Shown one piece after another: positions 1 to 64,000 of a stretch of 64,000 nt of DNA (its first letter is position 1; every line of letters begins with the position of its first letter). The notes below the pieces were generated by a model. The model made no database searches. It was given only the letters and a program-made list of their open reading frames with translations, and was not told the origin of the DNA. Position numbers and translations under genes: made by a program. The DNA comes from Mobula hypostoma (lineage: Eukaryota), in NCBI RefSeq assembly GCF_963921235.1, contig NC_086106.1, positions 21,638,001 to 21,702,000 on the forward strand, written 5' to 3'.

Positions 1-500
1 GACGTTGTGGAAAGTACTTGCAAAGATATTGTTTCGATTAGAGGGCATTTGGTAGTGCAAGAGATTGGATAAAGGTTGGTTGTTTTATCTGGAGTGACAG
101 AGGCTGAAGGGAGATGAATAGACATGTATAAGTTTATGAAAAGCTTAGATAAGTAGGAAAACCACATATTTTTCCCTGGTTTGAATTGTCGAATACCCCT
201 GGGCATTCATTTAACGTGGGACAGGATAATTTTCAAGGAAATGTGAGAGGCGAGTATTATCTGTTAACAGATTTTGATTATGTTTGAAATACACTGACGG
301 GTGTAGTGATAGACGCAGATGCAGGAGGGACTTCTAAGAGACGTTTAGGTTAGAACATAAATGTTAGGAAAAAAGACGGATATGGACATCGTGCCGGCAT
401 AACGGAATACTTTAGTTGTCCATTTGATTACTAATTAATTGTTTGAATAAAATATTTCGGGTAGAAGTACCTATTCCTCAAATGCACTGTTCTATGCTGA
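1..500 (+). mobile_element. Old CR1 LINE 3' fragment
   Basis: Degenerate similarity to the RT C-terminus/3'UTR of younger CR1 copies elsewhere in the window; ends in a ctgttctatg-like tail. Confidence 0.55.
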
Positions 501-1894
501 AGTAAAAATTTGAAGTTCAATAGTTATTTAACCAGACATTGATTCCCATGACACAACCTTGGGTCCAAGGTGTAAAACACAGTACCAACATTGTTGCTTT
601 TTGTTGCCTTACCTTAGTTTTCAAAAACCTCTAATCCTCTAAATTTCTAAATATTTCCTCATCTTATGCACGCTATTTATTTTTGTTTTGCCATTCTCTT
701 CCTTTATCAGACGCTCTCTATATTTCTTTTGTGTCTTTCTCTTCCTTTATCAGCTACGATTACTTAATTGATCTATGATCAAACAGAATATGCTCAACAA
801 AACAGTCGCGTATGCATTCTATAACTTCTACTTCTTGGGATGCAGTTCCAACCTGGTTTTGGCAATCTATCTGCATATTGAAATACCCCATGACTATCGT
901 AACACTGCCGATTTTACATGCCATTAATATATCCCGTTCTCATTTGCCCACCATCGTGGCTACTTTTCGGAGGCTATACTGCCATCAGGGTATTTTTACC
1001 CTTGCAATTTCTTAACCAGATCCATAAGGATTCTTGATCCTATGACAACTCGTCAGAAGGATTTCATGCTGAAAGTTATACCTGCCCTTAACAATGTACA
1101 ATCATTGTTGTCAAACACAATGCTGTCTCTGCGTAGGCAACTGTACAATTGGAACCACTTTCCAATATCGATATTCGGCGGTTTTTTACTTCTCAGATTA
1201 TGTAGTGGAGTGGTTGTGGAGACATGGTGTTAAGATCTCAGACAAAATCATGAATCAAAAAGTTGAGTATAGTGCGACAGGTGTCCTGAGATGCGTAAAC
1301 GTCATTGCACACAATATCGTTGGAACGCCTTCGATTATAGTATTCAAGTTATTAGTGAGACTTGATTGAAGAAGGGCATAACTGGCAGCTCCCTGGACGG
1401 GGAGGGGAATTAAAGGAGGACGGGTGGTTACTATATAGGGAAAATGACAGGAAGGACTGGATAACTTGTCAGGTGAGGCGTTATGGGTGGGATTGAGTAA
1501 TAATAAACATATAAACACGTTAACGTGGTAAATTACAAACAACCCAACAGTCCGAAGAGTTTAGAGTAACACGTTTGCTAGGAGAACGCGGACAGTTGCA
1601 AGACAATAAAATAAACAATCCTGTTATAGAAAGTGACTTTATTTTTAGTGCATGCTGGCTGCAATTCCGATAATTTAAATGTATTATATGGGATATAATT
1701 TGTCAAATATGTTCAGAAAAAAAATGTTTATTTAATCAGTACTTTCAAGTGCCAACGAGAAAGGGTGCGATACTTTATCTGACATGGAATGTGATAGGAA
1801 GGTGACGGAAGTAACTTTAGAGGATCACTTTGTACGTAGTGTTCACAATCCCGTTAGCTTCAAAATAAACGTGCAAGCCGATAGTTCTGGTCAC

Positions 1895-2393
1895 CTCACT
1901 ATAGGAAGGATGTGGAAGCATTGGAAAGGGTACAGAGGAGATTTACCAGGATGCTGCCTGGTTTAGAAAGTATGCATTATGATCAGAGATTAAGGGAGCT
2001 TGGGCTTTATTCTTTGGAGAGAAGGAGGATGAGAGAGACATGATAGAGGTGTACAAGATATTAAGAGGAATAGATAGAGTGGATAGCCAGCGCTTCTTCC
2101 CCAGGGCACCACTGCTCAATTGGGCAAGAGGACATGGCTTTAAGGTAAGGGGTGGGAAGTTCAAGGGGGATATTAGGGGAAGGTTTTTAACTCAGAGAGT
2201 GGTTGTTGCGTGGAATGCACTGCCTGAGTAAGTGGTGGAGTCAGATACACTAGTGAAGTTTAAGAGACTACTAGACAGGTATATGGAGGAATCTAAGGTG
2301 TGCGCTTATATGGGAGGCACGGTTTGAGGGTTGGCAAAACATTATGGGCCGAAGTGCCTGTACTGTGCTGTACTATTCTATGTTCTATGTTCT
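1895..2393 (+). mobile_element. CR1 LINE 3' end (RT C-terminus and 3'UTR)
   Basis: ORF 2040-2231 MIEVYKILRGIDRVDSQRFFP...RGHGFK is the CR1 ORF2 C-terminus; ends in the (ttctatg)n tail. Confidence 0.9.
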
Positions 2394-5060
2394 ATACCTG
2401 TCTAGTAATTTCTTAAACTTCACTAGTGTATCTGCCTCCACCACTGACTCAGGCAGTGCATTCCAGGCAGCAAACACTCTCTGAGTAAAAAACCTTCCTC
2501 TAATATCCCCTTGAACTTCCCACCCCTTACCTTAAAGCCATGTCCTCTTGTATTGTGCAGTGGTGCGCTGGGGAACAGGCGCTGGCTATCCACTCTATCT
2601 ATTCCTCTTATTATCTTGTACACCTCTATCATGTCTCTTCTCACCCTCCTTCTCTCCAAAGAGTAAAGCCCCTGTTCCCTTAATCTCTGATCATAATGCA
2701 TATTTTCTAAACCAGGCAGCATCCTGGTAAATCTCCTCTGTACCCTTTCCAATTCTTCCACATCCTTCCTATACCGAGGTGACCAGAACAGGACACAGTA
2801 CTCTAAATGTGGCCTAACCAGATTTTTATAGAGCTGAATCATTACATCGCGATTTTTAAACTCTATCCCTCGACGTATGAAAGCTAACACCCCATGAGCT
2901 TTCTTAACTAACCTATCCACCTGTGAGGCGACTTTCAGGGATATGTCGACATGCAACCCGAGATCCCTCTGCTTCTCCACACTACCAAGTATCCTGCCAT
3001 TTACCTTGTACTCTGCCTATGGTTTGTCCTTCCAAAGTGTAACACCTCACACCTCTCTGGGTTGAACTCCATCTGCCACCATGCAGCCCACTTCTGCATC
3101 CTATCAATGTTTCTGTACAATCTTTGGCACTCTTCTACACTATCTACAACACCACTAACCTTTGTGTCGTCTGCAAACTTGCCAACCCCCCCTTCTACCC
3201 CCAAATCCAGGTCGTTAATTAAAATCACGAAACTTAGTGGTCCCGGAACAGATGCTTGTGGGACACCACCAGTCACAATCCTCCAATCTGAATGTTCTCT
3301 CTCTACCACCACCCTCTGTCTTGGGCAGGCAACCCAATTCTGAATCTCCCTGGCCAAACGTCCCTGGATCCCATGCCTTCTAATTTTCTGAATAGACCTA
3401 CGGTGTGGAACCTTCTCAAATGCCTTGCTAGAATCTATATAGATCACATCCACTACAGTACCCTCATCTATACGCCTGTTCACCTCCTCAAATAACTCTA
3501 TCTGGCCTGTTAGACACGATCTGCCCTTCACAAAGCCATGCTGACTGTCTCTGATGAGACCATGATTCTCTAAATGCCTGTGATCCTATCTCTAAGAATC
3601 TTTTCCAACAGCTCTTCCCACCACAGACGTAATTACCCGGACAATCCCTACTACCTTTTTTTGAACAAGGGGACAACTTTCACTTCCCTCCAATCCTCCG
3701 GTACCATTCCCGTGGACAACAGGACATAAAGATCCTATCTCGATGCACAGCAATCTCTTCTCTCGCCTTCTGGAGCAGCCTGGGGAATATTCCTCAGGCC
3801 CCGGGCATTTATCTGTCCTAATGTATTTTAACAACTCCAACACAACCTCTCCCTTAATATCAACATGCTCCAGAACATCAACTTCACTCATATTGTCCTC
3901 ACCATCATCAAGTTCCCTCTCATTGGTGAGTACCGAAGAAAAATATTCATTGAGGACCTCGCTCATTTCCACAGCGTCCAGGCACATCTTCCCACCTTTG
4001 TCTCTAATCGGTCCTAACATCACTCCTGTCATCCTTTTTTTGTTCACATAATTGAGGAATACATTAGGGTTTTCCTTTCAGTTGTTCGTCCATCGTTGAC
4101 GTCGATGAGGACCTCGTACCATAATGATGGTGTCGAGATTAGTGCGTGATTTGGATATAAGTGAGGGAGAGTTGCGCAGCGTCAGCTTCACTCTTTCCTC
4201 CCAATTCCCATCTGGGTCCAGTGGCAAGACAGAGTCTAGACGGCTGGTGATGGGACTCGGCGCAGTGGATGACCAGGACGTCTCCTGTCTCTTGTCCTGC
4301 TCTACACGGTCCACGACGCTTGCAGCGACCGCCTTCTTGACCGTTGGACCTTCCATTGGTCTCGTCCGCTCAATCCGCCGGAGTCTGTCCTCACATGCTG
4401 GGATAGACAACTCCCTATCACACCGAGGGCTCGAGACCCGTCTGCTACCCTCACTTGGTTTAACCGGCTTGTCGAAGCCGTTGCCCTGGCTGTGGCCGCT
4501 GTCGCATGCAAACAGCTACAGGGAGCCACAGGTGAGAGATGAGTGCCAGGTGGGGACCAAACGTGGACTAACCACCCTGAAAAGGACGCGACATGTACCC
4601 CCACTAGAAGTGCTACCCTACCCTGACACCCCATATACCCCAGGGTTTTCCTTTACCTTACACACCAAGGCATGGCCTTCTCATGCCTCCTTCTTGCTCT
4701 TCTCAGACCCTTCTTAAGCTCCGTTCTTGCTTCCCTATATTCCTCAATAGACCCATCAGATCCTTGCTTCCTAAAGCTCATGTATGCTGCCTTCTTCCAC
4801 CTGACTAGATTTTCAACCTCACTTGTCACCCCATGGTTTCTTCACTCTACCATTCTTTATCTTCCTCACCGGTACAAAATTATCCCTAACATCCCGCAAG
4901 ACATCGCTAAACATCGGCCACATGTATATAGTACATTTCCCTGCAAAAGCACCATCCCAATTCACACCCGCTGCTCTTTCTGAGCAGCATCTTTCAATTA
5001 CGAATGACCCCACCCATAGTCAATATTCTTCAGATATTTTCTGCCTGATGTCAGTGGTCC
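2394..5060 (-). mobile_element. CR1 LINE ORF2 (endonuclease-RT), frameshifted, with a nested insert at 4080-4641
   Basis: ORFs 2423-2980, 3001-3531 (GVPQASVPGP, KFADD) and 3592-4047 are CR1 RT pieces. Confidence 0.92.
4080..4641 (-). mobile_element. RTE-like SINE/5'UTR insertion inside CR1
   Basis: Unrelated 560-bp block flanked by a ~13-bp target-site duplication AGGGTTTT(T)CCTTT; CR1 resumes on both sides. The RTE assignment is from recalled resemblance only. Confidence 0.6.
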
Positions 5061-5077
5061 AAGTCTTATGATAGAGC

Positions 5078-8000
5078 ATATAGAACATAAAACATAGAAC
5101 ATAGAATAGTACAGCGGATTACAGGCCCTTTGGCCCACAATTTTATACGACCCTCAAACCCTGCCTCTCATATAACCCCCTCCATAAATTCCTCCATATA
5201 TCTGTCTAGTAGTGTTTTAAACTTCACTAGTGTTTCTGCCTCCACCACTGACTCAGCAGTACATTCCTCGCACCGACCACTCTCTGATGAAAAAAAAAAC
5301 TTCCTCTACTATCACCCTTGAACTTCCCACACCTTACGTTAAAGCGATGTCCTTGAGCAGTGGCGCCATGGGGAAGAGGCGCTGGCTGTCCACTACATCT
5401 CTTCCTCTTCTTATCTTGTACACCTCTATCGTGCCTCCTGTCATCCTCCTTCTCTCCAAAGGGTAAAGCCCGAGCGCCCTTAATCTATGATCATAATGCA
5501 TACTTTCTAAAGCAGGCAGCATCCTGGTAAAATTGCTCTGTACCCTTTCCAATGGTTCCACATTCTTCCTATAGTGAGGCGTCCAGAATTGGACACAGTA
5601 CTACAGGAGTGGCTTAACCAGAGTTTTATAGAGCTGCATTATTACATCTCGACTCTTAAACTCTGTCCCTCGACTTACGAAAGCTAACACCCCATAAGCT
5701 TTCTTAACTACCCCATCCACCTGTGAGGCAACTTTCAGGGATCTGTGGACATGTACCCCGAGACCCCTCTGCTCCTCCAGACTACCATGTATCCTGCTAT
5801 TTACTGTGTTCTTTACCTTGGAGTTTGTCCTCCTAATCTGTACCAGCTCACCCTTCTCTGGGTTGAACTCCATCTGCCACTTCTCAACCCACTTCTGCAT
5901 CCCATCAATGTCTCTCTCTAATCCTGGACAGTCCTCTACACTATCTACAACACCACCAACCATTGGGTCGTCTGTAATCTTGCCAACCAATCCATCTGCC
6001 CCCACATCCAAGTCGCTAATAAAAATTACGAAAATTAGACGTCCCAGAACAGATCCTTTTGGGTCAGCAGCAGTCACAATCGTCCAATCTGAATGTACTC
6101 CTTCCACTACGACCCACAGCCTTCTAGGGGCAAGCTAATTCTGAATCCACCTGGCCAACTTCCCTGGATCCCATGCCTTCTTACTTTCTGAATAAGCCTA
6201 CCGTGTGGAACTTTCTCAAATCCCTTACTAAAATACATATAGGTCACATCCACTGCACTACCCTCATCTATATGTCTGGTCACCTCCTCAAAGAACTCGA
6301 TAGACTTGCTAGACAGGATCTGCTCTTCACAAATCGATGCTGACTGTCCCTCATCAGACCAGGATTAGTTAAGTGTCCATAGATCCTATCTCTAAGAATC
6401 TTTTCCAACAATTCTCCGAACACAGACGTAAGGCTCTGTGGTCTATAAATACCCGGTCTATTCCCACTACCTTTTATGAACAAAGGGACAACATCCGCCT
6501 GCCTCCAGTCCTCCGGTACCATTCCTGTGGACAACGAGAACAGAAAGATCTTCGCCAGAGGTTCAGCAATCTCTCCCCTTGCCACGTGGAGAAGCCTGGG
6601 GAATATTCGGTCAGGCCCCGGGGACTTATCTGTCCTAATGTATTTTAACAAATCCAACAGCTCTTCTCCCTTAATATCAGCATGCTCCAGGACATCAACC
6701 TCACACATATCGTCCTCACCATCATCAAGTTCCCTGTCATTGGTGAAAACCGAAGAGAAGTATTCATTGAGGAACTCGCTCACTTCCACAGCCTCCAGAC
6801 ACGTCTTTCCACCTTTATCTCTAATCGGTCCTACCTTCACTACTGTCATACTTTTGTTCCTTACATAATTGAAAATAGCCTTGGGGTTTTCCTTTAACCC
6901 AGTCACCAAGGCCTCCTGATGCCCCCTTCTTGTTCTTCTCATCCCCTTCTTAAGCTCCTCTCTTGCTTACCTATATTCCTCAATAGACCCATCTGAGCCT
7001 TGCCTCCTAAACCTCATGTATGCTGCCCTCTTCCACCTGACTAGATTTTCCACCTCACTTGTCACCCATGGTTCCGTCACCCATGGTTCCTTCACCCTAC
7101 CATTCTTTATCTTCCTCACCGGGAAATATGTATCCGTATCATCCTGCAAGAGATCTCTAAGCATTGACCACATGTCCATAGTACACTTCCCTGCAAAAAA
7201 ACATTATCCCAGTTCACACCCGCAAGTTCCAGCCTTATACCCTCATAATTTGCCCTTCCCCATTTTTTTTCCTGTCCTATCTGATTCTATCCTTTTACAT
7301 TATAATGCTAAACGCCCGGGAGCGGTGGTCACTGTCCTCCAGATGCTCGCCCACTGAGAGATCTGTGACCTGACCCGGTTCATTACCTCGCACTAGATCT
7401 CGGCCTGTCCACATAATGTGACAGGTATCCGTCCTGGACAAACTTAACAAACTCTGCCCCATCGAAACCCTTGGAAATAATCGGGTGTCAATCAACATTA
7501 GGGAAATTAAAGTCACCCATGATAACAGCCCTGTTATTTTTGCATCTTTACAAAATCTGCCTCCCATCTGCTCCTCTGTGTCTCTGCTGCTACCAGGGAG
7601 CCGATAGAATACCCCCAATAGAGTAACTGCTCCTTTCCTGTTCCTGACTTCCACACATACTGACTCAAAAGAGGATCCTGCTACATTATCTACCCTTTTT
7701 GTAGCTGTATTAGTATCCATGATCAGTAATACCACACCTCCTCCTTCCCCCTCCCCACGCACATCCCTTTGAAAGTACCGAAATCCAGGAATATTCAGAA
7801 TCCATTCCCGTCCTGTTACCTGCCAAGTCTCTGTAATGGCCACTACATCATAATTGCATGTATTTATCCAAGATTTCAGTTCAATACCTTTGTTCCTGAG
7901 GCCTCCTGCATTGATACACACACTTCAGCACTTCTACATTACTACCTTTACACCGTTTATTCTGCTTCTCCTTCCTCAAAGCCTCTCTATATCTTAGATA

Positions 8001-8510
8001 CGGCATTACTCCATGCACTTCTTTCACTGTTGTATCGGTCCGCGTCCCATCCCCCTTGAAAATTAGTTAGCTAGCAAACCTACCTGCAAGCATATTGTTT
8101 CCCCCTCGAGTTCGGGTGCAACCCATCCAATCTGTACAGCTCCCAGCTTCCCCGGAATATATCCCAATGATCCAAAAATCCAAAACCTGCTCCCTGCACC
8201 AACTCCTCAGGCACGCTTTATAACTGCCATCTCCTCCAATTGCTACCATTACTAAACGCCACACTTTAGGTCCTGTTCTTCAGCCTTCTGCCTAGTTCCC
8301 GAAACTCTCAATTCAGAACCTCATCTCCCTTCCTGCCTATGTCGTTGGTACCAACATGTATCACGACTTCTTATTGATTTCCCTCTCGTACCAGGATGCC
8401 GTGCACCCGGTCAGAGACATCCAGGACTCTGGCACCCGCGAGGCAACAGACCATGCAGTTGTCCTCTCACGTCCACAAAATCTCCTGTCTGCAGCCCTGA
8501 CTATAGTAAA
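5078..8510 (-). mobile_element. CR1 LINE, long 5'-truncated copy (ORF2 plus part of ORF1)
   Basis: (atagaac)n tail at ~5080; RT ORFs 5601-6107 and 6280-6942; APE endonuclease ORF 7295-7921 (CINAGGLRNK, VAITETW, SDH). Confidence 0.92.
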
Positions 8511-8519
8511 CACAAAATA

Positions 8520-9095
8520 ATCAGCAGGTCCTGAAGTGTGAGTTTCGGGAACTAGGCATATCAGCCGCATCTCCTCCATTTCCTGCACTTCGGCCTTCAC
8601 CTCATCCTCCCGCAACCACAACAGGGACAGATTCCCCTTGTTCTTACCTGCCACTCCACCACCCTCCGGATCCAGCATATTATCCTACGCAACCTCTGCC
8701 ACATTCAACAGGACCCCACCACTAAGCACATATTTCCCTTTCCACCCCTCTCCGCTTTCCGCAGGGATCGGTTCCTCCACACATCCATTCCCACTGATCT
8801 CCCACCCGGCATTCTCCCTGTAAGCGTAAGTGCTACGCCTGTCCCTACACCTCATCTGTGGCAACCATTTAGGGACCCAAACAGTCCTTCCAGGTGAGAC
8901 GGCACTTCATTTGTGAGTCTGTTGGGATCATCTATTGCATCCGGTGCTCCCAGTGCGGCCACCTCTACATCGATGAAACCCGACGCAGATTGGGGGACCG
9001 CTTCGTCGAGCACCTCGACCGTGTCCACCACAACAGACAGGATCCCCCGGTAGCCACCCACTTCAACTTTGCTTCCCATTCCATTTAGTTATGTC
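8520..9095 (+). mobile_element. Penelope-like element, GIY-YIG endonuclease fragment
   Basis: ORF 8894-9088 GIIYCIRCSQCGHLYIDETRRRLGDRFVEH...PVATHFN matches the PLE GIY-YIG domain. Confidence 0.85.
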
Positions 9096-9739
9096 CAGAC
9101 ATGGATTTAAAACTAAAACACACAAATGCATGCGGGTAATTATTTCCTGGGAAAATCTTATTGTGCCCCATTTGCCTCGAAGAGGCAAACGTGTGGTGTT
9201 ACATCTCCTGTTCATTCATAGAAAGTGATGTAAGAAATATATATATATCATCGCTGGTATTGTTTATCTGTACCTTTCGAATAATCCACTTCAGTGTGTA
9301 AACATCAATTAATCATGCAGGCTGAATAAGGAACAAAGTGAGGGAAGAATGTTAATGACACGCAGGTACCTGCAGTTCAGAAGCTGACCTGGGAGCGAAC
9401 ATTGTTCAGTCCACATCAATTCATTGGTTACATTTTATGGAATCTCAAAATAGAGTACTTTTAAAGCAGTGAATCAAACCCAGAGCGCAGCGGTGAGACC
9501 ATAAATTTATAGCCAAAAGGTAAGCAGGGGATATACTTTAGTATCCCGGATAATCACTGAACAATAGGCCTTTCCTATATTCACAAATTATAAGTTGGAG
9601 CCTTTTGTCCCCAGTCAAATCATCCATGGTAGTCCGGTGTTTCTTTCAAGTAAAGACGGTGCCTAATACTGGCAGAGAGACAAGTTGTTGAATCAGTGGC
9701 AATTAACTGCTAAGCGTTTATCCATTCCTATCACCACTC

Positions 9740-9960
9740 ACAGACTACAGCATGGCGGTATCACGGCCTCCTTCCCTTTCGCAGCGTCGGAGTTCGAAAG
9801 AAAATCCAGTCCAGTACAAATAAGAGAGTAACTTCATTTCCATGTGTGCAAAGGATTCCACCCGGTTCCCCGTTTTCTGCCACAGTCCAAATGCTTACCA
9901 GTGAGTACCGATAATTGTAAACTGTCCCGTAAATAAGCTAGAGTTAAATCTGCGGATCAG
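9740..9960 (+). mobile_element. Degenerate tRNA-derived SINE (HE1/V-SINE-like)
   Basis: B-box-like GGAGTTCGAA and the core ggattccacccggttccccgttttctgccacagtccaaa. Confidence 0.5.
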
Positions 9961-10640
9961 GAGTGCAGAGGGACTTAGCAGTCCTCGTGCAAGACTCCCA
10001 GAAAGTTAATTTGCAGGTTGAGTCTGTGGTAAAGAAGGCGAATGTAATATTCACATTTATTTCTAATAGAATAGAATATAAAAGCACCGTCAATATACTG
10101 AGATTTTACAAGACACTCGTCAGGACGCACTTAGAGTGCTGTTAGCAGTTCCCATATCTGAGGCAGGAAATTTGGTCATTGGAAAGAGCCCAGAAGAGGT
10201 TTAGGAATGAACATATGAGCAGCGTTTGGCAGCTTTGGACCTATAATCACTGGAATTTCAAGGAATGAGGATGGATCTTATTGAAACCACACGATTGGGT
10301 GGGTATGGAGAGGGTGATTCCCATGATGCGTCTATTCCGAACGAGAGAACACAGCCATCAAAACTGAGGGGCGGACATTTAGAACAAAGGTAAAGAGCGA
10401 CAACTCAGGGGCGAGCATTGAGAACAAAGCTAATGCCACCGACTGCTGTGGAAGGCAAGTACATGCGTATATTTAGGGCGGAAGTAAATCTTTTCTAATC
10501 CTTCTGGGAGTCAAAAGATATCACGACAAGGCAGGTGCATGGTGTTGAGTGGCATGCGGGATCAGCCCTGATGTGTGGCGGACTAGCATCGATGGGCTAA
10601 ATAGCCTAATTACGCTCCTATGTCTTATGGATTTATGGTA
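9960..10640 (+). mobile_element. Old CR1 3' fragment
   Basis: ORF 9963-10145 QRDLAVLVQDSQKVNLQVESVVKKAN...LVRTHLECC; ends in an atgtcttatgg tail. Confidence 0.8.
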
Positions 10641-12389
10641 GATTGTCGGGTAGTGTGGTACATAGGGCAGGAAGAGAGTGTTTCACGTTGTATTTATATT
10701 TAAATAAGTAAATAAATAACATTCACGGTTGGGAAATTCGTAAGTTTCCAAGATAGTTACGTTCTATCAATGCCGTTATTCAAAAGCAATGATGCGGCAT
10801 GAAATAACACTGGCACTGCAAATATCCCGACACCAGCCCGGACTTAACTGTGCAGGAAACTACCTGACCTCGTCAAGGAAGTCGAAAGAAATTTGAGATC
10901 GTTTAAATACTGAAATTAATGAATCGGGAATAAAACAAGTATCCAAACTCATATTGAGAAAACTTCAGTTGAGTAACACAGCATTGAACGTCTGCGCGTT
11001 CGTCCAGTGTATCTGGGACCTGCCTTCTTGATTTCCTTTTAATGAGATGAAATTGCGGTACATTTACCCTGGTCTGATTCAAACCAAACTGCCTCATGTG
11101 CGGTGAACAATCTCAAATAGCCCCATAAGGACTGGATACATGAAAGAGCTCTGCACAAATTTTGATCGTTTTAAAAAATCCAATTCGCCTTCATACCTGC
11201 GGCCTCTTATCCGAAGCAGTTTATGTATGTGCTATTCAACATTTTCAGCATCTGCAGAATGTCTTCTATCCAGGTTTGGTGTTTGGATAACAACAACATT
11301 TTATGATGAAACTTTAGGTAAAATAACCGATGTCAATTAGTGATAATAATATGATAGAAGTATAGCAGTCAATTAAAGGTAACTAGAAATATTTTCCTAA
11401 CGTGAATTACATTCAATGCGGACACAACAGTAGGGAAGCAAGACAATCCTCGATTTGGGTCTGCGAAATGAGCTACATTTGCTGAGGAACCTTAAGATAA
11501 CGAAACTATTCGTCGGCAGTGATGAAGATATCAGAACAAACACCCAGCAATTTGAGAGGGACAACCTGGTATTGATGCATCGCTATCAGTAAATCTAAGA
11601 ACAAATGCATGAGTGAGCAGTATGCCAGGTTTGAGGATAAGGAGATGACGGTAGGGCAGCAAGGTTTAAGTAAGCAACAAGTAGCAGAGAAAATGGAGAT
11701 TCAGCGGCCTTCAACACGATGCTGCAGAGGAGCATACCATCAAGAGGGAAGCCCGGGTATTACAAAAAAAGGTGCTAGAATTCATGGAGATTGATTAGTT
11801 TTGTGTAGAAATTCTGACTTTGGTGGTTTGTTGATGTATACATTTAATAGGTATTCGCAACTGTTCAATGGCTTCGACGTATTGGAGGATAGGGAGGGCG
11901 TGAATGCTGCGACGGCTCTTAACCCAGGATGTGCAATTCTGTAAGTTTTTGCTGCTTAAATCATTGAGCTCCGGAAGCAGTATGTACTATGTGGGGTCCT
12001 CAGCAGCCGAGAATTTCAACCTCCTGGTGTTTTCCGTGAAAGTCACCAGGCATGGGACCCATCGGACATTGGAGTAATGGATTCAGAATTCTCCTGCTCT
12101 CGGGGGGTATGGTGCTGTATTCGTTGGAAGTTATTATGCCCGGATTTCAGGCATTAGAGATGTTCCTTGGCAACTGTTTCGAGAACCTCACTCTTTGCGA
12201 TGATTTTTTTTTTTTGTTTTGTGATTTGTGTAATGATGTGGATGTGAAAGTAGAGAAAGTGCATAAATGTTGGTGGTATTGTGTACTGAGTAGAAAAGTT
12301 GTGACATGTTGCGACGGAACGTAGAGAGTATGTAGGGTTCGGTGGAGAAATGAAAGATTACTTTTAAAACGAAAAAGAAAGATTAAAAT

Positions 12390-12690
12390 TGCGAACGTTG
12401 GAAAATAGAACTTAAAGACAGAATACAACGTTACCTGGAGGATTCTTAGCCGTGCAGATGTAGAGATGGGTCTTGGCATCTGCAGCAGTAGATTTATCAT
12501 CGCTGACACTCAAGTTTATTTAAAACATTATCTAGTATGCTGTTCTTGATTGGACTGGATATTGTTTTTAAACGCCGCCAGAAGGTACCTCTGCAAAGAT
12601 CCGATGAGACAACACTAAGAGAATTGTGTTAATTTCTGATCGTCTCATTATAGAGACGATGTGAAAGGTTTCGTGAGGGAGCTCAGAAAA
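12390..12690 (-). pseudogene. Decayed I-set/C2 Ig domain B, cassette 1
   Basis: Across frameshifts reads CLIGS...FWRR...DAKTHLYICTAKNPPGNVVF; C-W ~13 codons and W-C ~41 codons; no RSS follows. Confidence 0.5.
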
Positions 12691-12771
12691 TGTGTTGTGA
12701 GGCCTCATGGATCAGAAGCTGTCTTAAAGGGAAGTTTTGGGCAAAACAGATCTTTTAGCTTTAGATCAACA

Positions 12772-12985
12772 ATAGTTCACAGTCAACTCAATAGAAGTGC
12801 GTAAGATTATGAAAGGCAAAGAAAGTACACCCCCCCCTCCCGGGGCGGTAATGGCAAAGACCAGAATTCCTCCGTTTATGGTGAATTTGCCGTTGATACC
12901 AGAAATAGTTTTTTTTCTTCAAAGAAAAATGATGGATGAATGGAAATCCATGCTGGTGATAGTAAAAGATTCAGGAGAATTTCTA
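12772..12985 (-). pseudogene. Decayed I-set/C2 Ig domain A, cassette 1
   Basis: ESFTITSMDFHSSIIFL*R...NGKFTINGGILVF...GVY.(C)FAFHNLT..TSIELTVN across frameshifts. Confidence 0.4.
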
Positions 12986-13044
12986 TTAACATGCTACTAT
13001 ATATTTACAATGTAGAAAACAATTTGAAGTTTATTGTCTTGGTC

Positions 13045-13310
13045 ATTGCGGCTGGTGGCGCAGTGACATCAGCGCCGGACTCTGCAGCGAAGGTTTCCGA
13101 GTTCGAATACAGTCGAGTCGCCCCGGGCACGCTTTCCATCTGTGCTGTGTTCAGAGTTGAGCTCGCAACTTGGCCTCGGAAAAATAAAAAAAGTAAAACA
13201 AAACTGCGCTGTAAGAAGGACATGGGGGACCACTCACAGAATCTTCCCTCCTGACGACCACTTGAAAAAGTGGTCGCCGAGGCTTTGGCAGAGTACGGCG
13301 CACACAACGA
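13045..13310 (+). mobile_element. tRNA-derived SINE
   Basis: A-box TGGCGCAGTGA, B-box GAGTTCGAATAC and an A-rich tract; absent from the homologous position in cassette 2 (~37815). Confidence 0.65.
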
Positions 13311-14779
13311 AATGTGGGAATATTCGGATAGATAGTTCAGTCCCTCTAAATTAGATGGAACCGCAACGTCTGACTATGAGTCCGCCGTGGATTGTCCCGT
13401 TTGATATTTTTTTGTTTTATGTTCTGTGAGATGTCCAGCGGTAGATGATCCGTCGTTTTATAATTCCCTATCTCCAACGGATTATTAATCGTTTTGTCCT
13501 TTTTTGTCCAGTTAAGGACATTTGCTTTGCAATAAGAGCTCTGAAATTATTATACACAGGACTTAGAGGAACTCTTTGCTGGCTTGTCTAAATATGCGAT
13601 TATTCATTAGCTACTGATTTCCAAAAGGAAAAAAAAAAAGCACGAGAATTTATACAATGGCTCAGGGGAAGTTCAGGAACGAGTTTCCTCAGTTGCTCAA
13701 ATATCCTGTCAACCTATTTGGGAAATTAATGAAACAACTAAATTAGATTTGAAAATGTCTCAGTAGCATCTTATTATAGAATCTTCCCATGCATTTTATG
13801 CTAAATTGCATACTTTGAAATGTGGAAGATTTGAGTTCTGCAGTCATTAATCACGCTCTATTCCATATTAATATAACCTCAACATAATTTCAAGATACGA
13901 TTCCTATGTTCCCCGTAATACTTGCATAATAATTTTCTGAAAAATGTGTGACATTGCCTTGAAATTGCTCAAATAATCACTCTGAACAGATGATTCAAAA
14001 CAGCGATTTCCATGGATACGTGATCTCGTAGAGAAAGAAAATGCACGACACATTGGTTCTTTAAAATTTCGATAATTTGTTTAAAAAGAAACGTTTCGAT
14101 TTGTCGTAAACGAATGGTCCTTAATAAGTTGACGTTACAAATGGTGCGATGTTCGTGTCTATTTATTGTTACTTTTTTGCATCCGTTATACGGGGTTGTT
14201 CGATTGTGTGTTCGTGGAGCTCCCTGACTTTAGTCGCCTCCCTTGTCTGTATGTGACTGAATGCGTTGTTTTCGTTTTCACATGCAGGGTTCGTTGACAA
14301 TGTCACCAAACAGTGTTTATTGCCGTCTGTAATTATTCTGGCAACTCACTGCAGTGGAGAAATAGTTGGCAGACGGTGCAGGAGAAAAATGAAGTTACTG
14401 CATCTAAGTCCTGGCGAATGTAAAACTTTACAGGATTTATTAAGTAGAAGTTCGAACATTTGGGAAATAATCTTACAGAGCCTAACACCCAGACAGATAT
14501 CGGATCTACCTGTTCTATTGTGTAAACTTCTATTTTTTTTTCTTTCACCTATGTAAGGGAAAGACGAAAAGGAAAAAAAAAATGAACAATATCTTGACTT
14601 AGAAACACTGAGGCACTCTGTAGAAATAAGTTGCTCATCGATTTAGCACGTTAAGAGCCATGAGAACGGAATGATTGTCCATGTTTGGAATGAAGACCTG
14701 TGTGGCAAGTACAGTATTACACGTCGATAAATTTTATACACATCGGTGTAAAACTTCCTAACCATTCAGTTATGCATAC

Positions 14780-14950
14780 CCACAATGCTGTAGGAACTCA
14801 GCAGGCCGGGCAGAATCTATGGAAAAGAGTAAAGAGGTGATGTTTAGGGCAGAGACAATTTATCGGGATATTCAAAAAAGCTATCTGCCTTGCCGACGTA
14901 CTCCAGCATTTTGGATCTGTGGCTTTGGTTTTCAGCATCCGCAGATTTTC
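14780..14950 (-). mobile_element. Penelope-like LTR remnant
   Basis: Degenerate copy of the ...ctgcctggcctgctgagttc...agcatt... terminal motif found at 26.9, 38.4 and 52.2 kb. Confidence 0.5.
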
Positions 14951-15099
14951 TGTTTCCCTATTCTCTGTGCCCAGTCATCTTCCGTTTTACTTACAGATCA
15001 GTCAGTTTTCATATCTGTTTTTCTTGTTTACACATGGGTATCAGGCTCACTCGTAACTGGGCGTCACCGCTAAATAATTGAGTCTATAGTTTCTGCATG

Positions 15100-15298
15100 A
15101 TATAGAATTACTTTGGCAATCTTCCAAGATTAAGTCACTTAGCACAGGACTTCCCTTTGAATTTATCGATACTTGACAGGGCTATATCCAGACCTACGAT
15201 CAGCATTTCTTCTTCTGCCCACAAATCTCCTGCTGATAACACGATAAGCTGTTCTGCATATGTGAATGAACCCTTGCTGCTCCTCCAACACAGCACGG
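15100..15298 (-). pseudogene. Possible relic of a leaderless 'supporting' TCR V downstream of J
   Basis: Acceptor TCTCAATAG 204 nt after the J donor; fragments VL.LEEQQG / SCYQQ / IDKFKG across frameshifts; no YYC or RSS found. Confidence 0.25.
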
Positions 15299-15502
15299 CT
15301 ATTGAGATGCGATGCTTTTACAATAATTGTACCTTTCCAAAGACGAGGTCCAGGACGGCTATCAAAACGCGTTATTCTTTATCATGCAGAACTTTACAGC
15401 TTCTATCTCTGAAATATCAATTAAATTTGATATCTTTTTAAAAAATGCCCTTGCAAACTTTGAGGAAACAGCTTTATGAAGTTGGCTTGTTCCGATACTT
15501 AC

Positions 15503-15557
15503 TGACTGTGACAGTGACCGTGGAAACGGTTCCATCTACATAGCTAGTGTAGTAATT
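15503..15557 (-). other. J segment, cassette 1 (NYYTSYVDGTVSTVTVTV)
   Basis: Preceded by 23-RSS (heptamer CGCAGTG 15558-15564, 23-nt spacer, nonamer AATTCTTGT 15588-15596); ends phase 1 at a GTAAGT donor (15497-15502). Confidence 0.8.
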
Positions 15558-15902
15558 CACTGCGATTTAACTCTCAGTCTCACTGGTACAAGAATTATCT
15601 CCACCTCAATGTAATCTGTAGCCGTCATTGGACAGTGTACAACTATTCCAGACTATAAAAACATAAGAAACAACAGTCAGCGTTCCTCAAAGCCCTGTGA
15701 AGTTAACTGTGAAAAAGAAATCTCTGTAAAGTGGCCACTTCATACTTTCTGAATGTCGGTTTTTTAAAGGGCTGTAAGTGTCCAAGAAAAAAAAATCCCG
15801 AAAGAGGCAATGTACAATGGAATTCACCAGGTCATAGTGGTAAAGTAATCCAACATGTGTTTCTCTTTCCCGATTCGAGAATAGAGAATATCGGGGCTGA
15901 GA

Positions 15903-15968
15903 GTTTTGTTCGATTATCCTCCGCTGCGTGTCCTAACATCCACAGTGTTTCATGTCAGGTTCAAATCG
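15903..15968 (-). other. D segment, cassette 1 (GATGTTAGGA, 15931-15940) with flanking 12-type RSSs
   Basis: Perfect 5' heptamer CACTGTG (15941-15947); 3' heptamer CACGCAG, 12 nt, GAACAAAAC; 5' nonamer weak. Confidence 0.7.
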
Positions 15969-16285
15969 CATAACAGGATTGGTTCGGAGATAAATGCATC
16001 CCAACTGCTATTCCAGCATCCATGCCATTGGAGTAAGATCCCATCTGAAGTAAGGAGAATGGGAGGAGGGTAAATCAGTTTTTAGTTGCTCTTCGCTACC
16101 CAATGTTTGGGAAAGCTGGGTTTATAAATGCAAATTCAGAAGAGAAAAAGAAGCTACAGCATGAACACTGAACTTCCAGTCTCATTGAAAGCTATTCTGT
16201 ATAGAACACAGGCGAAGTGTCTGATCGAATTACAGACAGATTAACTACTCTCCTTAAACAGTAGATGGTATATTTTAACAGCGAG

Positions 16286-16323
16286 TATTTGTGTACGGCG
16301 GGAATCCCTTTTCCAGTTCTGTG
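16286..16323 (-). other. V recombination signal (22-nt spacer), cassette 1
   Basis: CACAGAA, 22 nt, ACACAAATA directly after ...YFCNVEYKY. Confidence 0.75.
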
Positions 16324-16797
16324 TATATTTATATTCAACGTTACAGAAATAGGTGGCGATGTCTGAAACTAAAAGATTCATAGATTTCAGGGTAATTGTC
16401 ATTTCTGATTTATTTTCCGTTACTACATCTTCCTCCTGTGTAGATACGCTGGATTTCCTTTCCGGGCTGTTTCTATTTGAAAAAAAAACTGTCTGGTTAC
16501 AAAAATATCCCATTGTCTAGCATGGAACTTGCATGCGATGGTGAGAGACTGATATTCACTTTTCGTTACCGCTGTCGGGTTCTGGGTCACGGATTGGCAG
16601 AAGAAATCTGGAAAATAAGAATATGCATTTGCAAAGCGGCATTAGACGTGAATCACGCACGACAGATAATATTATGAGCTCATGAGATTCCGAATCTACG
16701 TTTTCAGTTTTATATTTAACTCTCATACTGCGTAAGGTTGTGAATGGTACTCACGGCGAAAGAAGACGCACAGCGTGACATTTAAGAGAAAGTTCAT
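16324..16797 (-). pseudogene. VNAR-like (NAR-TCR-type) V pseudogene with split leader, cassette 1
   Basis: Leader exon 16755-16797 (MNFLLNVTLCVFFR, GTGAGT donor), 147-nt intron, V exon from 16607: FFCQSVTQNPTAVTKSEYQSLTIACKFH...QFF...QRIYTGGR..VTENKSEMTITLKSMNLLVSDIATYFC; two frameshifts; CDR2 region short as in VNAR. Confidence 0.85.
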
Positions 16798-16822
16798 CTT
16801 TTCCTCTCCGGGTGTCGGATGG

Positions 16823-16828
16823 TTTATA
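16823..16828 (-). promoter_or_regulatory. TATA-like box of the NAR-type V
   Basis: TATAAA 26 nt upstream of the leader ATG; conserved at ~40036 in cassette 2. Confidence 0.5.
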
Positions 16829-17299
16829 TTACAGAGAGCTAGAATGCTGTTGTAGGTTATTCCTTTAACTGGACAGTAACACGTCGGCCGTTTGCTGTTG
16901 CAGAGTTATGCAATTGCCTCTCTGCTTCCGAATTACCGTTTGTGCGAAGAAAACGTCAGGTTTAATGAGCAATCGTTGTGGTTCTGTTTTCACAACTTCT
17001 TTGCAAGCTCCTCCTGCCTGTTTTAACGCCAACAGGGGTAATGCTTCGTCCTTTGAATAAATACAAAATGACGGAGGAGATGGGAAAAGGAAATGACATA
17101 ATTTACCAGTGCCAGTGTGAAAAGAAAACTCGTCAGGATAACTGTGAGTGTCACTAGGTTTGTAAAGATATTAGCAGATGTCTCTGGGAGAGTGAGTCAG
17201 AATGATTGAGAACGGCGAACACGGTGTCAGAAATGGAACAAGTAAATTGTTGGACGCTGTGGAAGTTGGAGTCAAAGTCGCTGATATTGACGAGCTATT

Positions 17300-20200
17300 A
17301 AGCTCTAGCTACCTTAATCTCTGATCATAATCCATTCTCTCTTAACCAGGAGGCATCTGGCTAAATCTCCTCTGTACCCTTTCCAATTCTTTCACATTCT
17401 TCCTATAGTGAGGCTACGAGAAACGGACACAGTACTCCAAATGCGGCCTAACCAGAGTGTTATAAAGCTGCATCATTACCTGCATCATAGGCTTTTTTCA
17501 TTGAGAGTGGGGGAAATTCAAACAAGAGGACATGAGTTGAGAGTTAAAGGGCAAACGTTTAGGGGTAACCTGAGGGGGGGATTTCCTTACTCAGCGAGTG
17601 GTAGCTGTGTGGAACGAGCTTCCAGCAGAAGTGTTTGAGGCAGGTTCGATGTTGCGCTTAAAGTTAATTTGGACAGCTATATGGACAGGAAAGGATTGGA
17701 GGGTTATGGGCTGAATGCAGGTCGGTGAGACTAGGTAACAGTAAGCGTTCGGCACCGACTAGAAGGGCCGAGATGGCCTGTTTCCGTGCTGTAATTGCAA
17801 TATGGTTATATTTTTATATGGTTATACAAAGCCATGTTGTCTGTCCCTAATCAGACCATGAGTCTCCAAATGTCCATAGATCCTATGTCCAAGAATCTTT
17901 TCCAACAGCATTCCCACCACAGACGTAAGACTTATTAGTCTATAATTACCCGGTCTACCTCTACTACCTTTTCAACAAGGGGACAACATTCCCCACCCTC
18001 CAAACATCCGGTACCATTCCCGTAGACAAGGAGGACATAAAGATCTTAACCAGAGGCTCAGCAATTTCTTCCCCCGTCTCGTTCAGCAGCGTGGGGAGTA
18101 TTCCGTCAGGCCCTGGGGATTTATCCGTCCAAATGTATGTTAACAACTCCTTCACCTCCTCTGCCTTAATATCAACATGCTCCAGAACATTAACCTTACT
18201 CATAGCGTCTTCACCAGCGTTAAGTTCCCTCTCATTTTTGAGTACCGAAGAGAAGCATTCATTGAGGACCTCGCTCAGTTCTACAGACTCCAGGCACATC
18301 TTCCCACCTTTCTCCCTAATTGGTCCTACCTTCACTCTTGTCATCCTTTTTTTCTTCACATGTTTGAAGAATACCTTGGTGTTTTCCTTTACTGCACTCG
18401 CTTCCTTCTTGCTCTTCTCAACCCCTTCTTAAGCTTCGTTCCTGCTACCCTATATTGACCCATCTGATCCTTGCTTCCTGAACCTCATGTATGCTGCTTT
18501 CCTCCAACTAACTAGATTTTCCACCTCATTTGTCACTCATGGTTCCTTCAACCTACCATTCTTTATCTTCCTCATCGGGACAAATTTATCCCAACATCGT
18601 GCAAGAGATCTCTAAACATCGACCACATGTCCACAGTAGATTTCCCCGAAAAAGCATCATCCCAATTCACACCCGCAAGTTCTATCCTTATAGACTCAAC
18701 ATTTTCCTTCCCCAATTTAAAATGTTATTGTCCTCTCTGATACCATTATTTCCATGATAATTCTGAAGGCAAGGGAGTGGTGGTCACTGTCCCCCAGATG
18801 CTCAACCAGTGAGAGATCTGTGACCTGGCCCGGTTCGTTACCTAATACTAGATCTAGTATGGAATTCCCCCTAGTCGGCCTGTCAAATACTCTGACAGGT
18901 GCCAGCCAAATCTCTGTATTGGCCACTGCATCATAGTTCCATGTATGTATCCAAGATCTCAGTTCATCACCTTTGTTCCTTATGCTTTTTGCATTGAAGT
19001 ACCCGGACTTTAGCCCTTCCACCTTCGTACCTTTACACCCTTTATTCTGCTTCTCTTTCCTCAAAGCCTCTCTACATGTTAGATTTGGCTTTACTCCATG
19101 CACTTCATTCACTGCACTATCGCTCGGGATCCCATCCCCCGTGCAAATTTGTTTAAACCCTCCCGAAACATGCTAACAAACCTCCCTGCAAGGATATTGC
19201 TCGCCCTAGAGTTCAGATGCAACCCATCCAAACTGTACAGGTTCCACCTTCCCCAGAAGAGATCCCAATGACCTAAAAGTCTAAAACCCTGGCACCTGCG
19301 CCAACTCCTCAGCCACGTATTCAAGTGTCATCTCCTCCTAGTCTTACCATCACTATCACGTAGCACTGGCATCAATCCTGAGAACACCACCCTTGAGTTT
19401 CTGTTCTTCAGCCCTCTGCATAGTTCCCGAAACTCACAATTCAGGACCTTATCCCTTTTCTTGTCTATGTGGTTGATGCCAACATTTATCACTACTTATG
19501 GTTGCTTTCCCTCTCGTACCAGGATGTCGTGCACCCGATCACAGACATCCCGGACCCTGGCACCTGAGAGGCAACAACCAATTGAGGGTGTCCTCTAACG
19601 TCCAGAAAATCTCCAGTCTGCTCCCATGACTATAGCATCTGCAATGACGACAGCTCTCCGCTTCTCCGTCCCACCCTTCTGCACCACAGTGTCAGACTCA
19701 GTGCCACTGGCCCTGCCACCGTGGCTCACACCTGGCCGGTCGTCCGCGCCAACAGTATCCGGGACGGTAAAGTTACTATTCAGGGTAATGGATACAGGGG
19801 TGCTCTGCACTACCTGTCTACACACTTTCGCTTTCCCCCCTCTGACTGTCACCCACAGACCTGTTTCTGGCAGCCTAGGTCTGACTACCGTCCCGTAGCA
19901 CTCATCTATGAATACCTCATTCTCCCTTACGAGTTTAAAGTCATCCGATTTCTTACATGGTCTTCCAGATTGCCCAGCCGCATGCACTTTTGGCAGATGT
20001 GACTATGCAGGAGAGCGCAGTTCCCCCAAGTCTGCCACATCTCACATGAGAGGCACATCAGTGTCTCAGGATATATTGTAAAGACTAACTGGGAACAAGC
20101 TCGTCCTCCGGCTCTTCTCGTCGAAGCCTCTCGTGTCAAACACTCAAAGCTCCACACCTTCACTGGCCCACTCGCTCACTGGCCGATTTTCCACAGGCCG

Positions 20201-20330
20201 CTCCGCTTGAGCTACCCCTCTATTTATTTGCTTGAGCTGTTCAAACTACTTGGTCGCCTGACCTCGCGTTCCCAATCAGCTGCTTTCTGCTGAGTCTGGG
20301 CTATTGAAATCTTTTTTTTTTTTTCGGCTG
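17300..20330 (-). mobile_element. Composite CR1 insertion (minus-strand ORF2/ORF1/5'UTR with a plus-strand CR1 3' end at ~17490-17830)
   Basis: ORFs 17964-18359 and 18717-19112 (APE); ORF1 zinc-finger CLSCEMWQ (19927-20163); absent from cassette 2. Confidence 0.88.
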
Positions 20331-21124
20331 TTCCGTTCTTTATTTCACTTATAATGTGTGCGATAAACTAAGATCGCAGTCTGGCTAGTTTTGTCGAAAT
20401 ATTTTCACTATACAGACAACAACATCAGCAAAGCCAGCTGCTAATAAACTCACTCAGCTGTGCCTACAATGACAAGAAATTTAACAGATGTACCTCTGTA
20501 CCGCTCCGAGTATATTGTAATCCTCCCTAAACAGGAATATTGCTCATGGACTGTGAGGCACGGCATCTAGCCGGCTTTATTTATTCAAGGTGTTCGTATA
20601 GTGATGATTAAAAGTGAGTGCACTGATGAATTCGCTGTTCTATTTCTACAAATATTCAAGCCATTCATGCAGTGTATATCAAATTGAAGCGAAACAACCT
20701 GTCTCTTTTCTCTGACATGATTATTCCACGCAAACAATATCACTCTTACTTTCTCAATCACGCACACTGTCACTCTCCGTTTCATATGAGCCACTGACTT
20801 GTTTCTATTATTGGAAATGGAATGAGTAAATTATCTCTTGATGGCTAGAAGAAGAACACACCAACAATCGGAAAGCGTCGGGCGTATTTTTTTTTGTGAA
20901 ATGGATTGTTATGTTTTTGCGATGCCTTTCTTTTCTGATATGGAAACGAAATAGTATTTTCTTGAATTCTTGGAAAATGTTTCATTCCAGGTACAGGGTG
21001 CCAAATGGGGCTTCATGTACAACAAGTTTATCAACGATTTTCCAATCTTAATTTTTCAAGGACTAACATAAATGTGACGTAACAAATGTACTTTGCATAT
21101 TACGTGTGTTGTAATTAGGTATAT

Positions 21125-21177
<53 letters not shown>

Positions 21178-21181
21178 TGTG
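21125..21181. repeat. (GT)n microsatellite
   Basis: Direct reading; homologous to the one at 41541-41580. Confidence 0.95.
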
Positions 21182-21419
21182 CAACAGTCTCTGGATGCTC
21201 AATTTAAATAATATTTACAGAGAATGTGGAAACTGAAATGTTAAAACAATGCTTATGACTGAAAGAAGATGCATTCACTGACATTCGGAAGCAGGTTAGC
21301 TGTCTTATCGAACTATCCCAGTAGTTACGAGTTGTGGCTGTGATTTTTAACCGCTTCAGAGGCAAAGGTAGAAGAAACAACTCTTAGAATACATCGTATT
21401 TAATCTGGTAAATAAACAA

Positions 21420-23200
21420 TAAGATATTAAGATATAGGGACATTTACATGGACAGGCTTTTCTGCAATGCCGCCCACCAATTTTCGTATCATCTGTAAAG
21501 TTAGCATCAACGCCATCTATTTATCTAAATCATTTATATATTGCACAAAAAAGTGGTTTCAACACCCACAACAACAGAACATCAATAGCAACTGGCAGCC
21601 AATCAGACAATGATCATTTTTATCCCACTCGCTGCCTCCTACCAATCAGCCAATGCTCTGAACATGTTCGTATCTTTCCTGTCATACTATGCTTTCTTAC
21701 ATTGGTAAGCAGCCTTATATGTGACACCTTGTCAAAGGCCTTCTAAACGTGCAAATATACAACATCAGCTACATCCACTTTATCTGTCCTACTTGAAATC
21801 ACGAAAAATATTTTAAACAGGTTTGTCAGGCAATATTATCCCTTAAGGAAACCATTCTGAATTTGTCCTATCTTGCCCTGTGTCATCAAGTACTCCATGA
21901 CCTCAGCCTAAACAATTGACTCTAGCAACTTCCAAATAACTGAGGTCGGGCTAATTGATCGATAATTTCCTTCATTCTCTGACAGGGTGGGGTGACATTG
22001 GCAATTTTGCAGTCATCTGACAATGTCAGAGACCAATGATGATTGCTTAATCATTACTAAAGTGGAAACAATCTCTAACGATACCTCTTTTTAGAACACG
22101 TGTGTGCAGTTCATCTTTCCGGGTGACTTCGGTACCTTTTAGCATTTCAGCTTATGGAATACTTGTACTTGTAACAGTAACTTCACCCAATACTCTTCCT
22201 TCCCACACTACAACATCTGACACCCTGCTCGTTGTTTCCGCAGCCAAGACCAGACAAAATACTCATTTAGTCCTTTTGCCATTTCCTCGTCCCATGTTAC
22301 TGTTTCTCCTGCCCCGTTTTCTAGCCGTCCAATATCCACTCTCACATCTGTTTTATTTTTAACATCCCTGAAAATCCTCTTATTATCCACTTTAATATTA
22401 ACAGCCAGCTTGCGTTCATATTTTACATTTTCCCTTCTAATGATTCGTTTAGTTGATCTTTCTAGTTTAAAAAAGCATCCTACTTGTTCATTTTCCCACT
22501 AACGTTTACTTTGCTGTACGCCTTCTCTTTTATTTTGTCATTAGCATTCACATTCCTTGCCGCCACTGTTGTAATATTTTGCCATTTGAGTATTTCTTCA
22601 TTTTTGGAATGCAAATGTCCTGCTCCTTCCTCATTTTACGCAGAAACGCACGGAATTGAGGTTTTGCTGGCATTCCTGCCAGGAGTTCCATCAAATTTAG
22701 ATTGGCCAACTCCTCTCTCAGACAATTGTAACTACCCTTACTCCTCTAAAATAATGCGACGGCAGACTTTAATTTCTCTCTATCAAATTTCAAGTTGCAT
22801 CCAATAATATCGTGGTCACTGGTTCCTAACGATTCTTTTCTGTTAAGCTTCCTAGTAGCCAAATTTCATTTGATAACATCGATTCCTGTATAGCTGATGA
22901 CACAGAAGGCTCAAGGGCAAACTACTCAAAAAAGCCACCTTTCAAGTATTCAACAAGCTCGGTCTCTTGAATTCCTTTTCCAACCTAATTTTCCCAATCG
23001 ACGTGCCGTTTTTATATCATATTTTCATATATGGACCACCGCCTAGCCACTGTTTGGAGGACCGTATATAAGTGGAATGGGATTCTTTTTTTTTGTCTTG
23101 GAGTTTTTTAACTCAACCCACAATGATTCAACATATTGCAATCATATATCACAAATTTTTACTGATATATATTGACATTTTGTACGCATTTCCTTCCTCG
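21420..23200 (-). mobile_element. Old CR1 LINE with internal deletions
   Basis: ORF 22208-22390 NKRIFRDVKNK...RLENGAGETVT is CR1 ORF2-like; its tail is shared with cassette 2 (~41830). Confidence 0.7.
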
Positions 23201-24339
23201 CAGCATGGTGTGTTCACACAGTTTTCTTTTTTACTTGTCCACCCGGTGTAATTTCCGCTCTATACGTCAATTTGACATGCGATGCTCCAAAAATTACTAA
23301 TCAGCTCCATCATGTGGCCGTCCAATACCACTTTCGAATATTTTTTTTTTTTTTTTGTTCACGCAGTCAGCAACTGATCTACATAGAACATAGAACAGTA
23401 CAGCACAGTACAGACACTTCGGCCCACAATGTTGTGCCGACCCTCAAACCCTGCCTCCCATATAAGAACCCAACTTGGATTCCTCCATATACCTGTCTAG
23501 CAGTCTCTTAAACTTCACTAGTGTATCTGCCTCCATCACTAACTCGGGCAGTGCATTCCGCGCACCAACCACTCTCTAAGTGAAAAAAAAACTTCCTCTA
23601 ATACCCCCCTTGAACTTCCCATCCCTTACCTTAAAGCCATGTCATCTTGTATTGAGCAGTGATGCCCAGGAGAAGAGGCGCTGGCTATCCACTCTACGTA
23701 TTCCTCTTATTATCTTGTACACCTCTATCATGTCTCCTCTCATTCTCCTTCTCTCCAAAGAGTAAAGCACGAGCTCCCTTAAACTCTGATCATAATGCAT
23801 ACTCTCTAAGCCAGGCAGCATCCTGGTAAATCTCCTCTGTACCCTTTCTAATGCTTCCACATCCTTCCTATACTGAGGTGACCAGCACTGGACACAGTAC
23901 TCCAAGTGTGGCCTAACCAGAGTTTTACAAAGCTGCATCATTAGATCGCGACTCTTAAACTCTATCCCTCCACTTATGAAAGCTAACACCCCATAAGCTT
24001 TCTTAACTATCCTATCCACCTGTGACGCAATTTCAGGGATCTGTGGACATGTACCTCGAGATCCCTCTGCTCCTCCACACTACCAAATATCCTGCAATTT
24101 ACTTTGCACTCTGCCTTGGAGTTTGTCCTTCCAAAGTGTACCACCTCACACTTCTCCCGGGTGAAATCCATCTGCCACTTCTCAGCCCACTTGACATTGC
24201 ATCCTATCAATGTCTCTCTGTAATCTTTGAGAATCCTGTACACTATCTACAACACCACCAACCTTGGTGTCGTCTGCAAACTTTCAACCCACCCTTCTAC
24301 CCCCACATCCAAGTCGTTAATATAAATCACGAAAAGTAG

Positions 24340-25921
24340 AGGTGCTTGCTGTCTTGAGGAAAATTAAAGTGGATAAATCCCCGGGACATGACAGAGTGTT
24401 CCCTCGGACCTTGAAGGAGACCAGTGTTGAAATTGCGGGGGCCCTGGCAGAAATATTTAAAATGTCGCTGTCTACAGGTGAAGTGCCGGAGGATTGGAGA
24501 GTGGCTCATGTTGTTCCGTTGTTTAAAAAAGGATCGACAAGTAATCCGGGAAATTATAGGCCGGTGAGTTTAACGTCAGTAGTAGGTAAGTTATTGGAGG
24601 GAGTACTAAGAGACAGAATCTGCAAGCATTTGGATAGACAGGGGCTTATTAGGGAGAGTCAACATGGCTTTGTGCGTGGTAGGTAATGTTTGACCAATCT
24701 GTTGGAGTTTTTCGAGGAGGTTACCAGGAAAGTGGATGAAGCGAAGGCAGTGGATATTGTCTACATGGACTTCAGTAAGGCCTTTGACAAGGTCCCGCAT
24801 GGGAGATTAGTTAGGAAAATACAGTCGCTAGGTATACATGGAGAGGTGGTAAATTGGATTGGACATTGGCTCGATGGAAGAAGCCAAAGAGTGGTGGTAG
24901 AGAATTGCTTCTCCGAGTGGAGGCCTGTGACTAGTGGTGTGCCACAGGGATCAGTGCTGGGTCCATTGTTATTTGTCATCTATATCAATGATCTGGATGA
25001 TAATGTGGTAAATTGGATCAGCAAGTTTGCTGATGATACAAAGACTGGAGGTGTAGTAGACAGTGAGGAAGGTTTTCAGAATCTGCAGAGGGACTTGGAC
25101 CAGCTGGAAAAATGGACTGAAGAATGAATGATGGCGTTCGATACTGACAAGTGTGAGATATTGCATGTTGGAAGGGCAAACCAACGGAGAACATACAGGG
25201 TTAATGGTAAGGCACTGAGGAGTGCAGTGGAACAGAGGGATCTGGGAATGCAGATACAAAATTCCCTGAAAGTGTCGTCACAGGTAGATAGGGTCGTAAA
25301 GAGAGCTTTCGGTACATTAACCTTTATTAATCGAAGTATTCAGTATAAGAGCTGGAATGTTATGATGAGGTTGTATAAGGCATTGGTGAGGCCGAATCTG
25401 GAGTATTGAATTCAGTTTTGCTCACCAAATTACAGGAAGGATATAAATAAGGTTGAAAGAGTGCAGAGAAGGTTTACAAGGATGTTGCCGGGACTTGAGA
25501 AACTCAGTTACAGAGAAAGGTGAATAGGTTAGGACTTTATTCCCTGGAGCGTAGAAGAATGAGGGGAGATTTGATAGAGGTATATTAAATTATGATGGGT
25601 ATAGATCGAGTGAATGCAAGCAGGCTTTTTCCACTAAGGCAAGGGGAGGAAAAAAAAGTTTAAAGGGAATATTAGAGGGGGCTGCTTCACACAGAGAGTG
25701 GTGGCAGTATGGAATGAGCTGCCAGACGAGGTGGTAAATGCTGGTTATTTTGTAACATTTGAGAATAAATTGGATAGATACACGGATGGGAGGTGTATGG
25801 AGGTATATGGTCCGTGTGCAGGTCAGTGGGACTAGGCAGAAAATGGTTCGGCACAGCCAAAAAGGGCTAAAAGTCCTGTTTCTGTGCTGTAGTTTCTATG
25901 GTTTCTATGGTTTCTATGGTT
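24340..25921 (+). mobile_element. CR1 (second subfamily) nested in opposite orientation
   Basis: ORFs 24342-24686, 24690-25127 (GVPQGSVLGP, FADD) and 25128-25409; ends in (ggtttctat)3. Confidence 0.92.
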
Positions 25922-26758
25922 AACAGATCCTTGTGGGACACCACTAGTCACAAGCCTCCAATCTGTATGTACTGCCTTCACCACCACCCTCTGCCTTCTG
26001 CAGGCAAGCCAATTCTGAATCCACCTGGCCAAACTTCCCTGGATCTCATGCTTTCTAAATTTCTGAATAAACCGACCTTGTGGAACCTTGTCAAATGCCT
26101 TACTGAACTCCATATATATCACATCCACTGCACTACCCTCAGCTATATGCCTGGTCAGCTCCTCAAAGAACTCTATCCGGCTTGCTAGTCACGATCTGCC
26201 CTTCACAAAGCCATGCTTACTGTCCCTGATCAAACCATGATTCTCTAAATGCCTATAGATCCTATCTCAAATAACCTTTTCCAGCAGCTTTCCCACCACA
26301 GACGTAAGGCTCACTGGTCTATAATTACCCGGACTATCCCTACTACCTATTTTGAACAGGGGAACAACATTCGCGTCCCTCCAATCCTTCGGTACCATTC
26401 CTGTGGACAACGAGGATATAAAGATTCTTGCCAGAGGCTCAGCAATCTCTTCTCTCGCCTCGTGGAGCAGCCTGGGGAATATTCCGTCAGGCCCCGGGGA
26501 CTTATCTTTCCTAATGTACTTTAACAACTCCAACACCTCCTCTCCCTTAATATCAACATGCTCCAGAACATCAACCTCACTCATATTCTCCTCACCATCA
26601 TCAAGTTCCATCTCATTGGTGAATACCGAAGAGAAGTATTCATTGAGGACCTCGCTCACTTCCACAGCCTGCAGGCACATCTTCCCACCTTTATCTCTAA
26701 TCGGTCCTCCCTTCGCTCCTGTCATTCTTTTTTTCTTCACGTAACTGAAGAATGCCTT

Positions 26759-26975
26759 CAAACAACAGGAATTCTGCAGATGCTGGAAATTCAAACAACA
26801 CACTTCAAAGTTGCTTGTGAACGCAGCAGGCCAGGCAACATCTGTAGGAAGAGGTGCAGTCGACGGTTCAGGCCGAGACCCTTGACGAAGGGTCTCGGCC
26901 TGAAACGTCGACTGCACCTCTTCCTAGAGATGCTGCTTGGCCTGCTGCGTTCACCAGCAACTTTGATGTGTGTTA
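26759..26975. mobile_element. Palindromic Penelope-LTR-derived insertion
   Basis: ~85-bp inverted arms (26797-26974); 11-bp TSD AAGAATGCCTT at 26748-26758 and 26976-26986. Confidence 0.85.
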
Positions 26976-29900
26976 AAGAATGCCTTGGGGTTTTCCTTTA
27001 GCCTACTCACCAAGGCCTTCTCATGCCCCCTTCTTGCTCTTCTCAGCCCCTTCTTAAGCTCCCTTCTTGCTTCCCTAAATTCCTCAATAGACCCATCTGA
27101 TCCTTACTTCGTAAATCACATGCATGCTGCCTTCTTCCACCTGACTAGATTTTCCACCTCACTTGTCACCCATGGTTCCTTCACCCTACCATTCTTTATC
27201 TTCCTCACCGGGACAAATTTATCCATTACATCCCGCAAGAGATCTCTAAACAGCGACCACATGTCCATAGTACATCTCCCTGCAAAATCATCATCCCAAT
27301 TCACACCCGCAAGTTCTAGCCATCTAGCCTCATAATTTGCCTTTCCCCAATTAAAAATATTCCTGTCCTCTTTGATTCTATCCTTTTCCATGATAATTAT
27401 AATGGCCAGGGAGCGGTGGTCACTGTCCCCCAACTGCTCACCCACTGAGAGATCTGTAACCTGACCCGGCTAATTACCTAGTACTAGGTCTAGTATTCCA
27501 TTCCCCCTGGTCGGCCTGTCCACATACTGTGGCAGGAATCCATCCTGGACACACTTAACAAACGCTGCCCCATCTAGACCCTTGGAACTAATCAGGTGCC
27601 AATCAATATTAGGGAAGTTAATGTCACCCGTGATAACATCCCTGTTATTTTTACACCTTTCCAAAATCTGCGTCCCAATCTGCTCCTCTGTAACTCTGCT
27701 GCTACCAGGGGGCCTATAGAATACCCCCAGTAGAGTAACTGTTCCCATCCTGTTCCTGCTTTCACCCATATTGACTCAAAAGAGGGTCCTACTACATTAT
27801 CCATCCTTTCTGTATCTGTAATAGTATCTCTGACCAGTATTGTCACCACTCGACCCCTTTTTTCCGCCCTCACTATCCCTTTTAAAGCACTGAAATCCTG
27901 GCATATTGAGAATCCATTCCTGCTCTGGTGCCAGCCAAGTCTCTGTAATGGCAACTACATCATAATTCCATGTATATATCCAAGCTCTCAGTTCATCAAC
28001 TTTGTTCCTGATGCTTCTTGCATTGAGGTACACACATTTCAGCCCTTCTACCTTACTGTCTTTACACCGTTTATTCTGCTTCTCTTTCCTCAAAGCCACT
28101 CTGTATATTAGATTTGGCTTTACTCCATGCACTTCCTTCACTGCTCTATCGCTCTGGGTTCCATCCCCCTCGCAAATTAGTTTAAACCCTCCCGAACCAT
28201 GCTAGCAAACCTACGTGCAAGGATATTGCTCCCCCTGGAGTTCAGGTACAACCCATCCAATCTGTACAGGTCCCACCATCCCCAGAAGAGATTCCGATGA
28301 TCTAAAAATCTAAAACACTGCTCCCTGCACCAGCTCCTCAGCCACGCATTCAACTGTCATATCCTCCAAATTTTACCATCTCTGTCACGTAGCACTGGCA
28401 GCAATCCTGAGAACGTCACCCTTGAGGTCCTGTTCATCAGCCTTCTGCCTAATTCCCGAAACTCACACTTCAGGACCTCATCCCTCTTCTTGCCTATGTC
28501 GCTGGCCCCAACATGCATCACGACTTCTGGTTGCTTTCCCTCTCGTACCAGGATGTCGTGCACCCGGTCAGAGACATCCCGGACCCTGGCACCCGGGAGG
28601 CAACAAACCATGAGGGTGTCCTGTCACGTCCACAAAATCTCCTGTCTGCTCCCCTGACTATAGAGTCTCCAATGACGATAGCTTTCCTCTTCTCCTTCCC
28701 ACCCTTCTGCACCACAGTGTCAGACTCAGTGTACGAGGCCCTGCCACCGTTGCTCACACCTGGTCGGTCGTCCCCGCCAACAGTATCCAGGATGGTAAAC
28801 TTACTATTCAGGGAAATGGCTACAGGGGTGCTCTGCACTACCTGTCTGCTCACCTTCGCTTCCACCTCCGCCGCCCCCCCCCCCGACTGTCACCCAACGA
28901 CCTGCTTCGGACAGCCCAGCTGTGACTACTTCCCTGTAGCTCTCATCTATGACTGCCTCATTCTCCCTTATGAGTCGAAGGTCATCCAGCTGCTGCTCCA
29001 GGTTCCTTACACAGTCTTCCAGATCGCCCAGCCGTATGCACTTCTGGCAGATGTGACTCTGCGGGAGAGAGGATTTCCCCCAAGACTGCCACATCTCACA
29101 TGAGAGGCACATCACTGTCTCAGGAGACATTGTAAAAACTAACTGCGAGCTAGTTTGTCCTCCGCCTCTTCTCGTCGAAGCCTCAAAGCTCCACTCCTTC
29201 ACTGGTCCAATCACGCACTGGTCGCTTCGCTTGAGCTATCCCTTGATTTAGCTGTTTGAGCTTTTCAAAATGTTTGGTCACCTGACCTCGACTGCCCAAT
29301 CAGCTGCTTTCTGCTGAGTCTGAGCTATTCAAATCTGGATTGTCCAATCAACGGCTTTCTGTTGATCTATTCAAATCTTGATTGACTTGATTGCACAGAC
29401 CAACTGCCAAAACTGCCAAAATCTCTGGAGTCAAAGCCTTCCACTCCTTCACTGGCCCACTCACGCACTGGCCGCTTTCCACTTTCCATCTGCCGTTGTC
29501 TTTGGAAATTGCGGTAGCTGGTCTCTATACTGTATTGGTTAGATAACAGAATAATAACAAACCCACGATACCATAGCTTCTGTTTCGACTGAGGGTGTTG
29601 GGGTCCATAGAGTTATTTACACAGGGTTTATCGACTGGAATTGCTGAGTTGCTGATAATGCAGACAAGAGCATAATCTCACTGCTCTTTTTATGTGATTT
29701 CTGCTGAGGAATTCTTGGTGATAAAGCAGTGTAATCTTCATGAATTTTGTAAGCAAGATAGTTGCTGGTGCGATCGCGAGCTTTCGGGTTTCGGGCCCTT
29801 GGTAAATTGATATCGATCGTGAAAATATCCTTGTTTTCTAACAGGTGTCACTCTTGAAGATACAGTTGAACACCCCGAACCTAAAATATCTTTTGAAGTA

Positions 29901-30067
29901 TAAAATAATATCTACTAACTACCACATTGAAAGCCAACACTTCAAACCCAGTTGATATTCGGTGGAGACAGAGCCACTATTGCACTCTACAGCAGGGTTC
30001 CCGAATTAGTTGGCCGCAAGGGCCAAATTATGTCAAGCATGCCAAGCCAAGGGCCAAAACTTCCAGG

Positions 30068-30142
30068 ATTGTTGTTGTTGTTGTTGTTGTTTTTCATTGC
30101 GCCAATAAGTTGTTTTATGGACAGAAGTTGTCGTTGCTATTA

Positions 30143-30179
<37 letters not shown>

Positions 30180-30275
30180 CATCGTCTTCGTCATTATTAT
30201 TATTATTATTATTATTATTAATCTTATTATTAGTAGTAGTACTAGTAGCAGCAGTAGTTGTAATAATAGTTTAGT
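30068..30275. repeat. Compound (TTG)n/(TAT)n/(TAG)n microsatellite
   Basis: Direct reading. Confidence 0.95.
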
Positions 30276-30438
30276 AATAATTAAGTCTGGGATTCTCAAA
30301 GCCTGTGTTGTGTGTCATAATAAAAACAAAAATGCATCCTTGAATCAAAGTAAGTCCAAACCTAACCATTTAATTGCAACTCTAACTATCACAACTGCCA
30401 GCTGTCAAATTGAGAACTCATATGGGACTAAAAATACA

Positions 30439-30440
<2 letters not shown>

Positions 30441-30486
<46 letters not shown>
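30441..30486. repeat. (CA)n microsatellite
   Basis: Direct reading. Confidence 0.95.
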
Positions 30487-30490
<4 letters not shown>

Positions 30491-32329
30491 GTAAACATTG
30501 TAGTCTTTTCTTCACCACTTCTCCTCCACACGAAGAATTTTAGTAGTACTGCCTTTTCCACAGTGTCTGTTCTCTCATTTATTTTTTTTTTAATTTAGCT
30601 ATGTAGTATTTGAAGCATGAAGTGTAGCTATAAATGAAATTACCAGTATTATTGTTGTTGTAATATTATTATACCACAATGAGATTTACAAATGGACAAA
30701 AATAAATTGCTTCACCCACCAATCAGTGTGAGAAATGACAGCGACGGGATGAGGCAATCCTTCGGATGCCGTGCCTGTATTCTGTTGTGGAAATCCTGCG
30801 GGATTGATCAAGATGTGCATTGGAGACTCTGTTTATGTCCTAGTGTTGATAGAGTTCATTTAAGAAAACGATGACTCACATATGTACGTTGAGGGCAACA
30901 GTGTGAGTAGGAGCTTTGCAATAGGTCTCGTGCTTTTGAATTGAGCTTGGGGAACCATGTTGATCAAAATCACTCAAACCAACGTCCCTGTGTTGTGCTG
31001 TGAGCAAATCAGATTATCTCAATTCCAAGACCTCCATCTGAAGAACTTCCTCATCTATGGAAGGCACCAACCTTCTGGCCTCTGCAGTCCACTGGCCGGC
31101 GGCCGAAACGGAGAACGGCTGTCACAGAAAGAGGAGGATGTCACCTGAGAGTTTAGGGGAGCTTTCAAATCGTTCCCTGATTTCCTGCCAGGCTCGTCAA
31201 GAAATCCTTTATCACTGGATCCTCCAGCATTTCGTTCTTCTCTCAATGGTCTCGCAGACGTGGAAAGTCGAAATTTCTCTCGTGAATGACTCTTTCCAAA
31301 ACGATCAGCTTTGACCGGAAGGCTTCAATCGCCTCGTACATGTCCGCGACTGTGTGGTCGCTGTCTAGTCGAGGACCATAGACAGCGCGCAGTACGGGGG
31401 AGTGGTTCAAATGTACGGTGTGGGATGAGGTTAAAATAAGTTAGAACAGCGCGCACTTTATTTACATGTCATGCCAGGTTCGATCACATTAAGTGCTAAT
31501 GGGTTTGGTTCTCCTGGTCCGGACCTGGCCAGTGGTATGGCTATTAGGATTGTGTGCTCTACAGTATCTGAGTCATGTTATTGGAAAGAGCGCAGTGAGA
31601 GACAAGAACATCAATGATCCACTCAGCTATGTTTCGTAAAACTGGTTTGAATACAGAACTGTCGATTCGCACTACTGTGATATATGGCTCCGTCCTGCCT
31701 CTCAATGCAGTGGTCCCTGCACTCGTGGATGTGTACAATTACGTATCTGCAGCGAATTCCCGGAATATACTGGGTTATTTTTGATATGTGATGTTTGTGC
31801 AAGTAGTCAAAAGTGCACCGTGTTCTGTTTTCCATTTGTACTGTCACTCTCAAAAATAATTTTCCATTGGAAGGAATTATCTACTCATTTACTGTATTAA
31901 CCAATATTTAATATCACTGCCGCTTCTAATGGAGCATCTCCTCGAAACTGATCACTCGGGTCAAAATCCTGGATTTCCATATCTCTCTGTGCTAATTGTC
32001 GATGTCGTCACTTCCAGATACCAGCCGGTAAGAAATTGCATCTGAAATTATTCTACACTCACCATCAGCAGCAGTGCACCAGACGTCTGTGCGTTTCTTT
32101 GTTGCATTACCAAATATATACCCCGTAATAGTTGCGTGGCTAAGGGTTTCGAGAATACCGTATTTAAGACTACTGATGAAGCCACTTAGGTTTGTTAAAC
32201 TAAAAGTGGTTACGAACAGCAAATAAAAAAGCACTTGAAATTACGATTGAATAGTACCGCAACAATGAGCTCATGTTGAAGCGAAGAAACCCGGAGTCCA
32301 TGAGAATGCCCATATTAGCAAATGCAAGG

Positions 32330-32900
32330 TAGGAAGACTATACAGCTAAACACGCAAAATTCTGCAAGAGCTCAGGAAGCCACGAAACATCAATAAACAG
32401 AAAAAAAAGTCGGTGTTTAGGGCCGAAACCCATCGGTAAGCGTGAAGGAAAAAAAAAAATAAAAGCTGAGAATTGTGCTTGAAAGGTAAGGTTGTGGTGG
32501 TGGGGGGAGAAACACGAGGCGATAGGTGAACATCAAAGCGGGGGGGAGGTGGAGATGAAGCAAGGAGCTAGAAAGTTGACTATTTAAAGAGGCTGAAAGC
32601 CCTGGAAGGAAAGAAAAAAGTGGGTGGAAGGGTGTTGTGATGGGGCAACAGCTGGAGCCTAAGGGCGGCAAGGGGATACTATGGCAGAGGGGGAAAAAAG
32701 AGAGAAAAAAAAAACGATGACAAATGGTGAAGAGGGTCGGTGATGGGAACCATTATTGGACATTTGAGAATTTGATGCTCCTGCCATCAAGTTCGAGGCT
32801 AGCCGAAAGGAATATAAGGTGTTGTTCCTCCAATCTAAGTGTGGCCTGTTCACGACAGTGTAGGACGCTATGAATGGTCATATCGGAATGCGAATGAGAG
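32330..32900 (-). mobile_element. Penelope-like 3' end/LTR
   Basis: ORF 32659-32853 region corresponds to the PLE C-terminus (LRLEEQHLIFRL-like frame), followed by a pyrimidine-rich LTR and a degenerate hammerhead motif. Confidence 0.7.
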
Positions 32901-33339
32901 ATGGATGTCCACTGATAGACACTCCACCTATGAGTCTGCTGTGCTCATATAGTACTGGTGTGGCCAGATGTATATTGGTGAGTTGCGACGTCGTTTGGCA
33001 GATGGATTTGTCGGACATTTTCTTCTGCTCGCCAGAACAAGCGGCACTGCCAGTTCTGTGACGGTGAAAGTTTGAGAAAAAGATGAGATGCAAGTGAGGC
33101 AAAGTCGCTGGTAGAGGTACGGAAATTCTTCACTTGAATAAGGAGAAAATATGTGTTGTTCTGTAATGGAAAGCTTCAGCCGTAGACACTTTCGGAGAAA
33201 CTCAGTAAAGTGAATATTATGTTTATAAGCGACAGCACGGGGATGTACTGAAAAGATAGCTGCCAGTCCACTAGGTTTACGAAAGGTGGATGTAGAGAAC
33301 AATTCTCCAGTGATCGGAACAGAGAGATGGAGAAATGGT

Positions 33340-33900
33340 AAATTTGCCAGACAGTAGTCTTCCAGTTCGCATTGTATACATACTTCAGCTCCAATGTTAT
33401 CATGATGAGGCCGCTCTCAGACTGTCGGAGCAACGTTTTATATTCTGTCGTGGTTGCCTTTATCCTTATTACATAAACATTGATAACTCATTTATTCATT
33501 GTCCTGCCTCTCTCCTTGTTTTATTCAGCACTCCAAAGCCAGCCTTCGCTTTTCTTAACTTAGTCATCACCATTCTCTTGTGACCCGGGTCGTCCTCTTA
33601 TTCCCATGGTTCACTGGCGTCTCCTTGCAGATTACTTTGTCTTCCGGCTGTTTCGTTTTTGACTCATCACCTGACAGCTGCTCATTTAGTTTTCTTTTCT
33701 TCTTCCCCACCTTCAACTTGGTCTCGTTTATCATGTAATCTGTCACATTGCACGCCTTCCCCTCACAGATTATAATTATCTGGTCTATACGTCCTTCCCT
33801 TCCGCCTGTAAAAGTCGACTTCCCAAAATATAAACTATATATTCCTCTCTATAGATGCTACTCAACCTGCTGAATTCCTCACGCACTTTGCGTGTGTTCC
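33340..33900 (+). mobile_element. Old Penelope-like 3' end
   Basis: ORF 33335-33583 HDEAALRLSEQRFIFCRG..YPYYINID. Confidence 0.65.
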
Positions 33901-36900
33901 TCTAGACTGCAGTATATAAATAATCTCTTGTGGTCATTTGATAATAAATTAGCGTTTGACTTTAATCTCCTCTGCCTGAAATACGAGAAATGAATACGAC
34001 CTGCAAGTTCACAAGGTGATGAGAGGATGTTTCACGGGCCTTGTTCAGACTTCCTTGTTATGACCGCTGGCATGACCAATAGTTTGCTAACTGACACAGA
34101 AGAGACGGTTTCGAATAACCGCATTGAACATTTATCTCAGACATAGAGTAAAGCATTCTACCAGACATCTAAATCACCCTAATTTGAACACATTGCGACA
34201 CTACATATTTTGTTATACTTCAAATTACCAGGTGCTTCATAAAGTCTCCGGATGTGCACAACTAAACAGCTAAGCGTTCAAAAGATACTTAGGTCACTGT
34301 GTGCATGGGTCCTCCTATATCCGAAGTATCCTTTTCAAATGGCACTTTACAACTATTCGTGACCTCAGTGTGAAGTTGAGCCCATGATGAGAAAGTAAAG
34401 CAAGCGAGTCCCTTGCACGTGCTATTCTTATATCCCCGAGTCGCCAGGAACCGAACAGTAGAGCCATAACGAGCTGGGAAACCAAAGGGAATTATGCGCT
34501 GCAAACATATAAAAGATAAACCAATCAACAACCGGCACAGTAGAAACGGCATTAAACTGGCAATTAAACTAACCTTTCAAGTTGCAATTCCTGAATAAAT
34601 TGGAAAGGTCCACAGAAGGGATTGTCTCATACGAGTTGCATTTGCATTTCGTTCGATGCTGGTACATAGCGCACTTGATTGTCGCTATCCTGAGCATGAT
34701 AATGAGACTGTGGGAATGGATGAACATTGCGTTGAAATCCATATCAAAGCATAAAACTTAGATACAGTCTTCAAAAATCCATGTTGAAGCCAATTACCTC
34801 TTCAGCCTTGAACGCATTGTTAGAGAAGGTGGATGAAGATGATCAAACATAGCCATTGGAACTCTTCCAGATAAAGATTTCCCAACCCAGTTTCCACAGA
34901 CCCCTTGATCATTACTGTTGCTCCATGGCATAAAACGGGAGTATATGCCCTTGTTCTAGATAGCTGCATGTTTACAAATGGAAGGTTATAGGCAAAATTG
35001 CGCATTATGAATGCTGGAAAGGTTTAGAGCATTAAGCGTCTTGAATTAGGTCCTGTAGGCATTAGTGTCATCTGACCATCTTCTGAAATCTACATTTCCA
35101 ATTTTCTAGCTTATATTTACTCGTTGCACCTCAGGAGTATTTTGTAAATTTGCCTTGATGCTATTCAAATAACTAATCACCTGAGTTTCAAAAGAGTCAT
35201 TTCTGCAGATTTTGAACACTAAGATACACAAACCAGAACAAAAAAAAAATCGCAATAGAAATAAATTTACATTATAAATGGCGATCTGATATCTCGATAT
35301 ATGAAAAGGACAGCATTTTCGAAGCAGATTCAATATTAGTTTTGTTCACATCCTTTGCCTCTATGTTTAATTGGTGGTGAGCGGACGATTTGAGGCGAAA
35401 TGTCGGTGAAAATAAAATCATATTATGTTCATTTTTTGTACTTATCGTTCTACGAATCCAACCACAGCCAGATCCTCAAACCATTGGATTCATAACTTAA
35501 ACCGTTCTAGGTCTGCACTCGAAAATAACACAGTACAGACTTTCAGGGTACACTTCAAGCGAGCTAACGGGTTTTCTCCGTGTACTCCCTCTCGTGGCTT
35601 GCGGTTTCGAAATGTACCAGGTTAGATAAAGGATCTTCAATGTGTAGTAAATTAATCTACATGAATCAGTGATCATAATATGATAGAAGTATAGCAGTCA
35701 ATTAAATGTAACTGGAAGGATATTCCTTATGTTCATTGCAGTAAATGTGGTCGGGATGGTTGACGCAAAAGACAATCCTGGATTTGGTTTTGTGAAATGA
35801 GATAGATTTGATGAAATCTGATGTATAAGATTGCTTGTGCTGTTTTTTCCTTAGATTATGAAGACACGCAGTCCTCTTTTTATTGTCATTTAATAATGCA
35901 TGTATTAAGAAATGATACTATATTTCCTCCGCTGTGATATCACAAAACACAGGACAGACCAAGTCTGAGAAAAACAAACAAAACGACATAATTATAACAT
36001 ATAGTTACAACAGTGCAACAATTCCATACTTGATGAAGAACAGCCATGAGCACAGTAAAAAAAGTTCAGTCTCATAGACTTTAAAGGGAGAAAAGCAGTC
36101 TTATGAGAATGATCCTAGAGATGAAAGACTTATCGTATGTGGAGCATTTTATGGCTTGCTGAAGTAGAACACTGATGCTAATCTCATCGTAATGTAACGC
36201 ATATAATACTTCCAGTAGCGGCAAAGTGGAGCCTCAGAGAGAGAAAACTTCAGAAAAGAAATGCATTCCGTACATTAAAGAGGAAACTTAATGGGAGATT
36301 GCGACTGTGTTGCACTCCTTGCCACACACTATTGTGGAGCACTCTTACAATACACTCCAAGCAGCAGTAAATATCTTCTTAAATCGTAAGTATGTCGTAC
36401 TTTAGAGGGAGCCGCCAGGAGAATATAGTTTAGATTTTCTAATAAATAGAGAGCAAAGTGGCAGAACCAATGTCGAGAGGTCACGTAGCTCAATACTTCT
36501 CCTGTGGTCTTATAGTCATCTCCTGTATATAACTCTGAAACATGCTTTAACGTACTATAGTATCTCTATTAGTTCGATGAACAGCCTCACACGCACATAA
36601 TTAATAATTAGATATACTCAATAAATACTGAGGGCTGGAGGTCTGAGCAGGTGATGTTTGTGTAGAAATTCTGAACTTTGGAGGGTTGTTTATGTTCCAA
36701 TTTAATACTTATTTGCGGCTGAGTTCAATGGCTTCCACGCATTGCAGGAAAGATCGGGCGTGAATGTTTGGAGAGCTCTTAACCCCTAATATGCCGTTCT
36801 GTATGATTTTGCTGCTTGATCATCCATTCTCGGATGCGGTCTCTAATAGCAGCGGTGATCAGCAGCACATAAATGCAAAAACACGCTGGAAGCCTTGTGG

Positions 36901-37169
36901 CGTTCATCGCGCAGGTGACCAGGCATGGACTCCACGGGACATTGGAAGAGACCAGGCCTGGTGCGCTATAAGATGGACGTTATTATGCCCGGATTTAAGG
37001 ATTTAGAAATGCCCCTTAAGTAAATGTTTCGGGATCCTCACTCTTTTTGACGTTAACAATTACTTTGCCATTTGTGTAATGTCTTGGATGTGAAAGTAAA
37101 GAAGTATAGACAGTTTGTAGGGGTGGGTGAAAAATGAAACACTGTTATTAAAACGAAAAAAAAATGGCA

Positions 37170-37440
37170 ATAACGAACATCAGCAGATAGCACTTGATAG
37201 CTGAATGCAACGTCATTAGGAGGATTCTCGGCGGTGCAGATGTACGGAGGAGTCTCGGCATCCACATCAGTACATTCATCATTGCTACAACTCAAATGTG
37301 TATAAGAAATAAGATGGTGTGCCGTCCTTCATTTGACGGGATATTGATTTTAACAGACACGAGAAGATCCTTTTGCTCAGCAAAGATCCGTTTATGCAAC
37401 ACTCTGATAAGTATGCTAATTTCTGTCCGTCTCATCACTC
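37170..37440 (-). pseudogene. Decayed I-set/C2 Ig domain B, cassette 2
   Basis: ECCINGS...DVDAETPPYICTAENPPNDVAFSYQVL (ORF 37053-37295). Confidence 0.5.
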
Positions 37441-37548
37441 GGTTCAGTGAGGGAGCTCAGAATAGTTACCATGAAGCCTCGTAGATTAGACAATGCCTTA
37501 AGTGGATTTTTTGAGCAAAATAGAGCTTTTTGATTTAGACTGGCGCTG

Positions 37549-37775
37549 GTCTACAGTCAACTTAATAGAATTGTGTAAGATTATGAAATGCATAGACAGT
37601 ATATTTCCCCCCAGGGCGTTAGGGTCAAACACAATTATTCTTCCTTTTATGGTGACTGGCCAGAAATATTGCGTAGCTATCAGAAGTGTTGTTGTTGTTG
37701 TTGTTGTTGTTTCCACACTGAATTGTGGATGCCTGGAGCTCCATACTGGAAATGGTAGAAGATTCAGGAGGATAT
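37549..37775 (-). pseudogene. Decayed I-set/C2 Ig domain A, cassette 2
   Basis: ESSTISSMELQAS..VWK...GKYTVYAFHNL..NSIKLTVD across frameshifts; interrupted by (AAC)n. Confidence 0.4.
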
Positions 37776-38099
37776 TTTAAAATATACTATTTTAATGTCG
37801 ACAACAAATTGAGGTTTATTGTCTTTGTATGAGGGAATGTTTGGCGAGATAGTTTAGTTGCTCTAAATTTATTAACAGAGCAACATGTGACAAAGTATCC
37901 GCAGTGTGTTGTCCTCTTTGATTTTGTTTGTTTTATGTTCCATGATATGGCGAAAGGCAGATAATCCATCGTTTTATTGTTTACTACCTCTAACAGCTTT
38001 ATCACAATTGTGTCCTTTTGTCATGTTATGGACATTTCATTTCCCGTAGGAACTCCTAATACTCTTGTGCAGGACTTGGGGAACGCTAATGCCCCGCCC

Positions 38100-38475
38100 G
38101 CCCCCACCGTACTCAATCCATTATTTGTTTTTATACACACACTCTTTCTCTCACTCTCATTTTTCTCCCTCTGTCTCTCTGTCTATACACATTGCCCATC
38201 CTCTGGGTTCTCCCCCACCTTGTCTTTCTCCCCGGACCTCCTGTTCCGTGATCCCTTTGCCAATCACCTGTCCAGCTCTTGGCTCCATCCCTCCCCCTCC
38301 TGACTTCTCCTATCATTTTGGATCTCCCCTCTCCCTCCCACTTTCAAATCTCTTGCTAACTCTTCCTTCAGTTAGACCTGACGAAGGATCTCGGCCTGAA
38401 CCGTCGACTGTACCTCTTTCTAGAGATGCTACCTGGCCTGCTGCGTTCACCAGCAACTTTGATGTGTGTTGCTAC
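38100..38475 (+). mobile_element. Penelope-like LTR insertion
   Basis: Pyrimidine-rich LTR ending in CTGACGA-AGGATCTCGGCCT-GAACCGTCGAC...ctttgatgtgtgttgc (mutated hammerhead). Confidence 0.8.
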
Positions 38476-38742
38476 CAAAACAAATAGCCGCTCTGTATAC
38501 GTGAATGAACCCTTGCGGCTCCCCTCGCTCTGCATGGGCAGAGAAATGCACTGCTTTTACTTTAATTGTACGTTTCCTCAGACGACGTCATGCCCTGCAA
38601 TCTAACCACTTTATTCTTGATCAAGCTCAGCCTCATAGCTCTTATTTCCGAACTCGCAATCGAAATTATTATCTTCAGTAAAACTGCCCTTGCAAGGACC
38701 TTGAAGAAACAGCTTTGTAAATTTGGTCGTTCAGTTACTTAC

Positions 38743-38790
38743 CGACTGTGACAGTGACCATCTTTATAGTAAATATAGTAGTAACATCTT
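38743..38790 (-). pseudogene. J segment, cassette 2 (..MVTVTV), degenerate
   Basis: GTAAGT donor at 38737-38742; 23-nt spacer homologous to J1, but heptamer destroyed and internal deletion. Confidence 0.7.
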
Positions 38791-39124
38791 AATCCGACAT
38801 CGGTCTCACTGGTAAAAGTATTGTCCTCAACTCATTCTAATCAGCAGCCGTTATTGGAGAGTGTACAAGTATTCAGGACTTTAAATATCATTAACAACAG
38901 CATTCAGTGTACCACAAATCTCTACTAAGTAACTTGTGGAAAAGAAAAATCCGTAAAATTGCCTCATTATTCTTTCCGGACGTCGGTTCCCTAAATTGCA
39001 GCAAATCATAAAGTAAAATCCCTGAAATGAGCAATGTAGAATGGAATTCACCAGATCAGAGCGGGAAAGTAATCTGACATATGATATCCCCAGTATAAAA
39101 TAGATAATTTTTTGGTGTCAAAAG

Positions 39125-39192
39125 TTGTTCTTTGATTAGCCTTCACTCTGTGGCATCAAGAATCCACAGTGATCAGGTTCAGATCGCAGAAC
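39125..39192 (-). other. D segment, cassette 2 (GATTCTTGATGC, 39153-39164) with 12-type RSSs
   Basis: CACTGTG at 39165-39171; 3' CACAGAG, 12 nt, AAAGAACAA. Confidence 0.7.
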
Positions 39193-39494
39193 AGGAATGG
39201 TCTGAACAATACGGCTTACCTACTGCTGTCCCAGCTGCCATGCTAGTGGAGCAGCGTCCCAACAGAAGGATGCGATTGGGAAGGGGGGAATCTTTACCGG
39301 TTGTTGTACACTGCACAATTTCTGGGAAAGGTCGTTTCAACCATGCAAAGTCAGAAGAAAAAAGAACTAGCGTATGCGCACGTCCAATCCCATTATAAAC
39401 TATACTGCATGGAACGCAGGCGAAGTGCCTCGTTGAAATTACCAGTAGATTTCACTCTGCTCCTCAAGTTATTGACGGTAGACAGTTTAGCGAG

Positions 39495-39532
39495 TATTTG
39501 AGTACGCTGGGAACCCCTTTCCATATTATGTG
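39495..39532 (-). other. V recombination signal (22-nt spacer), cassette 2
   Basis: CACATAA, 22 nt, ACTCAAATA. Confidence 0.65.
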
Positions 39533-40010
39533 AATATTCATATTTATATTCAACTTTACATAAATAGGTGTCGTTGTCCTTAACTAGAAGTTTCATAATT
39601 TTGAGCGTAATTGTCATTTCTGCTTTATTTTATTTTCTCATAAATCCTTGTCATGTGTGCATACGCTCCCTTCACTTTCAGCGTTGTGCCTGTTTCAAGA
39701 ATTGTCACGTTACAAATTTAATTCTATCAATTAGCATGGAACCTGCAGGTGATTCTGAGTGACTGACATTCATATTTCGTAATTGCTGTCGGGCTCTGGG
39801 TCACGTACTGTGTGAAGAAGTCTGGAGATTAAGAATATGGATAAGCGAAATGGCATTAGATGTCAAATGTACAACATTTCTAAAACTATGTCTTCATGAA
39901 ATTCCGAATCCGCCTGTCAGATTTATATTGAACTCACACATTGCGGAGAATTGTGAACTGTAATCACTACAAGAGTAGAGGCACAGCGGGACGATCAAGA
40001 GAAATTGCAT
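39533..40010 (-). pseudogene. VNAR-like (NAR-TCR-type) V pseudogene with split leader, cassette 2
   Basis: Leader 39968-40010 (MQFLLIVPLCLYSC), 146-nt intron, V: FFTQYVTQSPTAITKYECQSLRITCRFH...QFLKQ...NKAEMTITLKIMKLLVKDNDTYLC; one frameshift and several stops; F41 to C104 spans 48 residues, as in VNAR. Confidence 0.85.
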
Positions 40011-41539
40011 CGTTTCGTCTCCAAGTTTCAGATGGTTTATATTACGGAGAGTAATACTGCTGTGGTACGTTGTTCCTCAGAACTGGGCAGAGGCACTTAC
40101 GCTGGTTGCTTTTCTAGATGTATTGTACTTCGGCACTGTTTCCAAATTACCTTTCGTGCGAGAAAGTGTCAGGTTAATGAGCAATAGTTATGGTTCTGCT
40201 TCCACTCAATTTCTTGGCAACTGATGTGAAAGCTGCTCCCTAACTGTTTTAACGGCAACAGGAGTAACACCTAGTCTTTTGAATGAATACATAAAGACAG
40301 GGATCTGCCAAGAGGAAATGACATAATTTACAAGTGCCAGGGTGAAAAGAAGTCTTCTCAAGGTAATGTGAGTGTCACTAGGTTTACAAAAATATCAGCA
40401 GACCGTCTCCAGATGTTTCCAGGGATAGAGTCAAAAAGATAGAGAAAGGAGTCAGATATGGAACAAGCGATTTGATCGACCCAATGGAAGTTGGAGGCAA
40501 AGTTGATGAAGTTGATGAAATCCGCAAATGTACATGAAGCAACACCAGTGTAGTCGTCCATGTCTCACTGAAAGAGTTGGGGAACGTCGGGGCGTTATCT
40601 GTGTAGACTTGGGTCATAGACTGTTCTATATAGGCGAAGCATATATAGACATGACAGTGGAAGGGGCGGGTGGGGAGTTATGCGGATTCCTATGGCTACA
40701 CTGTGGGTTTGGAGACAATGGGAGGAGCCGAAAGAAAAAAAAAATGGTTGGTTTGTGAACCAGCTGCTCAGTATTGTTCAGCTTGATGCTTTTAATTTGC
40801 GAGATCATGTTTGCGATCCGCTCAGATTACAGTTTCGCTAATGTCGCAGAAATGCTTTCTCTATACACACAACAGTATTACTTACTTTATCAACAAAGTC
40901 AGCTGCTAGAAAATTCATTCATCTATGCCTGCTATGACAAGCATTTTAGCCGATGTACTTCAGTACTGGTCCGAGTACACTGCCGATCCTCCTTAATTAC
41001 AAATATTGCTGATGGACTATGAACCACAGTATATAGCAGTCTTCACTTATTTAGCGTGTTTTGACAGCACTGATTACAATTGCGTGCACGGATGAATTTG
41101 ATAATATATTTTAAGATATATTCAAAGAAGTCATACAGCATAGTATCAAAATGAAGAGAGAAAAAAAACAGTTTGATTTTTTTTTCTCTAAGATCGTCAT
41201 CCCACACTCAGAGTAATACTATCACTTTCACTAGCACTCACAGGAGCACATCATCAGACAAAAACCGTTGCGTTGTGGCATCGTCGGGCATACTTTTCTG
41301 TTATGAAATGTAATACTTACATGATGTCTTCATTTTTTTTTTACTATAGACACGTAAAGGTAATTTCATGAGCTCGTTATACAGTGTTCCTTTCCAACTC
41401 ATCACCTCTACAAGGTGTCTACCGGGATCTAATGCACAAGTTTTATCAATGATTTTATAACATTATTTTTTTGAAGAATTGTATAAAGGTGATGGAACAA
41501 TTGTTAATTGCATATTATGTGTGTCCGTGTGTAGGTATA

Positions 41540-41540
<1 letters not shown>

Positions 41541-41580
<40 letters not shown>
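41541..41580. repeat. (GT)n microsatellite
   Basis: Direct reading. Confidence 0.95.
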
Positions 41581-41583
<3 letters not shown>

Positions 41584-41829
41584 CATGTATTTATATGGTT
41601 CAGCCGTCTCTTCATACACACTTACAGTAACATGTGCAGATAATATGAACAAATATAAATTTTAAAACAGTGCTAATGTCTGAAAAAAAATGTGCACGTT
41701 CTGTCATTCTAAAGCATGTAGTCTTTTGCTCGAATTATGGCAGTAGTTGCCAGATGTGTCTATTACTTTTAAGCGCTTCAGAAGCAAATGTAGAGTAAAC
41801 AGGACATAGTATACATGACACTTAATTCG

Positions 41830-42270
41830 GTTAAGACAATAAGACTTAGGAGAGAAATTAAGGTATTTGGCCCATCGAGTCTGCGCCGCCATTCAATCAT
41901 GGATGAGACATTTATTCCTCCCCAACCACATTTTCCGATCTTCTCCGCGTAACCTTTCATGCATTTTGCTATCTAGAAGGATCAATCTCTTCCTTAAGAA
42001 TACGCAACGACCTGGCCTGCACACACAGCTGCAAGTGGCAACAAATTCCACAAATTCAGCACCTTCTGGTCAAGATTTTTCTTTTCACATCCCTGCATCT
42101 ATGTTGTGAATGGACTCATATCCTGATGCTATGCCCTCTTGTCCTAGACGCTCCCAAAATGGGATTAATCTTTTCCACATCTACTTTGCCCTGGCTGTTC
42201 AACCTGCGGAGGGTTTCAACGAGATCCCACTCATCTTTCTAAATTCCAGCGAGTACAGAGGCAATGGCTG
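41830..42270 (-). mobile_element. Old CR1 3' end
   Basis: Degenerate CR1 3'UTR and RT C-terminus. Confidence 0.65.
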
Positions 42271-43384
42271 ATAAATTTGTGTTCGGTCAGGGCATCAATG
42301 TACATGGGGCGAAGGCAGCAAATTGGGAGAGCATAACGAAAATGGATGAGGCATGATGAAATAGCTGACGAGGGATTGCCGGAGCAAAGCATAAACCAAA
42401 TACCTTAATTTTGCTGATATGTCTTGTCGTCTTATGTGACAAACCAGATAATGTCACTGTCCCTCGGTCATTATCAACGGACATAACTAGTCCCTCTGTA
42501 TCTAGAAAGTCACAGCAACAGAAATGAAGAGATAGAAAACGAACATAGGACTTGGCTCATCTCCATGACAACAAGCAACAGACATCCCCACTGGTCAACT
42601 AATGCAAACATCCAGAACGAAAACATATCCCATATGCAGCTTGAATTAGCAAATGGAATAATATTTGGCATTCAGTTTACCAGAATAACGTTGTGTATGC
42701 ATTATCTACGAGCCGGAATTTATGTCAAGCCAGTGAAGCGGCGAACATGTAAAAGCTCGCCAATACCTAAGGAGTTACTTCATTTCAGTCTAATTTGCCA
42801 TTGTCGTTATAGAATAACATGGCGAACATCTTATCCAGACTGAGACGGGAAGGTGGTGCAGAGCTTCAAAGCATAGTTCTGTTTTCCCACGTTTCTGGGA
42901 TCGATTCCATCAACTGTCTGGATTTCTGATGCGTTCCGCGAGACAGTGCAGGTGCATCCGGTTGTACAGTTACCAGCTATATCCAACAGACGTGCTGTCA
43001 CTCAGTGAAGCGTAGAATAAGTGTTGTTTCGCGGAAAGTTATTGGAATTAAACAGATTCCTCAACAACAGTTCCCTACAGGGAATGGCTGATTGAAAAGG
43101 TTTAATATGGTTAATCGGGTGGTAACCGTATGAACTTCCAGATACCCTAACGAAACATAGGATGAACGAAAAAGAGTCTCGCCGATTTTGCTGCAGTAAG
43201 CAATTCAAACGAATATTTCATTTTTTTAGGATATGCAAAAGCAAAAAAATTACAGGCAAAACAATATCGAAAACCAATCAGTATGCATCAGTGCTCAAAT
43301 GGATCGACCGCCGAGTTATCCAGGCTGATTGAATCTGTTCATTGAGATCCCTTTCGTAGTGATTCACCACTATCGCAAGAATGT

Positions 43385-45058
43385 AAGAATATAGAACATA
43401 GAACATAGAATAGTACAGCACAGTACAGGCCCTTCGGCCCACAATGTTGTGCCGGCCCTCAAACCTGGCTTCCCATATTATCCCCCAACTCAGATTCCTC
43501 CATATACCTGTGTAGTAGTCTCTTAAACTTCATTAGTGTATCTGCCTCCACCACTGACTCAGGCCGTGCATTCCACGCACAAACCACTCTCTGAGTAAAA
43601 AACCTTCCTCTAATATCCCCTTTGAACTTTCCACCCCTTACCTTAAAGCCATGTCCTCTTGTATTGAGCAGTGGTGCCCTGGGGAAAGGCACCGGCTATC
43701 CACTCTGTCTATTCCTCTTATTATCTTGTACACCTCTATCATGTCTCCTTTCATCCTCCTTCTCTCCAAAGATTAAAGCCCTAGCTCCCCTAATCTCTGA
43801 CCATAATGCATACTTTCTAAACCAGGCAGCACCCTGGTAAATCTCCTCTGTACCCTTTCCAATGCTTCCACATCCTTCCTATTGTGAGATGACCAGAACT
43901 TGACACAGTACTCCAAGTGTGGCCGAACTAGAGTTCTATAACGCTGCATCATTACATCGCGACGCTTAAACTCTATCCCTCGACTTATGAAAGCTAACAG
44001 CCCATAAGCTTTCTTAACTACCCTATCCACCTGTGAGGCAACTTTCAGGAATCTGTGGACGTGTACCCCGAGATGCCTCTGCTCCTCCATACTACAAAGT
44101 ATCCTGCCATTTACTTTGTACTCTGCCTTGGAGTTTGTCCTTCCAAAGTGTAGCACCTCACACTTCTCTGGGTTGAACTCCATCTGCCACGTCTCAGCCC
44201 ACTTCTGCATCCTATCAATGTCTCTCTGCAATCACTGACAATCCTCTACACTATCTGCAACGCCACCAACCTTTGTGTCGTCTGCAAACTTGCCAACCCA
44301 CCTTTCTACCCCCACAACCAGGTCGTTAATATAAATCTCGAAAAGTAGATGACCCAGGACAGATCCTTGTGGGAAACCATTAGTCACAATCTTCCAATCT
44401 GAATGTACTCCCTCCACCACCACCCTCTGCCTTCTGCAGGCAAGCCAATTCTGAATCCATCTGGCCAAACTTCCATGGATCCCATGCCTTCTAACTTTCT
44501 GAATAAGTCTACAGTGTGGAACCTTGTCAAATGCCTTAATGAAATCCATATAGACCACATCCACTGCACTACCCTCATCTATATGCCTGGTCACCTCCTC
44601 AAAGAACTCTAACAGGCTTGTTAAACACGATCTGCCCTTCACAAAGCCATGCTGACTGTCCCTGATCAGACCATGATTCTGTAAATGCCTATAGATCCTA
44701 TCACTAAGAATCTTTTCCAACAGCTTTCCCACCACAGACGTAAGGCTCACTAGTCTATAATTATCCGGACTATCCCTACTACCTTTTTAGAACAAGGGAA
44801 CAACATTCGCCTCCCTCCAATCCTCCGGTACCATTCCCGTGGACAACGAGGACATAAAGATACTAGCCAGAGGCTCAGCAATCTCTTCTCTCGCCTCGTG
44901 GAACAGTCTGGGAAATATTCCGTCAGGCCCCGGGGACTTATCTGCCCTAATGATTTTAACAACTCGAACACCTCCTCTCCATTAATATGAACTTGCTCCA
45001 GAACATCAACCTCACTCATATTGTCCTCACCATCATCAAGTTCCCTCTCATTGGTGGC
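43385..45058 (-). mobile_element. Young CR1 LINE, 5'-truncated, RT nearly intact
   Basis: ORFs 44232-44750 and 43773-44231 are in frame and separated by a single TGA; (atagaac)n tail at ~43390. Confidence 0.93.
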
Positions 45059-45559
45059 AGAATATCTGCAACGCATTGGTTCTATCTGTGTTTCTTCCAC
45101 AAAGACCACACAATCGTTCTGTGCTATAATATTCAATAAGAAATCGGAGAATAACTCATTCGATAATTCCTGCGTCTATACGTTTGTGCAGCAGGCTGTC
45201 TTCCTCTCAAATTATAGTTTGTTTTGTCAGTGCTGCAGAGTGAAGTTTAATTGATTCAAACACATTGGAGTTAGAGCAATCTCTGGCCATATCATCCAGG
45301 AGGTACCGGATTTGTAGGATATTTCTTTATGCAACCAATTCAATATTTGTGTTGATTATTATTATTAGTAGTAGTATTACTTTTTTTTTTTTTGCGTTCT
45401 ACAGCACACACAGCGGTCTCTGTGCGAAATATTATTTTGCCCATTGATTACCTTTAACTGTAACTATCGGATTTTGCTTTTGTCGTGGCACTTCTTTGCT
45501 TATTAGCAGTGTAAGCCTGCAACTTTCGTTGTCCACAATCGTCGAAGTGCGTTCGTGGC

Positions 45560-47900
45560 AGTCAAGGAATCCATCTCTACTTCTTGTGCTATATTACTTC
45601 ATCAAGTATCTTCAAAATTTATCAATATGCTGCACGTAACAAACGGCAGCTATACGATCCTTTGGGAAACTGCAGCTGGTTGTAATTATTCGGCACTCCT
45701 GATTCATCCATTTAGGCGGATTGTTGAGCCAGGAATTATACCAGTTGGCTCTGTAATGGTACGAACCTCCTCTCCAGCCCGCAGGAACTGGGGAGTCCCC
45801 GAAGTTGAATGGCTCAGGGGTCAACTTTTCCCCTTTTTCCAATAGATTCTTCTGGCGTGTCTTACCGGGACACTAGACATTGCCGTCACCGGAAACAAAT
45901 GTGCCAGGGGCATACGCCTTTTGAAGGTGCACTCCCTCTTCGTCGTGCTTCTGACAATCACTGTCATCTGGCTTGCCTGTACAACTAAAGGATTCTGCAA
46001 TTCGGACCCTTACTGTACACCAGCAGAAAATCTCTACTGCCTTTCGTTGTCTTCTGGATCGTCCACTAAGAATGCTTCGCCCTTAGGCACTCTGGGAAAG
46101 TTGGGGTTCCGCAACGCGCTCGCTACTTCCACGGGCCTTGCTACCATGGTTTCGACTGGGTGAACCACGCATTCCCTCGTCTAAATTCGGTTTCCGGCCT
46201 GATTCAGCATTGTACTTCCGCAAAAAGCATCTCAAAGCACCGGGTACACGGTCAATGTTCCCAGGAAGCTCCCGCCAGCCTTCTCATTGCATACCCCCCC
46301 CCCCCCCGCCGGAGCCTCTTCATAAGAGGTTTGTTGGTCCCCACTAGAATTGAAACGCTGTTCTTATCAAAAGGGTCCAAACAATCAAGCACCAATGTAC
46401 AATGACGTCAGACACTCCCACATCGGCCTCGGAGAACGCCAACTTCTCAGACAAATCACCGCCGTATGGATAATCACTGGCACTAAGCTCCCAGATCTCT
46501 AGTGCACTAAATGGTGTCAATGGTAAATGCTTCAGATACCGGTTGTACAAAGAACGGTACGACCACCCGTCCTGCCACCTAGTGTCTAGTATGGCTTTAA
46601 CATAAATACCTTCTACTCGTAGCGAAACACTGGAACATAGACCGATTAAGCCTTCAGGAATTGGGTATTTCATTTTCGAGTATTCCTTGGTACATCGCTG
46701 GGAACGTGTTCCCACACAGACAACTAACCGTTCCCTCACTGTGTTTCCTCTAAGTTTTCCCAACGACTCTCTCGGCTTAGGTACCCGGGGCCTCACTCTC
46801 CTTCTCACGTGACACCTGCCGCCGGCAGACCACCACATTGTTCGTCCCCCTGGGGAATACGCAGCCCCATCATCTCCATCATATGGGAGGGAAGGGGCTC
46901 ACACCCACTGATAACAGCCGAAACATTTCAGTTCTCAACTCTGCCACAATCTCCTCTACTGCTCACAGGGTAGGTTATCTGTTGTCATTTCACCGCAGGG
47001 GACTACTACCGAGGATGATACCCTGCTGACGGAGCGCTCCTGCGCAACCGCCACGTTCCGCTCTTCCCGTACCTCTCTGATCAGCTCAACAAAAAGATGG
47101 AGGGTGCACGTCTTACGAAGCTGTCGAAGACCCGAAGCAATCAGGTCATTGCACTGGACGCTCCTGGCTATCTGGTCCATTCTTAACTGATCCACCTCAT
47201 CTGTCTGAATGACTCATTTGCTCTGCAAGCAATCTAGGTGCCTCTCTTGCCGAGAATAAAAGCAGAAACCTTCTCCCCCTTCTGCCGCATGTTCTGAAGC
47301 CCCACTATGAACTCCATTGGGCATCCCATCGGGCCAAAGGCGCTGTTCACTGCTTGCACATAATTGACAGCTGTCGCTGCTGGAGACTGCAGCCTGACTG
47401 CTCTCACAATGTCAGCGGCCCACCCTTCACACTTTCTAGCAATCTCTGTCGCTTTACATCATCAGAACAATACCACGTATCTAATAACTGAGAGGTCGGC
47501 TCCGGATAAGACTCATACTCTTGCTTTCTGTTAGGGCTGGGCGTTATTCCAGAGAATAGGCGGAGTCTGCCATAGCTGGGGTTTGAATCTGATTTTTACA
47601 TTTAATCGCCAGAGAAGTAAGAGCCGATACTAACTCAGAATTCTCACTCTTCACTGGGGGACGTGGACAGATTCCAAATCCAACCAATCTTTCCTCGGAC
47701 TCCACAGAAACGAGCTTGCACTGCCTTTGGTATCTCCGCCCCCAGCGATAGCTACCTCAGCGCTCCTCTGCAGTAGAACGAGAGCTGCGGCAGCCATTTT
47801 AGCAAACCTCTGCCCACAATCGCAACGTTAACAGAACTAAACAGGCGAATTGACAATTCATCTGGAGTACAGTTATCTACCCCACTGGTTCATTGCTCTG
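45560..47900 (-). mobile_element. Gypsy/Ty3 LTR retrotransposon remnant (PNMA-type gag, protease; pol largely deleted)
   Basis: ESVKGWAADIVRAV..AFGP..GEKVSAF (gag), 46956-47195 FVELIREVREE, and protease GLIG..V.LRVEG..AILDT (46344-46838). Confidence 0.8.
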
Positions 47901-48582
47901 GGTAATCACACAGTATACGACGGAATCACGCCGGAAACAGCCCCCACAATTGTAACTCTTGTTTCGGTTAATGGCTTAATATAATGAGTGATAGCCCTGG
48001 CCCCGGCCAAACTTAAGAAATCCCATTTGGGTGGATGCTGCGCGATGTGTTCCCTTGTACAAATCAGCACCGTGCAGTAACAAACATACACAATATGGAA
48101 TTAAATGTTTGAGCTTTATAATTGTAACTGTGACCATATGGTTAGTACGGAATATTGCAAAAAAAAAGGCCGATTTTCATGAGACAGTTTATTGCACAAT
48201 GTTGGAGCTCACTGATAATCCGGTCGTCCGACATCGACCTCCTCTGATCGTCGCTGACATTCGGACCCTTGCTCCATGTTCATTCCGTCCGGTGGTCTCC
48301 AAGCTCTCTCCATTGACGTATTCTCTCCTCATCTCTCCCAGGCACAAAATCGCGAAAATCTACCTTCCAGACTCACAAGAAAGAGCACTGGAGAGCCCGA
48401 ACATTCCAAACCCCCGTATCTCTTGTCAATTTTTAGCGAATAGACTGGTCCTGGACATTTTTCCATCTGACATAGTTTGCATTTTGAGTATGATTGTTTG
48501 TGTTTTTTGTATTGGTATATTTATGCTCTATTCTTGGTTGGGGCGTCTGTAACGAAACCCGATTTCCCTCGGGATCAGTAAA

Positions 48583-48631
<49 letters not shown>
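48583..48631. repeat. (TCTA)n microsatellite
   Basis: Direct reading. Confidence 0.95.
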
Positions 48632-48632
<1 letters not shown>

Positions 48633-48639
48633 AACCCAA

Positions 48640-49340
48640 TCATTGTTGCTAGTGAGAAACCATTGCATTAGCCGTGAAACCTTACAGCATGTTACACAAA
48701 AAAGATACAGGAGTGGGATGCTATGGCTTTGAAAGGCAATGGAGAGAATTCACGTCGAGCATTGTTAAGTCATTCTGGGGTCCTCATCTAAAAAAAAGGT
48801 GTGCTGGCATTTGCCAAGCTACAGAGGAGGTCCACAAGCATGGTTCGAGTGATAAAAGCGTTATCATATAAGAACAGTTTGATATCTCTGGTTCTATACT
48901 TGCTGGAAATTAGAAGGTTGGGGGGACGGGGGGGATCTTAATGAAGTCTTTAGGTTGTCTAAAGGCGCATAGAGCGTCGATAAGGAAAGGATGCTTTCAT
49001 TGGGAAGGAGTCCACGACAGAAGGGCACATCATCAGGACAGAGAGGCTTCCATTTAAAACAGAGATGCGCAAAATTTACTTTCGCCCGAGTGTGGTGAAT
49101 TTCTGGAATTATTACTGCAGGTAGCTGCGGTGGCCAGTTCGTTGAGTATCTTTACCGCAGAATGTGAAATATTTTTGACTGGATGCAGCATCAAATGTTA
49201 CAGGAGAAGGCCGGGGAATGGGGCTGGGGATTGTGTGGATCAGCCATGACTGAATGGTGGAGGTGACTCGATGGGCCAAATGTCGCAATTCTGTTATTAG
49301 CGTAATGTGGTCTTATGGAAAAGACTATTCCTTTGCGTAT
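48640..49340 (+). mobile_element. Old CR1 3' fragment
   Basis: Degenerate RT C-terminus (FWGPHLKK..QRRFT-like) and 3'UTR. Confidence 0.7.
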
Positions 49341-50585
49341 TTGCGGTGCAGACGGGAGAACTGAAAGATGGGGAAGTTGTTTTTTTCTTTTTTTTGCAAA
49401 TGACAGAATGGGAGACTGTATAATTCGCATAGCTGTCAGAGTCAGGGAGAGTCTGCACTTTGTGTTTCGTCCTCATCCTCATTCCCACACATACGTACGC
49501 TCGCTCCTCATCTTTTTCTGTCAAGTTGATGAAGGGTGTCGAACCATCAATTGTCCTCTTTTCCATAAATGCTGCTTTGCCTGCTGTGTTCCTACAGCAA
49601 TTAGTATTTTGGTTGGATTTCCAAGATGTGCATATTTTCTCTTGCTTGAATGTGCCAATATATTTTTTGAATGTAATAATTTATTGTTTGTGGTTAAGCT
49701 ATGGAAATGTTCTGACTGGGATATCCGTAACAGAGAAATGTGCCCTCTATTAAATAAAACAGAGCAAGCCAAACGAAATAGAACGCCAATAAGCTTTTAA
49801 TGAATTTGCTTTCGTGTCAGTGTAATGCTTCATGTTGTGAATAGCTACGCCTCGATTCTATGCCCATTTTTGCGTGTCTCCTTATTTTCTATGTTGGTTT
49901 GAATCCCACACTAGTGGCCTTACCCTCGACAAATTCTGCATTTGCAATTTGATCTGCAGGAGAAGGAAGCATTTCCAACACTTTCAATGCCATGATCAGC
50001 CAGAATGATACATAAGAGGATATAACTCCGCAGAGTTATTTGACAGAATTATGCGAACTGATAGACTGTTAATTTTTCCTGGGGGGGGGAGAAAAAATAA
50101 CTCTCACTGAGTACCCTTTCCTATCATCAGTTAGTGTCAAACAAGAATTATGACAAGCTCACTGAATGGTCTGTGAATACCGGTACTTCACTGTTGGTTT
50201 GTTTAATCGGTTGTATATATAGTGTCAGTGGATATAGCAAAAAACAACAAAAAAAAACAAACAAACTTTCTCAGATGTACTATTCATCGTGGTTCCTGGA
50301 GGAACACTTATGCATCAGGCAGCATATCGGCTTATTTTCTACTTACAGCATGGCTTTAGTTATCTATAGGGGGAACTGTATTTGCAGGGCACTTAGTTTG
50401 CCCTGCCACAATGAACGTGAAGTCTTCGCGTGAGCTGAATAGATTCCAGCATCTCACAGATGTTTCACTAAAACATTTATTTCTGCTTGACTTCCGTTTC
50501 TTGAAATACATCACGCGATAACTGACTTTTTGAATACAATACATTCCTTTATTGGAGAGGCATTGACATGCTTTCTCGTCGTTGA

Positions 50586-50735
50586 TGACGTCGGATAACG
50601 ACATCATGTGCTTCACTTCTGCCTGACAGACGCTCAGATTTCTGAAACATTCAGTTTTCTTGCAAGAGTGACATCGAAAATGCGAGTGTTTTTGCCCGGA
50701 GCGACGTTGGCAACATTCATTATTCGTAAGAGCAT
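50586..50735 (+). promoter_or_regulatory. Conserved upstream block of a TCR V with CRE/decamer-like motifs
   Basis: TGACGTC at 50586 and AGTGACATCG at 50667-50676 (9/10 match to the TCR V promoter decamer AGTGACATCA); block ~70% similar to 58633-58730. Confidence 0.4.
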
Positions 50736-51332
50736 TAAGTCCTCTACATAGTTGAAAATATAATGAGATGGAATTTTCAACGTAATTTGAACTATTGTTG
50801 CTTATTTTTGGAAAAAAACGTAATAACTCATATATATCATGGTACCTTGAAGAGTAAAATGTTATTTTTATATAATTTTATGAGCGGTGCGTATTCTACG
50901 AAACTTGTTAGATTATGTTTTAATCCATCCGGGGAATAGAAATGTTAGTGCCTTACATAAATGTTAGTATGTAATGATCACTGAAAGCATTACTAGCTCA
51001 TTGCACCATGCAGAATGATTTCAAAAGTTAGCATTTATTCGCTTATAAACTCCATCCGTGAATATATAAGAAAGTTGTTTTTCTTATTTTCTCGATATAC
51101 AACGCTCACTGGATGGAACAGACGGTTTAAAGCTATAAACAGAATTAAAAGAAAAAAAAATGGACCGATGTACAGGAAAAAAAAACTGTTGGGGATTTAG
51201 TCAAATGTGAAAGCTTGTCTGAAATCTGCTGACAACCAATGGCCATTTACTGCTAAAGTTCTCTTTCTCTTTGGTATGAAGTTAATTTTGTACAGCATTC
51301 ACTACAATGCTGCTATGGTATTTCTAATCAAT

Positions 51333-51680
51333 ATGGACCTTAAAATTACAGTTTTTATTTTTGGAATCTTTACCAGGTATGTGTTATGCCGTCTCCGTAA
51401 CACAGGAGGAAAGCTCGATTAAAACAACAGAAGGGGGAAATGTCACTTTAACCTGTTCCGACGGCAATAAAGGTTATTACTTATTCTGGTATCGCCAGTT
51501 CACAAGCAGACATCCTGAGTTTGCAGTTCGGAGATATACTGATGGCAGTTCTGATTATAAATCGAAATTCGCTGTCGACTGGTTTTCCGACGTCATGCTT
51601 CAATCGGTGCTGAGCTATCAATTGACCATCTCAAAGCTGCGAATGTCTGATACGGCGGTGTATTACTGTGTAGTGAGACT
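51333..51680 (+). CDS. TCR alpha/delta-type V gene segment (V domain open; leader has a 1-nt frameshift)
   Basis: VSVTQEESSIKTTEGGNVTLTC...YLFWYRQ...YQLTISKLRMSDTAVYYCVVR, with C23, W41 and C104 intact. Confidence 0.9.
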
Positions 51681-51718
51681 CACAGTGTGGGAACTTTATA
51701 GAAACTAATACAATAACT
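51681..51718 (+). other. V recombination signal (22-nt spacer)
   Basis: CACAGTG, 22 nt, ACAATAACT. Confidence 0.92.
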
Positions 51719-52049
51719 ATCTGGGGCACAGCTGCTCTCTGGTCGGGTATATAGATGAAACCGCCTCTGACTGTAGAGCCAAAACGGAACTGAAGGCTCA
51801 GAAGAGGGCGAGAGTTGGACATTGCTCTCATGACTTTTTGACTTCCAGTAGCAGCAGAGTCTTCTTTCTTTCAGGTATATACTCATTTTTCTGCTGGAAA
51901 TCAATTGATCAGTAAACTAGTATAATTAACCGATATTAACTGCTTCACAAATGCATAATGCAGAAAAGAAAAGATTAGTAATCGATTTAAATGCCGCTAT
52001 GGTGTGCACCAATGTTGGAGTGGATGGACAAGAGCCGAAGGGATTAAAC

Positions 52050-52275
52050 TTGGAGCAAGCAACACACATCAATGTTGCTGGTGAAGGCAGCAGGCTAGGC
52101 AGCATTTGATATCTCTTACTAACTCTTCCTTCAGTTAGTCCTGACGAAGCGTCTCGGCCTGAAACGTCGACTGTACTTCTTCCTACAGATGCTGCCTGGC
52201 CTGCTGCGTTCACCAGCAACTTTGATGTGTGTTGCTTGAATTTCCAACATCCAACATTCCAATTTCCTGTTGTTT
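52050..52275 (+). mobile_element. Penelope-LTR-derived insertion with inverted 5' portion
   Basis: agcaacacacatcaatgttgctggtgaa... is inverted relative to ...ttcaccagcaactttgatgtgtgttgct. Confidence 0.8.
52137..52172 (+). ncRNA. Minimal type I hammerhead ribozyme motif (Penelope type)
   Basis: AGTC-CTGACGA-AGCGTCTCGGCCT-GAAA-C-GTC-GACT: stem I AGTC/GACT, core CUGACGA/GAAA, palindromic ACGT helix III. Confidence 0.7.
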
Positions 52276-53399
52276 GCGTATTTTAAACTTGGAGCAAATT
52301 CTGTTCAAAACAATACCAGTCCTCCTGTCAAATTTAGGACTTGTTTCTCAATCTCTGTGCCATTGTGAATTCCTTTCTCCAGAGTTTTGGCTTTTTTAAT
52401 CTCCCAGCGAACCATAATCTGACCAGAGTAAATAAGGAGCAGAGATCTCTGCTTGAATAGACAATCTATAATCGATATTGTTGTGTAGCATTACCAGTAT
52501 GTGTATTGTTATTTGACATTAATGTATAATCCCACTCTCTGTTGATGATTGATTTGCGAAATTTCCAGGTTTGTAACATTGGTCCCTAGACACTCTGTTG
52601 TATTTATTTTTGTTTAAATTGCAAAGTGCGTATCTATGTAATATGCAGGCAATCATCGAATAACAGGAAGCTGTTTTTTTTTGCTAAATAATTGCACTAT
52701 AAATTCGTAAACATGCAGCTAAGCTGTTGTTATTCTGATATTAGAGATTCGAAAATGAGTGGCCGTTCTGAACATATTATGTATGGGATGCATTGTCTGG
52801 TCATTTATCAAATGACCGACAGAAAGCAAAAACACAAACAGGCTTTCAGCGAAGTTGCAGAGGATCAGGAAATTTCGTTGTGTAGACGTTTAGAAATGGC
52901 TTGCAGGCCGAAATGAATAAACGACGTTATTCAGTCAAAACAATGGTATAATTGGTTAACTGGGTATATTCCTATTTTTTCCGTGTACATCGCCACAGGC
53001 ACAATCCTGTTGTTAATAATTGTCACCAGCTGAAAGCACACGAAAGAAGGACAGAAAGTAAACAAGAATGCAAATAGCAACAATGCACTGAATTTCAAAT
53101 GTTTGGAAAAATATTGTTCCGGTGTTGCTGAGCTTTGCGACAAAGATCGTCCAGCGGCCAGGAATGCTACCTTGCAAATCATCAGTATTTCAATCGTTCT
53201 GATATGAGTTTCTTCCGAATACCCGGACAATAACTGTCAGCATGTGTTGTTTTCATTTCCAGCTTCTGCAGATTTGTTCTTGCTTCTAATGTCTTCATCT
53301 GCCCGACAAGATATTGCAATGGAAATATTTATGTCAGAATGGAAAAGCTTGGCATTTTGGAACTTTAATGCTTATCTATCTGCCTTTCAGAAGACTACG

Positions 53400-55790
53400 G
53401 TACACGTCGGCATGTCGGACAGTAAGAAAGAAGTTAGTAGATATGCTACTTCTTGTAGGGGAACACTTTGGTTCCAGTGATCATAACACCATTAGTTTCA
53501 ACTTTATCATGAATAAAGACAGATCTGGTCCTCGGATTCGGTTTTTAACCTGGAAAAAGGCCAAACATGAAGAAATGAGAAAGGATATATAAAGCGTAGA
53601 TTGGGACCGGATGTTCTCTGGCAAGGATGTGATTGGTAAAGTGGAAGGCTTTCAAAGGAGTCATTTTGAGAGTGCCGAGTTTGTATGTTCCTGTCAGGAT
53701 TATAGGCAAAGTGAATAAGAATAAGGAAACTTGGTTCTCAAGGGATATTGAGACTCTGATAAAGAAGAAGAGAGAGATTTATGGCATGTATAAGAAACAG
53801 GGAGCAAATAAGGTGCTTGAAGAGTATAAAAAACTGCAAAGAAATGCTTAAGAAGGAAATCAGGAAGGATAAAATAAGGCATAAGTTTGCTTTGGCAGTC
53901 AAGGTTAAGGACAATGCAAAGAACTTCTACAGGTATATTAAGAGCAAAAAGGATAGTAAGGGATAATTTTGGTCTTCTTGAAGATCAGAATGGTCGGCTA
54001 TGAATGGAACCAAAAGAAGTGGGTGAGATCTTATATGTCAGTTTATTTATTTATTTATTTATTTGCGTCTGTATTTACTAAGGAAACTGGCATGGAGTCA
54101 ATGGAAACAAGGCAAGGAAGTAGCCAGGTCATTGAACCTATACAGATTGCGGAAGAGAAGGTGCTTGCTATCTTGAGGCAAATCAGAGTAGATCAATCCC
54201 CAGGATCTGACAGGGTAGTCATTCCGACCTTGAGGGCGACAGGTGTTGAAATTGCAGGGGCCCCGGAAGATATATTTAAAATGTTGTTGTCTGCCGGTGA
54301 GGTGCCAGAGGATTGGAGCGTAGCTCATGTTGTTCCGTCATTAAAAAAAAACGCTCTAAAAGTAATCCGCGAAATTATAAGCTGGTAAATCTGACGTCAG
54401 TAATTGGTAAATTATTGGAAGGAGTACTGAGAAATAGGATCTCCAAGTATTTGCATTGGCAGAGACTTATTAGGGAGAGTCACACGGCTTTGTGCGTATC
54501 AGGTCATGTTTAACCAATCTAATAGAGTTTTTCGAGGAAGTAATCAGGAAGGTGGGGGAAGGAAAGGCAGCGTATGTTGCCTACGTTGAATTCAGTAAGG
54601 CCTTTGACAAGGTCCTGCATGGGAGGTTAGTTAGGAATATTCAGTCGCTAGGTGTACATGGTGAAGTAGTAAACTGGTTTAGACATTGACGCAATGGAAG
54701 AAGCCAGAGAGTGGTAGTGGGTGATTGCTTCTCTGAGTGGAGGTTTGTGACTAGTGGTGTGCCACAGGGACTAGCGCTGGGTCCATTGCTATTTGTTATC
54801 TACATAAATGATCGGGATAATAATATGATAAATTAGAGCAGCAAATTTGCTGATGATACAAAGATTGGCGGTGTGGTGGAGAGCGAGGAATGTTTTCAAA
54901 GCTTGCAGAGGGAATTAGAACAGCTGGAGAGAAATGGGCTCAAAATGGGCTGAAAAATGGCAGATGGAATTTAATACAGACAAGTGTGAGGTATTGCATT
55001 TTGGAAGCACAAACCAAGGTAGAACATACAAGGTAAATGGTAGGGAGCTGATGACTGCAGTAGAACAGAGAGCTCTGAGAACACAGATACAAAACTCCCT
55101 GAAAGTAGGAGACAGGTAGGCAAGGTCGTAAAGAGAACTTTTGGTATATTGGTATTTTTCAATCAACGTATTGAATAAAGGAGTTGGAATGTTATGGTGA
55201 AGTTCTATAAGGCATTGGTGAGGCCTATTTTGGAGTATTGTGTACAGTTTTGGTCACCAAATTACAGGAAGGATATTAATATGATTGAAAGAGTGCAGAG
55301 AAGGTTTACGAGGACGTTGCCTGGATTTGAGAACCTGAGTTAAATAGAAACGTTGAATAGGTTAGGACTTTATTCCCTGGAGCGTAGGGGAATGAGGGGA
55401 GATTTGCTAGAGGTACATACATTTATGATGGGTATAGATAAAGTGAATGCAAGCAAGCATTTTCCACTGAGGCCAGGGGAGAGGAAGAAATAAACTGAGG
55501 ACCTGGGTTGAGGGGGAAGGGGGGAAAGTTTAAAAGGAACATGACGGGGGCGGGGGAATCTGCTTCACACGAAGAGTGGTGGGAGTGTAGAATGAGCTGC
55601 CAGATTAAGTGGTAAATGCGGGCTCACTTTTAACATTTAGGAACATTGGTTAGGTAGATTTATGAGAGGTTCATGGTCCAGTTGCAGGTCAGTGGAACTA
55701 GGCAGAAAAATGGTTCGGCACAGTCAAGAAGGGCCAAATGGCCTGTTTCTGTGCTGTAATGTTCTCTGGTTCTATGGTTCTATGGTTCTA
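53400..55790 (+). mobile_element. CR1 LINE ORF2, degenerate
   Basis: ORFs 53314-53592 (GSSDHNTISF), 53969-54388, 54492-54689 and 54934-55119; ttctatgg tail. Confidence 0.9.
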
Positions 55791-56499
55791 AAAGTTAAGC
55801 AGATATTGTTTGAGATAAATGTTCAGTGTTGCACCTCGCGACCTGCTTCACGGTCTTCAAATATCACATATACTTAGAAACAATACGTGAGCATGTATAC
55901 CTGTTCTTTAATGCAGATATCAAACAGCAAATCATGTGTCTGTATCCTAATTCACAGAGGCACGTAAAAATGTTCAGTAATTTCAGTTCAGGCCATATAA
56001 CAGTATGTGGAAGAAAATATCTGTCTTTTGTCTCTATTTCTCTGTGCGGAAAGAAAAGGTTTGTGCTTTACATGAACATTTAGCTGCAATGAACCCTGAA
56101 ATCATTTACAGCTGCTTGATGTTATGTAAACAGTGTTCAATCTTCTGTTATTATTCCCTTATAAAATGCGTAACGTCTGAAAGAATAGAAATCGACTTAA
56201 ACGATCAGCAGAGCGAGAAAGGTGTGAACATAATCAGAGGTGAATATATTTGGAAAAAAATGTTGTACAAAAGTTTGTTTTACTACCTGTTCATTTCAGC
56301 ATTTATTTCATTATCGGTACTCCCACTTCTCAAGGTGAATTCCTGGATCCAAGATGTTGGTGATATTGGTGAAGCACAAACAGACCAGAGGGGAAAAGCG
56401 ACCAAGAATTCTTGCTGAAAAGACGTTGTATCATCAACGGTAATTCTGGTGTATATTTTGCATCATTTTCGTAATGTTTTTATTATTTCAGAACACACA

Positions 56500-57810
56500 T
56501 TTAATTGAAAGGAGGCACGGATGCGGAAATTTAGTGTGACTAGTGGAGTGATGACCTAATGCATTTATGAACCTTTACATATAACTCACAACAAATTACT
56601 TAAACGAACAAAAACTGCATTATTACACACATATTGCTGAAATGTTAAATGCACAACACTCCTCCCTACTTAGTTGTAACCCTCAAATTAACCTGGAATG
56701 CATCTCAGTTTACATGCATATGTATGCGTCCAATGCATCGCCAATTTTAAACTTTCCCACCCAGGCTTTAAACATTCATCACTGTATAGGATTTTTTTCT
56801 TACACTTGTAGGATAACCTCACTCCTGAAAAAAATGGGGCTTCACTCTGCATGGTAGTCAAGACGTACTGCACAATATTCCCATTTTCTGAGACCTCTCC
56901 TTTGTGGCTCTTGGAGTTGACTCTGGCAATGCAGAAAGTTGTTCTGATAGTTCTAGGTACCTCTTGTCGGTAACACTTGACTCTGTTTTCCTCATCTAAT
57001 CGAAGTTTGGTCTCCAGATAACCTCAGATGGAATCTCCACTGTATGGAAGAGTGGCCTGTTTTGTTCTTAACATCTTCAAGTAGCCATTTTTGATCACCT
57101 ATGTAGAACCTCGACAGGACTGTGTAGCCGAATGAAACATAGAACCTTCTTGTTTGAAGAGCTCATATCTTGTTTCGGCTCTTTATCCTGAATATTCCTT
57201 CTGATATTGGCTCTAAGGAGCTCCATGCTTGAACACAAAGATCGGCCCTGGATTCGCACAGTGGTCAGTTGCCGGTTTCTTTGAGATATTTATGGAGGAC
57301 CTTGGCGAGCTCCTGATTCAGTTTCGATGTAGCACGTTAGGCTGACATCTATTCAGTGTTTTATTTAACCACTAGACAATCATTTCCTCGTAGACATTTG
57401 TAGATGTCTGGCACGACGCAGATGTAATATATCTGAGTTTAGTGATTTTCAGGAATGTCTGCCACTGATCTGTAACAAACGGTGATCCATTGCCACTGAC
57501 TAAATGTACCCGAACACCAGTCCTCGAGACGCGATTTCTCAATTCTCCAGTAGTGTGCGAGGCTGTATTGCAGGCTGCTAGGAATACTTCTGGCCATTAT
57601 GTGGCTGCATCGATAACAAACAAGAAATGTTGTACCCACGAATGGTCCGGCACAATCTGCATGAGTAGTCTGGTAGGGAAATGCGGACAATTCTATACTT
57701 GGAGTGGCGCTGCTCATGGCATGCCACGAAATGCAAGGCCGGCTGCTCGACCTCCTGAACTTTGCCAGAGGATCATAGAATATTTCGAGTGATCATCTCT
57801 GCCGTAATAG
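56500..57810 (-). mobile_element. Gypsy integrase, PPT and 3' LTR remnant
   Basis: ORF 57439-57717 HADCAGPFVGTTFLV (rve integrase start); PPT AGTAGGGAGGAG at 56659-56670 followed by TGTTGTG. Confidence 0.8.
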
Positions 57811-58632
57811 GGAGAATTCACTGCAATTACACATGGACAGAAAAAGAAAAAAATAAAAAAAAAACATTTTCTTTTTTTTTTTGCCCGTGGATCCTTTGTG
57901 TACATGTCTATGATGTGAGTTTCTGCTTTTTATTATATGTTTTTTTTTATTTTCCCTATATCTTCACACTTGATCTTTGTTTGTGTGATGTGTCGATAGT
58001 TGGGCCAATATATTTTGTATTCAGATATTTTTCCGGGAAGAAAATGCTGAACACCTGAATAAAAAGAAACAGGCAGCTCTGGACGTATTGAACGACCAAA
58101 TAATATTAGTTACTGATTTGGGCTACTTTTTATGGAACAACTTAGGATGTTTATCACCAAACCGCCCAGGCTCTACCCGGTTATGTGGCACTTCAAAGTT
58201 CCCATATTTGTACAAAACCCATAACGGTAATTTTACTTTCTGTATATTCCGCGATAGCAACTCTACTCCGCTCCCTCATTAATTGATGTCCTCCAAAATT
58301 ATTTTCAAATCCATTGAAGTAATAAGCGTTTTTTTGTACTATGTCGTACGATTCGCATATTGCCTTAGTTATCGTGCAAAAATAATATTATTTTCATCAT
58401 TCTCTTCTCCTAGTTAACAAAGGCAAGTTAAGATAACTTGTCACCAAATAAAATGAGTGGGGAAGCAGCCATGGGTGTGATCTGAATGTAGTGTGGTGTC
58501 TCACAAATATTGCGCTGAACATTATTTCGTCTTGCCTTTTGTTTATCTGCCGATTTCGCCAGATAATTCAAATCAATAAATTCCTTATCCGAGAGATGAA
58601 TTGAAATTATGTGGTCCAATTTTGTCTCATGG

Positions 58633-59640
58633 CTTCTGAACTCTGCAGTGTTTATGCAAACAATGACATCGATAATACGAGTGTTTTCACACCGGAGCGA
58701 CCTTGGGTCGTTTATTATTCAAGAGTTCAATAGTTCAATAGTACCATTTTATATCACAGAATGCATAGAGTAAGCAACCAGAATTTCCTGTTCTTCGCAG
58801 ACATCCACAAAAAAAAAGAAAAGCACCCCGATGGTTTAATAGCAGTATAAACTTGCTTACCTAAATCTCCGTACCCCTACTTCCCATGATTAACAACAGT
58901 AAAGTAACAACCCATCCAGTCCGCAAACTTATTTTAGCAAAGAACATCAGCACCCACCGATCAAACAACTGCAAAGCCCTGTACAGAATAAAAAGAACGA
59001 ATCCTTCACCTTAGCATTTCAACATACCATAGCCTCTCCCCCCTCTAATAAAGGGAAGTGTTACAGAGGCATAATTTTTCATTCGAATGATATCAATTTC
59101 TCTAAATAGTTGAACTGATATTTGATAATTCCGATTGACAACATTTTCTTGAGAAAGAAACTGCATAATCCAAGAAAACAGGTCTCAACGTATTTGTGTG
59201 TTATTTTCCTCCCGCGATGAAAACAAACAAACAAAAAAAAAACGTTTCAAATGAGACATTTGTCTGGAGTAAACAGTGAATGTTTTTGCAGTTTAGTTAC
59301 GTCATGTAAAAGTCAGTCAAAATTCTGTTTTCCATATTTTTGTAAAATTGATCCGAGAATATAAAAGTAATGCTTTATTTTGGCGATATATGTCACTGTA
59401 CTGCAGTGGGAGGTTAGCTGAAAGATATAAATAAATCTGAACAGAATAAAGACCAAAACATGCCGCGAGTGAAAAATTGCATAAAATGATTGACTGAAAT
59501 GTTCAAAAAATGGAGGGGCTACGTGTGGAGGTTTTCACGAAATATACCGTTATACAATGGGCGTTTGCACCGACTATGGTGAGTCTCCAACGTATGTTGA
59601 AGTTCATTTTTTAAGTCATTCGCTAACGTGATATCACTGA
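58633..59640 (+). other. Orphan paralogue of the TCR V 5' flank (no V downstream)
   Basis: 58633-58730 resembles 50640-50735; TATAAA at 59426 and 59555-59625 resemble 51134 and 51237-51305. Confidence 0.55.
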
Positions 59641-59779
59641 CAACTGCGACTTTCCTATGATAGGTCAAGCTCCAACTTCAAAAGTGTGCAATCTGTTATT
59701 GAGAACGATGGCCACATGGCTATTCTGCACTTGCTCCGCATTCGATTTACTCTTCCTGTCTGCCATCCGCTTTCCTGCA

Positions 59780-60010
59780 TCCTGCAACTTTAGTGCGACG
59801 ACTTCTCTATGTGTCCTCTCTACGATCCCCTGAGTTTCCCGAATGTTTCAGAAATCATTCAGTTCCAGCTCCAACATCTCAACGCGGAATGTTAAAGTTT
59901 ACAACTTGTCCACCTCGCAGTTTAAGTCGTCATGGAGAGTGAAGGTTTCCCTGCCATTGCACACCCCACATGAGAAGCATTCAAATATCTTGCCTGATAT
60001 CCCTACTCTC
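59780..60010 (-). mobile_element. CR1 ORF1 remnant
   Basis: CFSCGVCNGRETFTLHDDLNCEV resembles the CR1 ORF1 zinc finger. Confidence 0.55.
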
Positions 60011-60724
60011 CTATCTGAGCAGCTATAAAAAAGGAGAGCGGGGGGGCGGGGGGAGACATAAACGAACTTTTCCTTTGCATTTTCTGACTGCAGCCACTTT
60101 TCTCTGAATCCTCAAGATGACCATTCTTCCTCTGTCCACACAGGCACCGGCTGCTGCGCGTGCCAGTGCCCTATTTTAAATTTCTCTTGCTGATCAATCC
60201 CAAACGCTGATGTGTCCCTGACCAAAGTTATTTTCCGTAAATTGCTGCGATACTCTACCTTTAAAATCTACCTTGAAAGGTAGCACTCTAACGGACGAAC
60301 CCCAGTCCTGCGCGCCCCTACACGTCGTAGATTGTGGAACTCATGGGAAACCAGCGCGGAAGTTCTGCAAAAAAAATTGAACGCGAACCTGACTGAAATG
60401 AAGCTCTTTTTAAGCACAACCAATGTTGTGTGATCGCTCTTCAACTGAGAGAAAATGTTGCAAAAAGCTACCTTTAGATTGTCTTTGAAAGTTTCAAGCT
60501 TGAAGGTGAATGCAAAGTAAATGCTAGCTCACTTAACACTCTGAAGGAATAGATGGATCCTCTTGCCCGCATCTGGAGGTTCCTTAACGTAATAGCACAA
60601 TTTGACAGAATAGGTAATGAGGCGCAATGCTTGCTGGTATTTATTACTTAATACATTCTTTTCAGGAGACCTGAAGTAATCTTAGATCTGTCAAACCCTG
60701 GCTAGACAGACACTTGGCGTTAGT

Positions 60725-61650
60725 TCTGGAGACATAGAAACAGAGAAGACCTATAGCAAACTAAAGGCCCTTCGGTCACAATGCTGTACCAAACATGTAC
60801 ATCCTTTAGAAATTACCTAGGGTTACCCATAACCTTTTTTCTAAGCTCCATATACCTATCCAGGATTTTCCTGAAACAACCTCCAGGACGTTCGCCGGCA
60901 GCCCATTCCACGCACTCAGCACTCCCCGCGTAAAGAACTTACTCCTAACATCTCCTTTGTACTTACTTCCAAGCACTAAATAACTGTGCCCACTCACATT
61001 AGCCATTTCAACCCTTGAAAAAAAAAAAGAAGAAGACATATCTGGCCACCCACACGATCAATGCATCTCATGATTTTATACACTTCTATCAGGTCACTTC
61101 TCATCCTCCGTCTCTAAAAAGAGAGAAAAAAACGGAGTTAACTTAATCTATGTTCAAATTAATTAATTTATGTTGTAGTGGTATAATGTTATGAAGGATA
61201 TGGAAGCTTTAGAGAGGAGACGGAGCAGCCTTAGTAACATCTTGCCGTAAATATGTAGCATGTTTCACGTGGATAGACTGAACATGCAAAACCTTTCCTC
61301 TCGGTAGCATACGAGGATGTGTTGCGACCTGATAGACACGAGCAAGACCATGAGAGACTCAGAATTGGGAACTACTTTTTTTTTAATTCAGTCATGGAAA
61401 CGACCAATACAAGGGCGTATGCTTTTATTGTTTTCCTTGGAAAGTAGAGGGGGTACATATTTATATATTGAGTGAAATGTATGTGGAAGACGTTGCTACG
61501 ACAGATCACAGGAACACAGACAGTGATGAGTGGAGAACCGGGGCTACATAAGGGAGAATGGTTTGAATAAACTCAGGGAGTTTTTAGTGGTCGGCGCAGC
61601 ATCATTGGCCGCAAAAGAAGCTATACTGTACATGTACTTCTATATTTTCA
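60725..61650. mobile_element. Two old CR1 3' fragments in opposite orientation
   Basis: 60725-61130 minus (SKYKGDVRSKFFTRGV) and 61160-61650 plus. Confidence 0.7.
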
Positions 61651-61875
61651 GTTCTCTATAAACTACTTCACGCATATATATTTATATTCTACACTGGAAG
61701 TTAATATGCTATTGGCAAATTAATGTTTCACATTAAGCACCAGTCAGTAAACACATGCCTTGCTTCCACGGCATAGATCCAATGACAAGCAGCCACTGCA
61801 CTTCTGCATCAATGCTTGAGAGTTTGTGGCAAAGAGCCCGAAACAAATAGCAGATGTGCCTCAGAAACTTTCGGC

Positions 61876-61914
61876 AGTTATTGTTCGGGTATACAATCAG
61901 TTCCTATCACTGTG
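61876..61914 (-). other. V recombination signal (23-nt spacer)
   Basis: CACAGTG, 23 nt, ACAATAACT. Confidence 0.95.
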
Positions 61915-62262
61915 ATGTACCGCACAGTAATAGGTTGCTCTATCATATTGCCGCAGCGCCTGGATGGTCAAACGATACTCCATTAGAGACAACTCGACTA
62001 CATCAGCATACCGGCCTTTGGCAAAATCAGCCTTCAGGTCGTCACGATTAAATATGTTTCGACGGGCCACAATCTCGACCGTTCCACCTGGGTTTTGGCG
62101 ATACCAATATAAATAAAAAGCATCATTGCTGTAGGTGCACGTTAGCGTAATACCTTGGCCCTCAGTCCCCATGACTGCAGAATCTTTCTGAGTCACGTAA
62201 TCAGCGTCATTTTGGTCTGGAAAACAGGCAAAAAAGTAAAATAATATTTGCAACTTTAACAT
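61915..62262 (-). CDS. TCR alpha/delta-type V gene segment, apparently intact, leader and V in one ORF
   Basis: 116 codons: MLKLQILFYFFACFPDQNDA-DYVTQ...LTCTYS...LYWYRQ...YRLTIQALRQYDRATYYCAVH, followed by the RSS. Confidence 0.93.
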
Positions 62263-63759
62263 TCAAGACCACTTGATTGCATGTGGTTTTCATTAAAAAA
62301 AATACACACTTTAGATCATCGAATTGTATTATATCTCTGTGCTCGTGCAAATTTTCACAATTCATTACTCCTTATAATCATAGTAGTCCCGGTTTTGTTC
62401 TATCTTTTGTTTCCGGAAACTGCCTGTAACTCTTCCCCTGGACTTCAGAGAATACCGAATACGCATTTGCCATCAAATTCGTCAAGGACCATTAATCTGA
62501 TGTTCACACTCATATGATGTCAACGATAACGATGCTGATGTAATCTTTCGAAGTAAAAAAAAAACTAGAATGATCTCTACAATCGATCCTCTTATTTAAA
62601 ATATTTAACTCCATGTAGCCATGATGACAGTTAAAATATCACATTTAGTTCAAAGTTGCCTTACCAAAATTTAATCTGTGACTCAAAAACAGGAACATGG
62701 TCTATCCGCTGTATCCCAGAAAATTAGTAACCCTGTAAATCAAATTGCATCCTTACCAATGAAAAATGCGACGCACAGCACAGCTAGTAAATTGTGTAGC
62801 ATTTTTCTTTCCGCTCCCAAGAGCCAGACTCGTCGGTGTCTCAGGGAGATGCTTGCCACGGATCAATTTGACAGGAAAGCGCAGACTGGCTAGTGCAACG
62901 TCACTTCCTGAAGAAGTGAAAGGTGATATATTTTTCTGTTCCTGGCTGCTATGGTCTGGTTTCATATCAGAGAATGAGGAGTGCTATGAATTGCTGGAAA
63001 AAAAAATAAAAACGGTTAATCGGTTTGATTAACATGGCACGTTTAAAATGAATATAAAGCACTGAGTGTATTTCTCAGATATTGGAGAGCGCCAGACGTT
63101 TTCGTTTGCATTTTCATGCTATTGCCTATTCAATGCATATTATGTTGTTTTAATTGAAAAACGTATTATTACAAAATAATAACTGGAAAATAATCAAGAT
63201 CAAAATTTATAATTTCGCAATAATCATACATTTTGTCATCAGGGTCAATCTTTTATGATATTCAGTTATATTGACACAAACATTTCCTATTACGTTTTTC
63301 ACAGAGTGTTTAGTCAGTGAGCATATTCCACTCTTACCTGTTCTGTAACTTCAAATACCTGCCTTATCAAAGGGCCAATGACCCGAATAATAACCTATAT
63401 TTGACACTGTATAAAAACTGCATGATCATGTGGGTAATTTGGGCATTTCTCTCCTATTTACAAATTCCAGCATTGTCCCTGTTTAGCCTGTATAACGTGG
63501 TTTATAGTAAATCTTAACCTCGGCACAGCAGCCATGTTTCTGTGCATATTACATTTCCCTTGAGTCTGCTCGATGAGTTCATAAAAAGTAGACAGACTTC
63601 ACAATGCTACACTAGTTTCACGCTATTGTTGTCATAATTAAAGATACCGCAGTCGCTGCACTTAAATTAAAAAAAATAGTCATGAATATGCGATACAGGT
63701 ATGTTGCTATAATCCCTACGAGAGTAGGAGCAAACTTGCTTAATATCATTAGAATATGT

Positions 63760-64000
63760 ATCCTTTATTCGGACTTCGAAGAAATTTGGCACATCAAAAA
63801 AATACACTCAGAAACTACTCCAGTTGTATCGTGGAGAACACTCTGACAGGCTGCATCACTGTCTGGCATGGAGAGACTACTGCTCAGAACCGAAATAATA
63901 TGCAGAAGGTTTAAAATCTAGTCAGCTCCATCTTGGGTACCAGCCTACAATGTACGCAGGACATCTTCAGGGAGCGGTACCTCAGGAAGACAGCGTACAT
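63760..64000 (+). mobile_element. Rex1/Babar-like LINE RT C-terminal fragment
   Basis: YRGEH.LTGCITVWHG..TAQNRN..QKV...I.G.SLQCTQDIF matches this clade's C-terminal motif. Confidence 0.7.

What the first reader, a model, noticed from the sequence alone, without database searches (positions are those of the whole stretch)
15503..16828. NAR-TCR-like L-V-D-J cassette with IgH-type 23/12-12/23 RSS inside a TCR V array
Seen: split leader, V lacking the CDR2 region, RSS with 22-nt spacer, single D with 12/12 RSS, J with 23-RSS and donor; V-D and D-J gaps of ~370-380 bp. Knowledge: TCR-delta J normally carries a 12-RSS, whereas shark NAR-TCR uses Ig-like V-D-J mini-clusters within the TCR alpha/delta locus. 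Inference: a decayed NAR-TCR unit, likely from a ray, where such loci are less well documented.
Basis: partly seen in the sequence, partly recalled or inferred. Interest (0 to 1): 0.7.

Follow-up and report, generated by a model that had tools for sequence, protein, structure and literature searches.

The report
Dead ray NAR-TCR V-D-J cassette
This is a broken copy, with no RNA found, of the known shark-and-ray NAR-TCR gene unit (an antibody-like V, D and J set inside a T-cell receptor locus) that has also lost its partner V segment, so it is an ordinary pseudogene and not a new kind of receptor.

Summary
On the minus strand at 15503-16797 lie a split leader, a short NAR-type V, a 22-nt-spacer RSS, one D with 12/12 RSS, and a J with a 23-nt RSS and splice donor.

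- **Identity:** the V matches NAR-TCR V models of sharks and batoids. It sits inside the NAR clade of a tree, next to sawfish NAR-TCR V. It has the family's FR2 without the canonical Trp.
- **RSS geometry:** the "IgH-type" 23/12-12/23 layout is the normal layout. Intact cassettes fetched from Pristis and Amblyraja have the same geometry and positionally homologous D and J flanks.
- **Decay:** there is a 1-nt frameshift in a T9 run, confirmed in the source sample's contigs. The a-b loop Cys is now Tyr and the J motif DGTG is now DGTV. Three of the four heptamers are degraded; the 5' D heptamer is perfect. No RNA was found.
- **Missing partner:** no leaderless supporting delta V follows J.
- **Second copy:** a more decayed paralogue (about 70% identity) lies at 38732-40010 and also lacks a supporting V.

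The scan has already reported several intact NAR-TCR cassettes elsewhere in this ray genome. The system has been known since 2006. This is a further, dead member, of low interest.

The parts
16755..16797 (-). Copy 1 leader exon part 1 (ATG at 16797-16795; ends CGCC before the GTGAGT donor, phase 1)
   Evidence: The exon end and donor (cgcc|gtgagtacc) are the same as in the Pristis and Amblyraja cassettes.
16608..16754 (-). Copy 1 leader intron (GT...TTTTCCAG)
16324..16607 (-). Copy 1 NAR-TCR-type V exon. It has a 1-nt frameshift in the T9 run 16480-16488, Tyr (TAT 16552-16554) where the family has the a-b loop Cys, and FR2 reading FVTRQ without the canonical Trp.
   Evidence: The NAR-TCR V HMM hits the two halves at E 6e-11 and 1e-10. 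phmmer hits a horn-shark NAR-TCR model at E 5e-9. Local DNA alignment to the Pristis NAR V scores 177.5 against 21.7 +/- 3.1 for shuffles. The T9 run is confirmed by a source-sample contig with 0 differences.
16286..16323 (-). Copy 1 V RSS: CACAGAA, 22-nt spacer, ACACAAATA
   Evidence: The Amblyraja V RSS also has a 22-nt spacer.
15903..15968 (-). Copy 1 single D (GATGTTAGGA, 15931-15940) with 12-nt-spacer RSS on both sides
   Evidence: It aligns with the D and RSS of Pristis and Amblyraja.
15558..15596 (-). Copy 1 J RSS: AATTCTTGT, 23-nt spacer, CGCAGTG
   Evidence: It aligns with the GGTTCTTGT-23-CACTGTG of Pristis and Amblyraja.
15503..15557 (-). Copy 1 J coding (NYYTSYVDGTVSTVTVTV) followed by donor GTAAGT at 15502. 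The family motif DGTGS reads DGTVS here.
38732..40010 (-). Copy 2: a paralogous, more decayed L-V-D-J cassette. It has several stops and frame changes in V, keeps the a-b loop Cys, has V heptamer CACATAA, D GATTCTTGATGC, and a J shortened by 14 nt.
11318..17293 (-). Extent of the duplicated unit holding copy 1. Its partner is 35647-40518, at about 65-76% identity, and coding parts are no better kept than spacers.

Best explanation
The stretch is a germline NAR-TCR V-D-J cassette that has become a pseudogene. In an intact unit the NAR-type V, its one D and its J are joined by RAG. This follows the 12/23 rule, with V-23 joining 12-D-12 joining 23-J. The J then splices onto a leaderless supporting TCR-delta V that rearranges separately, giving a delta chain with two V domains.

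Here that pathway is broken at several points:
- a frameshift in V;
- loss of the Cys thought to bridge the two V domains;
- loss of the second Gly of the J G-x-G bulge;
- three weakened RSS heptamers;
- no supporting V for the J donor to splice to.

The unit had probably already lost its supporting V and part of its V RSS before it was duplicated. That duplication produced this copy and the one at 38.7-40.0 kb. The sequence features are shown. The order of events and the lack of function are inferred.
For: **V identity**
- A NAR-TCR V HMM built from 31 shark and batoid models hits both halves of V at E about 1e-10, and hits copy 2 as well.
- The second half of V scores 50.8 bits to a horn-shark NAR-TCR model. 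It scores at most 25 bits to any VH and 18 bits to any VNAR in the PDB.
- In the tree, copies 1 and 2 are sisters (99/95). They sit inside the NAR clade, which is split 100/100 from 18 TCR V, next to Pristis P0060.
- FR2 lacks the canonical Trp, and copy 2 keeps the a-b loop Cys. Both are stated signatures of NAR-TcRV (PMC1845163).

**Architecture**
- Intact Pristis and Amblyraja cassettes have the same leader splice, V-23(22)/12-D-12/23-J geometry and J donor. Their D and J flanks are homologous to those here.

**Decay**
- The Cys codons are 188 nt apart.
- The T9 run is confirmed in the source sample.
- Coding parts are no better conserved than spacers between the two copies.
- Both copies deviate at V heptamer positions 6-7, ending AA.
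- A supporting-V HMM, tblastn and DNA Smith-Waterman find nothing downstream of either J.
- No RNA holder was listed. RNA contigs lie only on repeats, apart from one piece that looks like a paralogue.

**Locus**
- Conventional TCR alpha/delta-type V segments with RSS lie at 51.4 and 62 kb.
- Intact cassettes have been noted elsewhere in this genome.
Against: - Copy 1 has only one frame break in V, and it lies in a homopolymer. An intact T10 allele in the population cannot be excluded.
- All four heptamers keep the critical CAC, so residual recombination is possible.
- No batoid IgNAR V and no VH were in the tree.
- No TCR delta C, D or J lies in the window, so the locus assignment rests on the neighbouring V segments and on earlier unchecked notes.
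- The RNA runs are few and their tissues are unknown.
- The supporting V could lie beyond the region searched, or be the opposite-strand remnant at 10.9 kb.
Confidence: 0.9

Rival explanations
1. It is a decayed IgNAR heavy-chain cluster (V-D-D-D-J followed by constant exons), not NAR-TCR.
For: NAR-TCR V and IgNAR V are close relatives. An intact batoid NAR-TCR V finds VNAR structures as its best single-domain PDB matches, at 57 bits. [quoted passage not shown]
Against: - There is one D, not three.
- FR2 lacks the Trp that VNARs keep.
- The D and J flanks are homologous to NAR-TCR cassettes.
- The V groups with batoid NAR-TCR V and away from the two VNARs.
- No C1-set-like reading frame was found anywhere in the 64-kb window.
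Confidence: 0.03
2. The cassette is still usable. A T10 allele restores the frame, the degraded RSS still recombine, and J splices to a distant supporting V or directly to C delta.
For: There is a single frameshift in a T9 homopolymer. All heptamers keep CAC. The J donor GTAAGT is intact.
Against: - The source-sample contig matches the T9 run exactly.
- The a-b loop Cys and the J G-x-G motif are lost.
- No supporting V lies in cis.
- Conservation between the two copies looks neutral.
- No RNA holder was listed.
Confidence: 0.04
3. The unit would then be a dead V-D-J-C gene of a new kind, not NAR-TCR.
For: A block downstream of J is shared by both copies (12322-13043 with 37107-37828). It holds motif-level resemblances such as YICTAKNPPG, and Cys...Trp...Cys spacings of about 41-46 residues.
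Against: - Pfam finds nothing in any piece at E up to 10.
- PDB phmmer finds only noise.
- The protein atlas finds nothing.
- Part of the neighbouring stretch is high-copy repeat.
- The block is no better conserved than the surrounding non-coding DNA.
Confidence: 0.03

Closest known systems
NAR-TCR (doubly rearranging TCR delta of cartilaginous fish; Criscitiello, Saltis, Flajnik 2006, as summarised in PMC1845163 and PMC12227049)
   Same: Split leader. Short NAR-type V without the FR2 Trp. A single D. V-23/12-D-12/23-J geometry and a J splice donor. Setting among TCR V segments. DNA homology to intact sawfish and skate cassettes.
   Different: The V is frameshifted. The a-b loop Cys is lost in copy 1. 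The J motif and the RSS are degraded. CDR1 is about 6 residues shorter and the C'-D region about 5 longer than in the batoid models compared. The leaderless supporting delta V is absent.
IgNAR V-D1-D2-D3-J clusters (VNAR)
   Same: Related short single-domain V with a Cys-Cys span near 61-63 residues. Cluster-type arrangement with a few hundred bp between segments.
   Different: IgNAR has three D segments, keeps the FR2 Trp and is followed by constant exons. None of these is found here.
IgH-type RSS arrangement (VH-23, 12-D-12, 23-JH)
   Same: The spacer pattern is identical.
   Different: The V is not a VH. The pattern is simply the one every intact NAR-TCR cassette examined here uses.
TCR mu of marsupials and monotremes
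   Same: A three-domain TCR chain with an antibody-like N-terminal V made by its own rearrangement (PMC3457774).
   Different: It is regarded as convergent. It uses VH-related V in a separate locus and occurs only in mammals.

Membership tests
NAR-TCR cassette | Typical split leader on the NAR-type V | tested here: met
   ATG 16797, donor CGCC|GTGAGT, acceptor at 16608, phase 1. The junction is the same as in Pristis and Amblyraja.
NAR-TCR cassette | Short NAR-type V domain that groups with NAR-TCR V | tested here: met
   Cys-Cys span 63, against 61-65 in NAR-TCR V and 71 in TCR V. HMM E about 1e-10 for each half. Inside the NAR clade at 100/100.
NAR-TCR cassette | Absence of the canonical Trp of the WYRK motif (PMC1845163) | tested here: met
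   FR2 reads IFVTRQ in copy 1 and KFVT*Q in copy 2. Intact batoid models read FFKQ or FFRQ.
NAR-TCR cassette | Cys in the a-b loop (PMC1845163) | tested here: not met
   Copy 1 has Tyr (KSEYQS, TAT 16552-16554). Copy 2 keeps Cys (KYECQS). One base differs, so this reads as decay of copy 1.
NAR-TCR cassette | Own single D and J with V-23/12-D-12/23-J signals and a J splice donor | tested here: met
   The geometry is the same in intact Pristis and Amblyraja cassettes, with aligned D and J flanks.
NAR-TCR cassette | Leaderless supporting TCR delta V with a CDR1 Cys downstream of J, in the same orientation | tested here: not met
   The supporting-V HMM hits only the conventional V at 51.4 and 62 kb and a plus-strand remnant at 10897-11028. 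tblastn and DNA Smith-Waterman over 4.5 kb (copy 1) and 3.2 kb (copy 2) downstream give noise. In Pristis the J-to-supporting-V intron is 1.34 kb.
NAR-TCR cassette | Location in the TCR alpha/delta locus | tested here: inconclusive
   Two conventional TCR alpha/delta-type V with RSS lie in the window, but no D delta, J delta or C delta. Earlier notes place intact cassettes 53 kb away and further off (not checked here).
NAR-TCR cassette | Open reading frame and expression | tested here: not met
   There is a frameshift at the T9 run. No RNA holder was listed.
IgNAR cluster | Three D segments between V and J | tested here: not met
   Only one D with paired RSS lies in the 760-bp V-J interval.
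IgNAR cluster | Constant-region (C1-set) exons after J | tested here: not met
   No C1-set-like frame in the window. Pfam finds nothing downstream of J.

The most novel reading that the evidence does not exclude
The two copies descend from a NAR-type V-D-J cassette that was separated from its supporting delta V and then copied on its own. That would make them a fossil of the V-D-J mobility proposed to have moved the NAR V between the TCR delta and Ig loci. They would also represent a distinct batoid NAR V sublineage, with a short CDR1 and a longer C'-D region. Alternatively, the shared block after J is the remains of different partner exons.
Probability: 0.1. Interest if true: 0.4.

Novelty: new member of a known kind. 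Interest (0 to 1): 0.15.

Why it matters
It matters little on its own. NAR-TCR has been known since 2006, and intact cassettes have already been reported from this genome by the scan.

It does have three modest uses:
- It shows directly, from three batoid genomes, that the 23/12-12/23 signal geometry is the rule for NAR-TCR cassettes.
- It documents that such cassettes can persist and be duplicated without their supporting V. This is relevant to models in which the NAR V-D-J unit moved between loci.
- It helps to annotate pseudogenes in a large, repeat-rich ray TCR locus.

Tried and rejected
- **PDB searches with the two V halves.** They gave only weak, mixed VH, TCR alpha, VL and VNAR hits and could not classify the V.
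- **Word-indexed protein search with a V-only query.** It returned one unnamed protein, so no batoid IgNAR V or VH could be added to the tree. Two shark VNAR segments from PDB alignments were used instead.
- **Papers.** Criscitiello 2006 (PMC1458790) and Ott 2021 (PMC7909615) are not held. The family's defining features were taken from PMC1845163.
- **Block downstream of J (12322-13043 and 37107-37828).** I tested it as a supporting V and as I-set/C2 domains (Pfam, PDB, atlas). Neither reading got any support.
- **Weak supporting-V HMM hits at 34.1 and 35.2 kb.** These are noise on inspection.
- **RNA.** None was listed for the cassette. Laid RNA contigs sit on repeats at 13049-13300 and 14784-14856, plus one 75-nt piece with 8 mismatches that looks like a paralogue.
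- **Tool failure.** The first sequencing-run look-up failed because the machine was busy.
- **Not determined.** The listed indels did not show whether the related species shares the T9 frameshift.

Full report
**What is there**

The feature lies on the minus strand.
- Leader part 1: 16797-16755, ending CGCC before GTGAGT.
- Leader intron: 147 bp, to the acceptor at 16608.
- V exon: 16607-16324.
- V RSS: CACAGAA, 22-nt spacer, ACACAAATA (16323-16286).
- D: a 10-nt segment (15940-15931) flanked by CGATTTGAA-12-CACTGTG and CACGCAG-12-GAACAAAAC.
- J: preceded by AATTCTTGT-23-CGCAGTG (15596-15558), coding 15557-15503, then GTAAGT.

RSS-like sites of this quality are rare in the window. I estimate four in the right places and orientations at about 1e-9 by chance.

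The two conserved Cys codons are 188 nt apart, so the V carries a 1-nt frameshift. It lies in the T9 run 16488-16480.

**What the V is**

- Pfam sees only a sub-threshold V-set match in the second half.
- PDB searches with the halves are ambiguous.
- A search of 1.8 billion representative proteins with the second half found a horn-shark protein at E 5e-9. Its sequence is a NAR-type V, a J and a second V.
- From that protein, a further search returned about 70 germline gene models with the same two-V layout. They come from sharks and from the batoids Pristis, Amblyraja and Rhinoraja, mostly named 'uncharacterized' or misnamed.
- An HMM of their NAR V parts hits both halves of this V at E 6e-11 and 1e-10. 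It also hits a second copy in the window.
- Local DNA alignment of the Pristis NAR V exon to this V scores 177.5, against 21.7 +/- 3.1 for shuffles.
- In maximum-likelihood trees the two window copies are sisters (99/95). They lie inside the NAR clade, which is separated 100/100 from 16 supporting delta V and the two conventional V of the window. Their nearest neighbour is Pristis P0060.
- Two shark VNARs fall elsewhere, within the shark NAR-TCR group.
- The Cys-Cys span is 63 residues, against 61-65 in NAR-TCR V and 71 in TCR V.
- PMC1845163 lists the NAR-TcRV signatures: a leader, a Cys in the a-b loop and no canonical Trp in FR2. Here FR2 reads FVTRQ. Copy 2 has the loop Cys and copy 1 has Tyr, a one-base change.

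**The signal geometry is normal**

I fetched the genomic loci of one Pristis and one Amblyraja model.

| Element | Pristis | Amblyraja |
|---|---|---|
| Leader junction | cgcc\|gtgagtacc | same |
| V RSS | CACAGTG-23-nonamer | CACAGTG-22-ACAAAAACC |
| D | 12/12 RSS | 12/12 RSS |
| J RSS | GGTTCTTGT-23-CACTGTG | J-23 |
| After J | GTAAGT donor, 1.34-kb intron, leaderless supporting V followed by two RSS in a row | GTAAGT donor |

The D and J regions of both window copies align with both species, signals included. So the 'IgH-type' 23/12-12/23 pattern is the family's rule, not an oddity of this copy.

**Evidence of decay**

- The frameshift is real in the source sample. An independently built contig covers 14802-17300 with no difference.
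- The loop Cys is lost.
- The J motif DGTG(S/T)TVTVTA reads DGTVSTVTVTV.
- The V, 3'-D and J heptamers have drifted, though all keep CAC.
- No RNA run of the species holds the cassette. Laid RNA contigs fall only on repeats, apart from one piece that looks like a paralogue.
- A related species carries an orthologous contig about 93% identical.

**Second copy and history**

- Self-comparison shows that 11318-17293 is duplicated at 35647-40518.
- The second cassette (38732-40010) is collinear at about 70% identity. It has several stops, frame changes and a shortened J.
- Coding segments are no better conserved than spacers: 75% in V against 66-75% elsewhere. That fits neutral drift.
- Both V heptamers end in AA, which suggests the signal was already degraded before the duplication.
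- The copies differ about five times more than the two species' orthologues do. The duplication is therefore much older than that species split (inference).

**The missing partner**

- A supporting-V HMM finds only three things: the conventional V at 51388-51678 (+), the one at 61918-62202 (-), and a short remnant at 10897-11028 on the plus strand (E 0.009).
- That remnant resembles supporting V more than the window's own V. It lies outside the duplicated unit and points the opposite way.
- tblastn and DNA alignment find nothing downstream of either J.
- Another note of the scan reads the shared block after J as decayed I-set/C2 domains. Pfam, PDB and atlas searches give no support for that.
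- Adjoining parts of the block are high-copy repeats.
- No C1-set-like frame exists in the window. LINE reverse-transcriptase and endonuclease fragments fill much of the rest.

**Verdict**

This is a real but dead NAR-TCR V-D-J cassette in a ray, one of two old paralogues that lack the supporting V. The kind has been known since 2006, and the scan has already reported intact copies in this genome. Interest is low.

Limits:
- No batoid IgNAR V or VH was in the tree.
- No TCR delta D, J or C lies in the window.
- The RNA data are thin.

Noticed in passing
window 38732-40010 (-): A second, more decayed NAR-TCR-type L-V-D-J cassette, part of a 5-6 kb duplicated unit (35647-40518 paired with 11318-17293). 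It keeps the a-b loop Cys but has several stops and a J shortened by 14 nt.
   Followed up: yes
window about 10740-11028 (+): A decayed V fragment (FR2-FR3, ...KQVSKLILRKLQLSNTALNVCA). It resembles NAR-TCR supporting delta V more than the window's conventional V. It lies on the opposite strand, just outside the duplicated unit. It could be the remnant of another cassette or an inverted partner.
   Followed up: partly
window 15600-15700 (-); L001 7150-7225; L002 7160-7235: About 100 bp just upstream of the J RSS (CTGGAATAATTG...GGCTGCTGATTAG.TTGAGGTGAG) is conserved between both window copies and the sawfish and skate cassettes. It is kept better than the rest of the D-J spacer. Its function is unknown.
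   Followed up: no
window 12322-13043 and 37107-37828 (-): A block downstream of J shared by both copies. It carries Ig-like motifs at the level of single words (YICTAKNPPG) but has no Pfam, PDB or atlas support. Depth in DNA contigs suggests a few further copies in the genome.
   Followed up: partly
window 13049-13300 and 14784-14856: Very high-copy repeats; summed contig depth reaches hundreds of thousands at about 14.8 kb. They also appear in the RNA contigs. They sit in the 1.7 kb that copy 1 has and copy 2 lacks between J and the shared block.
   Followed up: no
window 51388-51678 (+) and 61918-62202 (-): Two apparently intact conventional TCR alpha/delta-type V segments with CACAGTG-22/23-ACAATAACT signals. 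They lie in opposite orientations.
   Followed up: partly
window 2-10 kb, 17.3-20.3 kb, 23.4-29.3 kb, 43.4-45 kb, 54-55.8 kb: Repeated LINE fragments (reverse transcriptase at 44232-44747, endonuclease at 7295-7918), 80-90% alike. One of them bounds the duplicated unit at 17300.
   Followed up: partly
L001 8975-9075 (Pristis pectinata): The supporting V of the intact sawfish cassette is followed by two RSS in a row (CACAGTG-23-ACAAAAACC, then CACACAG-23-ACAAAAACT).
   Followed up: no
tree; proteins P0006, P0069, P0070: Two shark VNARs nest inside the shark NAR-TCR V group. This fits the proposed transfer of the NAR-TCR V to an Ig cluster, but rests on only two VNARs. Public names of NAR-TCR gene models are misleading (DSCAM-like, kappa light chain-like, lachesin-like).
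   Followed up: no
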